A stretch of 63,961 nt of DNA from the NCBI RefSeq assembly GCF_004010195.1, contig NC_057740.1, forward strand, positions 6,902,999-6,966,959, in the 5' to 3' direction. Positions 1 through 63,961 of the stretch are shown here, in pieces. The stretch comes from Chiloscyllium plagiosum (lineage: Eukaryota). Made by a program: the position numbers and the translations under genes. How positions within the stretch are numbered: position 1 is the first letter of the stretch; the number at the start of each line of letters is the position of its first letter. Below the pieces are notes generated by a model. The model saw only the letters and a program-made list of their open reading frames with translations. It was not told the DNA's origin and did no database searches.

Positions 1-2894
1 TATATGTCGTTCTACCCAATAAAAATGTTTCAGTATTGTTGTCTGTGTTTTCCTAATACCTAAGTGATCTATTGTGAGCAATTCATAAAATTTTATTATG
101 CAATTCAGGACTCTGACCTGTTGGATTATTCTTCAGTCCCTCATTAGTATTTTGGCTTTTCAATAACAATATTGAAGTATTAGTACTGACTAAATTTCTG
201 AATAGGCTGTTGATATAAATCTCTCAATTTAGGATGTGTTTGTTGTATTTCTATGAAAGAAGATAGACTAAACAAAGGAACTTCATACTCTTTATCTTTG
301 TCCTTTTCATTTACACTTATGAGTTCAATAACAGAATTTCCAAGTTATCGCCTGTTTACAAGACAATACACACACATCTGCCAGAACTGTTGCTTCTCAG
401 ATCTTTGATATTTGATGCTTATCAAAATAAATTTTTCCATAATCGTAATTTCCCTAACTTGCTCAAAAATTGTTTCTGGGAAACCAGTGTGCCCGTAACA
501 TTTATTTTTCTTTGAAATTCTGAAAATGTCTGACTAGGTAATTAGTAAGTTTCAGGGACAAGCTCATGAGCATTGAGCCTTTTTTTTAGCACTTCCACAA
601 CCTGCACATTACTCTTGTGACAAATTGATGTTCCCCAGTCATAGCTGTACCTATGGTCCAAGCATATTTTGCTATTTTGGCTGCCCATATAGCTTTTCAA
701 ATGAAGTGAAATGTCTTTCTAAATGCTGGGTAATTACTTAAAATCTGTCATCCTTATTTTTTTCTACCTCAAATTTATCTGCTAACTTTCCCAGTTCAGC
801 CTAATTCAGATATTTCAAATAATCCAGTTGCTGCTTCTATTCACAGAAAAATCATGTTTATATTCATTACCATTTCAAAAGTTGAATCCATATAATGGAC
901 TTCACTACACTCTTATTTGTTTCTATGACCACTTTGTACTAATTTCTTTCAAAGAGGTACAGTTCCTTCTTAAGTTCAATGAATATCAATGTGATAAGAC
1001 CTCCACTTGTTATGATTCTAACTGACAGTAATACTGGATAAGCCAGATCCCAGAATGAAGCCAGGTTTGAAACATCAGAAGTTTTAACTTTTGCAGTTGG
1101 TTGTTAAGGTGATTAATCACATACTCACACTACACTTGCAAATGTTCTTTAATAATAAAGTATTGATTTATTACACACAAAAAAACTTATCTCTGGATGA
1201 CATTGAGTCATCTCCTGTCTGTGGCTGAACAGGTACCTAGTCTCTAGCAATCCTCCAAGTGCTAGTGGCCTGAGCCATTTTTTTCCTTGCCCAAATATGG
1301 AGCTGTCAGCATTGTAGGCAATGACCTGATGGTATCATCGCTGGATTGTTAATCCAGAGACTCTGGTAATGTTCTGGGGACCCAGGTTCTTATCCCACCA
1401 TGGCAGAATTTAAATTTAATAAAACTCTGGAAATAAGAGTATAATAATGGCCATGAAGCCATTGCTAATTGTCAAGAAAAACTGATCTGTTTCACTAATA
1501 TCCTTTAGGGAAGGAAACTGCCATTCTAGCCTGGTCTGACAAAAAAAACTGCAGATGCTCGAATCCAAGGTAGATAAGCAGGCGACTGGAAAAACGCAGC
1601 AAGCCAGGGAGTTCCGGAGGTGGAGAAGTCACCGTTTCGGGTATAACCCTTCTTCAAACATAATGTTATCAGGCTGCTACGTCTGTACAAGCCCTGAAGA
1701 AGGGTTTATAGCCAAAACATTGACTTCTCCACCACCTGATGCCGCCTGGCTTGCTGTGTTCTTCTAGCCTCCTGCTTGTCATTCTAATCTGGTCTAGCCT
1801 ACATGTGACTCCAGACCCACTGCAATGTGGTTGACTCTTAACTGCACTCTCTGAAATTAGGGATGGGCAATAAATGCTGGTCTAGCCAGTGATGCCTCAT
1901 CCCATGAATAAATAAACAAAACTGGAGGTTTTTAATAAAAAGGTGTTTGGAATATGGGCCAAACCAAGGCAAACAGGACTAATTTAGTTTACCTGAAGGG
2001 CCTGTTTCCATGCTGTGTGATTCAATGCTATCTTCAGATTCTGTTTGTCGATGAGCAGGGCACCTTCGGAATGCCAGTGTTTATCAAAGATGTAAGATAG
2101 CAGGCATCAGTGTTTCAGCAGAAAACTGCCAAGTGCTAAGTTGTTCCATGCAAATACTGAGAGACACCATAGGGGCAGGGCAAGAAATTACTGCGGAGAG
2201 TTTGATAAAGATGCAGATACAGCAATTAGAAAAGCAATTGAAAATTTGGATTGTATTTTAAGGAAATGGACAATAAAGGAAACTGCACCATTCTGGGTTA
2301 TGGTGAAACTCTTAATAAAAGTATTCTATGTAGTTTCGTCTCCTTTTTGAATAAAAGCTGTATTTGCATTGGACTATTATTTCACTGCAGGGGGAGTCTA
2401 GACTAGAGGACAAGATTAAAATCAAAGGGTTTCCCATTAAAGATGGTGATTAGAAATTACTTCTCTTGGAGGGTCATTGTTCTTTTCCTGAAAATGCAGG
2501 AGAGGTTCAGTTATTTAATATATTCCAGGCTGAATTAAACAGATTTTTGACAACCAGGGAGTCAAGGTTAGAATTTTGGAGAGTGGGCAAGAAAATGAAG
2601 TTAAGGTCTCAGTCATGATCTTATTGCAGGGTAGAGCAGGCTCAAGGTCCCAATGTCTTGTTCATGTTCATTTCTTACATTGTTCCCCATTCTGTTCATG
2701 TGCAAACAGTCTGTCTTGTTCAGGCCTAGCAGTCTGATAACATTAACACTATGTTTGAAAGTGAAGTATTTCAATCTGAAGCAAGGATGTTAAATTTTAA
2801 GAAGCAAAATTACGAAGACGTGAGGAACAAATTTGCCGAGGTGGATTGCAAAAGTACAAGAGAAGGCATTACCGTGCAAAGGCATGAGATCATA

Positions 2895-5060
2895 TGATAT
2901 GTAGCAGAATTAGGACATTTGGCCCATCAAGTCTGCTCGATCATGGCTGATGTGCTTTTCACCCCCATTTTTCTGCCTGTTCCAGCATCCACTGCACTTC
3001 AGGGTAGTGAATTCCACAGCTGCACAACACTTTGGGAGAAGTCATTTCTCCTCAACTCTGTCTTAAATTTGCTACCCCTTATCCTAAGACTATGACCTCT
3101 CGTCCTAGAATGCCCCACAAGAGGAAGTATCCGCTCCATGTCTATTTTATCCATACCTTTTCTCATCTTGAATACCTCAACTTGATCTCCCTTTATTCTT
3201 CCAAATTCCTAAGAATATAGGCCTAAACTATTCAATCTCTCTTTGTATGACAATCCCCTTTTTTGGAATCAGGAGAAAGTGAAGACTGCAGATGCTGGAA
3301 AAGTACAGCCAGTCAGGCAGCATTGAGGAACAGGAGAATAGCCGTTCCAAGCATAAGCTCTTCATCAGGAATGTTTCATCAGTTATGCTCGAAATGTCAA
3401 CTCTCCTGCTCCTCAAATGCTGTCTGACCTGCTGTGCTTTTCTAGCACCACACTTTTTGACCCTTCTCTGGAATCTGGCGAATCTCCTCTGAACTGCTTC
3501 CTTTGCCACTACATCTTTCCTCAAATAAGGGGACTAAAACTGTGCATCGTATTCCAGGTACAGTCTCACCAAAGCCTTGTTTGGTTGCAACAATACTTCC
3601 TTACATTTATATTCTAAACCTTTAGCTATAAAAGCCAACATTCCATTTGTTTTCTTTATTATCTGCTGCACCTACATGCTAGTGTTCTGTCACTCATGAA
3701 TGAGGACACCCAGATCCCTTTGCATGGGAGCATCCTGAAGTCTCTCCCCATTTAGATAATAGGTCACCATCCCATTTTCCAACCAAAATGTATGATTGTA
3801 CACATATCCTCGTTAAACTCCATAAGCCACATTTTGACCCACTCTCCTAACCTATCTATATCCATTTGTAAGGTTCTTATTTGCTCATTGCAGTTTACCA
3901 TGCTGCCTATTTTTGTGTTGCCTGCAAATTTGTCTTTAGAACTTTCTTTCCTCATATCAAAGTCATTAATGTAGATTGCAAATAGCTGGGGTCCAAGGAC
4001 TGAAACGTGTTGCACCCCACCAGTTACTTCTTGCCATCCAGAAAAAAAAAACATTTATCCCAATTCTCTGTCTTCTGTCCATTAGCCAGTCAAATTCAAG
4101 CATAATAAATTATGCCCAATGCCATATAATCCAATGTTGTGAATTAACCTTTTGTGTGGCACCTTATCAAATGCCTTCCAGAAGTCTAGATATATTATAT
4201 CTACAGGATACTTTATCTATTTTGCTTGTTACATCTTCGAAGAACTCTAGTAAATTAGTAAAACATGAGTTGCCCTTCATAAAACCATGCTGACTCTGAT
4301 GCATAACATTTTGACTTTCCACATGTCCTGATACTGCTTTCGTGATAACTGATTCTAACACTTTCCTAACAATTGATGTTAGACTAACTGGTCTGTAATT
4401 TCCCACATATTGCTTCCCTCCCTTTTTGAATAAGACCCTTACATTAACATTTTTCCAATCCACTGGAACCTTGCCTGTATCTTGTAACCAATGGATCCAT
4501 TATCTCCACCACTGCTTTGTTTAATATCCTAGGATGTAGCAACTTGGAGATAGCGAGGACTACTGATGTTGGAAAGTCAAAGAATCGATAAAGGTAAACT
4601 CTCTTCCCTTTTAAAAAGCCATAGATGCTTTTGCAATTTTTTTAAATATTTTGTGCTAGTTTTCTTTCATAATTTACCTTAGTTCTTTTTATTAATTTTT
4701 TAGTATCCCTTTGTTTATGTTTGAAAGTTTCCTAATCTTACAGCCTGCCGCTAAACTTTACAATATGGTAAATCTTAGTTTTTAACTTGATATTGCCCCA
4801 AACCTTGTTGAGTAGCCATGGATTTTTTTTAACCACCGCCCTCCACCCCAACCACTATCTTTCATCTTCACTGGGATATGTTTTAGTTGTGAGGAATTGA
4901 GGAGCTTCTTAAATAACTGCCACTGCTCATACCTTTTTAGCATTCCTGCCCAAACTGCTTGGGCCAAAACTGTCCTCATGTCTATGTAATTTCCTTTGTT
5001 TCACTCCCGAACACTACTGTGGGACTCCACTTTCTCACCCCCAAACTGAACTTTGATTTC
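2895..5060 (-). mobile_element. Degenerate CR1-like LINE
   Basis: NYRPVSLTSIV, QHGFMKG and LGPQLFAIYIND motifs. Confidence 0.8.
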
Positions 5061-5099
5061 TATTATCTATCTTTAAAAAATATGATGTGTTTTTCAGCA

Positions 5100-6740
5100 A
5101 CCATAAATTCATTCAAGGTGCAAAAACTCGTAAAAGGTCAGTCAACTGTAGCTAACAAAGGAAGTTCAGGATTGTATAAGATAAAAAGAAGAGATCTATA
5201 AATCTGTCAGACTCAGTTAGTCTGAGGATTGCATTGTTTATAGAATACAGCAAAGGAAGACAATAAACTGATTTTTAAAATGGAGAAAATAGAATATTAA
5301 TGCAATCTGGTTTAAAAAAACAACATATAAAGGAAATGTTTGGCCAAAATGAATGTGGATCTATTACCGGCAAATTCAGGAGAATTTATAATAGAGCATA
5401 AAAATAGCAGAGAAGTTCAATAATTATCTGCTGTCTGTTTTCCTTGAGGAAAAAACAAGGAATCTCCCAGAACTAGATAGCTAAGTGGCTATTGAAGGAA
5501 ATTTGTGTCAGTAAGAAGATTGTACTGGAGAAGTTAATGGGGTTGCAAGTTGATAAATCCCAGGATCTGCTGTTCTACATCTGAAAGTGTTGAAGGAGTC
5601 AGCTATAGAGATAGTTGATGTATTGATTATCATCTTCCAAACTCTTATAAATTGTGGAATGATTCCTGCAGGAGGGAAGGTAACAATGTCACGTGCTTGT
5701 GAAATACCAGGTGAGAAAAAGAGATGAGTAAAGAACTGTTAGTCTTGTACCAATAATAAGAAAAGAAGATAGAATCTATTGGAAAGGATGGGAGAATTAG
5801 ACACTTGGATGGCAATCATCTCTTTGAGAATTGTCACCATGAATTTGCAAATGGAAAATTGCGTTTGATGAACTTATTTGAGGTTTTTACAAGTGTACAA
5901 AAAATGGACATGGTATATTTAGATTTTCAGAAGGCTGTTCATAAAGTCTCCTATAGAAGGCTATTAGAAACTTTGGAGTAGGTGGTATGAATTAACGATT
6001 GGCGAACAGATAGCAAACAGAGAATAAATCGGTCAATCTGACATTAGCAGGCTGTGGGTCGGGGGGTACTGCAAGGATCAGTACTTGGGCCCCGGCTGTT
6101 CACAACATATATCAATAATTTTGACATGGGGACCAAATGTAATGTTTCCAAATTTGCAGATGATACTAAGCTAAGTGGGAATATATGTTATGGAGAAGGT
6201 ATAACGTGACTTCAGAAAGATTTGGACAGGCTTAGATAATGAGCAAGAACAGGGAATATAACGTGGAAAATATGAGGTATTCCACCCTGGTAATCACAAT
6301 TGATATATAGAGTATTTCTTAAATTATAACAGGTTGAAAAGTGTAGAAGTACAAAGGGACATAGGTGTTCTGGTTGATAAGTTACTAAAGGCTAACATGC
6401 AAGTGCAGCAAGTTATTAAGATGGCTAATGGAATGTTAGCCTTCATTGCAAGTGGAATTGAGTACAGGAAAAGTGAAAACTTTATTCAATTGTATAGGAG
6501 TTTGGTTAGACCATACCTGGAATAGTATGTGCAATTTTGGACTCCCTAAACTTCACAAGATATTATTACCTTGAAGAGGGGCTGTTGAAACTCCAATTTG
6601 TGTAAATTGAGGTAGAGATTGACAGATTTCTAATTATGGTCGTGAGCTGGATAAAAGTCGTTGAAATGTTTAATCAGTCATGATTGTATTGAATGGCAGG
6701 GCAGGCTAGATGGGCCGAGTGGCCCACTACTGTGTCCCGA
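5100..6740 (+). mobile_element. Degenerate CR1-like LINE
   Basis: RT remnants (tttgcagatgatactaag; QLYRSLVRPYLE). Confidence 0.75.
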
Positions 6741-8070
6741 TATCTACACTCAATGTCCCAGCATTCCCTCTCTCCTGCATCCTTTCTTCATCTTCTCTCC
6801 TGTGTACTATTCTTCAATTTCCATGCTCACTGGTGCATGGCACTAGGAGTCATCCAGAAAATGCAGCCCTTGAAGTCCTTCTTATTTAATCCTTACCCAG
6901 CTTTCTAAACTCTGTCTGCAGAACCACATCCTTCTATCTGATGATGTCATTAGTACTGTGATGGGATATGACCTCTGGCAGTTACACACCCTCTCTCAGT
7001 TTGCAACTGCTCAATGGCAGTCTTGACCCTTACACCAAAGAGACAAAGCACCATCCTGAAATCAGGGCTGGAGGCAAAGAAAAGCTCATCTGTTTTCCAA
7101 AGTATAGAACCATGTATCATTAATTCTTTCTAACCTTCCATACAAACCCTGTACACTGAACCACATTATGGATATGGCTCTGGCTGCATTTCCCAGAGGA
7201 GCAATGGGGTCAACATGTGACTTAATGGGTGATACTTCCACGCATCTGCTTATCCAGTGACACCATGGGACTGCAGCTCAGTTAAGAGGACACCTGCTGT
7301 TTGAGTCCTGAAATTCTGGATACAAACCCCAGTTGAGAATTTGAGCATCAAGCCATGGCTGTACTGAGGAGCTGTACTGAGGCTGTGCTGCTTTGTTGGG
7401 AGTGCTGTCCTGCACTTGCATTATTTGGAGGCTGCAACTGCCTGCTTGCACAGATTAAAAAGAACAATCCTTGTTAATATCTGGGAGTTCCTGTCCAAAG
7501 ATGTACAAGTTAGGTGGATGAGCCATGGAAAGTGCAGTGTTAGTGGAATAGGGTGAGGGGGATGGGGGTGGTTGAGTTTGGATGGGCTGCGCAAAGAGTC
7601 AGTGTGGACTTGTTGGGCTGAATGGCTTGTTTCCACACTGTAGAGTTTCCATGTCATGTAACTCGACAGTCCAAATGTATGGAGGGATACATTTGTTATG
7701 TATCCCTCCAGAGAAATGGAAACTCGTTAATCTCAAAACTTTTCATTGTACATTACAGAGCAATAGAATTATCAGCCTGATGCTGTTGGCTGATCATAAA
7801 CTCACATGAAATCCAGCATGGGGTGTTGAGCAAAGCACCCACATGAACTGAAATTATTGATTGGAGCCTGGTCCATGAAACTCTAAATGGGAAATTGAAC
7901 AGAACCTGCCTCAGGCACAAACACAATACAGCAGAATCACACAGAGCAAAACAGGAACACAAAATGCAGCAGACTCCAGAGGAAGAGGATGAGTAATGGT
8001 GAAGGGGTGGAAGGTAAGTGACTTTTTCTGCCTAAATTAGACAGCAAACACATATGAAACTTCCAAATAT

Positions 8071-8393
8071 TTAACAGCCGGATTGTGAGACTGTTGCGAT
8101 TGTTTCTGAAGCTGCTCCTTGTTGCACTGTGCAGGAGTACACCTTCCCACTGCTCCAATCACGGTCAGGGACGGTCAGGTAGCTGCTGAGACTGAAGCTG
8201 TTGTCCAGGTCACGGGACACCACGCTGGCTTGGACCTCACTGCTCGTCGGACTCCCATCCACTGTCCAGCTGACTACAGCAAAGCCCATGGACAGTTTGC
8301 TGACCAGACAAACTAATGTGCCTGCCCCTTTACTGGACATCATCTCATCTGAAGGCCCAAGCAGTTTTACTTAAGGGTCAGGGAGTTGCTGAG
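8071..8393 (-). pseudogene. Ig light chain C exon, cluster 1, pseudogene
   Basis: Near-identical to C2 but TCA>TAA stop at 8371-8373 (8th codon of the exon). Confidence 0.88.
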
Positions 8394-9901
8394 CTGCAAG
8401 AGAAAAGACAATGTTTGCATACAAAGTTAGCAAAGAATATAGCATCATTTCAGTTTAATAAGAACAGGTTTGAGATGTTGCAGCTTCCAGAATTGGGCCT
8501 CAGAAGGTTATTGTGGGAGTGAGGATCCCTCGATTAAGATTATTGAGATTTGTGACAATAGAAAGTACTAATTTTGATGTAAAAACAATTGTCCTGGTGA
8601 CTCTGAATGTCAGCATCATTCACTGTGGGGAATCCACTTCCGTCTCAATGGTTGTATATGGATCTGTGCTAAGTTGGTTGATCCTAAGTTGGTTCATCAG
8701 GGATACTGCTGTTGATCTCAATATCCGTGTTTGAAGGGTGAGGGATTCTGGAGATCATTGCTGATTGAAAGCCAATGATGATTCTGTGCTCCTTCAATGC
8801 CAGCCACAGGCATTCAGGAATAAATGTACCTCAATCTCTCCACAGCTCTGACTGAAAGCTCCAGGTGTGTGTGGTCCTGAGCTCTACAGACTAATGAGCA
8901 ACAGGACATGGAATGGTCTATGAGGATGCTCCAATTAGCCCATTCAAGGTGAGAAGAACAAAAGAACTTCTTGCTTGATCTTCAATGATCCTTTCTCCAG
9001 CTCAATACCTCCTCCTCCTCCCGCCCCCCCCCCCAATCTTTTTTCCCACAGAGTCCTCTGAATGGGGAAAGGCTGCTGGCAGTGTACACAATGCTGCAAC
9101 GTTAACTCCTGGCACAAGTTCAATGTCAACATGACATCCAGCAGCAGCTCACAGTGAGCGAGTGGTGAAGGCTCTGGTCTGAGGTGTCAGTACTGAAACT
9201 CAACATAAATCCGGCAAGCCCTTTCATTGTACTGTCACTCCTGCCATAGTCCAGCGACAGAGTGATTCGGGTCTGAGACCACCATCTCAGTGAATTCACC
9301 TCAGAACCTGAGCTCCAGCCTGAGAACGTGCAAAACCTAAATCAAAGCAACAAGTCTCCAAGGAGCAATGAGAGCAAAGGATAGCAATGAAGGAAAGGGA
9401 GCGGAGGGAGAGTTCCAGCATGTATTGGGAGAATGTGAGGAGGTGAAAACTAAAGGCCGAACAAATGAGGTACGAAGGGAGAATTATTTGGAAAATGCCT
9501 TAAATTCTTCCAATTTGGCCTTTGACCTAACACTTCCTTACGTGGTATGGTAACATTCAGTTTGATATTTCTACATGTACGTCCTGGGGACAGTTCTTCT
9601 ATATTAAAAAGGTGCCATATTAATACAAGTGATTACGTTGAGCGAGGTGGGACTTCCTTGCTCAAGGAGAAGGCAAGACACAAAATAAGCAATGGTATGG
9701 TCATCGTCAGAATCATTAGAAATTGAAGCTAGAGAATGAAAGAGTCCCTCGTGTGTATGTGACAAGAAAGTGCTCTTAAAGAAACTAGAAACATTAGATG
9801 GTTTGCAGCAAACAACCTGCCCCAGAAATGGAAAGGAGAAAAGCTGAGGAAGGATTGGAGATGGAACGTCTGAAGGCAAGAGAATTGTTGAAGGATCAAG
9901 T

Positions 9902-12900
9902 TGTAGTGACTGTAACGAGGTCAGTCAGATGGACCTCAGAATATGAGTTCCCTTATTGGAGCTGTTAATCCGGTCCAATTCGGGAAATATGGCTGACAGA
10001 TATAGACTGGTGCATCAGAGGTTCGGTTCACTCAGTGCTGGCTCTGAGAAAGTCAGACTAGCGACAAGTACTATGCACCTGTAAATAAAAGGTGATGTGA
10101 TACCAGCCTCTGTGGAGTTATGCGACAAGACTGTGATTAATAATGTAACCATACAAAAGTGCTTGCAACCTAAAGATTAAGTGGATTCAAACAGGCACTA
10201 CAACTGGCTTTGTTATTAGAAAATGAAGGATGTGGCGCGTAAGAGTTACAGGGGAGATCCATGGACTTGCCAGGCCGACTAAACTTTGAGAGAGCACTGG
10301 AGTGAAGGCAATAGCACAGCCTCACTCAGGACATATCCTGAACAGAGGGACTATGGGTCAGCCCACAGGAAAACCCTAAAACAGTGGCAATCCTCAGCCA
10401 AATAGTTAACATTTTTCAAGGATCCGGGCTGGCAGGCCATTATAGTTGCTGCTATTATGCAAACTCGAGACAGCATCAGATTTCTGCTAGACCTGAATTG
10501 AGTAAAACAACTCAGGTTGGTATCCAAGAGAGTGCACACCCTGGAAAGCCCACCTACCTTTGGTTTGGAACAATTAAATTGCTTAGCAACATCCAAATCA
10601 GAACCAAAATGTCTGGTTGAATGGTCACCTGGTTCTAATGGAGATTGATAACGGCGCAGCTATATCCGTGATTGCAAACCAGTCTTTAACAAATGAATGC
10701 TCTAGACTCCAACTCTTAAGTTTGCATAAGATCTCAGCTAGATTGAGATCCTATACTAGGGAACCTTTGCAGATTAAGGGTACAACAGCGGTTCGGGTCT
10801 TGTATGATGGTGCAAAATTAGTTGAGAAAGATTCATCTTGATTGGCTCAACATTTTTCGATTAGAAATGGCTGCCTGAGTGAAATCCTAAGAAGACACCT
10901 GGACATTTTTCAGGAAGGACTAGGAACTGTCAAAAGAGCAGCGGCCACTTTGCATCTTGACCAGGAAGCAATTCCACAATTCTGCAAGGCCTGCCCAGTC
11001 CTATTTGCCTTACGGGCAGAAGTAGTGGCTGAAATCAGGAGGCTGCAATGCGAAGGAATCGAGCCAGTGCAGTTTGAGGAATGGGCAGTACCGATTGTGA
11101 AGCCCAGTGAGTAGATTCGCCTTTGTAGGGATTTTAAATAAATAGTAAAGCGCTTCTTACAGCTGGATAAAAACATAATCCCTCACAGAGGGTTTATACA
11201 CAAATCTGGCAGGGGCTGTCTATAATGAAGCTGGACATAGCCATGTGTAATGCAACTGCAGTTAGATGAGGATTCCCAGACAAATGCCCAATTAATTCTC
11301 AAAAGCATTTGTACCAATACATGAGACTGTCAATTGGGGCATCATAAGCCTGTGTAATGTATTAGTGGACGAGAAAGAAAATTTTATATGATCTACCCCA
11401 GGTTTCCATTTATCTGGAATGATGTGCTAATAAAAGGGAAGACCAATAAAGAGCACTAGAGAACTTGGACATTGTCCTTAGATGTTTCCCCAAGATGGGA
11501 ATATGCCTTAAAAGGGGAAAATGTGTGCTTTGGGCATGCCAAGTGACCTACTTGGGCTACACCCATTGGAAGATAGTGAAGGCAATCAAAAGAGGCCCAG
11601 CTCCCACATCTGTTCCTTGGATTGGTGAGGTATTACAGAGAGTTCATACATAGCCTGGCCTCATCCTGGCACCCTTCTATCTGCTATGGGAAAATGGTCA
11701 CGCTTGGAAATGGTCTCGTAGCCAAGACGTAGCCTTTAGGGAAGTGAAGGAGCAGTTATCATCGGCCAAGGTGTTAGCACATTATGATGCCAAGTGAGAT
11801 CTGGTGCTGATGGGCAGTGCCTCCCTGTAGAGTATCAGGGTAGTGTTAGCTCGCAGATGGCCCAATGCAGAGGAATGCCCAATCGGGTATGCTTCCTGGA
11901 CTGTGGCTGATGCAGAGCACAAATACACCCAGATAGAGAAGGAAGGTATGGCGGTCATCTTTGGTGTGAGAAAGTTGTATCGATATCTATACAACACAAA
12001 TTTGTAATACTAACAGACCACCAACCCTTGGTAGGGCTACTCGAGGAGGATAAGGCAGTGCCACCATAGCTTCAGCTCGAATTCAGCATTGGACTCAGTC
12101 TAGGTGCATACAATTACACTGTGCGGAGGCCAAGTAGAAAGTGCGGATGCATTGAGCCGCCTCCCACTGGTACATATACGAATGGTAGTGCTGTCACTGG
12201 AAGAGTCCGTTCTGGCTTTAAACTTTCTGGAGTCCCTTCCAGCCATCGCTGTAAATATTGGAACGTGGACACAAAAAGATCCCGTTCTGGAAAAATATAA
12301 CAGCTGGCGGCAATGGGGGAAACATCAAAAGGGTCATCACAACCAGAACTGAAACTTCCCTGGACTCGGTGAGACCAGATCACTGTAGAGGATGGTATTT
12401 TATTATGGGGAGTGTAAGGGATTGTCCCGAGCAAAGGTTCTCATCCATTACTGGCTGAACTCCACCAGAAACATCCAGGGGTGTACAAAATGATGATGTT
12501 GATGAGAGGTTATGTCTGGTGGCCAGGATTTAATGCAGACATAGCCATGGTCATAGACAATGGGTCATCATTTTCCAGCAGGATATTCCTAAAGTTGAAT
12601 GGCATTGGCACACCAGGACAGCTCCATACCATCCATTGTCCAATAGTCTGGAAGAAAGAGCCATCCAAACTTTGAAGATAAGCTTTAAGAAACAGCTTCC
12701 ACCTTCACACATTACAAAACTGTCCCAGGTCCTATTTAATTATCTGACCACCCCTCGTAAACTCCAGGAATAGCTCCAACAGAGTTGCTATTGGGGAGAA
12801 GACACCACACCAGGTTAAATCTGATCTTCATGGACCTGGGCAAGAGGGAAAACAAGGAAGTGAAACAGTAGCAGGAACACCAATGCTTGACACAGACTCT

Positions 12901-13612
12901 GCTAAGCGAGAGACAGTTTACATGTGGATGCCGCAGCCTCAGCACCTTTACCATCTGAAGAAAAGGAGCAATTTCTTCCATCATGCTCCGGGTGCGAGAG
13001 TCAGGCTGCATATCTGGGGCTGAGTCGGAGTAACTGGACCCGGTGGGTAAACGCCCCTAAAAACGGTATGAGAAAATGAACAAGTCTGTCCTGGACTGAG
13101 AGGGGGATGGATGTAATCATGGTTGACAGGTATAAACAGGAGTGTTCCCCCTCCAATTTTATTTTGATTTAATCCCTGACCTCGCCTTCACTGTTTGATC
13201 ACACAACATTGCCCTTTGATGTGAAGGGCCCTGCTTGTCACTGGCCACTCGGGTGTTTCTTTGCTTCCTGGTGGTGGAAACTGAATAAAGATTCGTGCAC
13301 CTTGTGTCTTTCATTGTGTCTTACACTTGCACACACACAACATGGGTGCTGGGGAATAAATAAGCACTACCACAGTTTAGTGTGGGGGTAAAAATTAAAA
13401 AAAAATAAACAGAAGTGTCAGAGATTCTGTTCACTCAGATGCTGCCTCTTGAGGAAGCTGGATCAGTTTGCGAAGGATCCTCCTTGTATCAAGAGAGAAA
13501 AAAAAATTAAACAGGAGTACCGGTTCTACTCTCCCACTTCACTTTGTTTTCCCCATTAGCATTTCCCCTATCGGGTTTTGCTTGTCACTGGTTCCCTGGC
13601 CACACGGGTGCC
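9902..13612 (+). mobile_element. Degenerate Gypsy (Ty3-like) LTR retrotransposon in the J1-C1 intron
   Basis: TG-start LTR at 9902; protease-like MEIDNGAAISV, RT/RNaseH remnants, ADALSRLP and GYVWWPG integrase zinc-finger-like motifs; PPT gagagggggatgga before the 3' LTR (~13112). Confidence 0.85.
13146..13507 (+). mobile_element. Poly(A)-tailed non-LTR-type insertion(s) in the Gypsy 3' LTR, cluster 1
   Basis: AATAAA and A-tails followed by repeats of the target taaacag(g/a)agt at 13133, 13406 and 13508. Confidence 0.65.
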
Positions 13613-13809
13613 TTGAACTAAGCTAATGTCAGAAACAGCACAAACTCAGGTAGCACCAAGAGTGATTGTTCTGCTTCTGCTGCGAGACTCTGGAGAAACA
13701 ACCAACATTTTCACTCAGGTTAAGAAATAGGCATGAGGAAATAATCAAGTTTCATCAAGTGTCGAAATTCACACAGTTAGTATCCACAGAGGAATTCCCA
13801 GCCACTTAC

Positions 13810-13846
13810 CTGCAAAAAAGAGCTTGGTCTCTTGCCCAAACACACA
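13810..13846 (-). pseudogene. Defective J segment, cluster 1 (CVFGQETKLFFA)
   Basis: FGQG changed to FGQE; RSS spacer disrupted; donor intact. Confidence 0.8.
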
Positions 13847-13911
13847 CACAGTGTGATGTTCTAGGTTCTGGATCAGTGGTGGAATTCTAGGGTTCAGTCC
13901 ATACAGTTATC
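13847..13911 (+). other. Disrupted J1 RSS (spacer 49 bp instead of 23)
   Basis: 26-bp insertion in the spacer relative to J2 and J3. Confidence 0.85.
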
Positions 13912-14215
13912 CAGGATCCTGGAATTGGAGAGAAAACACCTTCAGATACTCCATTCCCAGCATTGATCATGTATTCCCAGTGCCCCAGTTGGTGTGGGAC
14001 AGTAAGGAATAACCTCACAACAACATCCACACACTGACATTAAAATATCATCAACACTCAGTAGTGGGAATGATTCACAAAGTTACCAATTATGAAATAA
14101 CGGCAATTGGAAAATATTATACCCAAGAACAACATTAAAGTAATTTATGAATTCTTAAATATTAGAGTATTTGATCCAATACAATGATATTAGGAGGCCA
14201 TTATTTCCTGATATC

Positions 14216-14243
14216 AGTTTTTGTGTTACCTTCTGTCACTGTG
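14216..14243 (-). other. 12-RSS of V1
   Basis: CACAGTG-12-ACAAAAACT. Confidence 0.95.
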
Positions 14244-14570
14244 AGACATAAGCACTGGCCGAGCTAAACCACTTTTCACAGTAATACACGGCGGCATCAT
14301 TCACCTCCACGTTTTTGATGATTAACTGGTAAATGTTGTGGCCGCTGTTGGCTGTCGATGTGAAACGGTCGCTGCTAAACCCAGACCCATAGATAGGCGC
14401 ACTGCTCGAGTGATGGTAATAGAGGATCCACTGAGGAGCTGATCCTGGTGTCTGCTTGTACCAGCTCACAACATAGTTATCAGCCGTTCCAATGTTACAG
14501 TCCAGTGTGGCCTTGTTTCCCGGTTTCACAGTCAGGTGTGGAGGCTGAGTCAGAGTCTGACACTGTCCAT
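14244..14570 (-). CDS. Ig light chain V segment, cluster 1 (sigma-type), open frame
   Basis: V-set motifs intact; about 7 nt differences from V2. Confidence 0.9.
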
Positions 14571-14668
14571 CTGTAAAAGAGCAAGGATTAAACATCAGAA
14601 ATGGACCCTTGTAAAGGGGACTGTAAAACCCCGACCTGCTGCTGTGGAAGGAGCAGTGTTTTACTTAC

Positions 14669-14714
14669 AGCCCAGCCACACTGCCAGGGAACAGAAAAAG
14701 CACAAGATCCACAT
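14669..14714 (-). CDS. Ig light chain cluster 1 leader exon (MWILCFFCSLAVWLG)
   Basis: Paralogous to the cluster 2 leader. First ATG mutated to ATT, second ATG intact, GTAAGT donor. Confidence 0.85.
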
Positions 14715-14781
14715 AATTTCTGCCTGTCTTCAGCGACTGTATCTGGGACAGACTGTGGCAGCAGGTTCCCATTGAAGCCAG

Positions 14782-14821
14782 TTATAGAGCCCTTCACAAC
14801 AGGAAGGAAATCCGTGCAAAT
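14782..14821 (-). promoter_or_regulatory. V1 promoter: octamer variant plus TATAA
   Basis: ATTTGCAC at 14814-14821, TATAA at 14782-14786. Confidence 0.65.
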
Positions 14822-15039
14822 GAGAGCGATTCACACTGACCAACCAGAGCAAGGACCTGAAACCCACCCATTCAGGCTCAGAGATTCAGGTTGATGCAGT
14901 GATACCTCAGTCCGACTCTAAACTCTGTCACATTTTACACTGAAGCTCGTTTATTGTCTGATATTTCCCTTTATGTTTACTGCTTCTTCTGGAGTTAAAA
15001 TTGTTCTTCACACCTACTATCAAAAATCTCTTTCTAGAG

Positions 15040-15187
15040 CCAATTCACCTAACCTGCACATCTTTGGACTGTGGGAGTAAACCCACACAGAGAGAATATG
15101 CAAACTCCATACAGACATTCACCCAAGGGTAGAATTGCCTGGCACTGTGAGGCAGCAGTACTAACCACTGAGCCACCATGCCACCCT
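15040..15187 (-). mobile_element. HE1-like SINE 5' part
   Basis: tRNA-like head in reverse; paralog at 33871-34012. Confidence 0.7.
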
Positions 15188-16700
15188 AACAAAAACTTAA
15201 AAATCTGCACATTGTCAATCTTTTCGATCACATAATTTGCTTCTCTGCATGCTCTAATAGCTCCGTGCAAGAGAATAGATTCAGCAAACTCCTAAGCAGA
15301 CAGCACTTACTGAATATCTGGTATTCATGGTCCTTATTTAATTTGCAACCCGACTTGAGGCAGGATTGGAGGTAGAAAGTGAAAATTTAGTTTCCAACAT
15401 CATTCCCAGCTCCAGCTATTTCAGACATTGTGGGTCTGGGCCCAGCAGGGCAGGGCAGGTGCCCATTTCGACTCTGTTAGGGTCTTGTTAACACTGAACT
15501 AATGGACATTGACAAGTCACTTCCAGCATGTCTCCAACTTCCAGTTTGTGTAGGGGCCTGTTTGTATGAGGAAAGGCCCTTTCTGCTTGCCTGGGTATCA
15601 GAGCTGAAAATGTGTTGCTGGAAAAGCGCAGCAGGTCAGGCAGCATCCAAGGAACAGGAGAATCGACATTTCGGGCATAAGCCCTTCTTCAGAAATCAGA
15701 GCAACCAACTGCTTCCCTGAGAAGGGGCTACATTCCATCCCATAATTCATGAGGAACCTGTCTCCAGGCCAGTTCAGAGGATCCCTCTGTGAGAATCCCA
15801 ATGTGTGTATGTTCCCAGCCTCCAAGATAGGAATTGGAGCAGAGTGACATTCCCAACTCCTGTATCCCTCCCCAGGGTGAATATCCAGCCTAAGGTGTTG
15901 GTGAAACCCCTCAGTTAATGTTTGGATAATTTTGCTCTGTCATAGTTTGTGTGAACATGAAAGAGCTGAGCATGTGACTAGTTAATGATGCACCCACTTG
16001 CCACCTAACTATCATATTGACCACCAGGTGACCAGTTACACAATTAACAATATTTCACAGAATGGTGAATATGATTGAGTCAATAAGTATATCTGTTATT
16101 TCCATGGAACCCGAACATTGAGAATGAATTGAACTTCATGGGAATGTTGAAGGAGTTTGAATGAAGCTGCTCAGCAGTCAGTATTTGAGGGTGGTTTGTG
16201 CTGTCCAATCCAGCTGCTCCGAGTGGGTGAAATGAACAAACACCTGGCGCCCAGCAGGAACTGGGGCCTGTTATTTTAAGCTGAGGGACTGTCCAGAACA
16301 CAGTCAACCTCAATATAACATCATTTTACTGCAACCGTACCCAAATCTCTCAGATTCCGTTCCACCCATTTAAGTAACAGAAACATCACTGTTTAAGGAG
16401 GCGAACCAGTTCTGTTGGGAATCTATAGCATGGTCTGTTTTGCATCAACTTATTTAAAAACTCCATGTGAAAGGAAGGAAACAGTAAAGATGATTTGTCA
16501 CATTGTCAGTTTTGTCGAGTTTTCGTTGTGTCTGTTCATGAGTCCGAGCAGCTTTATTGTGCTAACGTTCAAACCTGCCTCATTAATGACTGACCACTCC
16601 TCTATAGTACCCCCCCCCTGCCCAATGCTAGCTGGATTCTACCTCTCACTGTGGGAAGTTGTCACAGCCCAGGTTCCCCAGAATTGAGCAGCAGAATTGT

Positions 16701-17003
16701 GGGTGGCAAGGTGGCACAGTGGTTAGCACTGCTGCCTCACAGCGCCAGAGACCCAGGTTCAATTCCCGCCTCAGACAACTGGCTGTGTGGAGTTTGCATA
16801 TTCTCCCCGTGTCTACGTGGGTTTGCTCCGGGTGCTCCGGTTTCCTCCCACAGTCCAAAAATGTGCAGGGTAGGTGAATTGGCCCATAGTGTTAAGTGAA
16901 GGGGTAAATGTAGGGGAATGGGTCTGGGTGGGTTGCACTTCGGCGGGTCGGTGTGGACTTGTTGGGCCAAATGGCCTGTTTCTACACTGTAAGTAATCTA
17001 ATT
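16701..17003 (+). mobile_element. HE1-like tRNA-derived SINE
   Basis: A/B boxes (tggcacagtgg...ggttcaattcc), core, tctaa tail. Confidence 0.85.
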
Positions 17004-17009
17004 TAAGTA

Positions 17010-18900
17010 AAATCCTCTGGACTCTCAAACAGTTACTGCAGATTGGACAGTGGCAAATGTAATCCAGTATTAACAAAGGCAGGGAGAAAGAAAAAATACA
17101 GTGAATTACAAACCAAATAGACTAATATCGGTCGTGGGACAAAATGCTAGAGACAATTATAAAAGAATATTTGTAAAACATTGGTGAGATTGGACAAAGC
17201 CAGCATAGGTTTAGGAAAGACAAACCATGCTTAAGCATGCTGATGGAGTTTTTTGAAGATGCCTCAAGTCGAGTAGATAAGGGAGACCCAGTGGAATTGG
17301 TGCATTTGGACTATTAGACAGCTTTTGCTACAATCCCTGGTGAGAAGTTAGTGTGCAAAGTGAAAGCAGATGGGATAAGAAATAATATATCGGCATAGAT
17401 CAGGAGTTGGTTGAGAGACAGGAAACAGAGAGTGGGAATAAATGTTTTCTGTGGGTCAGGAAGTGACTATTGGGATACTGCAAGGATCGCTATTTGCCAT
17501 ATATACAATTGACCTAAATAATGAAATCAAATACCCCTAAACTACTGACAACACAAAACGAAGCAGGATTGTGAATTGTGAGGAGGGATGAAAAGAGACT
17601 TAAAAGTGATTTACTCAACATGAGTGAGTGGGCAAACACATGGCAGGCACATTACATTGGAGCTAAATGCGACGTTGTAAATTTTGGTGTGGAAATCAGA
17701 AAGGAAGAGTTTTTTTTAAATGATAATACATTGGCAAGTGTGAAAAGAGAGAGAGATCTGGGTGTCCACATATCACAGTCAATGAAAGTACATAGGCAGG
17801 TACAGCAAGCAATTAGAATGGCTAATTTCATTTTGGCTTTCATTGCAAGAGGATTGGAATTCAGAAGTAGGGCTGACATACTGCAGTTACACAGGGCCTT
17901 GGTAAGACCATATGTGCACAGTTTTGGTCTCTCCATTGAGGAAAGCATAGACTTGTCTTGGACAGAGTATGGCAGAGGTTATATTTGGCTGATACTGGGA
18001 GTTTTGCCACTGTCTTATGAGGAACAATTACTTCAACTGGGCCTCTATTCGACACCATGACTAGCTCTGCTGTATCGCAGGGTTTGGCCAAGTCCAAATG
18101 AGCTTCAGGAGCACAGACAGCTATTTCTGTGGTCACAAGGAAGATTTCAGCATGGTGTATTGCCTCCTGGTGACAGGATTAAGGACATCTTGGAGAAGTT
18201 GCAGTAAATTGTCAAAGGGCAGCATGAGGTCATTGTACACATTGGTACGAACAACACAGGTAGGAAAAGGGATGAGGTCCTGCAGAGTGAATAGAGGGAG
18301 TTTGGCAGACCTGATGTGTAATAATCTCTGAATTAATCCCAGTGCCACACGCTGATGAGGCAAGGAGTAAAAGTATCAGGCAGATGCATTTGTGGCTGAG
18401 GAGCTGGTGCAGGGGACAGGGATTTAGATTTTTGGATCATTGTGAGATCTTCTGGGCCAGACGTGACCTGTTCAAGAGGGACATGTTGCACCTGAACTGG
18501 TGGGGCGTTTTGCTAGAGCTACATGGGAGAGTTTAAACTAGCCTGGGTGGGGCAGGCTCTAAGCAGTAGTGAGACAAGAGAGAAGATTGAGATGCAGAAG
18601 TTAGAGAGAGCAAGTTAAATAAACAAGGCAGACAAGAGCAGGGCAGAGAATAAGGGAAGACTGATGAATTAAACGGCATTTATTTCAATACAAGAAGTCT
18701 AACAGTTTAGGCAAGAGAGGAGGGGGTTTTGATTTTTGATTAAGGAAAACATCACGGTGATGCTTAGAGAGGACATTCTTGAGGGATTGTTCAGTGAAGC
18801 TACATGGATGGAACTGAGAAATAAGGAGGAGTGACAAATTGATGGGACTGTACCCACTCCCCTCATCCCCAATAGTCAGTGGGAAATTGAAGAGTAAATA
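17010..18900 (+). mobile_element. CR1-like fragments (RT, then ORF1/endonuclease pieces), paralogous to ~43850-46140
   Basis: RDLGVH and LHRALVRP motifs; part of the duplicated unit. Confidence 0.7.
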
Positions 18901-18901
18901 T

Positions 18902-20870
18902 GTAGACAATAAACAATAGGTGCAGCAGGAGGCCATTCAGCCCTTCGAGCCAGCACTACCATTCATTATGATCATGGCTGATCATCCACAATCAGTATCC
19001 TGTTCCTGCCTTATCCCCATAACCCTTGACTCCACTATCTTTAAGAGCTCTATCCATCTCTTTCTTGAAAATATCCAGAGACGTGGCCTCCACTGCCCTC
19101 TGGGGCACAGCATTCCATACACCCACCACTCTCTGGGTGAAGAAGTTTCTCCTCAACTCTGTTCTAAATGACCTATCCCTTATTTTTAAATCGTGTCCTC
19201 TGGCTCTGGACTCACCCATCAGCGGAAACAGGCTTCCTACCTCCAGATTGTCCAATCCTTTAATAATTTTATACATATCAATCAGATCCCCTCTCATGCT
19301 TCTAAACTCAAGTGTACACAAGCCCAGTCACTCTAATCTTTCAACATATGATAGTCCTGCCATTCCAGGAATTGACCTCGTGAACCTACTGCACTCCCTC
19401 AATAGCCAGAATGTCCTTCCTCAAATTTGGAGATCAAAGCTGCAGTCTCACCAGGGCCCTGTACAGCTGCAGAAGGACCTCTTTGCTACTATACTCAATT
19501 CCTCTTGTTAGGAAGGCTAGCATTCCATTATCTTTCTTCACTACCTGCTGTACCTGCATGCTTGCTTTCATCGACTGATGTACAAGAACACCTAGATCTC
19601 ACTGTACTACCCCTTTACCTAACTTGACTCCATTTAAATAGTAATCTGCCTTCCTGTTCTTGCCACCAAAGTGGATAACCACACATTTATCCACATTAAA
19701 CTGCATCTGGCATGCATCTGTCCATTTACCTAGCCTGACCAAGTCACCCTGTATTCTCATAACATCCTCCTCACATTTCATCCTGCCACCCAGCTTTGTG
19801 TCATCAGCAAATCTGCTAGTATTACTTCTACTGCCTTCATCTATATCATTAATGTATATTGTAAACAGCTGCGGTCCCAGCACCGAACCTTGTGGTACCC
19901 CACAGGTCACCACCTGCCATTCCAAAAGGGACCGTTTATCACAACTCTTTGCTTCCTGTCAGCCAGCCAATTTTTAATCCAAGTCAGTATTTTGCCCCCA
20001 AGATCACGTGCCCTAATTTTGCTCACTAATCTCCTATGTGGGACTTTATCAAAGGCTTTCTGAAAATCCAGGTACACTACATCCACTGGCTCTCCCTTGT
20101 CCATAGTTGCATCCTCAAAAAATTCCAGAAGATTGGTCAAGTACGATTTCCCCTCCATTAACTCATGCTGACTCTGACCTATCCTGTTACTGCTATCCAA
20201 ATGAGTTGTAATTTCATCTCTTATAATTGACTCCAGCATCTTTCCCACCACTGACGTCAGGCCAACCGGTCTATAATTCCTGTTTTCTCTCTCCCTCCTT
20301 TCTTGAAAAGTGAGACAACATTAGCCACCCTCCAATCCACAGAACTGATCCTGAATCGATAGAATATTGGAAAATGATTACCAATGCTTCCACGATTTCT
20401 ACAGCCACCTCCTTAAGTACCCTGTGAAGCAGACCACCATGTCCTGGGGATTTATCAGCCTTCAGACCTAACAGTCTATCCAATACCATTTCCTGCCTAA
20501 TATAAATTCCCTTCAGTTCATCCATTACCTTCGGTCCTTCAGCCACTATTACATCTGGGAGGTTGCTTGTATCTTCCCCAGTGAAGACAGATCCAAAATA
20601 TCTATTCAACTCTTCTGTCATCTGCTTGTTCCCCATAATAAATTCATCTGTTTCTGTCTTCAAGTGCCCAATTATAGTCTTAACTATTTCTTTTCAATTC
20701 ACATACCTGAAAAAAGCTTTTACTATCCTCCTTTATATTTTTGGCCAGTATGCCTTCATACCTCATTTTTTCACCTTTTTAGTTATCCTCTGTTGCTCTT
20801 TAAAGGTTTCCCAGGCCTCTAGCTTCCTGCTCATCTTTGCTATGTTATGCTTCTTCTCTTTTATCTTTGT
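18902..20870 (-). mobile_element. CR1-like LINE, RT half
   Basis: YLDFQKAFDKVPH, GVPQGSVLGP and FADDTKL motifs; 3' tail at ~18902. Confidence 0.88.
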
Positions 20871-20921
20871 ATCCTGGTTTTAATATGAATTTAAACCTTA
20901 ATAATTCAAAGTTTAGGAGAA

Positions 20922-21275
20922 CTTTTGTAGCTCGGGTGCTCGTTGTTGTGGTTCTGTTCGCCGAGCTGGGAATTTGTGTTGCAGACATTTCGTCCCCTGT
21001 CTAGGTGACATCCTCAGTGCTCGGGAGCTTCCTGTGAAGCGCTTCCATGATGTTTCCTCCGGCATTTATAGTGATTTGTATCTGCCGCTTCCGGTTGTCA
21101 GTTCCAGCTGTCCCCTGCAGTGGCCGGTATTTTGGGTCCAGGTCGATGTGCTTATTGATTGAATCTGTGGATGAGTGCCATGCCTCGAGGAATTCCCTGG
21201 CTGTTCTCTGTTTGGCTTGTCCTAGTAGTAACAGAGAACAACCAGGGAATTCCCAGAGGCATGGCACTCATCCAC
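20922..21275 (-). mobile_element. Penelope-like element 3' end (third family)
   Basis: AREFLEAWHS...INKHIDLDP endonuclease C-terminus; CTGAGGA...GAAA motif. Confidence 0.65.
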
Positions 21276-21479
21276 ACCTTAATAATCATTTTATATTCAC
21301 ATTTAAATTATTTATTAAGATCATTTATATGGAAGTGACAACTCTGCAAAGTAAGACCTATATGATATCATAAAATGTTGTCATTGTATCATCTTCTTCC
21401 TTTGTTGCATTATAATGAATCAATTCTGCAGTGTTAGCCTTGGCTCAGCGAGAGCATACTCACCTCTGAGTCGGAAGGT

Positions 21480-22580
21480 GTTAGAAATATTGTTTACATT
21501 GACTTTAGTAAATCCTTTAACAAAGTTCTGCACGGTAGACTAATTAGTAAAGTTAGATCATATGGAACTCAGGGAGAGCTAGCCAATTGGATACAAAATT
21601 AGCTTGCAGATAGGGAACAGAGGGTGGTATGGAGGGTTGTTTTTCTTACTGGAGGCCTGTGACCAGAGATGTTCCGCAGGGATCAATGCTGGGTCCACTG
21701 TTGTTTGTCATTTATGTAAAAGATTTGGATGAGAATTTAGGAGACATGATTAATATGGTTGCGGATGATACCAAGGTTGGTGGTATAGTGGACTGATGAA
21801 GGTTATCTCAGATTACAAGGAAATTTTGGTCAATTGAGGTAATGTGCCGAGGAGTGGCAGTGGCAGTTTAATTTGGATAAATGTGAGGTATTGTATTTTG
21901 GTAAAACAAACAAAACCAGGACTCATATAATTAATGGTAGTGTTGTAGAAAGGGAGACCTGGGTGCATAATTCTTTTAAATTTGTATCACATGCAGTCAG
22001 GGTGCTTAAGAAGATGTTTAGCATGCTCGCTTTCATTTCACAGACCTTAGGGTGTCGGAGTTGGGATGTGATATTGAGGTTGTACAGGATGTTGGTGAGG
22101 TGTCTTCTGGAGTACTGTGTGCCATTCTGGTTGCCCTGCTACAGGAAAGATATTATGACATTGGAGAGGGTTCAGAAAAGATTTACCAGCAGCATATTGC
22201 CAGGATTGGAAGGTGTCAGTTATGAAGGTAGTCTGGAGAGGCTGGGAGGTTTTTCATTGCAATATCGATGACCTTATAGAGGTTTATCAAAACATGAGGG
22301 TCATAGATGAATATGGTAAGGGTCTTTTCCCCAGGGTGGTGGAGTTCAATAATATGGGCCATATTTTTAAGGTGTGAGGAGAAAGATATAAAAAGGCCAT
22401 GAAAGGCAAGCTTTTTTCACTCAGATTGATGAAGTTGATAAACCCCAGGATCTCCTGTTCTACATTGGATTACCAGTGGTGTAGGGGTTTATGGCCATGG
22501 GGTGGTTAAAAGGCATTGAAGTCTTCAATACTATGATCATATTGAACAGCTGGGCAGGCTAGATGGACCAAGTGGCACAC
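21480..22580 (+). mobile_element. CR1-like LINE 3' part (paralog at 53400-54235)
   Basis: VPQGSMLGPLLF and LERVQKRFT motifs. Confidence 0.75.
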
Positions 22581-24071
22581 TCATGTTCTTGTGTTCTCTC
22601 CTGCATCATTGATGTCATTAATACTGTGAGGGGACATGACCTCTGGCGGTTCACGCACCCTCTTTCAGAATGCAGCTGCTCAGTGGCATTCTTGACCCTG
22701 GCACCAAACAGACAAAGTACCATCATTATGTCGGGACTGTGGGCAAAGAAAAGCTTGTCTGTTTTCCAAACTATAGCAATATGTATCATCAATTCTTTCG
22801 AGCCTTCTGTACAAACCCTGTACACTGAACCATGTTCTGGCTCTGGTTACACTCCCCAAAGGAATAACAAAACAAAAAGGACTGCAGTGATGTCAACATG
22901 TAACCGAACCGATGACAATTCCTGCACATCTGATTGTCCAACAACACCATGGGATTGCAGCTCAGTTAAGAGGACACTTGCTTTTCCGTCCTGAAGTTCT
23001 GGGTATAAATCCCACTTCAGAATTCTAACCCCAAAACATGGCTGCTGCTTGACTACAACACTGAGGCTGTGCTGCTTTGTTGGAAGTGCTATCCTGCACT
23101 TGCATTACTTGGAGGCTGCAATTGTCTGTTTGGATGAATTCAACAAAAATCCTTGTCCACATCACAGGAGATGGCCTGGAGTTTCTACATGTCACATAAC
23201 TCAATGGGGATGAGTTGCTCTGCCATCTCTCTACTTATTGGATTAATATCTAAACACCACAGATTGTATGTCCCTCCAGAGAAATGAATATCTATTAACC
23301 ACACAACTTGTCCTTTCAATCTCACCACATTCCTAAATTGAACTAGTCTTCAATGTTGCACTCTCTCAATCCCCTTGTGAAAGTCTGCGTACGAAACATT
23401 GACTGAATTTCTTTTCTCTTCATATAGCACATTTCTACTTCTCAACTGAGTTCCACATTTATGAAAGTATTCTGATCATCCTAAGAAGTCCCTGTGTCCA
23501 GGTGAACATTAATCCATCCTGCATGTCACATTTAGAAGTTTCTTCTGCTGCTGTTAAACTGTCCGGTCTGTCATTGCCAAGATTATTTCTTTATGAACTC
23601 AATGTTAGAGTGGCAACTCTCCAGGTGACTGATCCAACTCTCATTCCCAAGCTCTTCTGGGATGAAAAGAAATCAAATCAGAACAGGAGGGAAGTACAGA
23701 AACATTTTAAAATTATTCCATGTGTGTGTGAACACCACAGGCTAGGCCAGCATTTATTTCACATCTCCAACTGCCCCTGAGAATATGTCGATGAACTTCC
23801 TTCTTGAACTGCTATTTACTGCTCAACTGACTATTCTGTGGAAGGGGATTCCAGGAACAGTGCAATAATTTCCAAGTCAAGATATGGTAATGGTGTGTCC
23901 ATGCTTTTGTTGCTATTTTTTCCTCCAAATCAGTAAAAGTCACAAATTTGGAACGTCATTTTGAAAGTGTCTTGGGGAGTAGATGCCATACATTGTGTAG
24001 ATGCAGTGAGAGGACGAGAAAGCCCACACAAGTTGACAAAATACACGGAAGGATTTCCTGCACAGATTCTT

Positions 24072-24077
24072 TTTATT
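24072..24077 (-). terminator. Probable poly(A) signal of C2
   Basis: AATAAA ~345 nt after the stop. Conserved in cluster 3 (55887-55892); AATGAA in cluster 1. Confidence 0.6.
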
Positions 24078-24420
24078 GGACATTACACTCAGCTACAATT
24101 ATTAATCGCCTGATGCTGTTGGCTGATCATGAACTCACATGAAAGCCAGCATGGGGTGTTGAGCACAGCACCCACATGAACTGAAATTCCTGACTGGAGC
24201 CAAGTCACTGGTCACTGAAACGTGAAATGGGAAACTGAGCAGAACCTGCCTCAGGTACAAACACTTCAAACATAATACAGCACAAACACGCAGAGCAAAA
24301 CAGGAACACAAAATGCAGCAGATTCCAGAGGAAGCGGGTTAAGTAATGGTGAAAGGGTGGAAGCTAAGTGTCATTTTCTGCCTAAATTAGACAGCAAACA
24401 CAGATGAAACTTCCAAATAT

Positions 24421-24743
24421 TTAACAGCCGGATTGAGAGACTGTTGCGGTTGTTTCTGAAGCTGCTCCTTGTTGCACTGTGCAGGAGTACACCTTCCCAC
24501 TGCTCCAATCACTGCCAGGGACGGTCAGGTAGCTGCTGAGACTGAAGCTGTTGTCCGGGTCACGGGACACCACGCTGGTTTGGACCTCACTGCTCGTCGG
24601 ACTCCCATCCACTGTCCAGCTGACCGCAGCAAAGCCCATGGACAGTTTGCTGACCAGACAAACTAATGTGCCTGCCCCTTTACTGGACATCTCCTCATCT
24701 GAAGGCCCAAGCAGTTTTACTGAAGGGTCAGGGAGTTGCTGAG
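24421..24743 (-). CDS. Ig light chain C exon, cluster 2, intact
   Basis: cttgcag acceptor; C1-set domain (GTLVCLVS, SWTVDG, SFSLSSYLTV, YSCTV) ending in the light-chain terminal Cys (SGC*). Confidence 0.93.
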
Positions 24744-27700
24744 CTGCAAGAGAAAAGACAATGTTTGCATACAAAGTTAGCAAAGAATATAGCATCATTT
24801 CAGTTTAATAAGAACAAGTTTGAGATGTTGCAGCTTCCAGAATTGGGCCTCAGAAGGTAATCATGGGAGTTAGCATCCCTCTGTTAAGACTGTTGAGGTT
24901 TGTGACAAAAGAAAGTCCTTAATTAGGATGTCAAACCAATTGTCCTGTGGATTAGAGCATCATTCACTGTGGGGAATTCACTTCCAACTCAATGGCTGTA
25001 CACAGGTCTGTGCTATGTTGGTTCATCCCAGGTAATGTATCAGGGACACTGCAGTTGGTCTCAGTGATCCCTGCCTCTGATCTTTGTTTTCAAATTCAAA
25101 ATCTGTTTTCTGTAGAACATCACTGGACCTGAAAATTAACTCTGCTTTCTCTACAGATGCTGCCAAATCTGCTGAGTTTTCCAGCAATTCCTGTTCTTCC
25201 CGAAAACCTATTGTGATGAGCTGTGACACTGAGTTTCATGGATTTGAGGGGAAGAAACAGTCAGCGTAAAGGAGAACCACACCTGGGAATTACAGCTCTG
25301 ACCTATCTTACCATATTCCTGTTAACCCACTCCCCATTCCTACATCACTGTGCCTCTTCAATGCCAACCTCTGGCATTTGGGAATAAAATTATCTCAAAC
25401 TCTCCACAGCTTTGACTGAAAGCTCCAGGTCGTGTGGTCCTGAGTTCTACAGACTAATGAGCAACAGGACATGGAATGGTCTGTGAGGATGCTCCAATTA
25501 GCCCATTCAAGGTGAGAAGAACAAAATAATTTCTTGCTTGATCTTCAATTATCCTTTCCCCAGCCTCAACACCACCTTTATTTCCCTCAGAGTCCTCCGA
25601 ATGAGGAAAGGCTGCTGGCAGTGTACACAATGCAGCAACGTTAACTCCTGGCACAGGTTCAATGTCAACATGATGTCCAGCAGCAGCTCAGTGAGCGAGT
25701 GGTAAAGGCTAGGGTATCAGTACTGAAACTCAACACAAACCCAGCAAGCCTTTTTACTGCACACTCACTCCTGCCACAGTCCGGCTAGAGTGATGGCTAC
25801 ACCATCTCAGTGAATTCACCTCAGAACCTGAGCTCCAGCCTCAGAACTTGCAAAACCTAAATCAAAGCAACAAGTCTCCAAGGAGCAATGAGAGCAAACG
25901 ATGGTAATGAAGGAAAGGGAGCGGAGGGAGAGTTCCAGCATGTATTGGGAGAATGTGAGGAGGTGAAAACCAACGGCTTGACAAATCACCTATGAAGAAA
26001 AAATTGTTTGTGAAATGGCTTAAATTCTATCAATTTGGCCTTTAATGTAATACTTCCTTTGGTGCTGAAGTAACATTTTGTTTGATAATTCTTTACGAAC
26101 ATCCTGGAACAGTTTTCTACTATATTAAAAAGGAGCCATATTAAAGCAAGAGATTGTGTTGAGAGAGGTGGGACTTCCTTGCTCAAGAAGGGAAGACACA
26201 ACATAAGCATCGTTATGGTCATCGTCAGATTCCTAAGAGATCGAGGAGAGAAGAATGAACTAGAGCTCCTAGGTGTGAGTGAGAGGAGACAGTGCTCTTA
26301 AGAAAGCTAGGAGTTTCAGTCGGCTTACAGCAAACATTGGTTTGCTCATCTGCACCAGAAATGGAAAGGAGAAAAGCCGAGGATGGATTGGAGGTGTAAC
26401 GCCTGACGGCAGGGGGGGAAAGAAAGTGTTGAAACCGGAAGTTGTAGTGATTGAAACCAAATCAGCCAGGTGAACCTCAGAGCATGAGTTCCCTTATTGA
26501 GGCTGTTAATCCGGTCTAATCAGAGAGAGTCCTGACGGACCGATACAGACAGGAGTGTTAGAGGTTCTGTTCACTCTGAGCTGGCTCGGAGGAAGCCGGA
26601 TCAGCCTCTCGCACTATGCAGCTGTAAATAAAGGCTGAGGTGATATAGGCCTCTGTGAAGTTATTTCAATGGCGACAAGACTGGGACTAATGATGTAACT
26701 GTGCAAAGGTGCCTGCTAGCTGAAGCCCAACTGGACTTCGAACAGGCACAACAACTGGCTGTGTCATTAGAAAATGCGACAAGTGGAGCGTAAGATTTAC
26801 AGGGTATGCCGATGGAAATGGAGCCCCTCCCCAGGCAGACTGAGCTTGTAGTATCGCCTCATTCAGGACATATCCTGAACCGGAGGACTCTAGGTCAAAC
26901 CACAGCAAAACCCTAAAACAAAGCCAAGCCTCAGCCAAGCAAGTGAACATTTTCCAGGGTCCTGGCCGGCAAGCCATTGTAGTTGCTGCCGGTGTGCAGG
27001 ACCGAGACAGCAACAGAGTCCCATTAGGCCTGAACTGAGTAAAGGAACTTGTAGGCTGGTGTTCAGGACAGTGTACATCCTAGAACACCCACTTGCATTG
27101 GTCTTGAAACAGTTAAATTGCGGAGCAACATCCAAATCACAATCAAAATAAATGTCTGGTTGAATGGTCACCTGGTTCTAATGGAGGTTGATACCAGCGT
27201 GGCTGTATCAGTGATTGCAGAACCAGTCTATAACAAACTTCACTCTGGACCCCAACCCTGAACTTTGCATAAGGCCTCGGCTAGACTGAGAACCTATACC
27301 GGGGAACCTTTACAGGTTAAGGGTACAACTTCGGTTCTGGTCTCATTTGATGTTGGAAATTGGTTGAAATAGATTCACCTTCATAGCCAACCATTTTCTA
27401 ATGGATAAATGTTGAGCCCAAGTAAAGTCCTAATTAAATCCTCGGGCACTTTTCAGGAAGGAATCGGGACTATCAAAGGAGCAAAGACCACCTTGCATGT
27501 TGACTGAGAAGTGATTCCATGATTCTGCAAGGCCTGTCCTTCCAGGCAAAAGTAGAGGCAGACATCAGGAGGCTGGAAGGCGAAGGAATAATCAAACCCA
27601 TACCGTTTATGGACTGGTCTGCACCAGTCACAAGGCCGAAAGCAGAGGAATGCCCAATCGTGTGTGCTTCCTGGACTGTGGCTAATGCAGAACACAAATA

Positions 27701-29336
27701 CACCCAGTCAAAGAAGGAAAGTGAGCAGTTATCTTTCCTGTGGGGAAGTTGCACCAATACCTTCGCTCATGTAACATTGTCATAGAAACTGACCCAGAAC
27801 CCTTGGTGGGGCTACTCAAAGAGGAGAAGGCAGTGCCACCCATAACTTCAGGTTGAATTCAGCATTGGGCTCTCAGGCGAAGTGCACCCAATTACAAGTT
27901 GGAACACCGTCCGGGAAGCCAAATAGAAAATGCGGATGCATTGAGCTGCCTCCCACCAGCAGATACACCAATGGTAGTGAGGCCACTGGAAGAGTCCGTT
28001 CTGGGTTTAAACTTTCCGGAGTCCCTTCCGGCCACCGCTACAAATTTCGGAATGTGGACACAAAAAGATCCCGTCCTGGCAAAACTATAACAGCTAGCGG
28101 CGATGGGGTAAAGATCAAAAGGGCCATCACAACCTGAACTGAATACTTTCCCGGACTCGGTGAGACCAGATCACCGAAGAGGATGGCATTTTATTATGGG
28201 GAGTGTGAGTGAGTATCCCACGCAAAGGACTCTATCAGTTCCTGGCTGAACTCCACCAGGATCATCCAGGGGAGTCCAAAGATGAAGATGTTGATGAGAG
28301 GTCATGTCTGGTGGCCAGGATTGGATGCAGGCATAGCCACGTTGGTGGGTCAGTGTGCAGGGTGCCAACAGGGATAAAAATTACCATCAGCAGCTGCAAA
28401 CATCTTTTGTAATACACAGACTCCCAGAAGTCTTGGTCACAGACAAGTCTTGGACACCAGATCAGCTGCTTACCATCCATTGTCCACTGGGCTGGTGGAA
28501 AGCCAGACCAAACTTTGAAGGCTAACTTTAAAAAAACAGCTTCCACTTTCACTCATTACCAAACTGCCCCAGCTCCTATTTGATTATCTGACCACCCTTC
28601 TGGCAGCTACGGAAATAGCTCCAACAGAGTTGCAATTGGGGAGAAGACTCCACACCAGGTTAAAGCTTATCCTCCCGGACCTGGGGAAAGGGGAGCAGGA
28701 AAGTGAAACAGTATCAGGAACATCAACACTGGACACAAGACTATGCCAGGCGAGAGAGAGACAGTTCACTTCAGAAGTCAAGGTTTGGTGCCAATATCAT
28801 GGAAGTGGACCTGCATGAGAAAGAGGCATGGCTGATGAGAGGTCAGGTCCTGTCATGTACAAAGTTCAAGTCAGTGAGCTGGTTCTGAACAAGCATGTGG
28901 ACCAGATGAAAGCTGCAAACTCACAAACATGACAGGGTCAAATACCTGGTCCCTTAGATCAGTCGGAAAGGCTACTGGAACCCGTAGCTTCACCCCCACC
29001 CCATCAGTCAGAGTCAGAGACAGACACGGTGGATGTTGCAGCCTCAGCACCTTTACCACCTGAAGAAAAGGAGCAATTTCTTCCAACACGCTCTGGGTGC
29101 GAGAGTCGGTCTGTGTATCCAAGGCTGCGTCGGAGTAACTGGACCCGGTGGGTAAACCCCACTACAGACGGTATGAGAAAACGAACAGGCCTCTGTCCCT
29201 GGACAGAGAGGGGGATGGATGTAATGATTGTGTTGGGGTCAGCTAGATGGCCCTCATAGAATACGAGTTTCCTTATCGATGCTGTTAATCTGGTCCAATT
29301 GGGGGACACTGGCTGATGGGTATAAATAGGAGTGCC

Positions 29337-29667
29337 TACAAATGTCATTATTACTGTCTTGTCATGTTTGAAACTGGGATTTGAAGTTCTTCATTTCCCT
29401 GTAAACTGGTTGAACAGTCGGGTTTGGGATCTGGCTTTGCTGCTCCTCTCCCTTGTAAAAGTGCTGTTTCTTTGTATACAGGTGTTAATGTTAATTATTT
29501 TGTTAACTGTGAATTGTTTAATAAAATGTAAAAAAAACAGGAGCGTTAAGACATCCTGGTCACTCAGAGCTGGCTCTGAGGGATCTGGATCAGTGTCAAG
29601 GACTCTCCATGTGTAAATGGACTGTGACGATGATGGGAAAAAGATAACATAAAATAAATAAAATTTT
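29337..29667 (+). mobile_element. Poly(A)-tailed insertion with transduced LTR segment, cluster 2
   Basis: Perfect 14-bp TSD taaataggagtgcc (29323-29336 and 29668-29681). Confidence 0.7.
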
Positions 29668-29681
29668 TAAATAGGAGTGCC

Positions 29682-29950
29682 AGACCCACCCTCCCACTTC
29701 ATATTGAATTCCCTAGATAAGCATTTTCCCCTATTGGGCTTTGCTTGTCATTGGTTCCCTGGCCACTTGGGTGCCTTTTCCTGGTGGTGGAGAGATTGAA
29801 TACAATTATTTGCACAAAGGGGTCTTCACTGAGTCCCTGCCCTTACACAACATGGATGCTGTGGAGAAAAAATAAGCGCGACTACGGTGTTGCTGTATTG
29901 TGTGTGTGTGTGTGTATACCAAAAATAAATACATAAATAAGCAAACAACC
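29682..29950 (+). mobile_element. Older 5'-truncated non-LTR 3' end inserted at the same LTR site
   Basis: A-rich tail then the target caggagtgtca; start shared with cluster 1 (13519-13612) and cluster 3. Confidence 0.6.
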
Positions 29951-30839
29951 AACCAGGAGTGTCACAGGTTCTATTCACTATTAGCTGGCTGTGAGGAGAC
30001 TGGATCAGTGTCATGTACTATGCACGTGTATATACAGGACAACTTTATGACGGGATACTGGCCTCTGTCGAGCTATTTCAGAAATCAAGATAACAAGAGG
30101 TTCCAGTTCAGTGCAAAAATAAAAAAGCACAGACAAAGTTATCAATAGGCTTTAAAATTGAGAGAGGACTAGAGCAAAGAAATACTGACTCAGGAACTAA
30201 ACTAGTATTTTCCTGAGTACTGCATTAGCAATGCTTGGTTTCTGAGAATGATTGCTTCTGATATTTCTGTCAACATTAATAATGGGTTATGTGTAGGCAC
30301 ATTGCTACTCAACTAAAAAGCAATGACAAAGCTTCAATTAATTAATTCACCATGAAATGCTTTGGGGCATTAAAAACAAAATTAAAATTAGAAAACATAT
30401 CAATGAAGTTTCTTTCTTTCGATTTAACTCAGTGCAGCTAATATTGAATATTTTAAACAAAACCAACAGAACTAAATTTAACTGTTCCCAACATTGCACT
30501 TTATAAGCCTTGAAAAAAATTAGACCACATACTCAAATATGAGTCACCACCAAATATATTAACAAATGTACAGCATGCTAAAAAGAGTTTGTAAAATCAA
30601 AGCACTTATGAACAAAAACATGATATACAAAACTATGAACTAACAGCCAATGTCAGAAACAGCACAAACTCAGACAGGCAGCACCAAGAGTGATTGCTCT
30701 GCTTCTGCTGCTAGACTCTGGAGAAACAACCAACATTTTCACTCAGGTTAAGAAATAGGCATGAGGAAATAATCAAGTTTCAATCAAGTGCCGAAATTCA
30801 CACAGTTAGTATCCACAGAGGGAATTCTCAGCCACTTAC

Positions 30840-30876
30840 CTGCAACAAAGAGCTTGGTCCCTTGCCCAAACACACA
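30840..30876 (-). CDS. Ig light chain J segment, cluster 2 (CVFGQGTKLFVA)
   Basis: FGxG motif, adjacent heptamer, phase-1 GTAAGT donor. Confidence 0.93.
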
Positions 30877-30915
30877 CACAGTGTGATGTTCTAGGGTTCA
30901 GCCCACACAGTTATC
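30877..30915 (+). other. 23-bp-spacer RSS of J2 (non-consensus nonamer)
   Basis: CACAGTG-23 nt-ACAGTTATC abutting the J coding end. Confidence 0.8.
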
Positions 30916-31220
30916 CAGGATCCTGGAAATGGAGAGAAAACACCTTCAGATACTCCAGTGCCAGCATTGATCATGTATTCCCAGTGCCCCAGTTGGTGTG
31001 GGACAGTAAGGAATAACCTCACAACAACATCCACACACTGACATTAAAATGTCATCAACACTCAGTAGTGGGCAATGATTCAGAAAGTTACCAATTATGA
31101 AATAACGGCAATTGGAAAATATTATACCCAAGAACATCATTAAAGTAATTTATGAAGTCTTAAATATTAGAGTATTTGATCCAGTACAATGATATTAGGA
31201 GGCCATTATTTCCTGATATC

Positions 31221-31248
31221 AGTTTTTGTGTTACCTTCTGTCACTGTG
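31221..31248 (-). other. 12-bp-spacer RSS of V2
   Basis: CACAGTG-acagaaggtaac(12)-ACAAAAACT. Confidence 0.95.
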
Positions 31249-31575
31249 AGACATAAGCACTGGCCGAGCTAAACCACTTTTCACAGTAATACACGGCGGC
31301 ATCATTCACCTCCACGTTTTTGATGATTAACTGGTAAATGTTGTGGCCGCTGTTGGCTGTCGATGTGAAACGGTCGCTGCTAAACCCAGACCCATAGGTC
31401 GGCGCACTGCTCGAGTGATGGTAATAGAGGATCCACTGAGGAGCTGATCCTGGTGTCTGCTTGTACCAGTACACATAATAGCTATCAGCCGTTCCAATGT
31501 TACAGTCCAGTGTGGCCTTGTTTCCCGGTTTCACAGTCAGGTGTGGAGGCTGAGTCAGAGTCTGACACTGTCCAT
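31249..31575 (-). CDS. Ig light chain V segment, cluster 2 (sigma-type), intact
   Basis: tttacag acceptor; V-set motifs LDC, WYKQTPG, DAAVYYC. The long CDR2 YYHHSSSAPTYGSGFSSDRF resembles sigma (Xenopus sigma / teleost L2-like). Ends at the RSS heptamer. Confidence 0.93.
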
Positions 31576-31673
31576 CTGTAAAAGAGCAAGGATTAAACAT
31601 CAGAAATGGACCCTTGTAAAGGGGACTGTAAAACCCCGACCTGCTGCTGTGGGAGGAGCAGTGTTTTACTTAC

Positions 31674-31722
31674 AGCCCAGCCACACTGCCAGGGAACAGA
31701 GAAAGCACAAGATCCACATCAT
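31674..31722 (-). CDS. Ig light chain cluster 2 leader exon (MMWILCFLCSLAVWLG)
   Basis: ATG, hydrophobic signal peptide and phase-1 GTAAGT donor. Splices in frame to the V exon giving ...WLGYGQC/QTLTQP. Confidence 0.9.
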
Positions 31723-31797
31723 TTCTGCCAGTGAGCTGCCTGCCTTCAGCGACTGTATCTGGGACAGACTGTGGCAGCAGGTTCCCATTGAAGCCAG

Positions 31798-31837
31798 TTA
31801 TAGAGCCCTTCACAACAGGAAGGAAATCCGTGCAAAT
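31798..31837 (-). promoter_or_regulatory. V2 promoter: octamer variant ATTTGCAC plus TATAA
   Basis: Octamer-like element ~110 nt upstream of the ATG, TATAA ~30 nt downstream of it; identical in all three clusters. Confidence 0.7.
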
Positions 31838-32259
31838 GAGAGCGATTCACACTGACCAACCAGAGCAAGGACCTGAAATCCACCCATTCAGGCTCAGAGA
31901 TTCAGGTTGATGCAGTGATACCTCAGTCCGACTGGAAACACTGTCACATTTTACACTGAAGCTCGTTTATTGTCTGATATTTCCCTTTATGTTTACTGCA
32001 TCTTCCGACCAGCCCTGGAGTTAAAATTGTTCTTCACACCTACTATCAAAAAATGACTTTCTAGTGTAATTTATTTGTTGCTCTTGTTAATAGATGAGAT
32101 TCCCAACAGTGTGGAAACAGGCCATTTGACCCAACAAGTCCACACCAACCCTCCAAAGTGTAACCCACACAGATCCATTTCCCTCTGACTACTCCACCTA
32201 ACACTACAGGTGATTTAGCATGGCCAATTCACCAACCCTACACATCTTTATGGGCAGCA

Positions 32260-33670
32260 CCATAACACCATAAGACATAGGAGTGGAAGTAAGGCCATTC
32301 GGCCCATCGTGTCCTCTCCACCATTCAATCATGGGTGATGGGCATTTCAACTCCACTTACCCGCATTCTCCCTGTAGTCCTTAATTCCTTGTGACATCAA
32401 GAATTTATCAATCTCTGCCTTGAAGACATTTAGCATCCCGGCCTCCACTGTACTCTGCGGCAATGAATTCCACAGGCCCACCACTCTCTGGCTGAAGAAG
32501 TGTCTCTGTATTTCTGTTCTGAATTTTCCCCCAGTGCTCTTGGCCACTTTATAGGATCTCTCTTTTTCTTTAATACATTTCCTGACTTCCTTTGTCAGTC
32601 ACGGCTGTCTAATCCCTCCCCGGATAATCTTTCTTTTCTTGGGGATGAACCTCTGTACAGTGTCCTCAATTATACCCACAAACCCCTGCCATTTTTGCTC
32701 TACTGTCTTCCCTGCTAGGCTCTGCTTCCAGTCTATTCTCATGCCCGCATTATTACCTTTGTTTAACTGTAACACCATTACATCCGATTTTGCCTTCTCT
32801 CTTTCAAACTGCAGACTGGACTCTACCATATTATGATCACTGCTTCCTAAGTGTTCCCTTACTTTAAGATTTTTTATACAGTCTGGTTCATTACATAGCA
32901 CTAGGTCCAGAATAGCCTGCTCCCTTGTGGGCTCCATGACAAGCTGTTCCAAAAAGCAATCCTGTAAGCATTCCATGAATTCCCTTTCTTTGGATCCACT
33001 GGCAACATTATTTACCCAGTCCACCTGCATATTGAAGTCTCCCATGATCACCGTGACCTTGCCTTTCTGACATGCCTTCTCTATTTCCCGGTACATGTCG
33101 CGCCCCTGGTCCTGACCACTGTTAGGAGGTCTGTACATATCTCCCACTATGGTTTTTTTGCCTTTGTGGTTCCTCAATTCCACCCACACAGACTCCACAT
33201 CATCCGACGCTATGTCATTCAGTGCCATAGATTTAATTTTGTTCTTAATTAACAAGGCAACCCTGCCCCCTCTGCGCGCCTCCCTGTCTTTTCGATAAGT
33301 TGAAAATCCTTGGATATTTAACTGCCAGTCCTGACCCCCCTGCAACCATGTCTCTGTGATGCCTACCACATCATAATCATTCACAATGATCTGTGCCATT
33401 AGTTCATCTGCTTTGTTACGAATGCTACGAGCATTCAGGTAAAGTGCCTTAATGCTAACTTTCTTATCACTAGAGATACTGGAAGTCATAAGATGTCCTA
33501 AGTTATCCTTCCTTTTTGCTGCATTCCCAGTCTGCCTCAAGTTTAAATCCGCCTGCACACATGCTATCCTGCTGCTTATCTTTCCATTTAACTCCATACT
33601 CCCTGTCGCTTTGACTTTCCCTTCCCCCCAACTCAGAAGTTTAAAGTCCTACTGACCACCCTATTTATCC
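32260..33670 (-). mobile_element. Internally deleted CR1/HER1-like LINE with APE endonuclease ORF (32599-33597)
   Basis: YLNARSIRNK, GITETWL, MGDFN, ILDLVL and SDHN motifs; RT C-terminus and repeat tail at 32260-32535. Confidence 0.85.
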
Positions 33671-34508
33671 TGTGTCTGTGTGGACATTCTCCCCATGTCT
33701 GTGTGGGTTGGCTCCGGTTTCCTCCCACAATCCAAAAATGTGCAGGCCATGCTAAATTGCCCGTAGTGTTAGGTGAAGTGGTCTGGGTGGGCTGCACTTC
33801 GGCGGGTCGGTGTGGACTTGTTGGGCCGAAAGGCCTGTTTCCACACTGTAAGTAATCTAATCTAATCTAATCTTTGGACTGTGCGATGAAACTGGAACTA
33901 ACCCACACAGACACATGGAGAATGTGCAATTTCCACACACAGTCACTTGAGATTAGAATTGAACCCAAGTCCCTAACACTCTGAGGCAGCAATGCTAACC
34001 AACATGCCACCCTGAAGAGCTTTTAAAAATCTGCATGTGGTCAATCTTTTCTATCACATAATGTGTATGTTCTAATGCCTTCCTGCAACGTGATACAGGG
34101 AACTTCTAAGCATAGGCCACTTGCTGAATGTCTGGTATTCATGGTCCTTATTTAGTTTGTAGCCAAACTTGAGGCAGGATTGGAGGTAGAAAGTGAACAT
34201 TTAGTTTCCAACATCATTCCCAGCTCCAGCTATTTCAGACATTGTGGGTCTGGGTCCAGCAGGGCAGGGCAGGTGCCCATTTAGACTCTGTTAGGGTCTT
34301 GTTAACACTCAACTAATGGACATCGACGAGTCACTTCCAGTATGTCTGCAACTTCCAGTTTGTGTTGGGGCCTGTTTGTATGAGGAAAGGCCCTTCCTGC
34401 CTACCTGGATATTAGAGCAACTAAATGCTGCCCTGTGAAGGGGCTACACTCCATCCACCTATAATTCACAAGTTACTGCCTCCAGGTCAAGTCAGAGGAT
34501 CTCTCTGT

Positions 34509-34822
34509 GGGCGGCATGGTGGCACAGTGGTTAGCACTGCTGCCTCACAGCGCTAGAGACCCGGGTTCATTTCCCGCTTCAGGCGACTGACTGTGTGGGG
34601 TTTGCACGTTCCCCCCGTGTCTGCGTGGGTTTCCTCTGGGTGCTCTGGTTTCCTCCCACAGTCCAAAGATGTGCAGGTTAGGTGAATTGGCTATGCGAAA
34701 TTGCCCATAGTGTTAGGTAAGGGGTAAATGTAGGGGAATGGGTGGGTTGCGCTTCGGCGGGGCAGTGTGGACTTGTTGGGCCGAAGGGCCTGTTTCCACA
34801 CTGTAAGTAATCTAATCTAATC
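34509..34822 (+). mobile_element. HE1-like SINE
   Basis: Full length with (tctaa)n tail; absent from the cluster 1 paralogous site (~15790). Confidence 0.88.
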
Positions 34823-37208
34823 AAATCCCAATGTATGTGTGTTCCCAGCCTCCAACAGTGGGATTGGAACATAATGACCTTCCCAACTCCTGTATCCCTC
34901 CCCAGGGGGAATATCCAGCCTAAGGTGTTGGTGATTCCCCTCAGTTAATGTTTGGATAATTTTGCTCTGTCACAGTTTATGTGAACATGAAAGAGCTGAG
35001 CATGTGACTAGTTAATGATTGCACCCACTTGCCACCTAACTATCATAATCTAACCTGCTATTGACCACCAGGTGACCAGTTACACAATTAACAATATTGC
35101 ACAGAATGGTGAATATGATTGAGACAATAAGTATATCTGTTATTTCCATGGAACCCGAACATTGAGAATGAATTGAACCTCATGGGAATGTTGAAGGAGT
35201 TTGAATGAAGCTACTCAGCAGTCAGTTTCAGCCAATCAGCTTTCAGTATTTGAGGGTGGTTTGTGCCGTCCAATCCAGCTGCTCCTAGTGAGTGAAATGA
35301 ACAAACACCTGGCCCCCAGCAGGAACTGAGGCCTGTTATTTTAAGCAGAGGGACTGTCCAGAACACAGTCAACCTCAATATAACATCATTTTACTGCAAC
35401 TGTACCCAAATCTCTCAGATTCTGTTCCACCCATTTAAGTAACAGAAACATCACTGTTTAAGGAGGTGAACCAGTTTTGTTAGGAATCTATGGCATGGTC
35501 AGCTTTGCATCAGCTTATTTAAAAACTCCATGTGAAAGGAAGGAAAGAATATAGATGAATCTTACACTTTGATTTGTCACATTGTCAGTTTTGCCGAGTT
35601 TTCATTGTGTCTGTTCATGAGTCCGAGCTGCTTTCTTGTGCTATGATTCAAACCTGCCTCATTAATGACTGACCACTCCTCTATGGTGCCCCTCCTGTCC
35701 AATACTAGCTGGCCAGTCAAATAGAAATTCAACAGCACTGTCACCTTGCAGGGGACTGTGATAGGATGCCTTCAGGTTGGAGATGCCAATCCAGAGGCTG
35801 TCACAGTTCTGTCCTGGTGACCTGGGAAATTGTAACCTGCACCAGTACTTGAGCCTCACTCATCAGGATGAAAGCCCCTGGCTCTCCTGTATCTTGGACA
35901 GCACCTGAGAGACCCTACAGCTGTGACCTCTTCAGGTGCTGCATGGAGGAGTCTTACAAAATACTTCCAGATCGGGTGGGAAATGGGAACTGTGCCACTC
36001 TGTCAGCAATTGTGGTATTTGTGACCCACAGTTGCCTCTTTTACAGTCAGCTGTGATCATTTCTGCAACATTGACATCTCTGTCTGCAGTTTGCAGGGAT
36101 CAGTAACATGGTGGTCATTGCATGCGGCCAGTATTTGCACCAAACACACATGTATTTCACATGGGATGGTGTGAGGTAAATGATGTGAACCTGTACTCCA
36201 CACGCCAACAGAAATGGAGTCCTCTTTTTACCCATTGAACTGCCTCAGACTTCACCCACCCGGATGTGATCCCAGCCATTTATCATTCACATGGATTGAC
36301 AGATGTGGAAGGGAAAGCAGGTCAGACTGGGCACCATCTTATCAGGCTCCACCTGGAACACAGGTCCAACCAACTCATGAACTCACTTGTCACTTTACCT
36401 GCTCTCCCTGGACAGCCTGTTGTTACTAAATCCCCACACTTTGACAGCCTCCACATTTGATTGAGACTTTAATGTTCCACCATGCCCCCCAAGCTAAGTC
36501 ACCACAGTTTAGTGATGTCTACTACCAAGCTGCACGGTTCCCCTCTGGAGGCCACAGTGGTGATGACTGTCTATACCTCCCCTGCCTGCAGTATCCCATG
36601 GCCTCACGTGCACAATTGGCTCTGCCATTACTCTTTTCAAGACTACCCCCATCCCCTTCACCATCTTGGTACTCTCCACAAGCCAGGCTGCTGCTGACCC
36701 TCCCCCCCATTGAGTCCCTCCACCTCTCAGTCACAGCAGTACTCCTGGTTCCACTCCAACCCTCTTGACATGCATTTTATTGACCCCAGGACTGACCCCA
36801 GCCCTTTGTCCCTGCGAACTTAGTGTGTTTGCTGCAGCATTGCCCTGGCAGCTGCCTCTACACTCTGAAGTACAGAACTGTTAGTGGATCAGAGATGTGC
36901 CATGATGATGAGGAGAGGCTGGCAGGTGTTGATGCCACATCTATGGATGTGGGGGGCATGTGGCCAGTACCCATGGAGCGTGTCCTGAGGTGTTGGTGCT
37001 GGGTGTCCAACATGGAGGTCTGGGGGAGCAAACACCAATAAGCAAACTGGAGTGGCCAGTGTTTCAGAATGCCCTGAATATGAGATAATGCATTTGTTAT
37101 ATTTTCAGGTTTTCTTTTCTACCTTTGTTCTGGAAATGATCCCAGAACAGACACTGACATTCCACTTTGAACTCTGTCTGACAAAATATTCTTAACCCCT
37201 TCTCAGTG

Positions 37209-37522
37209 CGGTGCAGTGGCTCAATGGTTAGCGCTGCTGCCTCACAGCACGAGGGACCCAGGTTTGATTCCAGCCTCAGGCGACTGTCTGTGTGGAGCTT
37301 GCATATTGCCCCCGTGTCTCCGCGGGCTTCCTGCGGGTGCTCTGGAATCCTCCCACAATCCAAAAGAAATGTGTCGGTCAGGTGAAATGGCCATGCTATA
37401 TTGCCCATGGTGTGATGTGCATTAGTCAGAGGGTAATGAGTCTGAGTGGGTTACTCTTCGGAGGGTCAGTGTGGACATGTTGGGCTGAAGGGACTGTTTT
37501 CACACTGTAAGGAATCTAATCT
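37209..37522 (+). mobile_element. HE1-like SINE
   Basis: Homologous to the other copies. Confidence 0.8.
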
Positions 37523-38624
37523 CACCTCACTCTGTTTATCTCTTCCAATACATTTTAATTCAATTCATTATTCTTCACCCTTTTCCACTGCCCCTTTGTG
37601 ATCTCCTGTGTAATAGTTTGTCAAAGGCTTTCTGGATCTCCCTGTACTCCAGTTCCCTGCAATGTCACCACCTCTCACCATATTTCATTCTGGAATCCGA
37701 GTTATACACATTTTGCTACAAACTCTTTGTGTGTGGTACCCGAATTTAAAACGACAGCTCATAAAGAAAAGCAAGTGGAAGAACAGTGAGTGATAAACAA
37801 AATCCCAAATCAGGCCTTTCACTGTATTAATGAAGTTAGAATTGTTCCCTGACCTGACAGCCTGACCCCACTGAGGTCAGACAGTGTATATCACTGACAC
37901 CCAGGTTAACCTTTGGTGTGCACCAGATGGGAAACATCTGTCCGACTCTTCAGATGAATCTCAAAGATGTGGTTTAAAGAACCTCAAAATGTTTGAAATT
38001 CTTTTCCTTTTCCAGCCAAGCCCACCTCATACAGGTAAAAACAATGACTGCAGATGCTGGAAACCAGATTCTGGATTAGTGGTGCTGGAAGAGCACAGCA
38101 GTTCAGGCAGCATCCGAGAAGCAGTAAAATCGAAGTTCGGGCAAAAACCTCATACAGTCACAGCTTCAGTACTGGAATTCTCTCAGCCATTAGGAAAGCT
38201 GGGAAGACTCTAGTGGGCTAATCCACTTCTTGACCACATTCACTATTCTTGAGGTTCTCAGAGTCACACAGCACAGAAAAGGCCCTTCAGACCATCGAGC
38301 CTGCACCAACAATAACCACCACTAAACGTACATTAATCCCAATTTCCCACACTTGTCCCGTGGTTGTCCGGGTGTGCAGGAGGTTGAGGGTAGTGAGGTC
38401 AAGGATAGATTTACAAGGTCGCGAGAGGGCACTGGTAATCAAGATGCTGGCTTGACAGGTGTGTACCTCAATGCCAGGAGAATCCAGAATAAGGTGAGTG
38501 AACTTGCAGCATGGATTGTTACCTGGGATTTGGATGTCGTCGCCATTTCAGAGATATGGCCAGAGGAGGGACAGGAATGGTTGTTGCAGCTTTTGGGATT
38601 TCGATGTTTCAGCAAGAACAGAGA

Positions 38625-38930
38625 TTAGATTAGATTCCCTACAGTGTGGAAACAGGCCCTTCGGCCCAACAGTCCACATCGACCCTACAAAGAGTAACCC
38701 ACCCAGACCCATTTCCCTTTGACTAATGCACCTAGCACTATAGGCAATTTAGCATGGCCAATTCACCTGACCTGCACATTTGTGGACTGTGGGAGGAAAC
38801 CGGAGCACCCGGAGGAAACCCACGCAGACAGGGGGAAAATGTGCAAACTCCACACAGACAGTCGCCCAAGGCTGGAATCGAACCTGGATCCCTGGCACTG
38901 TGAGGCAGCAGTGCTAACCACTGAGCCACT
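38625..38930 (-). mobile_element. HE1-like SINE
   Basis: Reverse-complement copy with ttaga tail. Confidence 0.85.
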
Positions 38931-39789
38931 GTGATGGTAAAGGTGGGGGCGGGGGGGGGGGGCGGCGGGGATTGGTGATTGGTGGGGAGGTGGTATGTGG
39001 GATTGCTAATCAAGGGCAGTATTACAGCAGCTGAGAGAACATTTGAGGATTCACCAATTGAGGTAGTTTGCGCTGAGGTTAGAAACAGGAAAGGAGAAGT
39101 CACCCTGTTGGGAGTTTTCTATAGGCCTCTGAATTGTTCCAGGGATGTAGAGGAAAAAATAGCAAAGATGATTCTCAATAGGAGCAAGAGTAATGGAGTA
39201 GTTGTCATGGGGGAATTTAACTTCCCAATATCAACCGGGAATACCATGGCTCAAGTAGTTTAGATGGGTCAGTTTTTGTTCAATGTGTGCTTATCTCAGG
39301 ATGAGGCATGAAGGCTCAGATAGGGGGCTTGAGAGTTATAAGTTAGCCAGCAAAGATCTAAAGAGAGGGCTAAGAAGAGCCAGGTGGGGACATGAGAAGT
39401 TGTTGGTGGATAGGAACAAGGAAAATCCTATGGCCTTCTAAAGGTACATCAGGAATAAAAGAATGACAAGAATAAGATTAGGGCCAATCAAAGATAGTAG
39501 TGGAAAGTTGTGTGTGGAATCTGAGGACATTGCAGAGGCGCTTAATGAATACCTTTTGTCAGTATTCACATTGGAAAAGGGCAATACTAGTAAGAATATG
39601 GAGATAAAAGCGACAAGATGAGGTAGACAAAGAGGAGGTGTTAGCAATTTTGAAAGATCTGAAAATAGATAAATTGGGATTTATCCTCGGATTCTATGAG
39701 AAGTCAGGTCGGAGATTGCAGAGTCTTTGCCTTCGATCTTTATGTCATCATTGTTGACAGGAGTAGTGCCATAAGACTGGAGGATAACA

Positions 39790-40630
39790 CACTGCATCCA
39801 CCTGGTCACCCCGCACTGGCCTATTACCTGTCCTTGACCTCTTCATTTCCAACTGCCGCCGGGACATTAACCGCCTCAACCTGTCTACCCCCCTCCCCCA
39901 CTCCAACCTCTCACCCTCACAACGCGCAGCCCTCCAATCCCTCTGCTCCAATCCCGACCTCACCATCAAGCCAGCAGATAAAGGGGGCGCAGTGGTAGTC
40001 TGGCGCACTGACCTCTACACCACTGAAGCCAAATGCCAACTCGAGGACACCTCTTCTTACCGCCCCCTCGATGATGACCCTATCCCCCATCACCAAACCA
40101 TCATCTCCCAGACCATACAGAACCTCATCACCTCAGGAGATCTCCCACCCGCAGCTTCCAACCTCATAGTCCCGGAAGCTCTTACTGCCCGGTTCTACCT
40201 CCTTCCCAAGATCCACAAGCTTGACCACCCTGGCTGACCCATTGTCTCAGCATGCTACTGCCCCACTGAACTCATTTCTACCTACCTCGACACTGTCCTA
40301 TCCCCCCCTAGTCCAGGAACTCCCCACATATGTTCAAGACACCACCCATGCCCTCCAAGACTTCCGTTTCCCCAGCCCCAAACGCCTCATCTTCACCATG
40401 GATATCCAATCCCTCTACACCTCCATCCGCCATGACCAGGGCCTCCAAGCCCTCCATTCGTTCCTCTCTCGACGTCCCCAACAGTACCCTTCCACCGACA
40501 CTCTCATTCGATTGGCTGAACTGGTCCTCACCCTTAACAATTTCTCCTTCGAATCCTCCCACTTCCTCTAGACCAAAGGGGTAGCCATGGGCACCCGTAT
40601 GGGGCCCAGCTATGCCTGTCTCTTTGTTGG
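39790..40630 (+). mobile_element. Penelope-like reverse transcriptase fragment
   Basis: IKPADKGGAVVV, FYLLPKIHK, TMDIQSLYTSI and KGVAMGTRMGPSYA motifs; frameshifted. Confidence 0.85.
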
Positions 40631-41554
40631 TTATAATGGCAGAAAGAACGTTTAATGAGGATTCGTTTACTGAGGTAGTATGGGCTGAGGTTAGAAAAAG
40701 GAAAGGAGAGGTCACCCTGTTGGGAGTTTTCTATTGGTCTCTGAAATGTTTCAGAGACGTTGAGGTAAGGATTGCAACAATAATTCTGAATAGGAGTGAA
40801 CGTAACAGGGTAAATGTTATGGAGGACTTTAACTTTCTAAATATTGACTGGAAACACTATAGTTTTAGTACTTTAGATGGGTCAGTTTTTGTTCAAAGTA
40901 TTCAGAAAGATTTCCTGACACAGTATGTACATAGGCCAACAAGAGGCAATGCCACATTGGTTTTGTTATTGGGTAATGAACCAGGCCAAGTATTAGATTT
41001 TGAAGTACGTGAGCACTTTGATGATAGTGATCACAATTCGGTTACGTTTGCTTTAGCGATGGAAAGTGATAGGTATATGCTGTAGGGCAAGAGTTATAGC
41101 TGAGGGAAAGGCAATTATGATATAATTAGGCAAGATTAAGGATGCATAGGATGTGGAAGGAAACTACAGGGGTTGGGCATAATTGAAATGTGGAGCTTGT
41201 TCAAGGAACAACTACTGCGTGTCCTTGATAAGTATGTATCTGTCAGACAGGAAGAAGTGGTCAAACAAGGGAGCCATGGTTTACTGATGAAGTTGAATCT
41301 CTTATGAAGAGGAAGAAGGAAGTTTATGTAAAGATGAGACCTGAAGACTCAGTTAGGGCACTTGAAACTTACAAATTAACCAAGAAAGACCTTAAGAGAG
41401 AGCTAAGAAGAGTGAGGAGGGGACAAGAGAAGTCTTTGGCAGGTCAGATCAAGGAAAACCCTAAAACGTTCCGTAGGTATGTCAGGAATAAAAAAAATGA
41501 CTAGAATAAGATTAGGGCCAGTCAAGGACAGTAGTGGGAAGTTGTGCGTGGGGA

Positions 41555-41820
41555 CCTATCCATTCCACCCTTCCCCCCGACCTATCACCTTCATCCCCCC
41601 CCCCCCTCACCTATTGTACTCTATGCTACTTTCTCCCCCCCCCCACCCTCCTCTCACTTATCTCTCCACCCTTCAGGCTTTCTGCCTGTATTCCTGATGA
41701 AGGGCTTTTGCCCGAAACATCGATTTTACTGCTCCTCGGATGCTGCCTGAACTGCTGTGCTCTTCCAGCACCACTAATCCAGAATCTGGTTTCCAGCATC
41801 TGCAGTCATTGTTTTTACCT
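41555..41820 (+). mobile_element. Penelope-like 3' terminal repeat with hammerhead motif
   Basis: C-rich tract, CTGATGA-AGGGC-TTTT-GCCC-GAAA; the same terminus recurs at 38030-38150 and 58140-58280. Confidence 0.7.
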
Positions 41821-42072
41821 GGAGGGTAGCAAACATTGTTCCCTTGTTTAAGAGGAGAGTCAGGCCAACCCTGGTAATTATAGGCCATGTAGCCTTCCTT
41901 TGGTTGTGGGTAAGGTGTTGGAAAAGGTTATAAGAGATAGGATTTACAATCATCTGGAAAGGAATAATTTGATTAGGGATAGTCAACACGGTTATTAAAG
42001 AGTAAGCCGTGCCTCATTAAGCTTATTGACTTCTTTGAGAAGGTGACAAAACAGGTGGATGAAGCACAATGA

Positions 42073-42350
42073 TACACTACACACGCACACACACACAAAC
42101 CTACACACACACACACACAAACACACACACTCACAGACACTCCTATAGACACACATACATACAGACACACCTACACACAGACACACACACACAGAGATTC
42201 ACACATACTCTTACAGACACACACACTCTCACATGCACCCTTTCACAGACTTAGACTACTTTACACTCACACACACATAAACACTCTCTCAGAGACTCTC
42301 AAACTCCCCCCTCAGACTCACAAACACACACTCCCACACTCACACATGCA
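42073..42350. repeat. Degenerate (CA)n microsatellite
   Basis: Visible dinucleotide repeat; continues at ~42835-42920. Confidence 0.9.
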
Positions 42351-42357
42351 TCCTCTC

Positions 42358-42812
42358 AATAGACAATAGACAATAGGTGCAGAAGTAGGCCATTCTGCCC
42401 GTCAAGCCTGCACCACCATTCAATATGATCATGGCGGATCATCCTCAATCAGTATCCTGTTCCTGCCTTATCTCAATAACCCTTGATTCCACTATCCTTG
42501 AGAGCTCTATCCAACTCTTTCTTAAACGAATGCAGAGACTGGGCCTCCACTGCCTTCTGGGGCAGAGCATTCCACACACCCACCACTCTCTGAGTGAAGA
42601 CATTTCTCCTCATCTCTGTCCTAAATGGCCTACCCCGTATTTTTAAGTTGTGTCCTCTGGTTCGGGACTCACCCATCAGCAGAAACATGTTTCCTGCCTC
42701 CAGAGTGTCCAATCCTTTAATAATCTTATACGTCTCAATCAGATCCCCTCTCAGTCTTCTAAACTCAAGGGTATACAGGCCAAGTCGCTCCAATCTTTCA
42801 ACATAAGATAGT
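42358..42812 (-). mobile_element. CR1-like LINE 3' end
   Basis: RRLRGDLIETYKI; acaatag-repeat tail. Confidence 0.8.
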
Positions 42813-42919
42813 TTCACAGACTTCGACCTCTTTACACACACACACACACAGACACACACACATATATACACACACACACATACACAAACACACATGCAAA
42901 AAAACCCACATACACATAT

Positions 42920-43430
42920 ACATTTGTGGGGTGAATTTGTACTTGCAGAGTTACATTGTACTTTGCTCAAAAACTGCATGAATCCATGTAAGACTCTGTT
43001 AACTCACTTTTTAGATTAGAATCAGCCTAAACATTTTGGTACAGACAGGGAACACAGGGGCTAACACCTTCAACATCTTAATAACTTATCTGGGCTGACA
43101 CCAATTGTTACAGTTAACTTGAGAATGTAACATTTTAAAAACATTTTGTGATTGACATATGAACGAAGTGAAACTATCATGGTCATTCTAACAGATGAGA
43201 GAACTGAACAAACAATCAAGGTATTTTTCAATGTATAATTTCAGTTACATCACACTGTAAACTTTGTCTATAAATTCTGTGTCTGACCATTATGTACCCC
43301 ACAACCACCTGATGAAGGAGCGGCACTCTGAAATCTAGTGCTTCCAAATAAACCTGTTGGACTATAACCTGGTGTTGTGTGATTGTTAACTTTGTACACC
43401 CCAGTCCAACATCGGCATCTCCAAATCATG
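42920..43430 (+). mobile_element. Penelope-like terminal repeat (second family)
   Basis: Follows a CA-rich tract; degenerate cctgatgaaggagcggcactctgaaa hammerhead-like core and AATAAA. Confidence 0.5.
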
Positions 43431-43579
43431 ACATTTTCCACCTTACACTTCAGTTGTATGAAACTGTGAAGCCCTCGGAAACTTGAATGTTTAACAAAGC
43501 ACATTCCGTCCTCAGCTCTGACAGTGAGACTCCACCAAAGTCCTGGATAGATCCAGTGATCTCAACATGAACATCTGTG

Positions 43580-46500
43580 ATTCTCCATTTAACATAGAAA
43601 TGGTCGAAGAATTAAGCGTACACCTCGATTCTGTCTTCACACAAGAGGACACATAAAATCTTCTGGAAATGATAGTTGAACAACCGCTGCAGTGAGACAG
43701 TAGAATTGAGAGAAATCACTATTAGTATGAAAATCATGCTGGAGGTTTATTGGTTTTAATGTTTGAAAGGTCCCCAGAGCCTATAATCTACATCCCAGAG
43801 TGAGAAAGAAGTGGCCCCCAAAAACAGTGGATACACTGGTGATCATCTTACAAAATCCTCTGGTCTCTCAAACTGTTTCTGCAGATTGTACAGTGGCAAA
43901 TGTAACCCCACTATTTAAAAAGGGAGGGAGATGGTGAATAAAACAGTGAATTACAGACCAATTAATCTAATGCCAGTTAGGGGAAAAATGCGAGAGCCGA
44001 TTATAAAAGAACATTTGTAAAACATTGGTGCAATTGAACAAGGCCAACATGGGTTTAGGAAAGTGAAATCATGCTTAAGCATGCTGATGGAGTTTTTTGA
44101 AGATGACTCCAATTGAGTAGATAAGGGAGAACCAGTGGATGTGGTGCATTTGAACTATCAGACAGCTTTTGATACAATCCCTAGTGTGCATAATGAAAGG
44201 AGATGGGAGAAGAAATCATATATCAGCATGGTTCAGGAATTGGTTGAGAGACAGAAACAGAGAGTGGGAATAAATGTTTTCCGAGTGTCGGGAAGTGACT
44301 AGTGGAATACTGCAAGGATTTGTACTGGCGTCCCAGCTATTTGCGATATATAAAATTGACCTGGATAACGAAACCAACCACAATATTACCGAAACTGCTG
44401 ACAACTCAAAACAGAGCAGGATTGTGAATTGTGAAGGAGGATGCAAGGAGGCTTCAAAGTAATTTACTCAACTTGAGTGAGTGGGGAAACACATGGCAGG
44501 GATATTACCTTGGAGCGAAATGTGAAGTTGTAAACTTTGGTGTGAAAATCAGAAAGGAAGAGATTTATGTAAATGGTAATATATTAGCAAGTGTGAATAG
44601 AGAGGGGGATCTGGGTGTCCACGCACCCCAGTCAATGAAAGTAAATAATCAAGATTACAGTTCTGGAAATGTACAGCAGGTCAGGCAGCATCCGAGCAGC
44701 AGGAAAATCGACGTTTCAGGCAGGAGCCCTTCATCCGGAATCCTGTTCCTCGGATGCTGTCTGACCTGCTGTGCTTTTCCAGCACCACTCTAATCTTGAC
44801 TCTAATCTCCAGCATCTGCAGTTCCCACTTTTGCCTAATGAAAGTAAACAGGCAGGCGCAGCAAGCAATCAGATTGGCAAATTGTATTTTGCTTTCATTG
44901 CAAGAGGATTGGAGTTCAGAAGTAGGGCTGATGTACCGCAGTTACACAGGGACTTGGTAAGACCATATGAGTGCAGTTTAGGTCTCTCCATTGAAGAAAG
45001 CATAGACTTGTTTCAGACAGAGTGCAGCGGAGGTTTACTGGGCTGGGGCTGGGGGTGGTGGGACTGTCCTATCAAGATCAATTAATTCGGCTGGGCCTGC
45101 ATTTGGCACCATGACTGGCTTTGCTGTAAAGCAGGGTTTGGCAAAGTCAAAGTGAGCACCAGGAGCACAGACGGGCATTTCTGTGGTCACTAGGAAGATT
45201 TCAGGATGGTGTGTTGCCTCCTGGTGACAGGGTCAAAGACAGTTTCGAGGAGTTGCAGCAAATTGTCAAAGGGCAGCATGAGGTCATTGTACACATTGGT
45301 ACGAACAACACAGGTAGGAAAGGGGATGAGGTCCTGCAGAGTCAACATAGGGAGTTCAGCAGAAAGCAGGACCTGAAGGGTAGGAATCTCTGAATTAGTC
45401 CCAGTGCCACGTGTTAGTGAGGCAAGGAATAAAAGGATCAGGCAGATGTAGCTGTGGCTGAGGAGCTGGAGCAGGGGACAGGGATACAGATTTTTGGATC
45501 ATTGGGATCTCTACTGGGGCAGATGTGACCTATTCGGAGGGACAGGTTGCACCTGAACTGGAGGGGGATGGGAAGTTTTGCTCGAGCTACATGGGAGTGT
45601 TTAAACTAGTCTGGAGAGGGGGGTGAGGCAGATGCTAAGCAGTAGTGAGACAAGAGAGAAGATGGAGACTGGTCCAGATGTTAGAGAGAGCAAGTTAAAT
45701 AAACAAGGCAGACAAGAGCAGGGCAGAGAACAAGGGAAGACTGATGAACTATACAGCATTTACTTCAATGCAAGAAGCCTGTCAGTAACTCAGGGATAGA
45801 GGGGAACATGGGACTGGCATAGTATAGCTACTACAGAATCACGACTGAGGGAGGGACAGGACTGGCAGCTAAATGTCCTGGCATACAGATGGTACAGGAA
45901 GGATAGAAGGGTAAGCAAGAGAGGAGGGGGATTGGCATTTTTAATTAAAGAAAACATCACAGCAGTGCCCAGAGAGGATATTCTTGAAGGATTGTCCAGT
46001 AAAGCTGTATGGGTGGATCTGAGAAATAAAAAGGGATTATCACTTTGATAGAGCTTTACTATAACACCCCCTCCGTACCCTCACCTCCACCCCACCAACA
46101 CCCACCCCACCCAACCCAACTAATAGTCAGCAGGAAATAGAGCAGCAAGTATTTAGGGAGATGGTACATAGCTGCAAGAATCTAGGAGTCGTAATAATAG
46201 TGGATTTTAACTTTCCAAACATAGATTGGGACAGTCATAGTGATAAGGGCTTGAATGGGGAGGGGTTTTGTGAGTGTATTCGAGAGTTGCTTGTCAATCA
46301 GTGAGCAGATTGAGCAGAGACAGGGCGAAACCTGAACTCCCCTTGGGAAATAAGGAAGGGCAAGTGACTGAGGTGTTCGTGGGGGATCACTTTGGGCCCG
46401 GTGACCTGAACTCAATTTGTTTTAAAATTGTTATGGAACAGAAAAAGCCTGGTCCACAAATTAAAATTCTAAACTGGGACAAGGATAATTTTGATGCAAT

Positions 46501-47005
46501 TAGACAGGAAGTTCCAAAAGTTGATTGGGGCTCTAATCAAGACAAAAGAAGCATATGTCAGGGACAGACAGCTGGGATCAAGAGAATCCTTTGTGGAGCA
46601 TAGCAGGTGCAGGCGTACACTAAAGAGGGAGATCAGCATGGCATATAAGGTCAAGGAGAGTCTGAAGAGATTCAGCATGTGTATTAAGAACATAAGAATA
46701 ATCAGGGAGATAATAAAGCCCCTTGGAAACCAACAAGGCCATCTATACAGGAGATCGGTGAGATCCTAAAAGAGTACTTCACATCAGTATTTCCTGTGGA
46801 GAAAGACATGGAAGCTCAGGAACACAGGGAAATCGATAGTAATGTCTTGAAAATAATTCACATTACAGAGGATGCAATGCTGGAGGTCGTAAAATGCATA
46901 AAGGTAGATAAATCTCTTGGGCCCGATCAAGTGTATCCAAGGACAAAGTGGGACGCTAGGGAAAAAAATTCAGGGGCCCTAGCAGAGATATTTGTATCAC
47001 TGATT
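43580..47005 (+). mobile_element. Degenerate CR1-like LINE fragments
   Basis: RT, ORF1-like and endonuclease remnants. Confidence 0.7.
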
Positions 47006-48094
47006 AAAGATATTCCAGGCTGAGTTAAACAGATTTTTGAAAGCCATGAAGTCAAGGCTAGAATTATGAGGAATGGGCAGGAGAATGGAGTTAAGGTCTT
47101 AATCATAACAGCCATGATCTTAATGCAGAGTAGAGCTGACTCAAAGTCCATTTAGAGTCCGACAATCATAGAGGGTGCAACATGGAAACAGACCCTTCAG
47201 TCCAACTCCTCCATACTGACCAGATATCCTAAATGAATCTTGTCCCATTAGCCAGCACTTGGCCTACATCCATCTAAACCCTTCCTATTCATTTCCCTTC
47301 CAGATGCCTTTTAAATGTTGGAATTGTACCAGCCTTCACCACTTCTTCTGGCAGCTCATTCCATACACCCATTGCATGAAAATGTTGCCTCTTTAAATCA
47401 TTACCCTCTCACCTTCAACCTGTGCCCTCGAGTTCTGGACTCACCCAACCCAGAGAAAATACCATGTCTATTTACCCTATCCATGCCTCTCATGATTTCA
47501 TAAACATTTATAATGACTGCTCCAAGGAAAACAGCCCCTATTCAGCCTTTCTTATATTATTACCATTTCTGTTGATGTGAGCAGCCTGACCTGTACTGGC
47601 TTAGTAGCCTGATAATGTTGTATTTGAAAGTGATGTAGTTCAATCTGAAGGAAGAATGTTAAATTGTAATAAACAAAATTATGGCGGTATCAGGCACACA
47701 TTTGCTGAGGTAAATTGTGAGAATACGTCAGAAGACATTGCTGTGCAGAGGCATTTATCTTTAACGAACCATGCTAAATGGGACAGATTTTGAATAGATC
47801 TACCAACCCAATACTAGGCACCCATAATGCATTGGGGGCCATCAGCAGCAACAGAATCATACTCCAATCTACAACTTCATATCCCAGCTTATCCCCCCAC
47901 TGTTGTAATACCATCAGACCAGACATTTAACCCTGGCTCAATGAAAAGTACAGGAGGGCATGCTAGGAGCAACACAAGACACATTTAAAAAATCAGGTGT
48001 CAACCTGGTGAAGCTACAAAGCAGGATGACTGTCTAGAGCGAGCGATGGCCTAGTGCACACTTAATTGTCCTCAAGAACATAGAATGATACAGT

Positions 48095-48402
48095 ACGGCA
48101 CGGTGGTACAGTGGTTAGCACTGCTGCCTCACAGCGCCAGAGACCCGGGTTCAATTCCCGCCTCAGGCGACTGACTGTGTGGAGTTTGCACATTCTCCCT
48201 GTGTCTGCATGGGTTTCCTCCGGGTGCTCCGGTTTCCTCCCACAGTCCAAAGATGTGCAGGTCAGGTGAATTGGCCATGCTAAATTGCCCGTAGTGTTAG
48301 GTAATGGGTGAATGTAGGGGTATGGGTGGGTTGCGCTTCGGCGGGGCGGTGTGGACTTGTTGGGCCGAAGGGCCTGTTTCCACACTGTAATCTAATCTAA
48401 TC
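48095..48402 (+). mobile_element. HE1-like SINE
   Basis: Full length, tctaa tail. Confidence 0.88.
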
Positions 48403-48703
48403 AGTACAGGAACAGGCTCTTCGACCCATCATGACCGTGCTGACCATGATGCCATTCTAAACTAATTTCTTCAGCAAACACATCGTCCCTATCCCTCTCT
48501 TCTGTGTTTGTCCATGTCTGCCTAAATGCCACTATTCTATCTGAACTATCTCCACAGTGAACAGTATCCCATCACTAAATCTCCCTTATTTACACATAAA
48601 CAGTCCTTGACACCTCAGAAGAGCATCCAACAAGACCCACTCTCCCTACCCTATCACACTGCATTTGCCACAGATAATCCACCAGGCCTGCACGTCGCCT
48701 GGA

Positions 48704-48885
48704 CACTGTAAGCAATTTAGCATGTCCAATCCACCTAACCTGCACATCTTTGGATTGTGGGAGAAAACAGGAACGCATCGATGAAACCCACACAGACACA
48801 GGGAAGATATGCAAGTGTTGGAACTGAACCCAGATCCCTGACACTAGGAGGCAGCAGTGCTCACCAGTGATCCACTGTGCCACTC
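48704..48885 (-). mobile_element. Degenerate HE1-like SINE
   Basis: Partial homology to the other copies. Confidence 0.65.
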
Positions 48886-51377
48886 TGTGATGGAAGGTAA
48901 CAGTGGCCACTTGCAGACAGGGTTTCATGCTCCACTTCACTCAACAACTCACACCATTGTCCCAAATATCTCACTGCAGCTCATGTTGTTCAGGGCATGG
49001 AAAGATTTCATCCACTGACTCTCTGAAGGGACCAACACATGAATTTCCACAACATAATTTTTCAATTTATTTCAAGATATATGCACACTCTGTTGAAATT
49101 TATTATTTGGTCTGTTTGCACCACTATTTCAGACTGTGTGTTCTGTGTAAGATCTTAGGAACATAAGATACAGGAGCAAAGAAATCTCGAGCATACCCTG
49201 CCTTTCATCAGATCATGGTTTAACTGATAATGGCAAATGGAACTGGGTCAGACTGGAAGAGTAGGACTGAAGGGTCCATTTCTGTGCTGTATGACTCAAT
49301 GACTGTATGGCCCGAACACCACTTTCCTGTCTCTACCCCATATTATTTGACTTTACTGTAGATCTGTACATCGCAGCCTCAAACATATTCAAAGCCTCAG
49401 CCTCCACTACATTCTGGCAAAGAAACTTTTTTAAGAGCTTAATCCTTTGAGGAAACAAATTCCTCCTTCTCTCCTCCATCTTAAATGGCTGACCCTTGAT
49501 TTTTCTATTCATTCTCAGGATGTGGGTGTTATTTTCTCAATCAGCATTTACTGCCCATTGCTAATTGCCCTGACAGTGAGCTGTCCTCTTGACTTGCTGC
49601 AGTCTTTCAGGTGTACAAACCCACAGAGCTGTTAGGAAGGCACTTCCATGATTTTCACCCAGTGACAATATAGTAATGGTAATTTAGTTCCAAGGCTGGA
49701 TGGTACAGGTTTGAAGGGGGAATTGGCAGGTGGGAGTGTCCCCATATACTGCTGTCTTTGTACATTGAGATGGAAGGTGATATCAAACAATGAGTTACTT
49801 ATAGATGACATAAAGGACTTCAGTAATTTCTCTTCTATTTTATTGAAAAAAGGGCAAACATCTGGCTTTGTACCTTCAGTCAGACAATGTCTGGGCCATG
49901 AAATCAAAACATGGATGATTGGAGAAACTCAGGCTTCAACCAAAATGTGGTTTCGATGAAAACTAGAGATCCCTCCTCCTGTGTCCAATCTGAAATGTGT
50001 CTTACAGTCATGATCATTATATCACCAGCCTATAATTACCCTTTGGGTTATTATACATTCTATAAAACAATAGTTTGTTTTCACAATTATTCATTTGTGC
50101 GTTAGAAGCTGTCATTGAAGATCTGGACCCCCGGGTGTGGGGTCTCTCTGTTCCGCGATCGGTCAATAAACACTAGCAATCAGTCTAATTATTTAAGACT
50201 TCACACTTTATTACTCACGGCTAAGCACAGATCATCCAAAAACACAGAGGTTAAACACTTTGTGTTCCTCAGAGGATTTGCGCACATGGCTTAAAACAAA
50301 GACCGTTTTATTCTTTTCTAAAAGAAAGGTACAGCTCATAATTGTATAAAGTTACCAATTAATTAACGGAATGGTTTTATTGACAGCAACTCAACCCAAT
50401 GATATTTCCTGGGAACCAACATTGTTTTCCAAAACTTAAGCCATTCTTATCTCATGAACCGAGCTTTTGCATCTGCACATCCGAAGGCCAGTTAGGATGG
50501 CCAGTAGTGTTTTATCTAGTTGAATTATTTCTATGCTGTAATGGAAGCATTGTCTGCTAATCTTCATTGAGACAGATTGTAGTCAAGTCAATTATGCAGC
50601 TTTCACAGGGTTAAAAGCCATTTTATGCAGCTTTAAGCAGAATTGTCAATTTGCAGCCTAGAAGCCATTTTGTTGTGTTATGTGCATTAAGAAGCCATTT
50701 TATTTCCACCTAAGTTAGTAAGAGTCTGTATTAAGTGGTTGTTCCTTACAACAACTAGTTCCCTCAGCCTGTATTCAGGTTTCAGATCCTCATCAGCATC
50801 AGCCATGTGTTGTAATTGTTCGAGTTGGAGCTGAAAGCTAACTGCTTGGATAAGTTCCCTCTAGTGGCAGGCAGTGGCACTGTGCCTCAATGGCTGGATG
50901 GATGAGGTGGCATTGTGCTGTTTTCCTGTCACAGTGGAGACATTGATTAAAGGAAATGATTGCGCCTTCCAGGTCTGCTTTGTTATCGGTGTTTTGAGTG
51001 ACCTCACATCATCATGTTTAACTTGTGTTTGAAAGAGAGAAATGTCAAAGGAATAAAGTATTGCTGCAAAGACCTGGACATACACGTCAAGCTGTTCCCT
51101 GTCTGTGAGAGACTTCCACTGAAATAGGAAAATCAGTTAAAGATTTCAGTGACCTCTATTTTTAACAGCTTATATTCATCAAACTGCTTATGTCCTCGTA
51201 AATATGTTCAAATGGGCAGTGCAAGCCCGGTGGCATTTCACTTTCCCTCCTTTATTAGACTCAACTTGAATCCTCAGTAAAGTATCAATCATCCCAGAAC
51301 ATGCACTCCAGTTATTAACATGACATCTATAAACACCATCTGCCCCAGTTATAAACGGGCCATAGTTCATAGATGAA

Positions 51378-51715
51378 GTGATGGCTTAGTGTTGTTATTG
51401 CTGGACTGTTAATCTAGAAACACAGGGAATATTCTGGGGACTTGGGTTTAAATCCTGTCACAACAGATGGTGAAGTTTGAATTCAATAATAAAAAATCTA
51501 GAATGCAGATATTAATGAAGGCTACGAAACCATTGCTGGAAAGACCCATCTGGTTCATTAATGTCTGTCAGGGAAGGAAAGTGCTGTCCTTACCTGGCCG
51601 TGTCTGCATATGACTCCAGACCCATAGCAATGTGGTTTACCCTTAACTGCCCTCTGGGTAATTAGGAATGGGCAGTAAATGCTGGCCTAGTCAGTGATTC
51701 CCTCATCCCATGAAT
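51378..51715 (+). mobile_element. Older SINE family (related copies at ~1320-1915 and ~52170-52500)
   Basis: tRNA-like head; shared core gggaaggaaa..tgcc and tail aataaatgctggcctagccag. Confidence 0.55.
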
Positions 51716-53030
51716 TAATTATTTAGAACTATAATTGGAGGAAAGTGTAGCTAAGATTTTGCAGTTCTGTCGAGAGACTTATTGATCTAAAATGTTTAAT
51801 GCATTTCTTTCTCCATAGATACTGCCAAACATGGCAGGTATTTCCCACATTTTGTGTTTTTCCTTAGCTTACATCACTGCAGCTCTTTACTCTTCATTCC
51901 CCAGGTTGTAAAGCGTGTATGCAGGAGGATGCTCGTTAACGAGAAGGCCGGATTAGAGAGCAGCCTCTCCAGAAGCTCATTCTCCTGCCAACATGGAGAA
52001 TGGTTGTCTGGCTGTAATACTGTAGGCCTGGGCAGTGTTGGTGCCCAACCTGGAGCTCAGGGTGAGATAGCGAGGGGGAGTTGGTGGGAGATAGGGTGGC
52101 AGTTTGAATGGAGATGGGGTAAGTACTATATTTTCTCAATCTCTTGAAGAGTGATAATATCACGGGACTTGTGATTCAGTGGCTCAGAGTAATGCTTTAA
52201 TTGGTCATTGGTTTAAATCCCATTTTGGCAGTGGGTGGAATTTGAATTGACTTAATGAAAACAGGGATTGAAAGCAAGTCTCAGAAACAGTAGCCATGTA
52301 CCCATTGTTGCTTTTGGTTTACCAATGACCTTTTGGGAAGGAAATCTGTGCCTGATCTGACGTACATGTGACTCCAGTACACAGCAACATAGTTGACTCC
52401 AAATCCTCTCTGAAATGGGGAAGTCATTCAATTCAAGAGCAATTGGGGATGGACAACAAATGTCAGCCTTGCTGGTGATGTCACCAATCTTCAAATAAAG
52501 GAGGTGCAGGATGGTAGGAGATAGGGTGATGCTATAACTGTTAATCAGGAACACAGTGTGAGGCAATGGCAGCAAAGCAATTCAAAGTAATAGATTAAAA
52601 GAAACCTTTACATCAATGGAAAAAAAAAATCATTTCACAGAATCCTGAAACAAAAGCTTCTAGAAATGCACAGTTGGTCGAAATAATTAGTGAGCCAAGT
52701 GACATTAAGTCTCCATTCAAGTTCTCCATATGGTCTGTAAACACCGAAGACTTTTGAAATCGGAACATTTGGGAACAAAAACAGGTCAAACTTCCTGAAA
52801 AGTCCGGGTAGCACAAAGTTTTACCCTAAAAATTGATCACATAAAATTAGCAATGAAACTTTCAACAGAATGGAATCACCTCATGACTTGTATGAAATGT
52901 AGCAGATCGGATGAAGATATGAGATCTGGTAATATCTGTTTAAGAATCTGTGATAAGATATTTTTCAATGCCTCAATTTGAACACATTACAGAATGTCTT
53001 GCATGAGTCCCTATTCTGGTTTTAATCTGA

Positions 53031-53400
53031 ATTTAAACTTTAACAGTCATTTTATATTGACATTTAAATTATTTATTAATATCACTTATATGCCCAAATA
53101 CTATATGAGGGTTGTATGATATAATAAAATGTTGTCATTGGATTATCTTCTTCCTATGTCGCATAATAATGAATCAATTCTTTAAATATTAGTCTTGGCT
53201 CAGCAGGAGCACATTGATTTAAACTTTAACAGTCATTTTATATTGACATTTAAATTATTTATTAATATCACTTATATGCCCAAATACTATGAGGGTTGTA
53301 TGATATAATAAAATGTTGTCATTGGATTATCTTCTTCCTATGTTGCATAATAATGAATCAATTCTTTAAATATTAGTCTTGGCTCAGCAGGAGCACATTG
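53031..53400. repeat. Tandem duplication of an AT-rich ~185-bp unit
   Basis: 53031-53216 and 53217-53400 nearly identical. Confidence 0.9.
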
Positions 53401-54235
53401 TAGACTAATTAGTAAAGTTAGATCACATGGAACACAGGGAGAGCTAGCCAATTGGATACAAAATTGGGTTGTAGATAGGGGACAGATGGTGTTAGAGGGT
53501 TGTTTTTCACACTGGAGGCCTGTGACCAGAGATGTTCCACAGGGATCAATGTTGGGTCCACTGTTGTTTGTTATTTATATAAACGATTTGGATGAGAATT
53601 TAGGAAACATGATTGGTTTGGATGACACCATGATTGGTGGTATCATGGACACTAATGAAGGTTATCTAAGGTTACAAAGAAACTTTGGTCAATTGGATCA
53701 ATGTGCTGAGGAGTGGCAGGTCAGTTTAATTTGAATAAATGCGACATATTGCATTTTGGTAAAACAAACAAAACCAGGACTCATAATTAATGGTATCGCC
53801 CTGGGTAGTGTTGTAGAAAGAGAGACCTGGGCGATACAATTCTTTGAAATTTGCATCACATGTAAACAGGGTGTTTAAGGAGACCTTTAGCATATTTGCT
53901 TTCATTTCTCAGCCCTTTGAGTATAGGAGTTGGGATGTGATATTGAGGTTGTACAGGATATTGGTGAGGTGTCTTCTGGAGTACTGTGTGCCGTCCTGGT
54001 TGCCCTGCTACAGGAAAGATATTATGACATTGGAGAGGGTTCAGAAAAGATTTACCAGCAGCGTGATTTGTATTTGGAATGAAGTTAATAAACCCCCAGG
54101 GTCTCTTGTTCTACATCGGATTACCAGTGGTGTAGGGATTTATTGCCATGGGGTGATTAAAAGACATTGAAGTCTTCAATCGCCATGATCATATTGAACA
54201 GCAGGGCAGGCTGGATGGGCCGAATGGCTGTATTC
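53400..54235 (+). mobile_element. CR1-like LINE 3' part
   Basis: DVPQGSMLGPLLFVIYINDLD. Confidence 0.75.
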
Positions 54236-55949
54236 TTTTAAATACATTCAATATCCCAACATTCCCTCTCTGCTGCATCATTTCTCCAGCTTCTCTCCTC
54301 TGTATTATTCTCCAATTTCTGTACTCAACAGTGCATGGCACTACGTGTTAACCAGAGATTGCTACCCTTGAGGTACTTCTTATTTAATCCTTTGCTTGCT
54401 AAAGTATGTCTGGAGGACATTTCTGTATCTGACGATGTCATTCCCACTATGCTGGGACATGACCTCTAGCAGTTCACCCGCCCTCTCTCAGAATGCAGCT
54501 GCTCAGTGGCATTCTTGACATGGGACCAAACAGACAAAGTACCATCATTAAATCAGGGCTAGGGGCAAAGAAAAGCTTGTCTGTTTTCCTAACTCATGAA
54601 ATACATATCATTAACTCTTTCGAGCCTTCTGTACAAACCCTGTACACTGAAGCATGTTCTGGCCCTGGTTACGCTCCCCAAAGGAATAACAAAACAAAAA
54701 GGACTGCGGTGATGTCAACATGTAACTGAACCGATGACAATTCCTGCACATCTGATTGTCCAAGTCACCCCATGGGATTAGCAGCTCAGTTAAGAGGACA
54801 CGTGCTCACCCTGAAGTTCTGGGTATAAATCCCACATCAGAATTCGAACCCCAAAACATGGCTGCTGCTCGACTACAACACTGAGGGTGTGCTGCTTTGT
54901 TGGAAGTGCTATCCTGCACTTGCATTACTGGGAGGCTGCAATTGCCTGTTTGGATGAATTCAACAAAATTCCTTGTCCACATCACAGGAAATGTTCCTGT
55001 ATGTCGCAAAACTCAATGGGACTGAGTTGCTCCACCATCTATTTATTGGACTCATATCTAAACACCACACATTGTATGTCCCTCCAGAGAAATTAATATA
55101 ACTTTTTCCTTTCAATGTTACCACATTCCTAAGTTGAACAAGTCTTGAATGTTGCATTTTCCCAATCCCCTTGTGAAAGTCTGCGTAAAAACATTGAATG
55201 AATTTCCTTTTCTCTTCATCACGTACTTTTGCACTTTTCAATCGAGATACATATTTATGAATGTATTCTGGTCATCCTAAGAAGTCCCTGTCTCCAGGTG
55301 CACATTAATCCATCCTGCATGTCACATTGAGAAGTTTCTTCTGCTGCTGTTAAACTGTCCGGTCTGTCATTGCCAAGATTATTTCTTTATGAACTCAATG
55401 TTAGAGTGGCAACTCTCCAGGTGACTGATCCAACTCTCATACCCAAGCTCTTCTGGGATGAAAAGAAATCAAATCAGAACTGGCGGGGCGGGGGAGGGGA
55501 AAAGAAGTACAGAAGCTTTTTAAAATTATTCCATGTGCGTGTGAACACCACATGCTAGGCCAGCATTTATTTCACATCTCTAACTGCTCTTGAGAAGGTA
55601 TCGATGAACTCCCTTCTTGAACTGCTATTTACTGTTCAACTCACTATTCTGTGGAATGGAATTCCAGGAACAGTGCAATAATTTCCAAGTCAGGATATGG
55701 TAATGGTGTGCCCATGCTTTTGTTGCTATTTTTTCCTCCAAAATTCAGTAAAAGTCACAAATTTGGAATATCATTTTGAAAGTGTCTTGGGGAGTAGATG
55801 CCATACATTGTGTAGATGCAGTGAGAGAGGACGAGAAACCACACAAGTTGACAAAATACACGGAAGGATTTCCTGCACAGATTCTTTTTATTGGACATTA
55901 AACTCAGCAACAATTATTACTCGCCTGATGCTGTTGGCTGATCATGAAC

Positions 55950-56170
55950 TCACATGAAATCCAGCATGGGGTGTTGAGCACAGCACCCACATGAACTGAA
56001 ATTCCTGACTGGAGCCAAGTCACTGGTCACTGATACGTGAAATGAGAAACTGAACAGAACCTGCCTCAGGTACAAACACTTCAAACATAATACAGCACAA
56101 ACACACAGAGCAAAACAGGAACACAAAATGCAGCAGATTCCAGAGGAAGAGGGGACAGGGAGTTGCTGAG
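55950..56170 (-). pseudogene. C exon remnant of cluster 3: C domain deleted, acceptor fused in frame to the 3'UTR
   Basis: Acceptor and AQQLP retained, then the sequence jumps (~56153) to UTR. About 390 bp corresponding to 24339-24727 is missing. Confidence 0.85.
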
Positions 56171-58139
56171 CTGCAAGAGAAAAGACAATGTTTGCATACA
56201 AAGTTAGCAAAGAATATAGCAGCATTTCAGTTTAATAAGAACAGGTTTGAGATGTTGCAGCTTCCAGAATTGAGCCTCAAATTTATCGTGGGAGTTAGCA
56301 TCCCCCTGTTAAGACTGTTGAGGTTTGTGACAATAGAAAGTACTAATTCGGATGTCAAACCAATTGTCCTGTGGATTAGAGCATCATTCACTGTGGGGAA
56401 TTCACTTCCAACTCAATGGCTGTACACAGGTCTGTGCTATGTTGGTTCATCCCAGGTAATGTATCAGGGACACTGCAGTTGGTCTCAGTGATCCCTGCCT
56501 CTGATCTTTGCTTTCAAGTTCAAAATCTGTTTTCTGTAGAACATCACTGGACCTGAAAATTAACTCTGCTTTCTCTACACATGCTGCCAAATCTGCTGAG
56601 TTTTCCAGCAATTCCTGTTCTTCCTGAAAACCTATTGTGATGAGCTGTGACACTGAGCTTCATGGATTTGAGAGGAACAAACAAACAGTCAGCGTAAAGG
56701 AGAACCACATCTGGGAATTACTCCCCATTCCTTCATCACTGTGCCTCTTCAATGCCAACCTCTGGCATTTGGGAATAAAATTATCTCAAACTCTCCACAG
56801 CTTTGACTGAAAGCTCCAGGTCGTGTGGTCCTGAGTTCTACAGACCAATGAGCAACAGGACATGGAATGGTCTGTGAGGATGCTACAATTAGCCCATTCA
56901 AGGTGAGAAGAACAAAATAATTTCTTGCTTGATCTTCAATGATCCTTTCCCCAGCCTCAACACCACCTTTATTTCCCTCAGAGTCCTCTGAATGAGGAAA
57001 GGCTGCTGGCAGTGTACACAATGCAGCAACGTTAACTCCTGGCACAGGTTCAATGTCAACATGATGTCCAGCAGCAGCTCAGTGAGCGAGTGATAAAGGT
57101 TGGGGTATCAGTACTGAAACTCAACACAAACCCAGCAAGCCCTTTTACTGCACACTCACTCCTGCCACAGTCCGGCTAGAGTGATGGCTACACCATCTCA
57201 GTGAATTCACCTCAGAACCTGAGCTCCACCCTCAGAACATGCAAAACCTAAATCAAAGCAACAAGTCTCCAAGGAACAATGAGAGCAAACGATGGTAATG
57301 AAGGAAAGGGAGCGGAGGGAGAGTTCCAGCATGTATTGGGAGAATGTGAGGAGGTGAAAACCAATGGCTTGACAAATTACCAATGAAGAAAAAATTGTTT
57401 GTGAAATGGCTTAAATTCTATCAATTTGGCCTTTAATGTAATACTTCCTTCGGTGCTGAAGTAACGTTTTGTTTGATAATTCTTTACGAACATCCTGGAA
57501 CAGTTTTCTACTATATTAAAAAGGAGCCATATTAAAACAAGAGATTGTGTTGAGAGAGGTGGGCCTTCCTTGCTCAAGGAGAAGGGAAGACACAACATAA
57601 GCATCGTTATGGTCATCGTCAGATTCCTAAGAGATTGAGGAGAGAAGAATGAACTAGAGCTCCTAGTGTGAGTGAGAGGAGACAGTGCTCTTAAGAAAGC
57701 TAGGAATTTCAGTCGGCTTACAGCAAACATTGGTTTGCTCATCTGCACCAGAAATGGAAAGGAGAAAAGCCGAGGATGGATTGGAGATGTAACGTCTGAC
57801 AGCAAGGGGGGAAAAGAAAGTGTTGAAACCGGAAGTTGTAATGATTAAAACGAAATCAGCCATGTGAACCTCAGAGCATGAGTTCCCTTATTGAGGCTGT
57901 TAATCCGGTCTAATCAGAGAGAGTCCTGACGGACCGATACAAACAGGAGTGTCAGAGGTTCTGTTCACTCTGAGCTGGCTCGGAGGAAGCCGGATCAGCT
58001 TCTCGCACTGTGCAGCTGTAAATAAAGGCTGAGGTGATATAGGCCTCTGTGAAGTTATTTCAATGGAGACAAGACTGGGACTAATGATGTAACCATGCAA
58101 AGGTGCCTGCTAGCTGAAGCCCAACTGGACTTCGAACAG

Positions 58140-58669
58140 ATTCTGGATTAGTGGTGCTGGAAGAGCACAGCAGTTCAGGCAGCATCTGCGGAGCAGTAAA
58201 AATCGATGTTTCGGGCAAAAGCCCTTCATCAGAAATAAAGGCAGAGAGCCTGAAGCGTGGAGAGATAAGTGAGAGGAGGNNNNNNNNNNNNNNNNNNNNN
58301 NNNNNNNNNNNNNNNNNNNNNNNNNNNNNNNNNNNNNNNNNNNNNNNNNNNNNNNNNNNNNNNNNNNNNNNNNNNNNNNNNNNNNNNNNNNNNNNNNNNN
58401 NNNNNNNNNNNNNNNNNNNNNNNNNNNNNNNNNNNNNNNNNNNNNNNNNNNNNNNNNNNNNNNNNNNNNNNNNNNNNNNNNNNNNNNNNNNNNNNNNNNN
58501 NNNNNNNNNNNNNNNGCAACGGATACAATAAATGATATTAGTGGATGTGCAGGTAAAACTTTGATGGATGTGGAAGGCTCCTTTAGGACCTTGGATGGAG
58601 GTGAGGGAGGAGGTGTGGGCGCAGGTTTTGCAGCTCCTGCGGTGGCAGGGGAAGGTGCCAGGATGGGAG
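58140..58669 (-). mobile_element. Penelope-like element fragment (GIY-YIG-adjacent region plus terminal repeat) inserted into the cluster 3 Gypsy
   Basis: Minus-strand translation GTFPCHRRSCKTC...FTCTSTNIIYCIRC; 13-bp TSD-like ggacttc(g/a)aacag; absent from cluster 2; spans a gap. Confidence 0.75.
58280..58515. other. Assembly gap (N run)
   Basis: N run. Confidence 1.
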
Positions 58670-60205
58670 GGACTTCAAACAGGCACAACAACTGGCTGTG
58701 TCATTAGAAAATGCGACAAGTGGAACATAAGAGTTACAGGGTATGCCGATGGAAATGGAGCCCCTCTGCAGGCAGACTGAGCTTGTAGTATCGCCTCATT
58801 CAGGACATATCCTGAACCGGAGGACTCTAGGTCAAACCACAGCAAAACCCTAAAACAAAGCCAAGCCTCAGCCAAGCAAGTGAACATTTTCCAGGGTCCA
58901 GGCCGGCAAGCCATTGTAGTTGCTGCCGGTGTGCAGGATCGAGACAGCAACAGAGTCCCACTAGGCCTGAACTGAGTAAAGGAACTTGTAGGCTGGTGTC
59001 CAGGACAATGTACATCCTAGAACGCCCACTTGCATTGGTCTTGAAACAGTTAAATTGCGGAGCAACATCCAAATCACAATCAAAATAAATGTCTGGTTGA
59101 ATGGTCACCTGGTTCTAATGGAGGTTGATACCAGCGTGGCTGTATCAGTGATTGCAGAACCAGTCTATAACAAACTTCACTCTGGACCCCAACCCTGAAC
59201 TTTGCATAAGGCCTCGGCTAGACTGAGAACCTATACCGGGGAACCTTTACAGGTTAAGGGTACAACTTCGGTTCTGGTCTCATTTGATGTTGGGAAATTG
59301 GTTGAAAAAGATTCACCTTCATAGCCAACCATTTTCTATTGGATAAATGTTGAGCCCAAGTAAAGTCCTAATTAAATCCACAAGCGCTTTTCAGGAAAGA
59401 ATCGGGACTACCAAAGGAGCAAAGACCACCTTGCATGTTGACTGGGAAGTGATTCCATGATTCTGCAAGGCCTGTCCTTCCAGGCAAAAGTAGAGGCAGA
59501 CATCACGAGGCTGGAAAGCGAAGGAATAATCAAACCCATACCGTTTATGGACTGGTCTGCACCAGTCACAAGGCCCAAAGCAGAGGAATGGCTTATCGCG
59601 TGTGCTTCCTGGACTGCGGCTAATGCAGAACACAAATACTCCCAGACAAATAAGTGAGCAGTTATATTTCCTGTGGGGAAGTTGCACCAATACCTTCGCT
59701 CATGTAACATTGTCATAGAAACTGACCACCAACCCCCGGTGGGGCTACTCAAAGAGGAGAAGGCAGTGCCACCCATAACTTCAGGTTTAATTCAGCATTG
59801 GGCTCTCAGGCGAAGTGCACCCAATTACAAGTTGGAACACCGTCCGGGAAGCCAAGTAGAAAATGTGGATGCATTGAGCTGCCTCCCACCAGCAGATACA
59901 CCAATGGTAGGGAGGCCACTGGAAGAGTCCGTTCTGAGTTTAAACTTTCCGGAGTCCCTTCCGGCCACCGCTACAAATATCGGAATGTGGACACAAAAAC
60001 AACCCGTCCTGGCAAAACTATAACAGCTGGCAGCGATGGGAGAAAAGATCAAAAGAGCCATCACAACCTGAACTGAATACTTTCCCGGACTCGGTGAGAC
60101 CAGATCACTATAGAGGAAGGCATTTTATTACGGGGAGTGTGAGGAAGTGTCCCACGCAAAGGACTCTATCAGTTCCTGGCTGAACTCCACCAGGATCATC
60201 CAGGG

Positions 60206-60256
60206 GCCGAATGGCCTTACTTCCACTCCTATGTCTTATGGTCTTATGGTCTTATG
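60206..60256 (+). mobile_element. Tiny 3' end of a CR1-like LINE (tcttatgg tail), cluster 3-specific
   Basis: Absent from the cluster 2 paralog; reverse complement of the CR1 tail at ~32260-32305. Confidence 0.65.
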
Positions 60257-61695
60257 GGAGTCCAAAGATGAAGATGTTGATGAGAGGTCATGTCTGGTGG
60301 CCAGGATTGGATGCAGGCATAGCCACGTTGGTGGGTCAGTGTGCAGTGTGCCAACAGGGATAAAAATTACCATCAGCAGCAAATATCTTTTGTAATACAC
60401 AGACTCCCAGAAGTCTTGGTCACAGACAAGTCTTGGACACCAGATCAGCTGCTTACCATCCATTGTCCACTGGGCTGGTGGAAAGCCAGACCAAACTTTG
60501 AAGGCTAACTTTAAAAAAACAGCTTCCACTTTCACTCATTACCAAACTGCCCCAGCTCCTATTTGATTATCTGACCATCCTTCTGGCAGCTACAGAAATA
60601 GCTCCAACAGAGTTGCAATTGGGGAGAAGACTCCACACCAGGTTAAAGCTTATCCTCCTGGACCTGGGGAAGGGGGAGCAGGAAAGTGAAACAGCAGCAG
60701 GAACATCAACACTGGACACAAGACTATGCCAGGCGAGAGAGAGACAGTTTACTTCAGAAGTCAAGGTTTGGTGCCAATATCATGGAAGTGGACCTGCATG
60801 AGAAAGAGGCATGGCTGATGAGAGGTCAGGTCCTGTCATGTACAAAGTTCAAGTCAGTGAGCTGGTTCTGAACAAGCATGTGGACCAGATGAAAGCTGCA
60901 AACTCACAAACATGACAGGGTCAAATACCTGGTCCCTTAGATCAGTCGGAAAGGCTACTGGAACCCGTAGCTTCACCCCCACCCCATCTGTCAGAGTCAG
61001 AGACAGACACGGTGGATGTTGCAGCCTCAGCACCTTTACCACCTGAAGAAAAGGAGCAATTTCTTCCAACACGCTCTGGGTGCGAGAGTCGGTCTGTGTA
61101 TCCAAGGCTGCGTCGGAGTAACTGGACCCGGTGGGTAAACCCCACTACAGACGGTATGAGAAAACGAACAGGCCTCTGTCCCTGGACAGAGAGGGGGATG
61201 GATGTAATGATTGTGTTGGGGTCAGCTAGATGGCCCTCATAGAATACGAGTTTCCTTATCGATGCTGTTAATCTGGTCCAATTGGGGGACACTGGCTGAT
61301 GGGTATAAATAGGAGTGCCTACAAATGTCATTATTACTGTCTTGTCATGTTTGAAACTGGGATTTGAAGTTCTTCATTTCCCTGTAAACTGGTTGAACAG
61401 TCGGGTTTGGGATCTGGCTTTGCTGCTCCTCTCCCTTGTAAAAGTGCTGTTTCTTTGTATACAGGTGTTAATGTTAATTATTTTGTTAACTGTGAATTGT
61501 TTAATAAAATGTAAAAAAAACAGGAGCGTTAAGACATCCTGGTCACTCAGAGCTGGCTCTGAGGGATCTGGATCAGTGTCAAGGACTCTCCATGTGTAAA
61601 TGGACTGTGACGATGATGGGAAAAAGATAACATAAAATAAATAAAATTTTTAAATAGGAGTGCCAGCCCCACCCTCCCACTTCATATTGAATTCC

Positions 61696-61843
61696 NNNNN
61701 NNNNNNNNNNNNNNNNNNNNNNNNNNNNNNNNNNNNNNNNNNNNNNNNNNNNNNNNNNNNNNNNNNNNNNNNNNNNNNNNNNNNNNNNNNNNNNNNNNNN
61801 NNNNNNNNNNNNNNNNNNNNNNNNNNNNNNNNNNNNNNNNNNN
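61696..61843. other. Assembly gap (N run)
   Basis: N run. Confidence 1.
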
Positions 61844-62733
61844 CACAGGTTGTATTCACTATTAGCTGGCTGTGAGGAGACTGGATCAGTGTCATGTACT
61901 ATGCACGTGTATATACAGGACAACTTTATGACGGGATACTGGCCTCTGTCGAGTTATTTCAGAAATCAAGATAACAAGAGGTTCCAGTTCAATGCAAAAA
62001 TAAAAAAGCACAGACAAAGTTATCAATAGGCTTTAAAATTGAGAGAGAGGACTAGAGCAAAGAAATACTGACTCAGGAACTAAACTAGCATTTTACTGAG
62101 TACTGCATTAGCAATGCTAGGTTTCTGAGAATGATTGCTTCTGATATTTCTGTCAACATTAATAATGGGTTATGTGTACGCACATTGCTACTCAACTAAA
62201 AAGCAATGACAAAGCTTCAATTAATTAATTCACCATGAAATGCTTTGGGGCATTAAAAACAAAATTAAAATTAGAAAACATATCAATGAAGTTTCTTTCT
62301 TTCGATTTAACTCAGTGCAGCTAATATTGAACATTTTAAACAAAACCAACAGAACTAAATTTAACTGTTCCCAACATTGCACTTTATAAGCCTTGAAAAA
62401 AATTAGACCACATACTCAAATATGTGTCACCACCAAATACATTAACAATATATTGCAATGCTAAAAAGCTAAAAAAAGTTTGTAAAATCAAAGTACTTAT
62501 GAACAAAAACATTATGATGTACAAAACTATGAACTAACACCCAATGTCAGAAACAGCACAAACTCAGACAGGCAGCACCAAGAGTGATTGCTCTGCTTCT
62601 GCTGCTAGACTCTGGAGAAACAACCAACATTTTCACTCAGATTAAGAAATAGGCATGAGGAAATAATCAAGTTTCAATCAAGTGCCTAAATTCACACAGT
62701 TAGTATCCACAGAGGGAATTCTCAGCCACTTAC

Positions 62734-62770
62734 CTGCAACAAAGAGCTTGGTCCCTTGCCCAAACACACA
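62734..62770 (-). CDS. Ig light chain J segment, cluster 3 (CVFGQGTKLFVA)
   Basis: Identical to J2; donor intact. Confidence 0.92.
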
Positions 62771-62809
62771 CACAGTGTGATGTTCTAGGGTTCAGTCCAT
62801 ACAGTTATC
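62771..62809 (+). other. 23-RSS of J3 (non-consensus nonamer)
   Basis: CACAGTG-23-ACAGTTATC. Confidence 0.8.
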
Positions 62810-63114
62810 CAGGAACCTGGAAATGGAGAGAAAACACCTTCAGATACTCCAGTGCCAGCATTGATCATGTATTCTCAGTGCCCCAGTTGGTGTGGGACAG
62901 TAAGGAATAACCTCACAACAACATCCACACACTGACATTAAAATGTCATCAACACTCAGTAGTGGGCAATGATTCACAAAGTTACCAATTATGAAATAAC
63001 GGCAATTGGAAAATAATATACCCAAGAACATCATTAAAGTAATTTATGAAGTCTTAAATATTAGAGTATTTGATCCAGTACAATGATATTAGGAGGCCAT
63101 TATTTCCTGATATC

Positions 63115-63142
63115 AGTTTTTGTGTTACCTTCTGTCACTGTG
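63115..63142 (-). other. 12-RSS of V3
   Basis: CACAGTG-12-ACAAAAACT. Confidence 0.95.
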
Positions 63143-63469
63143 AGACAAAAGCACTGGCCGAGCTAACCCACTTTCCACAGTAATACACGGCGGCATCATT
63201 CACCTCCACGTTTTTGATGATTAACTGGTAAATGTTGTGGCCGCTGTTGGCTGTCGATGTGAAACGGTCGCTGCTAAACCCAGACCCATAGGTAGGCGCA
63301 CTGTGCGAGTGATAGTAATAGAGGATCCACTGAGGAGCTGATCCTGGTGTCTGCTTGTACCAGTACACGTTATAGTTATCAACCGTTCCAATGTTACAGT
63401 CCAGTGTGGCCTTGTTTCCCGGTTTCACAGTCAGGTGTGAAGGCTGAGTCAGAGTCTGACACTGTCCAT
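63143..63469 (-). CDS. Ig light chain V segment, cluster 3 (sigma-type), open frame
   Basis: V-set motifs intact; differs from V2 mainly in the CDRs. Confidence 0.92.
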
Positions 63470-63567
63470 CTGTAAAAGAGCAAGGATTAAACATCAGAAA
63501 TGGACCCTTGTAAAGGGGACTGTAAAACCCCGACCTGCTGCTGTGGGAGGAGCAGTGTTTTACTTAC

Positions 63568-63616
63568 AGCCCAGCCACACTGCCAGGGAACAGAGAAAGC
63601 ACAAGATCCACATCAT
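63568..63616 (-). CDS. Ig light chain cluster 3 leader exon
   Basis: MMWILCFLCSLAVWLG, GTAAGT donor. Confidence 0.88.
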
Positions 63617-63695
63617 TTCTGTCAGTGATAGAACTGCCTGCCTTCAGCGACTGTATCTGGGACAGACTGTGGCAGCAGGTTCCCATTGAAGCCAG

Positions 63696-63735
63696 TTATA
63701 GAGCCTTTCACAACAGGAAGGAAATCCGTGCAAAT
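63696..63735 (-). promoter_or_regulatory. V3 promoter: octamer variant plus TATAA
   Basis: ATTTGCAC at 63728-63735, TATAA at 63696-63700. Confidence 0.65.
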
Positions 63736-63961
63736 GAGAGCGATTCACACTGACCAACCAGAGCAAGGACCTGAAACCCGCCCATTCAGGCTCAGAGATT
63801 CAGGTTGATGCAGTGATTCCTCAGTCCGACTGGAAACACTGTCACATTTTACACTGAAGCTCGTTTATTGTCTGATATTTCCCTTTATGTTTACTGCATC
63901 TTCCGACCAGCCCTGGAGTTAAAATTGCTCTTCACACCTACTATCAAAAAATGACTTTCTA

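Follow-up and report, generated by a model that had tools for sequence, protein, structure and literature searches.

The whole stretch of Chiloscyllium plagiosum DNA analysed here, 63,961 nucleotides in length and referred to as the window, contains three immunoglobulin light-chain clusters; they are related units, each on the minus strand. An old LTR retrotransposon lies on the plus strand between J and C of every cluster (9902-13613, 26443-30080 and 57841-61961), antisense in the J–C intron, and is the same element in all three, which indicates that it was amplified along with the cluster. The compact V-J-C arrangement of the clusters points to a cartilaginous fish. The segments of cluster 1, and the parts of the host element that lie upstream of the inserts, are as follows:

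14236-14661, minus strand: V (V-set) of cluster 1
near 13810-13853, minus strand: J of cluster 1
8071-8367, minus strand: C (C1-set) of cluster 1
9902..10126, plus strand: 5' LTR of cluster 1, with the insertion target site altered and empty
10127..13111, plus strand: broken internal region of cluster 1, RNase H and then the integrase zinc finger
13098-13111, plus strand: polypurine tract of cluster 1
26443..26668, plus strand: 5' LTR of cluster 2, with the target site empty

The host LTRs are about 225 bp long with TG..CA ends, and the element has a TGG primer site, a polypurine tract, a short flanking duplication and an RNase H match (PF17917/PF17919, 11831-12004) placed before that of the integrase zinc finger (PF17921, 12418-12672). 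By structure and domain order this fits a Ty3/Gypsy-type element; of the 54 internal frames scanned, none gave a Pfam match to a reverse transcriptase. The duplication is seen in cluster 2 as GAAGT 5' of the 5' LTR and GAAAT 3' of the 3' LTR (5 bp, four of five positions alike). The 5' LTR of cluster 1 has a TATA-like word at 10001, an initiator-like A at 10030 (29 nt on) and AATAAA at 10084, and the distance from TATA to the initiator-like word is 29 nt in all three 5' LTRs, as predicted from the sequence rather than from transcript starts.

The Gypsy-type element of cluster 1 lies about 200 nt from J, which reads FGQET (window 13800-13900), and FGQGT in clusters 2 and 3. An insertion of about 25 nt adjoins the signal heptamer of this J, and cluster 1 may be impaired, though its V frame is open. 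Cluster 3 is without a C exon: at 56149-56153 it has nothing that corresponds to 24338-24722 of cluster 2. Clusters 2 and 3 are 99.0-99.7% identical at 28700-29712 and 60683-61695, and 96-98.5% in the other stretches compared; this raised identity lies beside an N gap and suggests either recent gene conversion or an assembly effect. Just 3' of the 5' LTR of cluster 3 is a repeat with a cysteine-rich, endonuclease-like frame (58137-58540), an N gap and no Pfam match, which may be Penelope-like. An exact-looking tandem duplication of 186 nt (98%) at 53031-53400 is possibly an assembly artefact.

The 3' LTRs contain stacked inserts—A-tailed and all in the LTR orientation—that lie between copies of an 11-14-bp motif, which we call the target. 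The arrays are composed as follows:

13112..13144, plus strand: 3' LTR U3 remnant of cluster 1, shortened internally by a deletion of about 80 nt and closed by target copy 1 (TATAAACAGGAGTG, 13131-13144)
13145..13406, plus strand: insert A, the 3' end (5'-truncated) of an A-tailed repeat that is very abundant
13407..13417, plus strand: target copy 2 of cluster 1 (13 bp if the AT before it is counted)
13418..13506, plus strand: LTR R-region piece of another subfamily and an A-run, ending at the poly(A)-signal position
13509..13519, plus strand: target copy 3 of cluster 1
13520..13613, plus strand: cluster 1 copy of insert B, cut by a deletion with which the rest of the LTR was lost
29220..29334, plus strand: 3' LTR U3 of cluster 2, with target copy 1 (T variant, core 29324-29334) at its end
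29335..29534, plus strand: insert C, T-rich, with AATAAA close before its A-tail
29535..29668, plus strand: target copy 2 (C variant), an LTR R piece of another subfamily and an A-rich tail
29669..29961, plus strand: target copy 3 (T variant), then insert B at full length (29680-29950), then target copy 4 (29951-29961)
29962..30080, plus strand: rest of the host 3' LTR of cluster 2 (R-U5, CA end)
61203..61961, plus strand: array of cluster 3, the same as that of cluster 2, with B and target copy 4 mostly in the N gap

Clusters 2 and 3 are identical at 377 of 378 positions across the array and are thus counted as one witness. The deletion at 13613/13614 fuses insert B of cluster 1 to sequence matching 30636 of cluster 2; the end of the LTR has been lost together with about 550 nt of the intron, and the junction is also present in a contig of a public run (X18) that bears another organism label.

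The full motif at 13131-13144 coincides with the predicted TATA box, and the whole TATA is found in this first copy of cluster 1 only. The two copies that follow are degenerate, with an 11-nt core at 13407-13417 and 13509-13519 that has one mismatch each and is preceded in both cases by an A-run. The earlier note had placed the reiterated motif at 13133, 13406 and 13508; the copies are real and the later ones do stand behind A-runs, but the positions it gave are those of the T before the core. Across the window the core occurs 13 times at one mismatch or less, compared with 2.19 expected, a count reached in 0 of 100 shuffles, and 12 of the 13 occurrences fall within LTRs of the Gypsy-type element. 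All three 5' LTRs are without an insert, and in each of them the TATA or the core is altered.

The inserts are of two unrelated kinds. A is related to B (29680-29950), with a local score of 71 against a shuffle maximum of 25, a kinship absent from the earlier note, and C is unrelated to either: its local score against A is 20, which is reached by 48 of 300 and 57 of 300 shuffles. A (13145-13406) differs from the insert at the same position in clusters 2 and 3, as the earlier note has it, and its count of at least three events at one site is supported: B, which is shared, A in cluster 1, and C in clusters 2 and 3. The cluster 1 and cluster 2 copies of B are identical at 78 of 94 positions, and C is represented by one independent copy in the window. 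A search of 29150-30150 against Rfam gave one match, far below the gathering score, and none near the gathering score for C. Outside the arrays, a sensitive BLAST search of the window for A, B and C found no copies apart from two short, weak matches (E 0.01-0.04).

Four of the 24 public runs listed (X8, X15, X18 and X21) were aligned to 13040-13700 at 80% likeness, with 13384-13415 left out; for the genomic contigs of X8, about 84% of the run was read and 5368 records aligned. The X8 contig depth is 2e5-1.2e6 on A and 15-55 on its flanks, with a sharp edge at 13145; depth on A is not a copy number, and we infer a family of the order of 10^4 copies. Upstream of 13145, other copies of A run into sequence that is alike among them and is not that of the LTR (77 contigs of X8), and the same continuation is found in 93 RNA reads of X21, four records of X15 and 12 of X18. 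The great excess of A over its flanks, together with the copies that continue upstream, shows that A is not LTR sequence, so that for A the possibility that the inserts are a normal part of the LTR, named in the earlier note as what would refute its proposal, is excluded.

The idea that the whole array is the normal structure of an LTR subfamily or a local tandem duplication, formed without retroposition, draws on the recurrence of LTR sequence within the array. It has to contend with the empty site in all three 5' LTRs and in a contig from another locus, with an insert far commoner than the LTR and variable at its 5' end, and with repeated LTR pieces that belong to a subfamily other than the host's and run out into A-runs. 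We regard it as scarcely credible, and for A the depth and joint data largely refute it. Three related candidates were rejected: a nested LTR or TRIM array, in that the units start at the target and not at TG; the split repeats of Ngaro/DIRS elements, against which the A-tails and variable 5' ends speak; and a local tandem duplication of the LTR, which is ruled out by the subfamily columns described below.

The sequence upstream of A in its other copies reads in one frame up to a stop at 13170-13172. About nine codons of this coding portion lie in the window, and the frame across the 5' edge of A, at fewer than 20 codons, is not significant alone; the only frame across that edge has 30 residues, of which about 20 are LTR-derived. 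The short frame at the edge may resemble the end of a Tx1L or Tx1-type ORF2, and a five-residue word taken from it had no match in a literature search. A is likely to be the last codons and 3' UTR of a LINE; C is likely the 3' end of a second LINE. First mates of X21 on A are mainly of the minus strand (878 versus 32 in the deepest bin); read in the customary way, this suggests sense RNA, and priming on A-tails inside pre-mRNA would give the same pattern. No RNA run is listed as containing 12900-13900, and no X21 reads fall on 13385-13545 at 80% likeness, a result with no bearing on LTR activity. A 24-nt pattern from A was found at 0 loci in viral contigs and 0 in metagenome contigs; its sole match in a prokaryote genome was rejected as chance, lying in bacterial coding DNA of 55% GC for which BLAST, at E 0.01, gives no match to the window.

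The inserts could also be non-autonomous RNAs—SINE-like in the case of A and B, the 3' end of an mRNA in that of C—for which another LINE with this target supplied the machinery in trans, in the way that Tx1-Mar mobilises SINEU. C is unrelated to A and B and yet has the same junction, and no coding domain is seen in the inserts, as this would have it; but other copies of A continue upstream in one frame to the stop, and the AATAAA of C stands only about 4 nt before the tail, closer than is usual for mRNAs. We consider such an origin very improbable, with a precedent in SINEU, which shares the target of Tx1-Mar (PMC4494074).

The placing of A at other loci was examined in joints, contigs in which two parts of the reference are brought together. 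A joint is visible only where the flank resembles the reference. There are 35 distinct joints, 23 of which are listed; 525 loose ends and 20 joints of table 5 lie beyond these. In eight of the 23 listed joints the end of a target copy (13144-13147 or 13517-13519) leads into A at eight different points: 13180, 13210, 13211, 13223, 13231, 13267, 13328 and 13338, one contig each. Seven of them come from X8 and one from X18. Their sides measure 20-26 nt where given (five of eight), and such lengths often come from repeats. No LTR-to-A joint from another position of the LTR is present among the 23 listed, a set in which off-target copies cannot show as joints. In a ninth joint two pieces of A follow each other head to tail, separated by an A-run and a word resembling the target, and one contig shows the empty LTR site. 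Four joints combine A-like and B-like sequence in single contigs, and thus B-type copies exist elsewhere. In 52 RNA reads the loose-end consensus after the A-run resembles the target at an agreement of 0.55, which carries no weight. In a further joint (13295 to 13212, depth 95) a piece of A that stops at its internal AATAAA is linked to a second piece by an A-run lacking the target word; this is a possible off-target or amplified tandem form.

Whatever the truncation point, the upstream junction is fixed within 3 nt, and it is common to B, C and the LTR pieces. The 3' poly(A), the variable 5' truncation and the 11-14-bp target-site duplication are those of target-primed reverse transcription, and the presence of independent 5'-truncated copies at the same position and in the same direction is the evidence for targeting used by Kojima 2015. 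With respect to the threshold of >20% of flanks in the same work, all eight listed LTR-to-A joints are on the site, a figure in which off-target copies are uncountable and the 3' flanks lie outside the alignment. What stands of the targeting system put forward in the earlier note is that retroposition struck one nucleotide of a Gypsy-type LTR again and again, in this window and, by the joints, at other loci. We think it probable that the stacked inserts of the two unrelated families were placed at this 11-14-bp site by a sequence-specific LINE endonuclease of L1/Tx1 type.

A generalist, abundant LINE with a strong hot spot here would also give such stacks; most of its copies would be elsewhere, and an open or bent TATA region and earlier A-tails would attract insertions. 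The depth of A is more than 1000-fold above that of the LTR piece (about 100-140), as would be expected of such a LINE, and most of the loose ends lie beyond those listed; the depth gap may reflect either the 80% likeness cut-off acting on an old LTR or a family that is mostly sited elsewhere. Set against this are the junction fixed within 3 nt in all eight listed LTR-to-A joints despite their differing truncation, and the position of the younger inserts directly behind the TATA-bearing copy. The L1 target consensus is 5'-TTTT/AA-3' (PMC1950540), and the best hexamer at the target has two mismatches to TTAAAA, for which the window offers 83 perfect sites and 1086 with one mismatch or less; no copy is found outside the arrays amid these 1086 better sites. 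Neither the target nor the inserts thus show the short-consensus site and dispersed copies of a generic L1, and we hold a generalist LINE to be possible though unlikely.

The LTR pieces that follow A and C include 16 nt upstream of the initiator-like word, and so they are not a transcript from a lone LTR's own start. The cluster 2 piece runs on for about 20 nt beyond the position of the poly(A) signal (29638), the cluster 1 piece ends at that position, and an A-rich tail follows in each case. At six columns, three of them clean (19, 75 and 77), the two pieces agree on a base that none of the three host LTR copies in the comparison has; pairs of a host copy and a piece share no clean column, the two 5' LTRs share three and the two cluster 2 LTRs share one. 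As judged from these columns—five old sequences and three clean columns—the LTR pieces behind A and C belong to another LTR subfamily than the host. An X18 contig spanning 13328-13641 matches the cluster 2 piece at another two columns (13478-13479). On the minus strand at 48541-48622, beside a SINE-like repeat, lies a 3' fragment from this LTR family; it is without the target site and is closer to these LTR pieces at one diagnostic column.

In mammalian L1 3' transduction, transcription reads through a weak poly(A) signal and the flank downstream of it is carried to a new site. The target of mammalian L1 is short and promiscuous, whereas the flank that appears to have been carried here is the target LTR itself: the LTR pieces are likely 3' transductions, the donors being copies that already occupied this site in an LTR of another subfamily. 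Cluster 2 has T in target copies 1 and 3 and C in copies 2 and 4. T in copies 1 and 3 with C in copy 2 is the pattern expected of insert C arriving together with copy 2 and the LTR piece, an argument that consists of one base and is silent for cluster 1. The simplest account of these bases would be a single RNA, comprising insert C, copy 2 and the LTR piece, that entered a T-bearing site later than the split from cluster 1; with that timing, the LTR piece of cluster 1 would be a separate event. It is also possible that sequential insertion of the polyadenylated end of a Gypsy RNA made the LTR pieces, above all that of cluster 1.

If a sequence-specific LINE endonuclease is at work, the enzyme would nick the bottom strand in the TATA/AAA stretch, reverse transcription would proceed from the poly(A) of the RNA, and a top-strand cut after GGAGTG would yield the 11-14-bp duplications. 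The word GGAGTG also occurs in the upstream sequence of A a few bases before the start of A, and the same word ends the target; microhomology between the two may explain why A and B start near the same point. Every event would duplicate the site and leave the TATA in the upstream copy available for the next insertion, so that sense-oriented stacks would grow behind the TATA-bearing copy. B would have been inserted first, before clusters 1 and 2/3 split, followed later by A with an LTR piece into cluster 1 and C with an LTR piece into clusters 2/3, from one read-through RNA each. The donors would already have been at this site in another LTR, with RNA polyadenylated at or near the signal of the donor LTR.

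A further proposal is that at least two unrelated LINE families converged here with the LTR as an expression cassette, the site lying between the TATA box and the poly(A) signal. The LINE would gain a promoter upstream and polyadenylation downstream, the Gypsy element would be severed from its own transcription start, and the transduced LTR pieces would be a fossil record of master copies working inside the target. In a full-length copy at this site the TATA would stand immediately upstream of the LINE, with the poly(A) signal of the LTR downstream; from the spacing, transcription would be expected to begin about 15 nt within the LINE and so to wear away its 5' end, and capture of the promoter is accordingly a minority reading that we find distinctly unlikely.

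Tx1 families that target transposons are known, two of which prefer specific LTR retrotransposons, and copies stacked around the duplication, with possible transcription from the target, are described for such families (Kojima 2015, PMC4494074); transposons are likewise among the targets of such elements noted in PMC4640811. LINE homing to another transposon, LTR elements included, is already published. The earlier note, which took Tx1-group elements that target other repeats as established, had thought that a family targeting a Gypsy LTR promoter could be an undescribed parasite-of-a-parasite system. By analogy the present system would work like Tx1-8_Crp and Tx1-4_AMi, crocodilian Tx1-clade LINEs for which the passages of PMC4494074 compared give no LTR family or position and so neither state nor exclude a TATA-box site; it differs from them in its cartilaginous-fish host, in having two unrelated 3' ends at one site, and in the apparently transduced LTR pieces. 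Tx1L of Xenopus laevis, located in the DNA transposon Tx1D, is likewise a parasite of a parasite, with one fixed site and a sequence-specific apurinic-type endonuclease (PMC1950540, PMC4494074), and is specific where L1 is promiscuous (PMC1950540); its target is a non-autonomous piggyBac-type DNA transposon, and here it is an LTR promoter. SINEU-3 and Tx1-Mar in Mariner-N4_AMi are alike in placing several elements on one target in stacked arrays, and there too 5'-truncated copies are the proof of independent insertion (PMC4494074); they differ in their Mariner target and in snRNA-derived heads, none of which are seen here. In the literature searched, whose coverage leaves out Repbase Reports and most subscription journals, there is no report of a shark or ray LINE at the TATA box of a Gypsy element.

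If the reading of a sequence-specific LINE is true, a precise target, the core promoter of an LTR, would join the known targets of site-choosing Tx1-type LINEs, and would do so in a vertebrate group without such a report in the literature searched. The transduced LTR pieces would tag the donors, which opens the question whether active copies reside within the target and draw on its promoter and poly(A) signal. Work on how apurinic-type endonucleases come to be specific would also gain a candidate, a very abundant vertebrate LINE whose 11-14-bp site is fixed.

Follow-up and report, generated by a model that had tools for sequence, protein, structure and literature searches.

The window, a stretch of 63,961 nucleotides of Chiloscyllium plagiosum DNA, holds three tandem Ig sigma light-chain V-J-C units, all on the minus strand, which became apparent when the window was compared with itself (Table 1). 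Each of the three clusters contains an octamer, a leader, a V segment, a 12-RSS, a 23-RSS, a J segment and a C acceptor, and the cluster bodies are 83-97% alike. In the available portions of two reports (PMC4279169, PMC5192425), shark light chains are described as lying in single V-J-C clusters of four isotypes, and pseudogene clusters are described among shark Ig clusters.

Cluster 2 is intact, and we used it as the reference for defining the lesion in cluster 3. Its V is 100% identical to the annotated C. plagiosum protein XP_043576842.1, and the three isoforms that match this cluster (XP_043576842-4) differ from one another solely at the V-J junction. A functional light chain has a C1-set domain that ends in an interchain Cys; cluster 2 carries both, its C domain being recognized by Pfam, and C2 is 91.5% identical to nurse shark sigma. 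Cluster 1, which served as the outgroup for comparisons of clusters 2 and 3, is damaged: its C exon reads AQQLPDP and then stops at a TAA, and the J nonamer is displaced by an insertion of 26 nt. The idea that clusters 2 and 3 are two haplotypes of one locus is unlikely, as the spacers compared for this question (15-21 kb and 33-46 kb) are 80-89% alike with no N gap between.

Table 1. Positions of the three clusters and of the parts of cluster 3 within the window.
Feature	Position	Strand	Remarks
Cluster 1, damaged paralogue	7739..14821	-	TAA early in C; insertion in J-RSS spacer
Cluster 2, intact sigma V-J-C gene	24072..31837	-	C coding 24424-24743
Cluster 3 AATAAA	55887..55892	-	57 nt past stop
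Former 3'UTR read in frame	55950..56153	-	up to TGA 55952-55950
T/TG-rich block encoding hydrophobic Cys-rich 20-mer	56082..56141	-	
Deletion junction, TC (2 nt) in place of 390 nt	56154..56155	-	cluster 2 equivalent 24728-24339
C exon remnant, 15 nt	56156..56170	-	AQQLP, including G from J
J-C intron	56171..62733	-	N gaps 58280-58515 and 61696-61843
J3 segment CVFGQGTKLFVA	62734..62770	-	phase 1; GT donor
J3 RSS: nonamer GATAACTGT, 23-nt spacer, CACTGTG	62771..62809	-	
V3 RSS: CACAGTG, 12-nt spacer, ACAAAAACT	63115..63142	-	
V3 exon, sigma type	63143..63469	-	open frame; germline (unrearranged)
Leader exon	63568..63616	-	phase 1; GT donor intact
Promoter octamer ATTTGCAC	63728..63735	-	identical in clusters 1 and 2

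A preliminary description of this DNA held that the promoter, leader, V3, RSS and J3 of cluster 3 are as intact as their counterparts in cluster 2, and the octamer, leader, V, V-RSS, J and donor do match. The J3 nonamer is non-consensus but identical to that of cluster 2. V3 matches the Pfam V-set model (1.5e-18) and is 92% identical to the C. punctatum and 85% identical to the nurse shark immunoglobulin sigma light chain; a PDB search with this V returned generic antibody V domains only. With a sigma-type V, a leader, an octamer and split V and J segments flanked by 12/23 RSS, cluster 3 is by V, RSS and layout a member of the sigma family, and it is a damaged Ig cluster.

The deletion and the frame that it opens

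The acceptor of the cluster 3 C exon is intact and in phase with J3, as had been proposed: the AG at 56172-56171 is unchanged, clusters 1 and 2 share its pyrimidine tract and branch-point-like TGCTAAC, and J3 ends in phase 1. Beyond the acceptor, cluster 3 keeps five residues of C, AQQLP alone, and has neither the C1-set domain nor the terminal Cys. The 390 nt lost take in the remainder of C with its stop codon and the proximal UTR, for a net deletion of 388 nt relative to cluster 2; within the window, the missing segment is present in clusters 1 and 2 only.

The deletion itself is present in the assembled sequence, but the clean join at GAAG/GGG microhomology that was first suggested for its ends does not, because 390 nt have given way to the two letters TC. 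The ends share at most CCCT (4 nt), and a join at that shared CCCT would be one base shorter. The junction looks like the product of break repair with a small insertion. Exitron or intron-loss origins were rejected, as the deleted segment neither begins with GT nor ends in AG; the first GT lies 23 nt into the C exon.

An assembly or consensus error, with the C exon of cluster 3 in reality intact, would also account for the missing segment. The region is of draft quality: N gaps lie at distances of 2.1 kb and 5.5 kb from the junction, and the three paralogues are highly similar. Against such an error, the junction sits in contiguous, N-free sequence, both of its flanks can be told from cluster 2 by their sequence, the two junction bases come from neither flank by simple overlap, and the homology is just 4 nt; the junction would thus fit break repair better than repeat collapse. 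Other samples bear on this question as well and are described below.

Past AQQLP, the frame continues into the former 3'UTR. We recomputed the tail, and the numbers agree with those reported before: A plus 72 aa, or 73 aa, with 11 Cys; a 20-residue hydrophobic run followed by K/R; and an AATAAA about 60 nt after the stop (57 nt as measured). The layout is a 10-aa stalk, the hydrophobic run at residues 11-30, in which 7 of the 11 Cys fall, and a 43-aa remainder with K31 and R36. The best 19-mer of the run scores 2.93 on the KD and 2.32 on the GES hydropathy scale, so that on these scales the tail has the hydrophobic segment of at least 19 residues with basic residues that is expected of a type I VJ receptor. 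A single-sequence fold model gives one helix at residues 8-39 at low confidence (mean pLDDT 52). Membrane receptors commonly signal through a Tyr motif or a charged TM residue; the cluster 3 tail has no YxxPhi or other tyrosine signalling motif and no charged residue in the TM run.

The hydrophobic run derives from a T/TG-rich block; the 66 nt at 56075-56140 contain 34 T, 7 A and 15 TG, and T makes up 39% of the tail against 21% of the C exon. All nine UTR frames (three frames in each of three clusters) have a TM-like best 19-mer, with KD values of 2.24-2.93, and the frame reached by the deletion is the longest and most hydrophobic of its three (KD 2.93). Among 17,917 random read-ins across the window, 1.8% were TM-like and 0.48% were TM-like and at least 68 aa long. 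The tail is thus unusual relative to random sites in the window, but its TM-like property predates the deletion and was already present in the UTR.

We simulated deletions in cluster 2 with the left break 3-60 nt into C, counting a tail as TM-like at KD >= 1.8. When the right break fell after the C stop but before the T-rich block (n=5,858), 39.5% reached this value, 11.7% were also at least 60 aa long, and 6.8% were TM-like with K/R after. For right breaks near the real one (n=2,610) the figures were 81.9% TM-like, 25.8% also long and 15.3% with K/R after, and for right breaks anywhere in the UTR (n=18,154) they were 17.6% TM-like and 5.5% both long and TM-like. When the 66-nt block was shuffled with its dinucleotides preserved, 37% of 5,000 shuffles stayed open; 89% of the open ones had KD >= 1.8 and 6.4% reached 2.9, and they held 4.4 Cys on average, with at least seven in 10.7%. 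Mononucleotide shuffles that stayed open reached KD 1.8 in 46% and 2.9 in 0.7% of cases, a stricter outcome indicating that the TG repeats matter. The frame reached lies at the favourable end of the shuffle distribution, and the TM-like look is explained by the base composition of the T/TG-rich UTR.

Such a source, T-rich and non-coding with a prior propensity for TM segments, is what de novo, TM-first emergence presupposes. U-rich or T-rich non-coding sequence tends to encode TM-like tails that are often degraded, according to the accessible parts of two studies (PMC7005711; 10.1101/2022.07.20.500724), the first of which describes TM-first gene emergence from T-rich sequence in yeast. A general caution follows for T/TG-rich UTRs: they yield TM-like tails in any frame, and TM predictions on such read-throughs carry little information.

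Conservation of the tail and the diversity of V3

Cluster 2 has the same tail frame open, as non-coding UTR; in cluster 1 it is shifted and broken. Clusters 2 and 3 differ at six positions in this frame, four of them changes in cluster 2; these include the Arg/Cys difference in the hydrophobic run, which we assign to cluster 2 because cluster 1 carries the cluster 3 letter. Conservation in relatives had been put forward as a check on the tail, and protein databases searched at lengths of 39-126 aa and 127-2000 aa returned no homologue, a weak negative, as are the absence of a Pfam match and of an Atlas match. Neither paralogues nor relatives, then, showed protein-level conservation of the TM or cytoplasmic parts. 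The annotated sigma proteins that we examined from C. punctatum (n=3) and Hemiscyllium (n=3) all have a full C domain. A literature search, thin on subscription papers, turned up neither this allele nor a natural light chain with a TM segment.

These results bear on the most ambitious reading of the locus, in which selection has acted on cluster 3 as a heavy-chain-independent, single-V receptor, diversified by RAG and held in the membrane by a Cys-rich, UTR-derived anchor. If true, it would be a new antigen-receptor architecture at its birth, still segregating as an allele. The in-frame type I membrane topology is in its favour, and sharks do have single-V or VJ-TM molecules (IgNAR, NARTCR and UrIg2, in the available part of PMC12227049). 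V3 adds a further point, since it differs from V2 by nine non-synonymous codons and only one synonymous codon. We nevertheless regard this reading as very improbable. It has no homologue, the six sigma proteins of related sharks retain C, the tail has neither YxxPhi nor a charged TM residue, its letters are common to undeleted copies and so reveal no adaptive change after the deletion, and it is not seen among the contigs listed for three other samples.

The diversity of V3 likewise offers little help. V3 had been singled out for the most diversified CDRs, which is misleading, as V3 is the V nearest to those of C. punctatum and the nurse shark. In a 100-residue comparison with two C. punctatum sigma chains, V3 mismatches at 6-7 positions, V2 at 10 and V1 at 13; with nurse shark sigma the mismatches number 14 for V3, 16 for V2 and 18 for V1. 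The two C. punctatum chains carry the V3 residue at five and six of the nine non-synonymous sites. Because the V3 residues are mostly common to related sharks, the CDR argument for function fails. The V3 differences show that the V was once functional and under CDR selection; they are silent on the period after the deletion.

Cluster 3 in other samples

At least 20 sequencing runs contain part of 55860-56170, the best of them 0.86 of 28 words; none of those listed is on record as RNA, which speaks neither way. From 24 runs listed, we compared four (X1, X5, X12 and X24) with 55700-63961, and public contig sets were available for the first three. X24, raw single-cell RNA of which about 6% was read, gave 0 reads on 55700-63961 and is no test.

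X1, which is DNA-like, has a 622-nt contig (depth 30) that matches 55700-56153 except at five letters, against 20 for cluster 2; it carries the cluster 3 UTR letters at most diagnostic sites, and the two letters past 56153 do not fit. The deletion path would be expected to break a contig at 56149 or 56153. In X12, from organism B, one contig matches cluster 3 letter for letter over 56120-56153 before two non-fitting letters, another continues into undeleted UTR, and three listed pieces explain the entire depth of the bin (8.39); a spliced V-J contig from this sample continues into an intact C. The V-J joint of X5 has a depth of 617, which marks the sample as RNA-like. Its V-J contig is V2-type, with the ten differences expected of V2, and continues without a break for another 294 letters, presumably C. 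Compared with cluster 3, the UTR contig of X5 (depth 1245) has 1 different letter in 281, and that of X12 has 1 in 227. An abundant X5 contig ends at 55869 with six unaligned letters, an end consistent with use of the AATAAA.

Splices from J3 to 56170 had been named as the expected trace of a V-J-TM product, and we sought them in the contigs of X1, X5 and X12. No J-to-56170 joint is among the joints listed, the weakest of which has a depth of about 83, and no contig among the pieces listed for these samples bridges the deletion junction. The V-J contigs of X5 and X12 are of V2 or V1 type and extend uninterrupted beyond the site at which a transcript joining J to the tail would diverge, with no V3-type or J-to-tail contig among those listed. 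Contigs drop rare variants and cannot prove absence, depth is not copy number, the animals may not carry the allele, and depth outside the listed pieces amounts to about 2,100 depth-bases in the X1 bin and about 12,000-13,000 in the X5 bin.

Two points follow from the UTR contigs. Because those of X5 and X12 are nearly identical to cluster 3, the tail has hardly changed since the deletion. As UTR of the cluster 3 type adjoins undeleted sequence in other samples, the deletion seems not to be fixed. The same joins, together with the lack of a listed bridging contig in three samples, also speak for an assembly error; weighed with the features of the junction described above, we consider such an error unlikely.

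A further possibility is that the deletion is real and that some B cells display a stable membrane V-J-tail protein as a neutral by-product, at a proto-gene stage. All cis elements are intact, the stop lies in the last exon 57 nt before AATAAA, and a signal peptide, a 10-aa stalk, a 20-aa hydrophobic run and K/R are in place, with the modelled helix, of low confidence, at residues 8-39; the TM-first emergence described in yeast (PMC7005711, in part) is a precedent. No J-to-56170 joint is listed at depths down to about 83, against 617 for the V2-type joint of X5, though these animals may lack the allele. Many Cys and an unpaired VL make ER retention likely, and the tail has 11 Cys, seven of them in the TM run. 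A stable surface product of this kind is, in our estimation, distinctly unlikely. Should a carrier prove to display the V-J-tail protein, the locus would matter much more: a light chain would have become a membrane-bound single-V receptor in a single step, and the origin of such receptors would have a testable model.

A probable young null allele and its relation to known systems

We favor the reading, with a probability of about 0.72, that cluster 3 is a null allele, very young and unfixed, and that its membrane-like tail arose as a by-product of the T/TG-rich 3'UTR; in effect, it is likely a rearrangeable pseudogene. The preliminary description had held out a membrane-anchored single-V light chain, with a young pseudogene as the fallback, and the fallback is the better supported branch. 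Nothing that we found positively supports the membrane-anchored chain as a real product, because the tail has no homologue and no Pfam match, its TM look is explained by composition, its frame is broken in cluster 1, it has no tyrosine motif, and no junction-bridging or J-to-tail contig is listed in three samples. What speaks against the null allele is that everything upstream of C is intact and that stalk, TM run and basic residues come in the correct order. So do the high KD of the frame reached, the lack of any run or listed piece that confirms the junction, and the existence of conserved truncated sigma-like genes in sturgeons.

The history of the allele may be pictured as follows. A DNA break, repaired by end joining with CCCT homology and two extra bases, would have removed C from a cluster 3 with a UTR already of the present sequence. 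In carriers, cluster 3 would still rearrange and splice to the tail exon; rearrangement is likely because clusters 2 and 3 have the same RSS heptamers and nonamers. A stop codon in the last exon permits escape from NMD, and the V3-J3-tail mRNA, with its stop so placed, would likely escape. As a protein, L-V-J-tail would be delivered to the ER, where the hydrophobic run may insert into the membrane or act as a stop-transfer segment. In mammalian Ig, CL is needed to fold CH1 and release BiP; a chain with no CL and no terminal Cys would probably fail to pair with a heavy chain and would form no B-cell receptor. Retention or degradation of the chain would follow, and the carrier cell would have to rely on another light-chain cluster. 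The rearrangement step is not guaranteed, as pseudogene rearrangement at nurse shark IgH was not seen on Southern blots in the available portion of that report (PMC2435157).

The closest relatives of cluster 3 are the Ig sigma (type IV) miniclusters of cartilaginous fish, such as nurse shark ABO64184.1, which share the split V-J-C layout, the octamer and the 12/23 RSS; unlike them, cluster 3 keeps only five C residues and reads into the 3'UTR. Pseudogene clusters in the nurse shark include one of four sigma-2 loci and three IgM loci (PMC5192425, in the part available). Like these shark pseudogene miniclusters and like cluster 1, cluster 3 is a decaying tandem cassette duplicate, but it was damaged by a single deletion, after which the frame stays open and the mRNA would likely escape NMD. 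If it is a null allele, it illustrates on a small scale how shark Ig miniclusters undergo birth-and-death and exchange sequence.

UrIg2 and other shark VJ membrane proteins resemble cluster 3 in placing a VJ unit N-terminal to TM and cytoplasmic regions. UrIg2, as presented in the accessible text of PMC12227049, is non-rearranging, has nine C1 domains in the nurse shark and is present across species; the cluster 3 tail, in contrast, is unevolved UTR that shows neither conservation nor a signalling feature. The translated, hydrophobic non-coding tails discussed in the available parts of 10.1101/2022.07.20.500724 and PMC7005711 have the same U-rich, in-frame origin as that of cluster 3, which differs in sitting on a signal-peptide V domain and in having been reached by genomic deletion. 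The BAG6 work covers cytosolic tails and not signal-peptide proteins such as L-V-J-tail, and ER quality control rather than BAG6 would likely handle the cluster 3 product.

Sigma-type genes that lack one domain, as cluster 3 does, are also known from the sturgeon. As far as the available part of the report goes (PMC5985310), the sigma-like IgL4 locus there gives V-only products and V-less JC products, and the truncated genes are transcribed, conserved across Acipenseriformes including paddlefish, and presumably secreted. In the same account the sturgeon genes are without functional RSS, whereas cluster 3 keeps its RSS and has a UTR-derived tail with no conservation. The sturgeon genes show that sigma genes can be retained in truncated form.

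Duplication history and the state of cluster 1

In self-comparison, clusters 1 and 2, two of the three tandem sigma light-chain miniclusters, have upstream spacers that are 80-89% alike (15080-18824 against 33900-35712 and 43852-46029), and clusters 2 and 3 are mostly 90-97% alike over their bodies. From these identities we infer an older tandem duplication that was homogenised later. A stretch of approximately 186 nt within 53031-53400 is also duplicated head-to-tail at 98.4% identity, representing either a recent duplication or an assembly artefact.

Cluster 1 (7739-14821, minus strand) looks pseudogenised, because its sequence carries an early stop, a 26-nt insertion in the J-RSS spacer, a J that reads FGQETK, and a polyadenylation signal changed from AATAAA to AATGAA, and has lost the first ATG.

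The J-C intron of cluster 3 contains, within 56739-61214, stretches common to all three clusters (75-96% in self-comparison), several of which have very high contig depth in other samples, and so these stretches are repeat-derived. Elsewhere in the window, two ORFs carry LINE-type endonuclease domains, the second scoring below the curated cut-off.

Features of the light-chain clusters and neighbouring ORFs
Feature	Position	Strand	Remark
J-RSS nonamer GATAACTGT, cluster 3	62801-62809	-	
J-RSS nonamer GATAACTGT, cluster 2	30907-30915	-	
Early stop TAA, cluster 1	8373-8371	-	
V3 exon	63143-63469	-	near-identical frameworks, two CDR motif sets (all V exons)
V2 exon	31249-31575	-	
V1 exon	14244-14570	-	
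LINE-type endonuclease ORF	32602-33648	-	domains of the two ORFs: PF03372, PF14529
LINE-type endonuclease ORF	40585-41082	+	second match below curated cut-off

Rearrangement and mixed contigs in other samples

The J-RSS nonamer of clusters 2 and 3 agrees with the consensus at only five of nine places; despite this poor match, V-J joints of V2 type are abundant in the RNA-like run X5. When compared with window positions 55700-58132, contigs from X5, the DNA-like X1 and X12 (which has a spliced V-J-C contig) combine letters of clusters 2 and 3. The main forms in X5 are a V of V2 type and a UTR of cluster-3 type. In X1, one V differs from V3 at 15 places. The mixed letters and the divergent X1 V suggest gene conversion or structural polymorphism, or else collapsed contigs.

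V segments compared with other shark sigma chains

At 63440 (minus strand), V3 framework 1 has Ser in place of Pro. Of 16 further sigma chains from sharks that were tabulated, 13 carry Pro at this site, three carry Ala and none carries Ser; the substitution is possibly a private, mildly damaging change. Where V2 and V3 differ, Carcharodon and S. canicula sigma chains have the V2 residue at seven of nine sites and two C. punctatum chains have the V3 residue at five to six, the last site being unreliable in rearranged sequences. The two CDR motif sets may be old balanced CDR types, or may reflect convergence.
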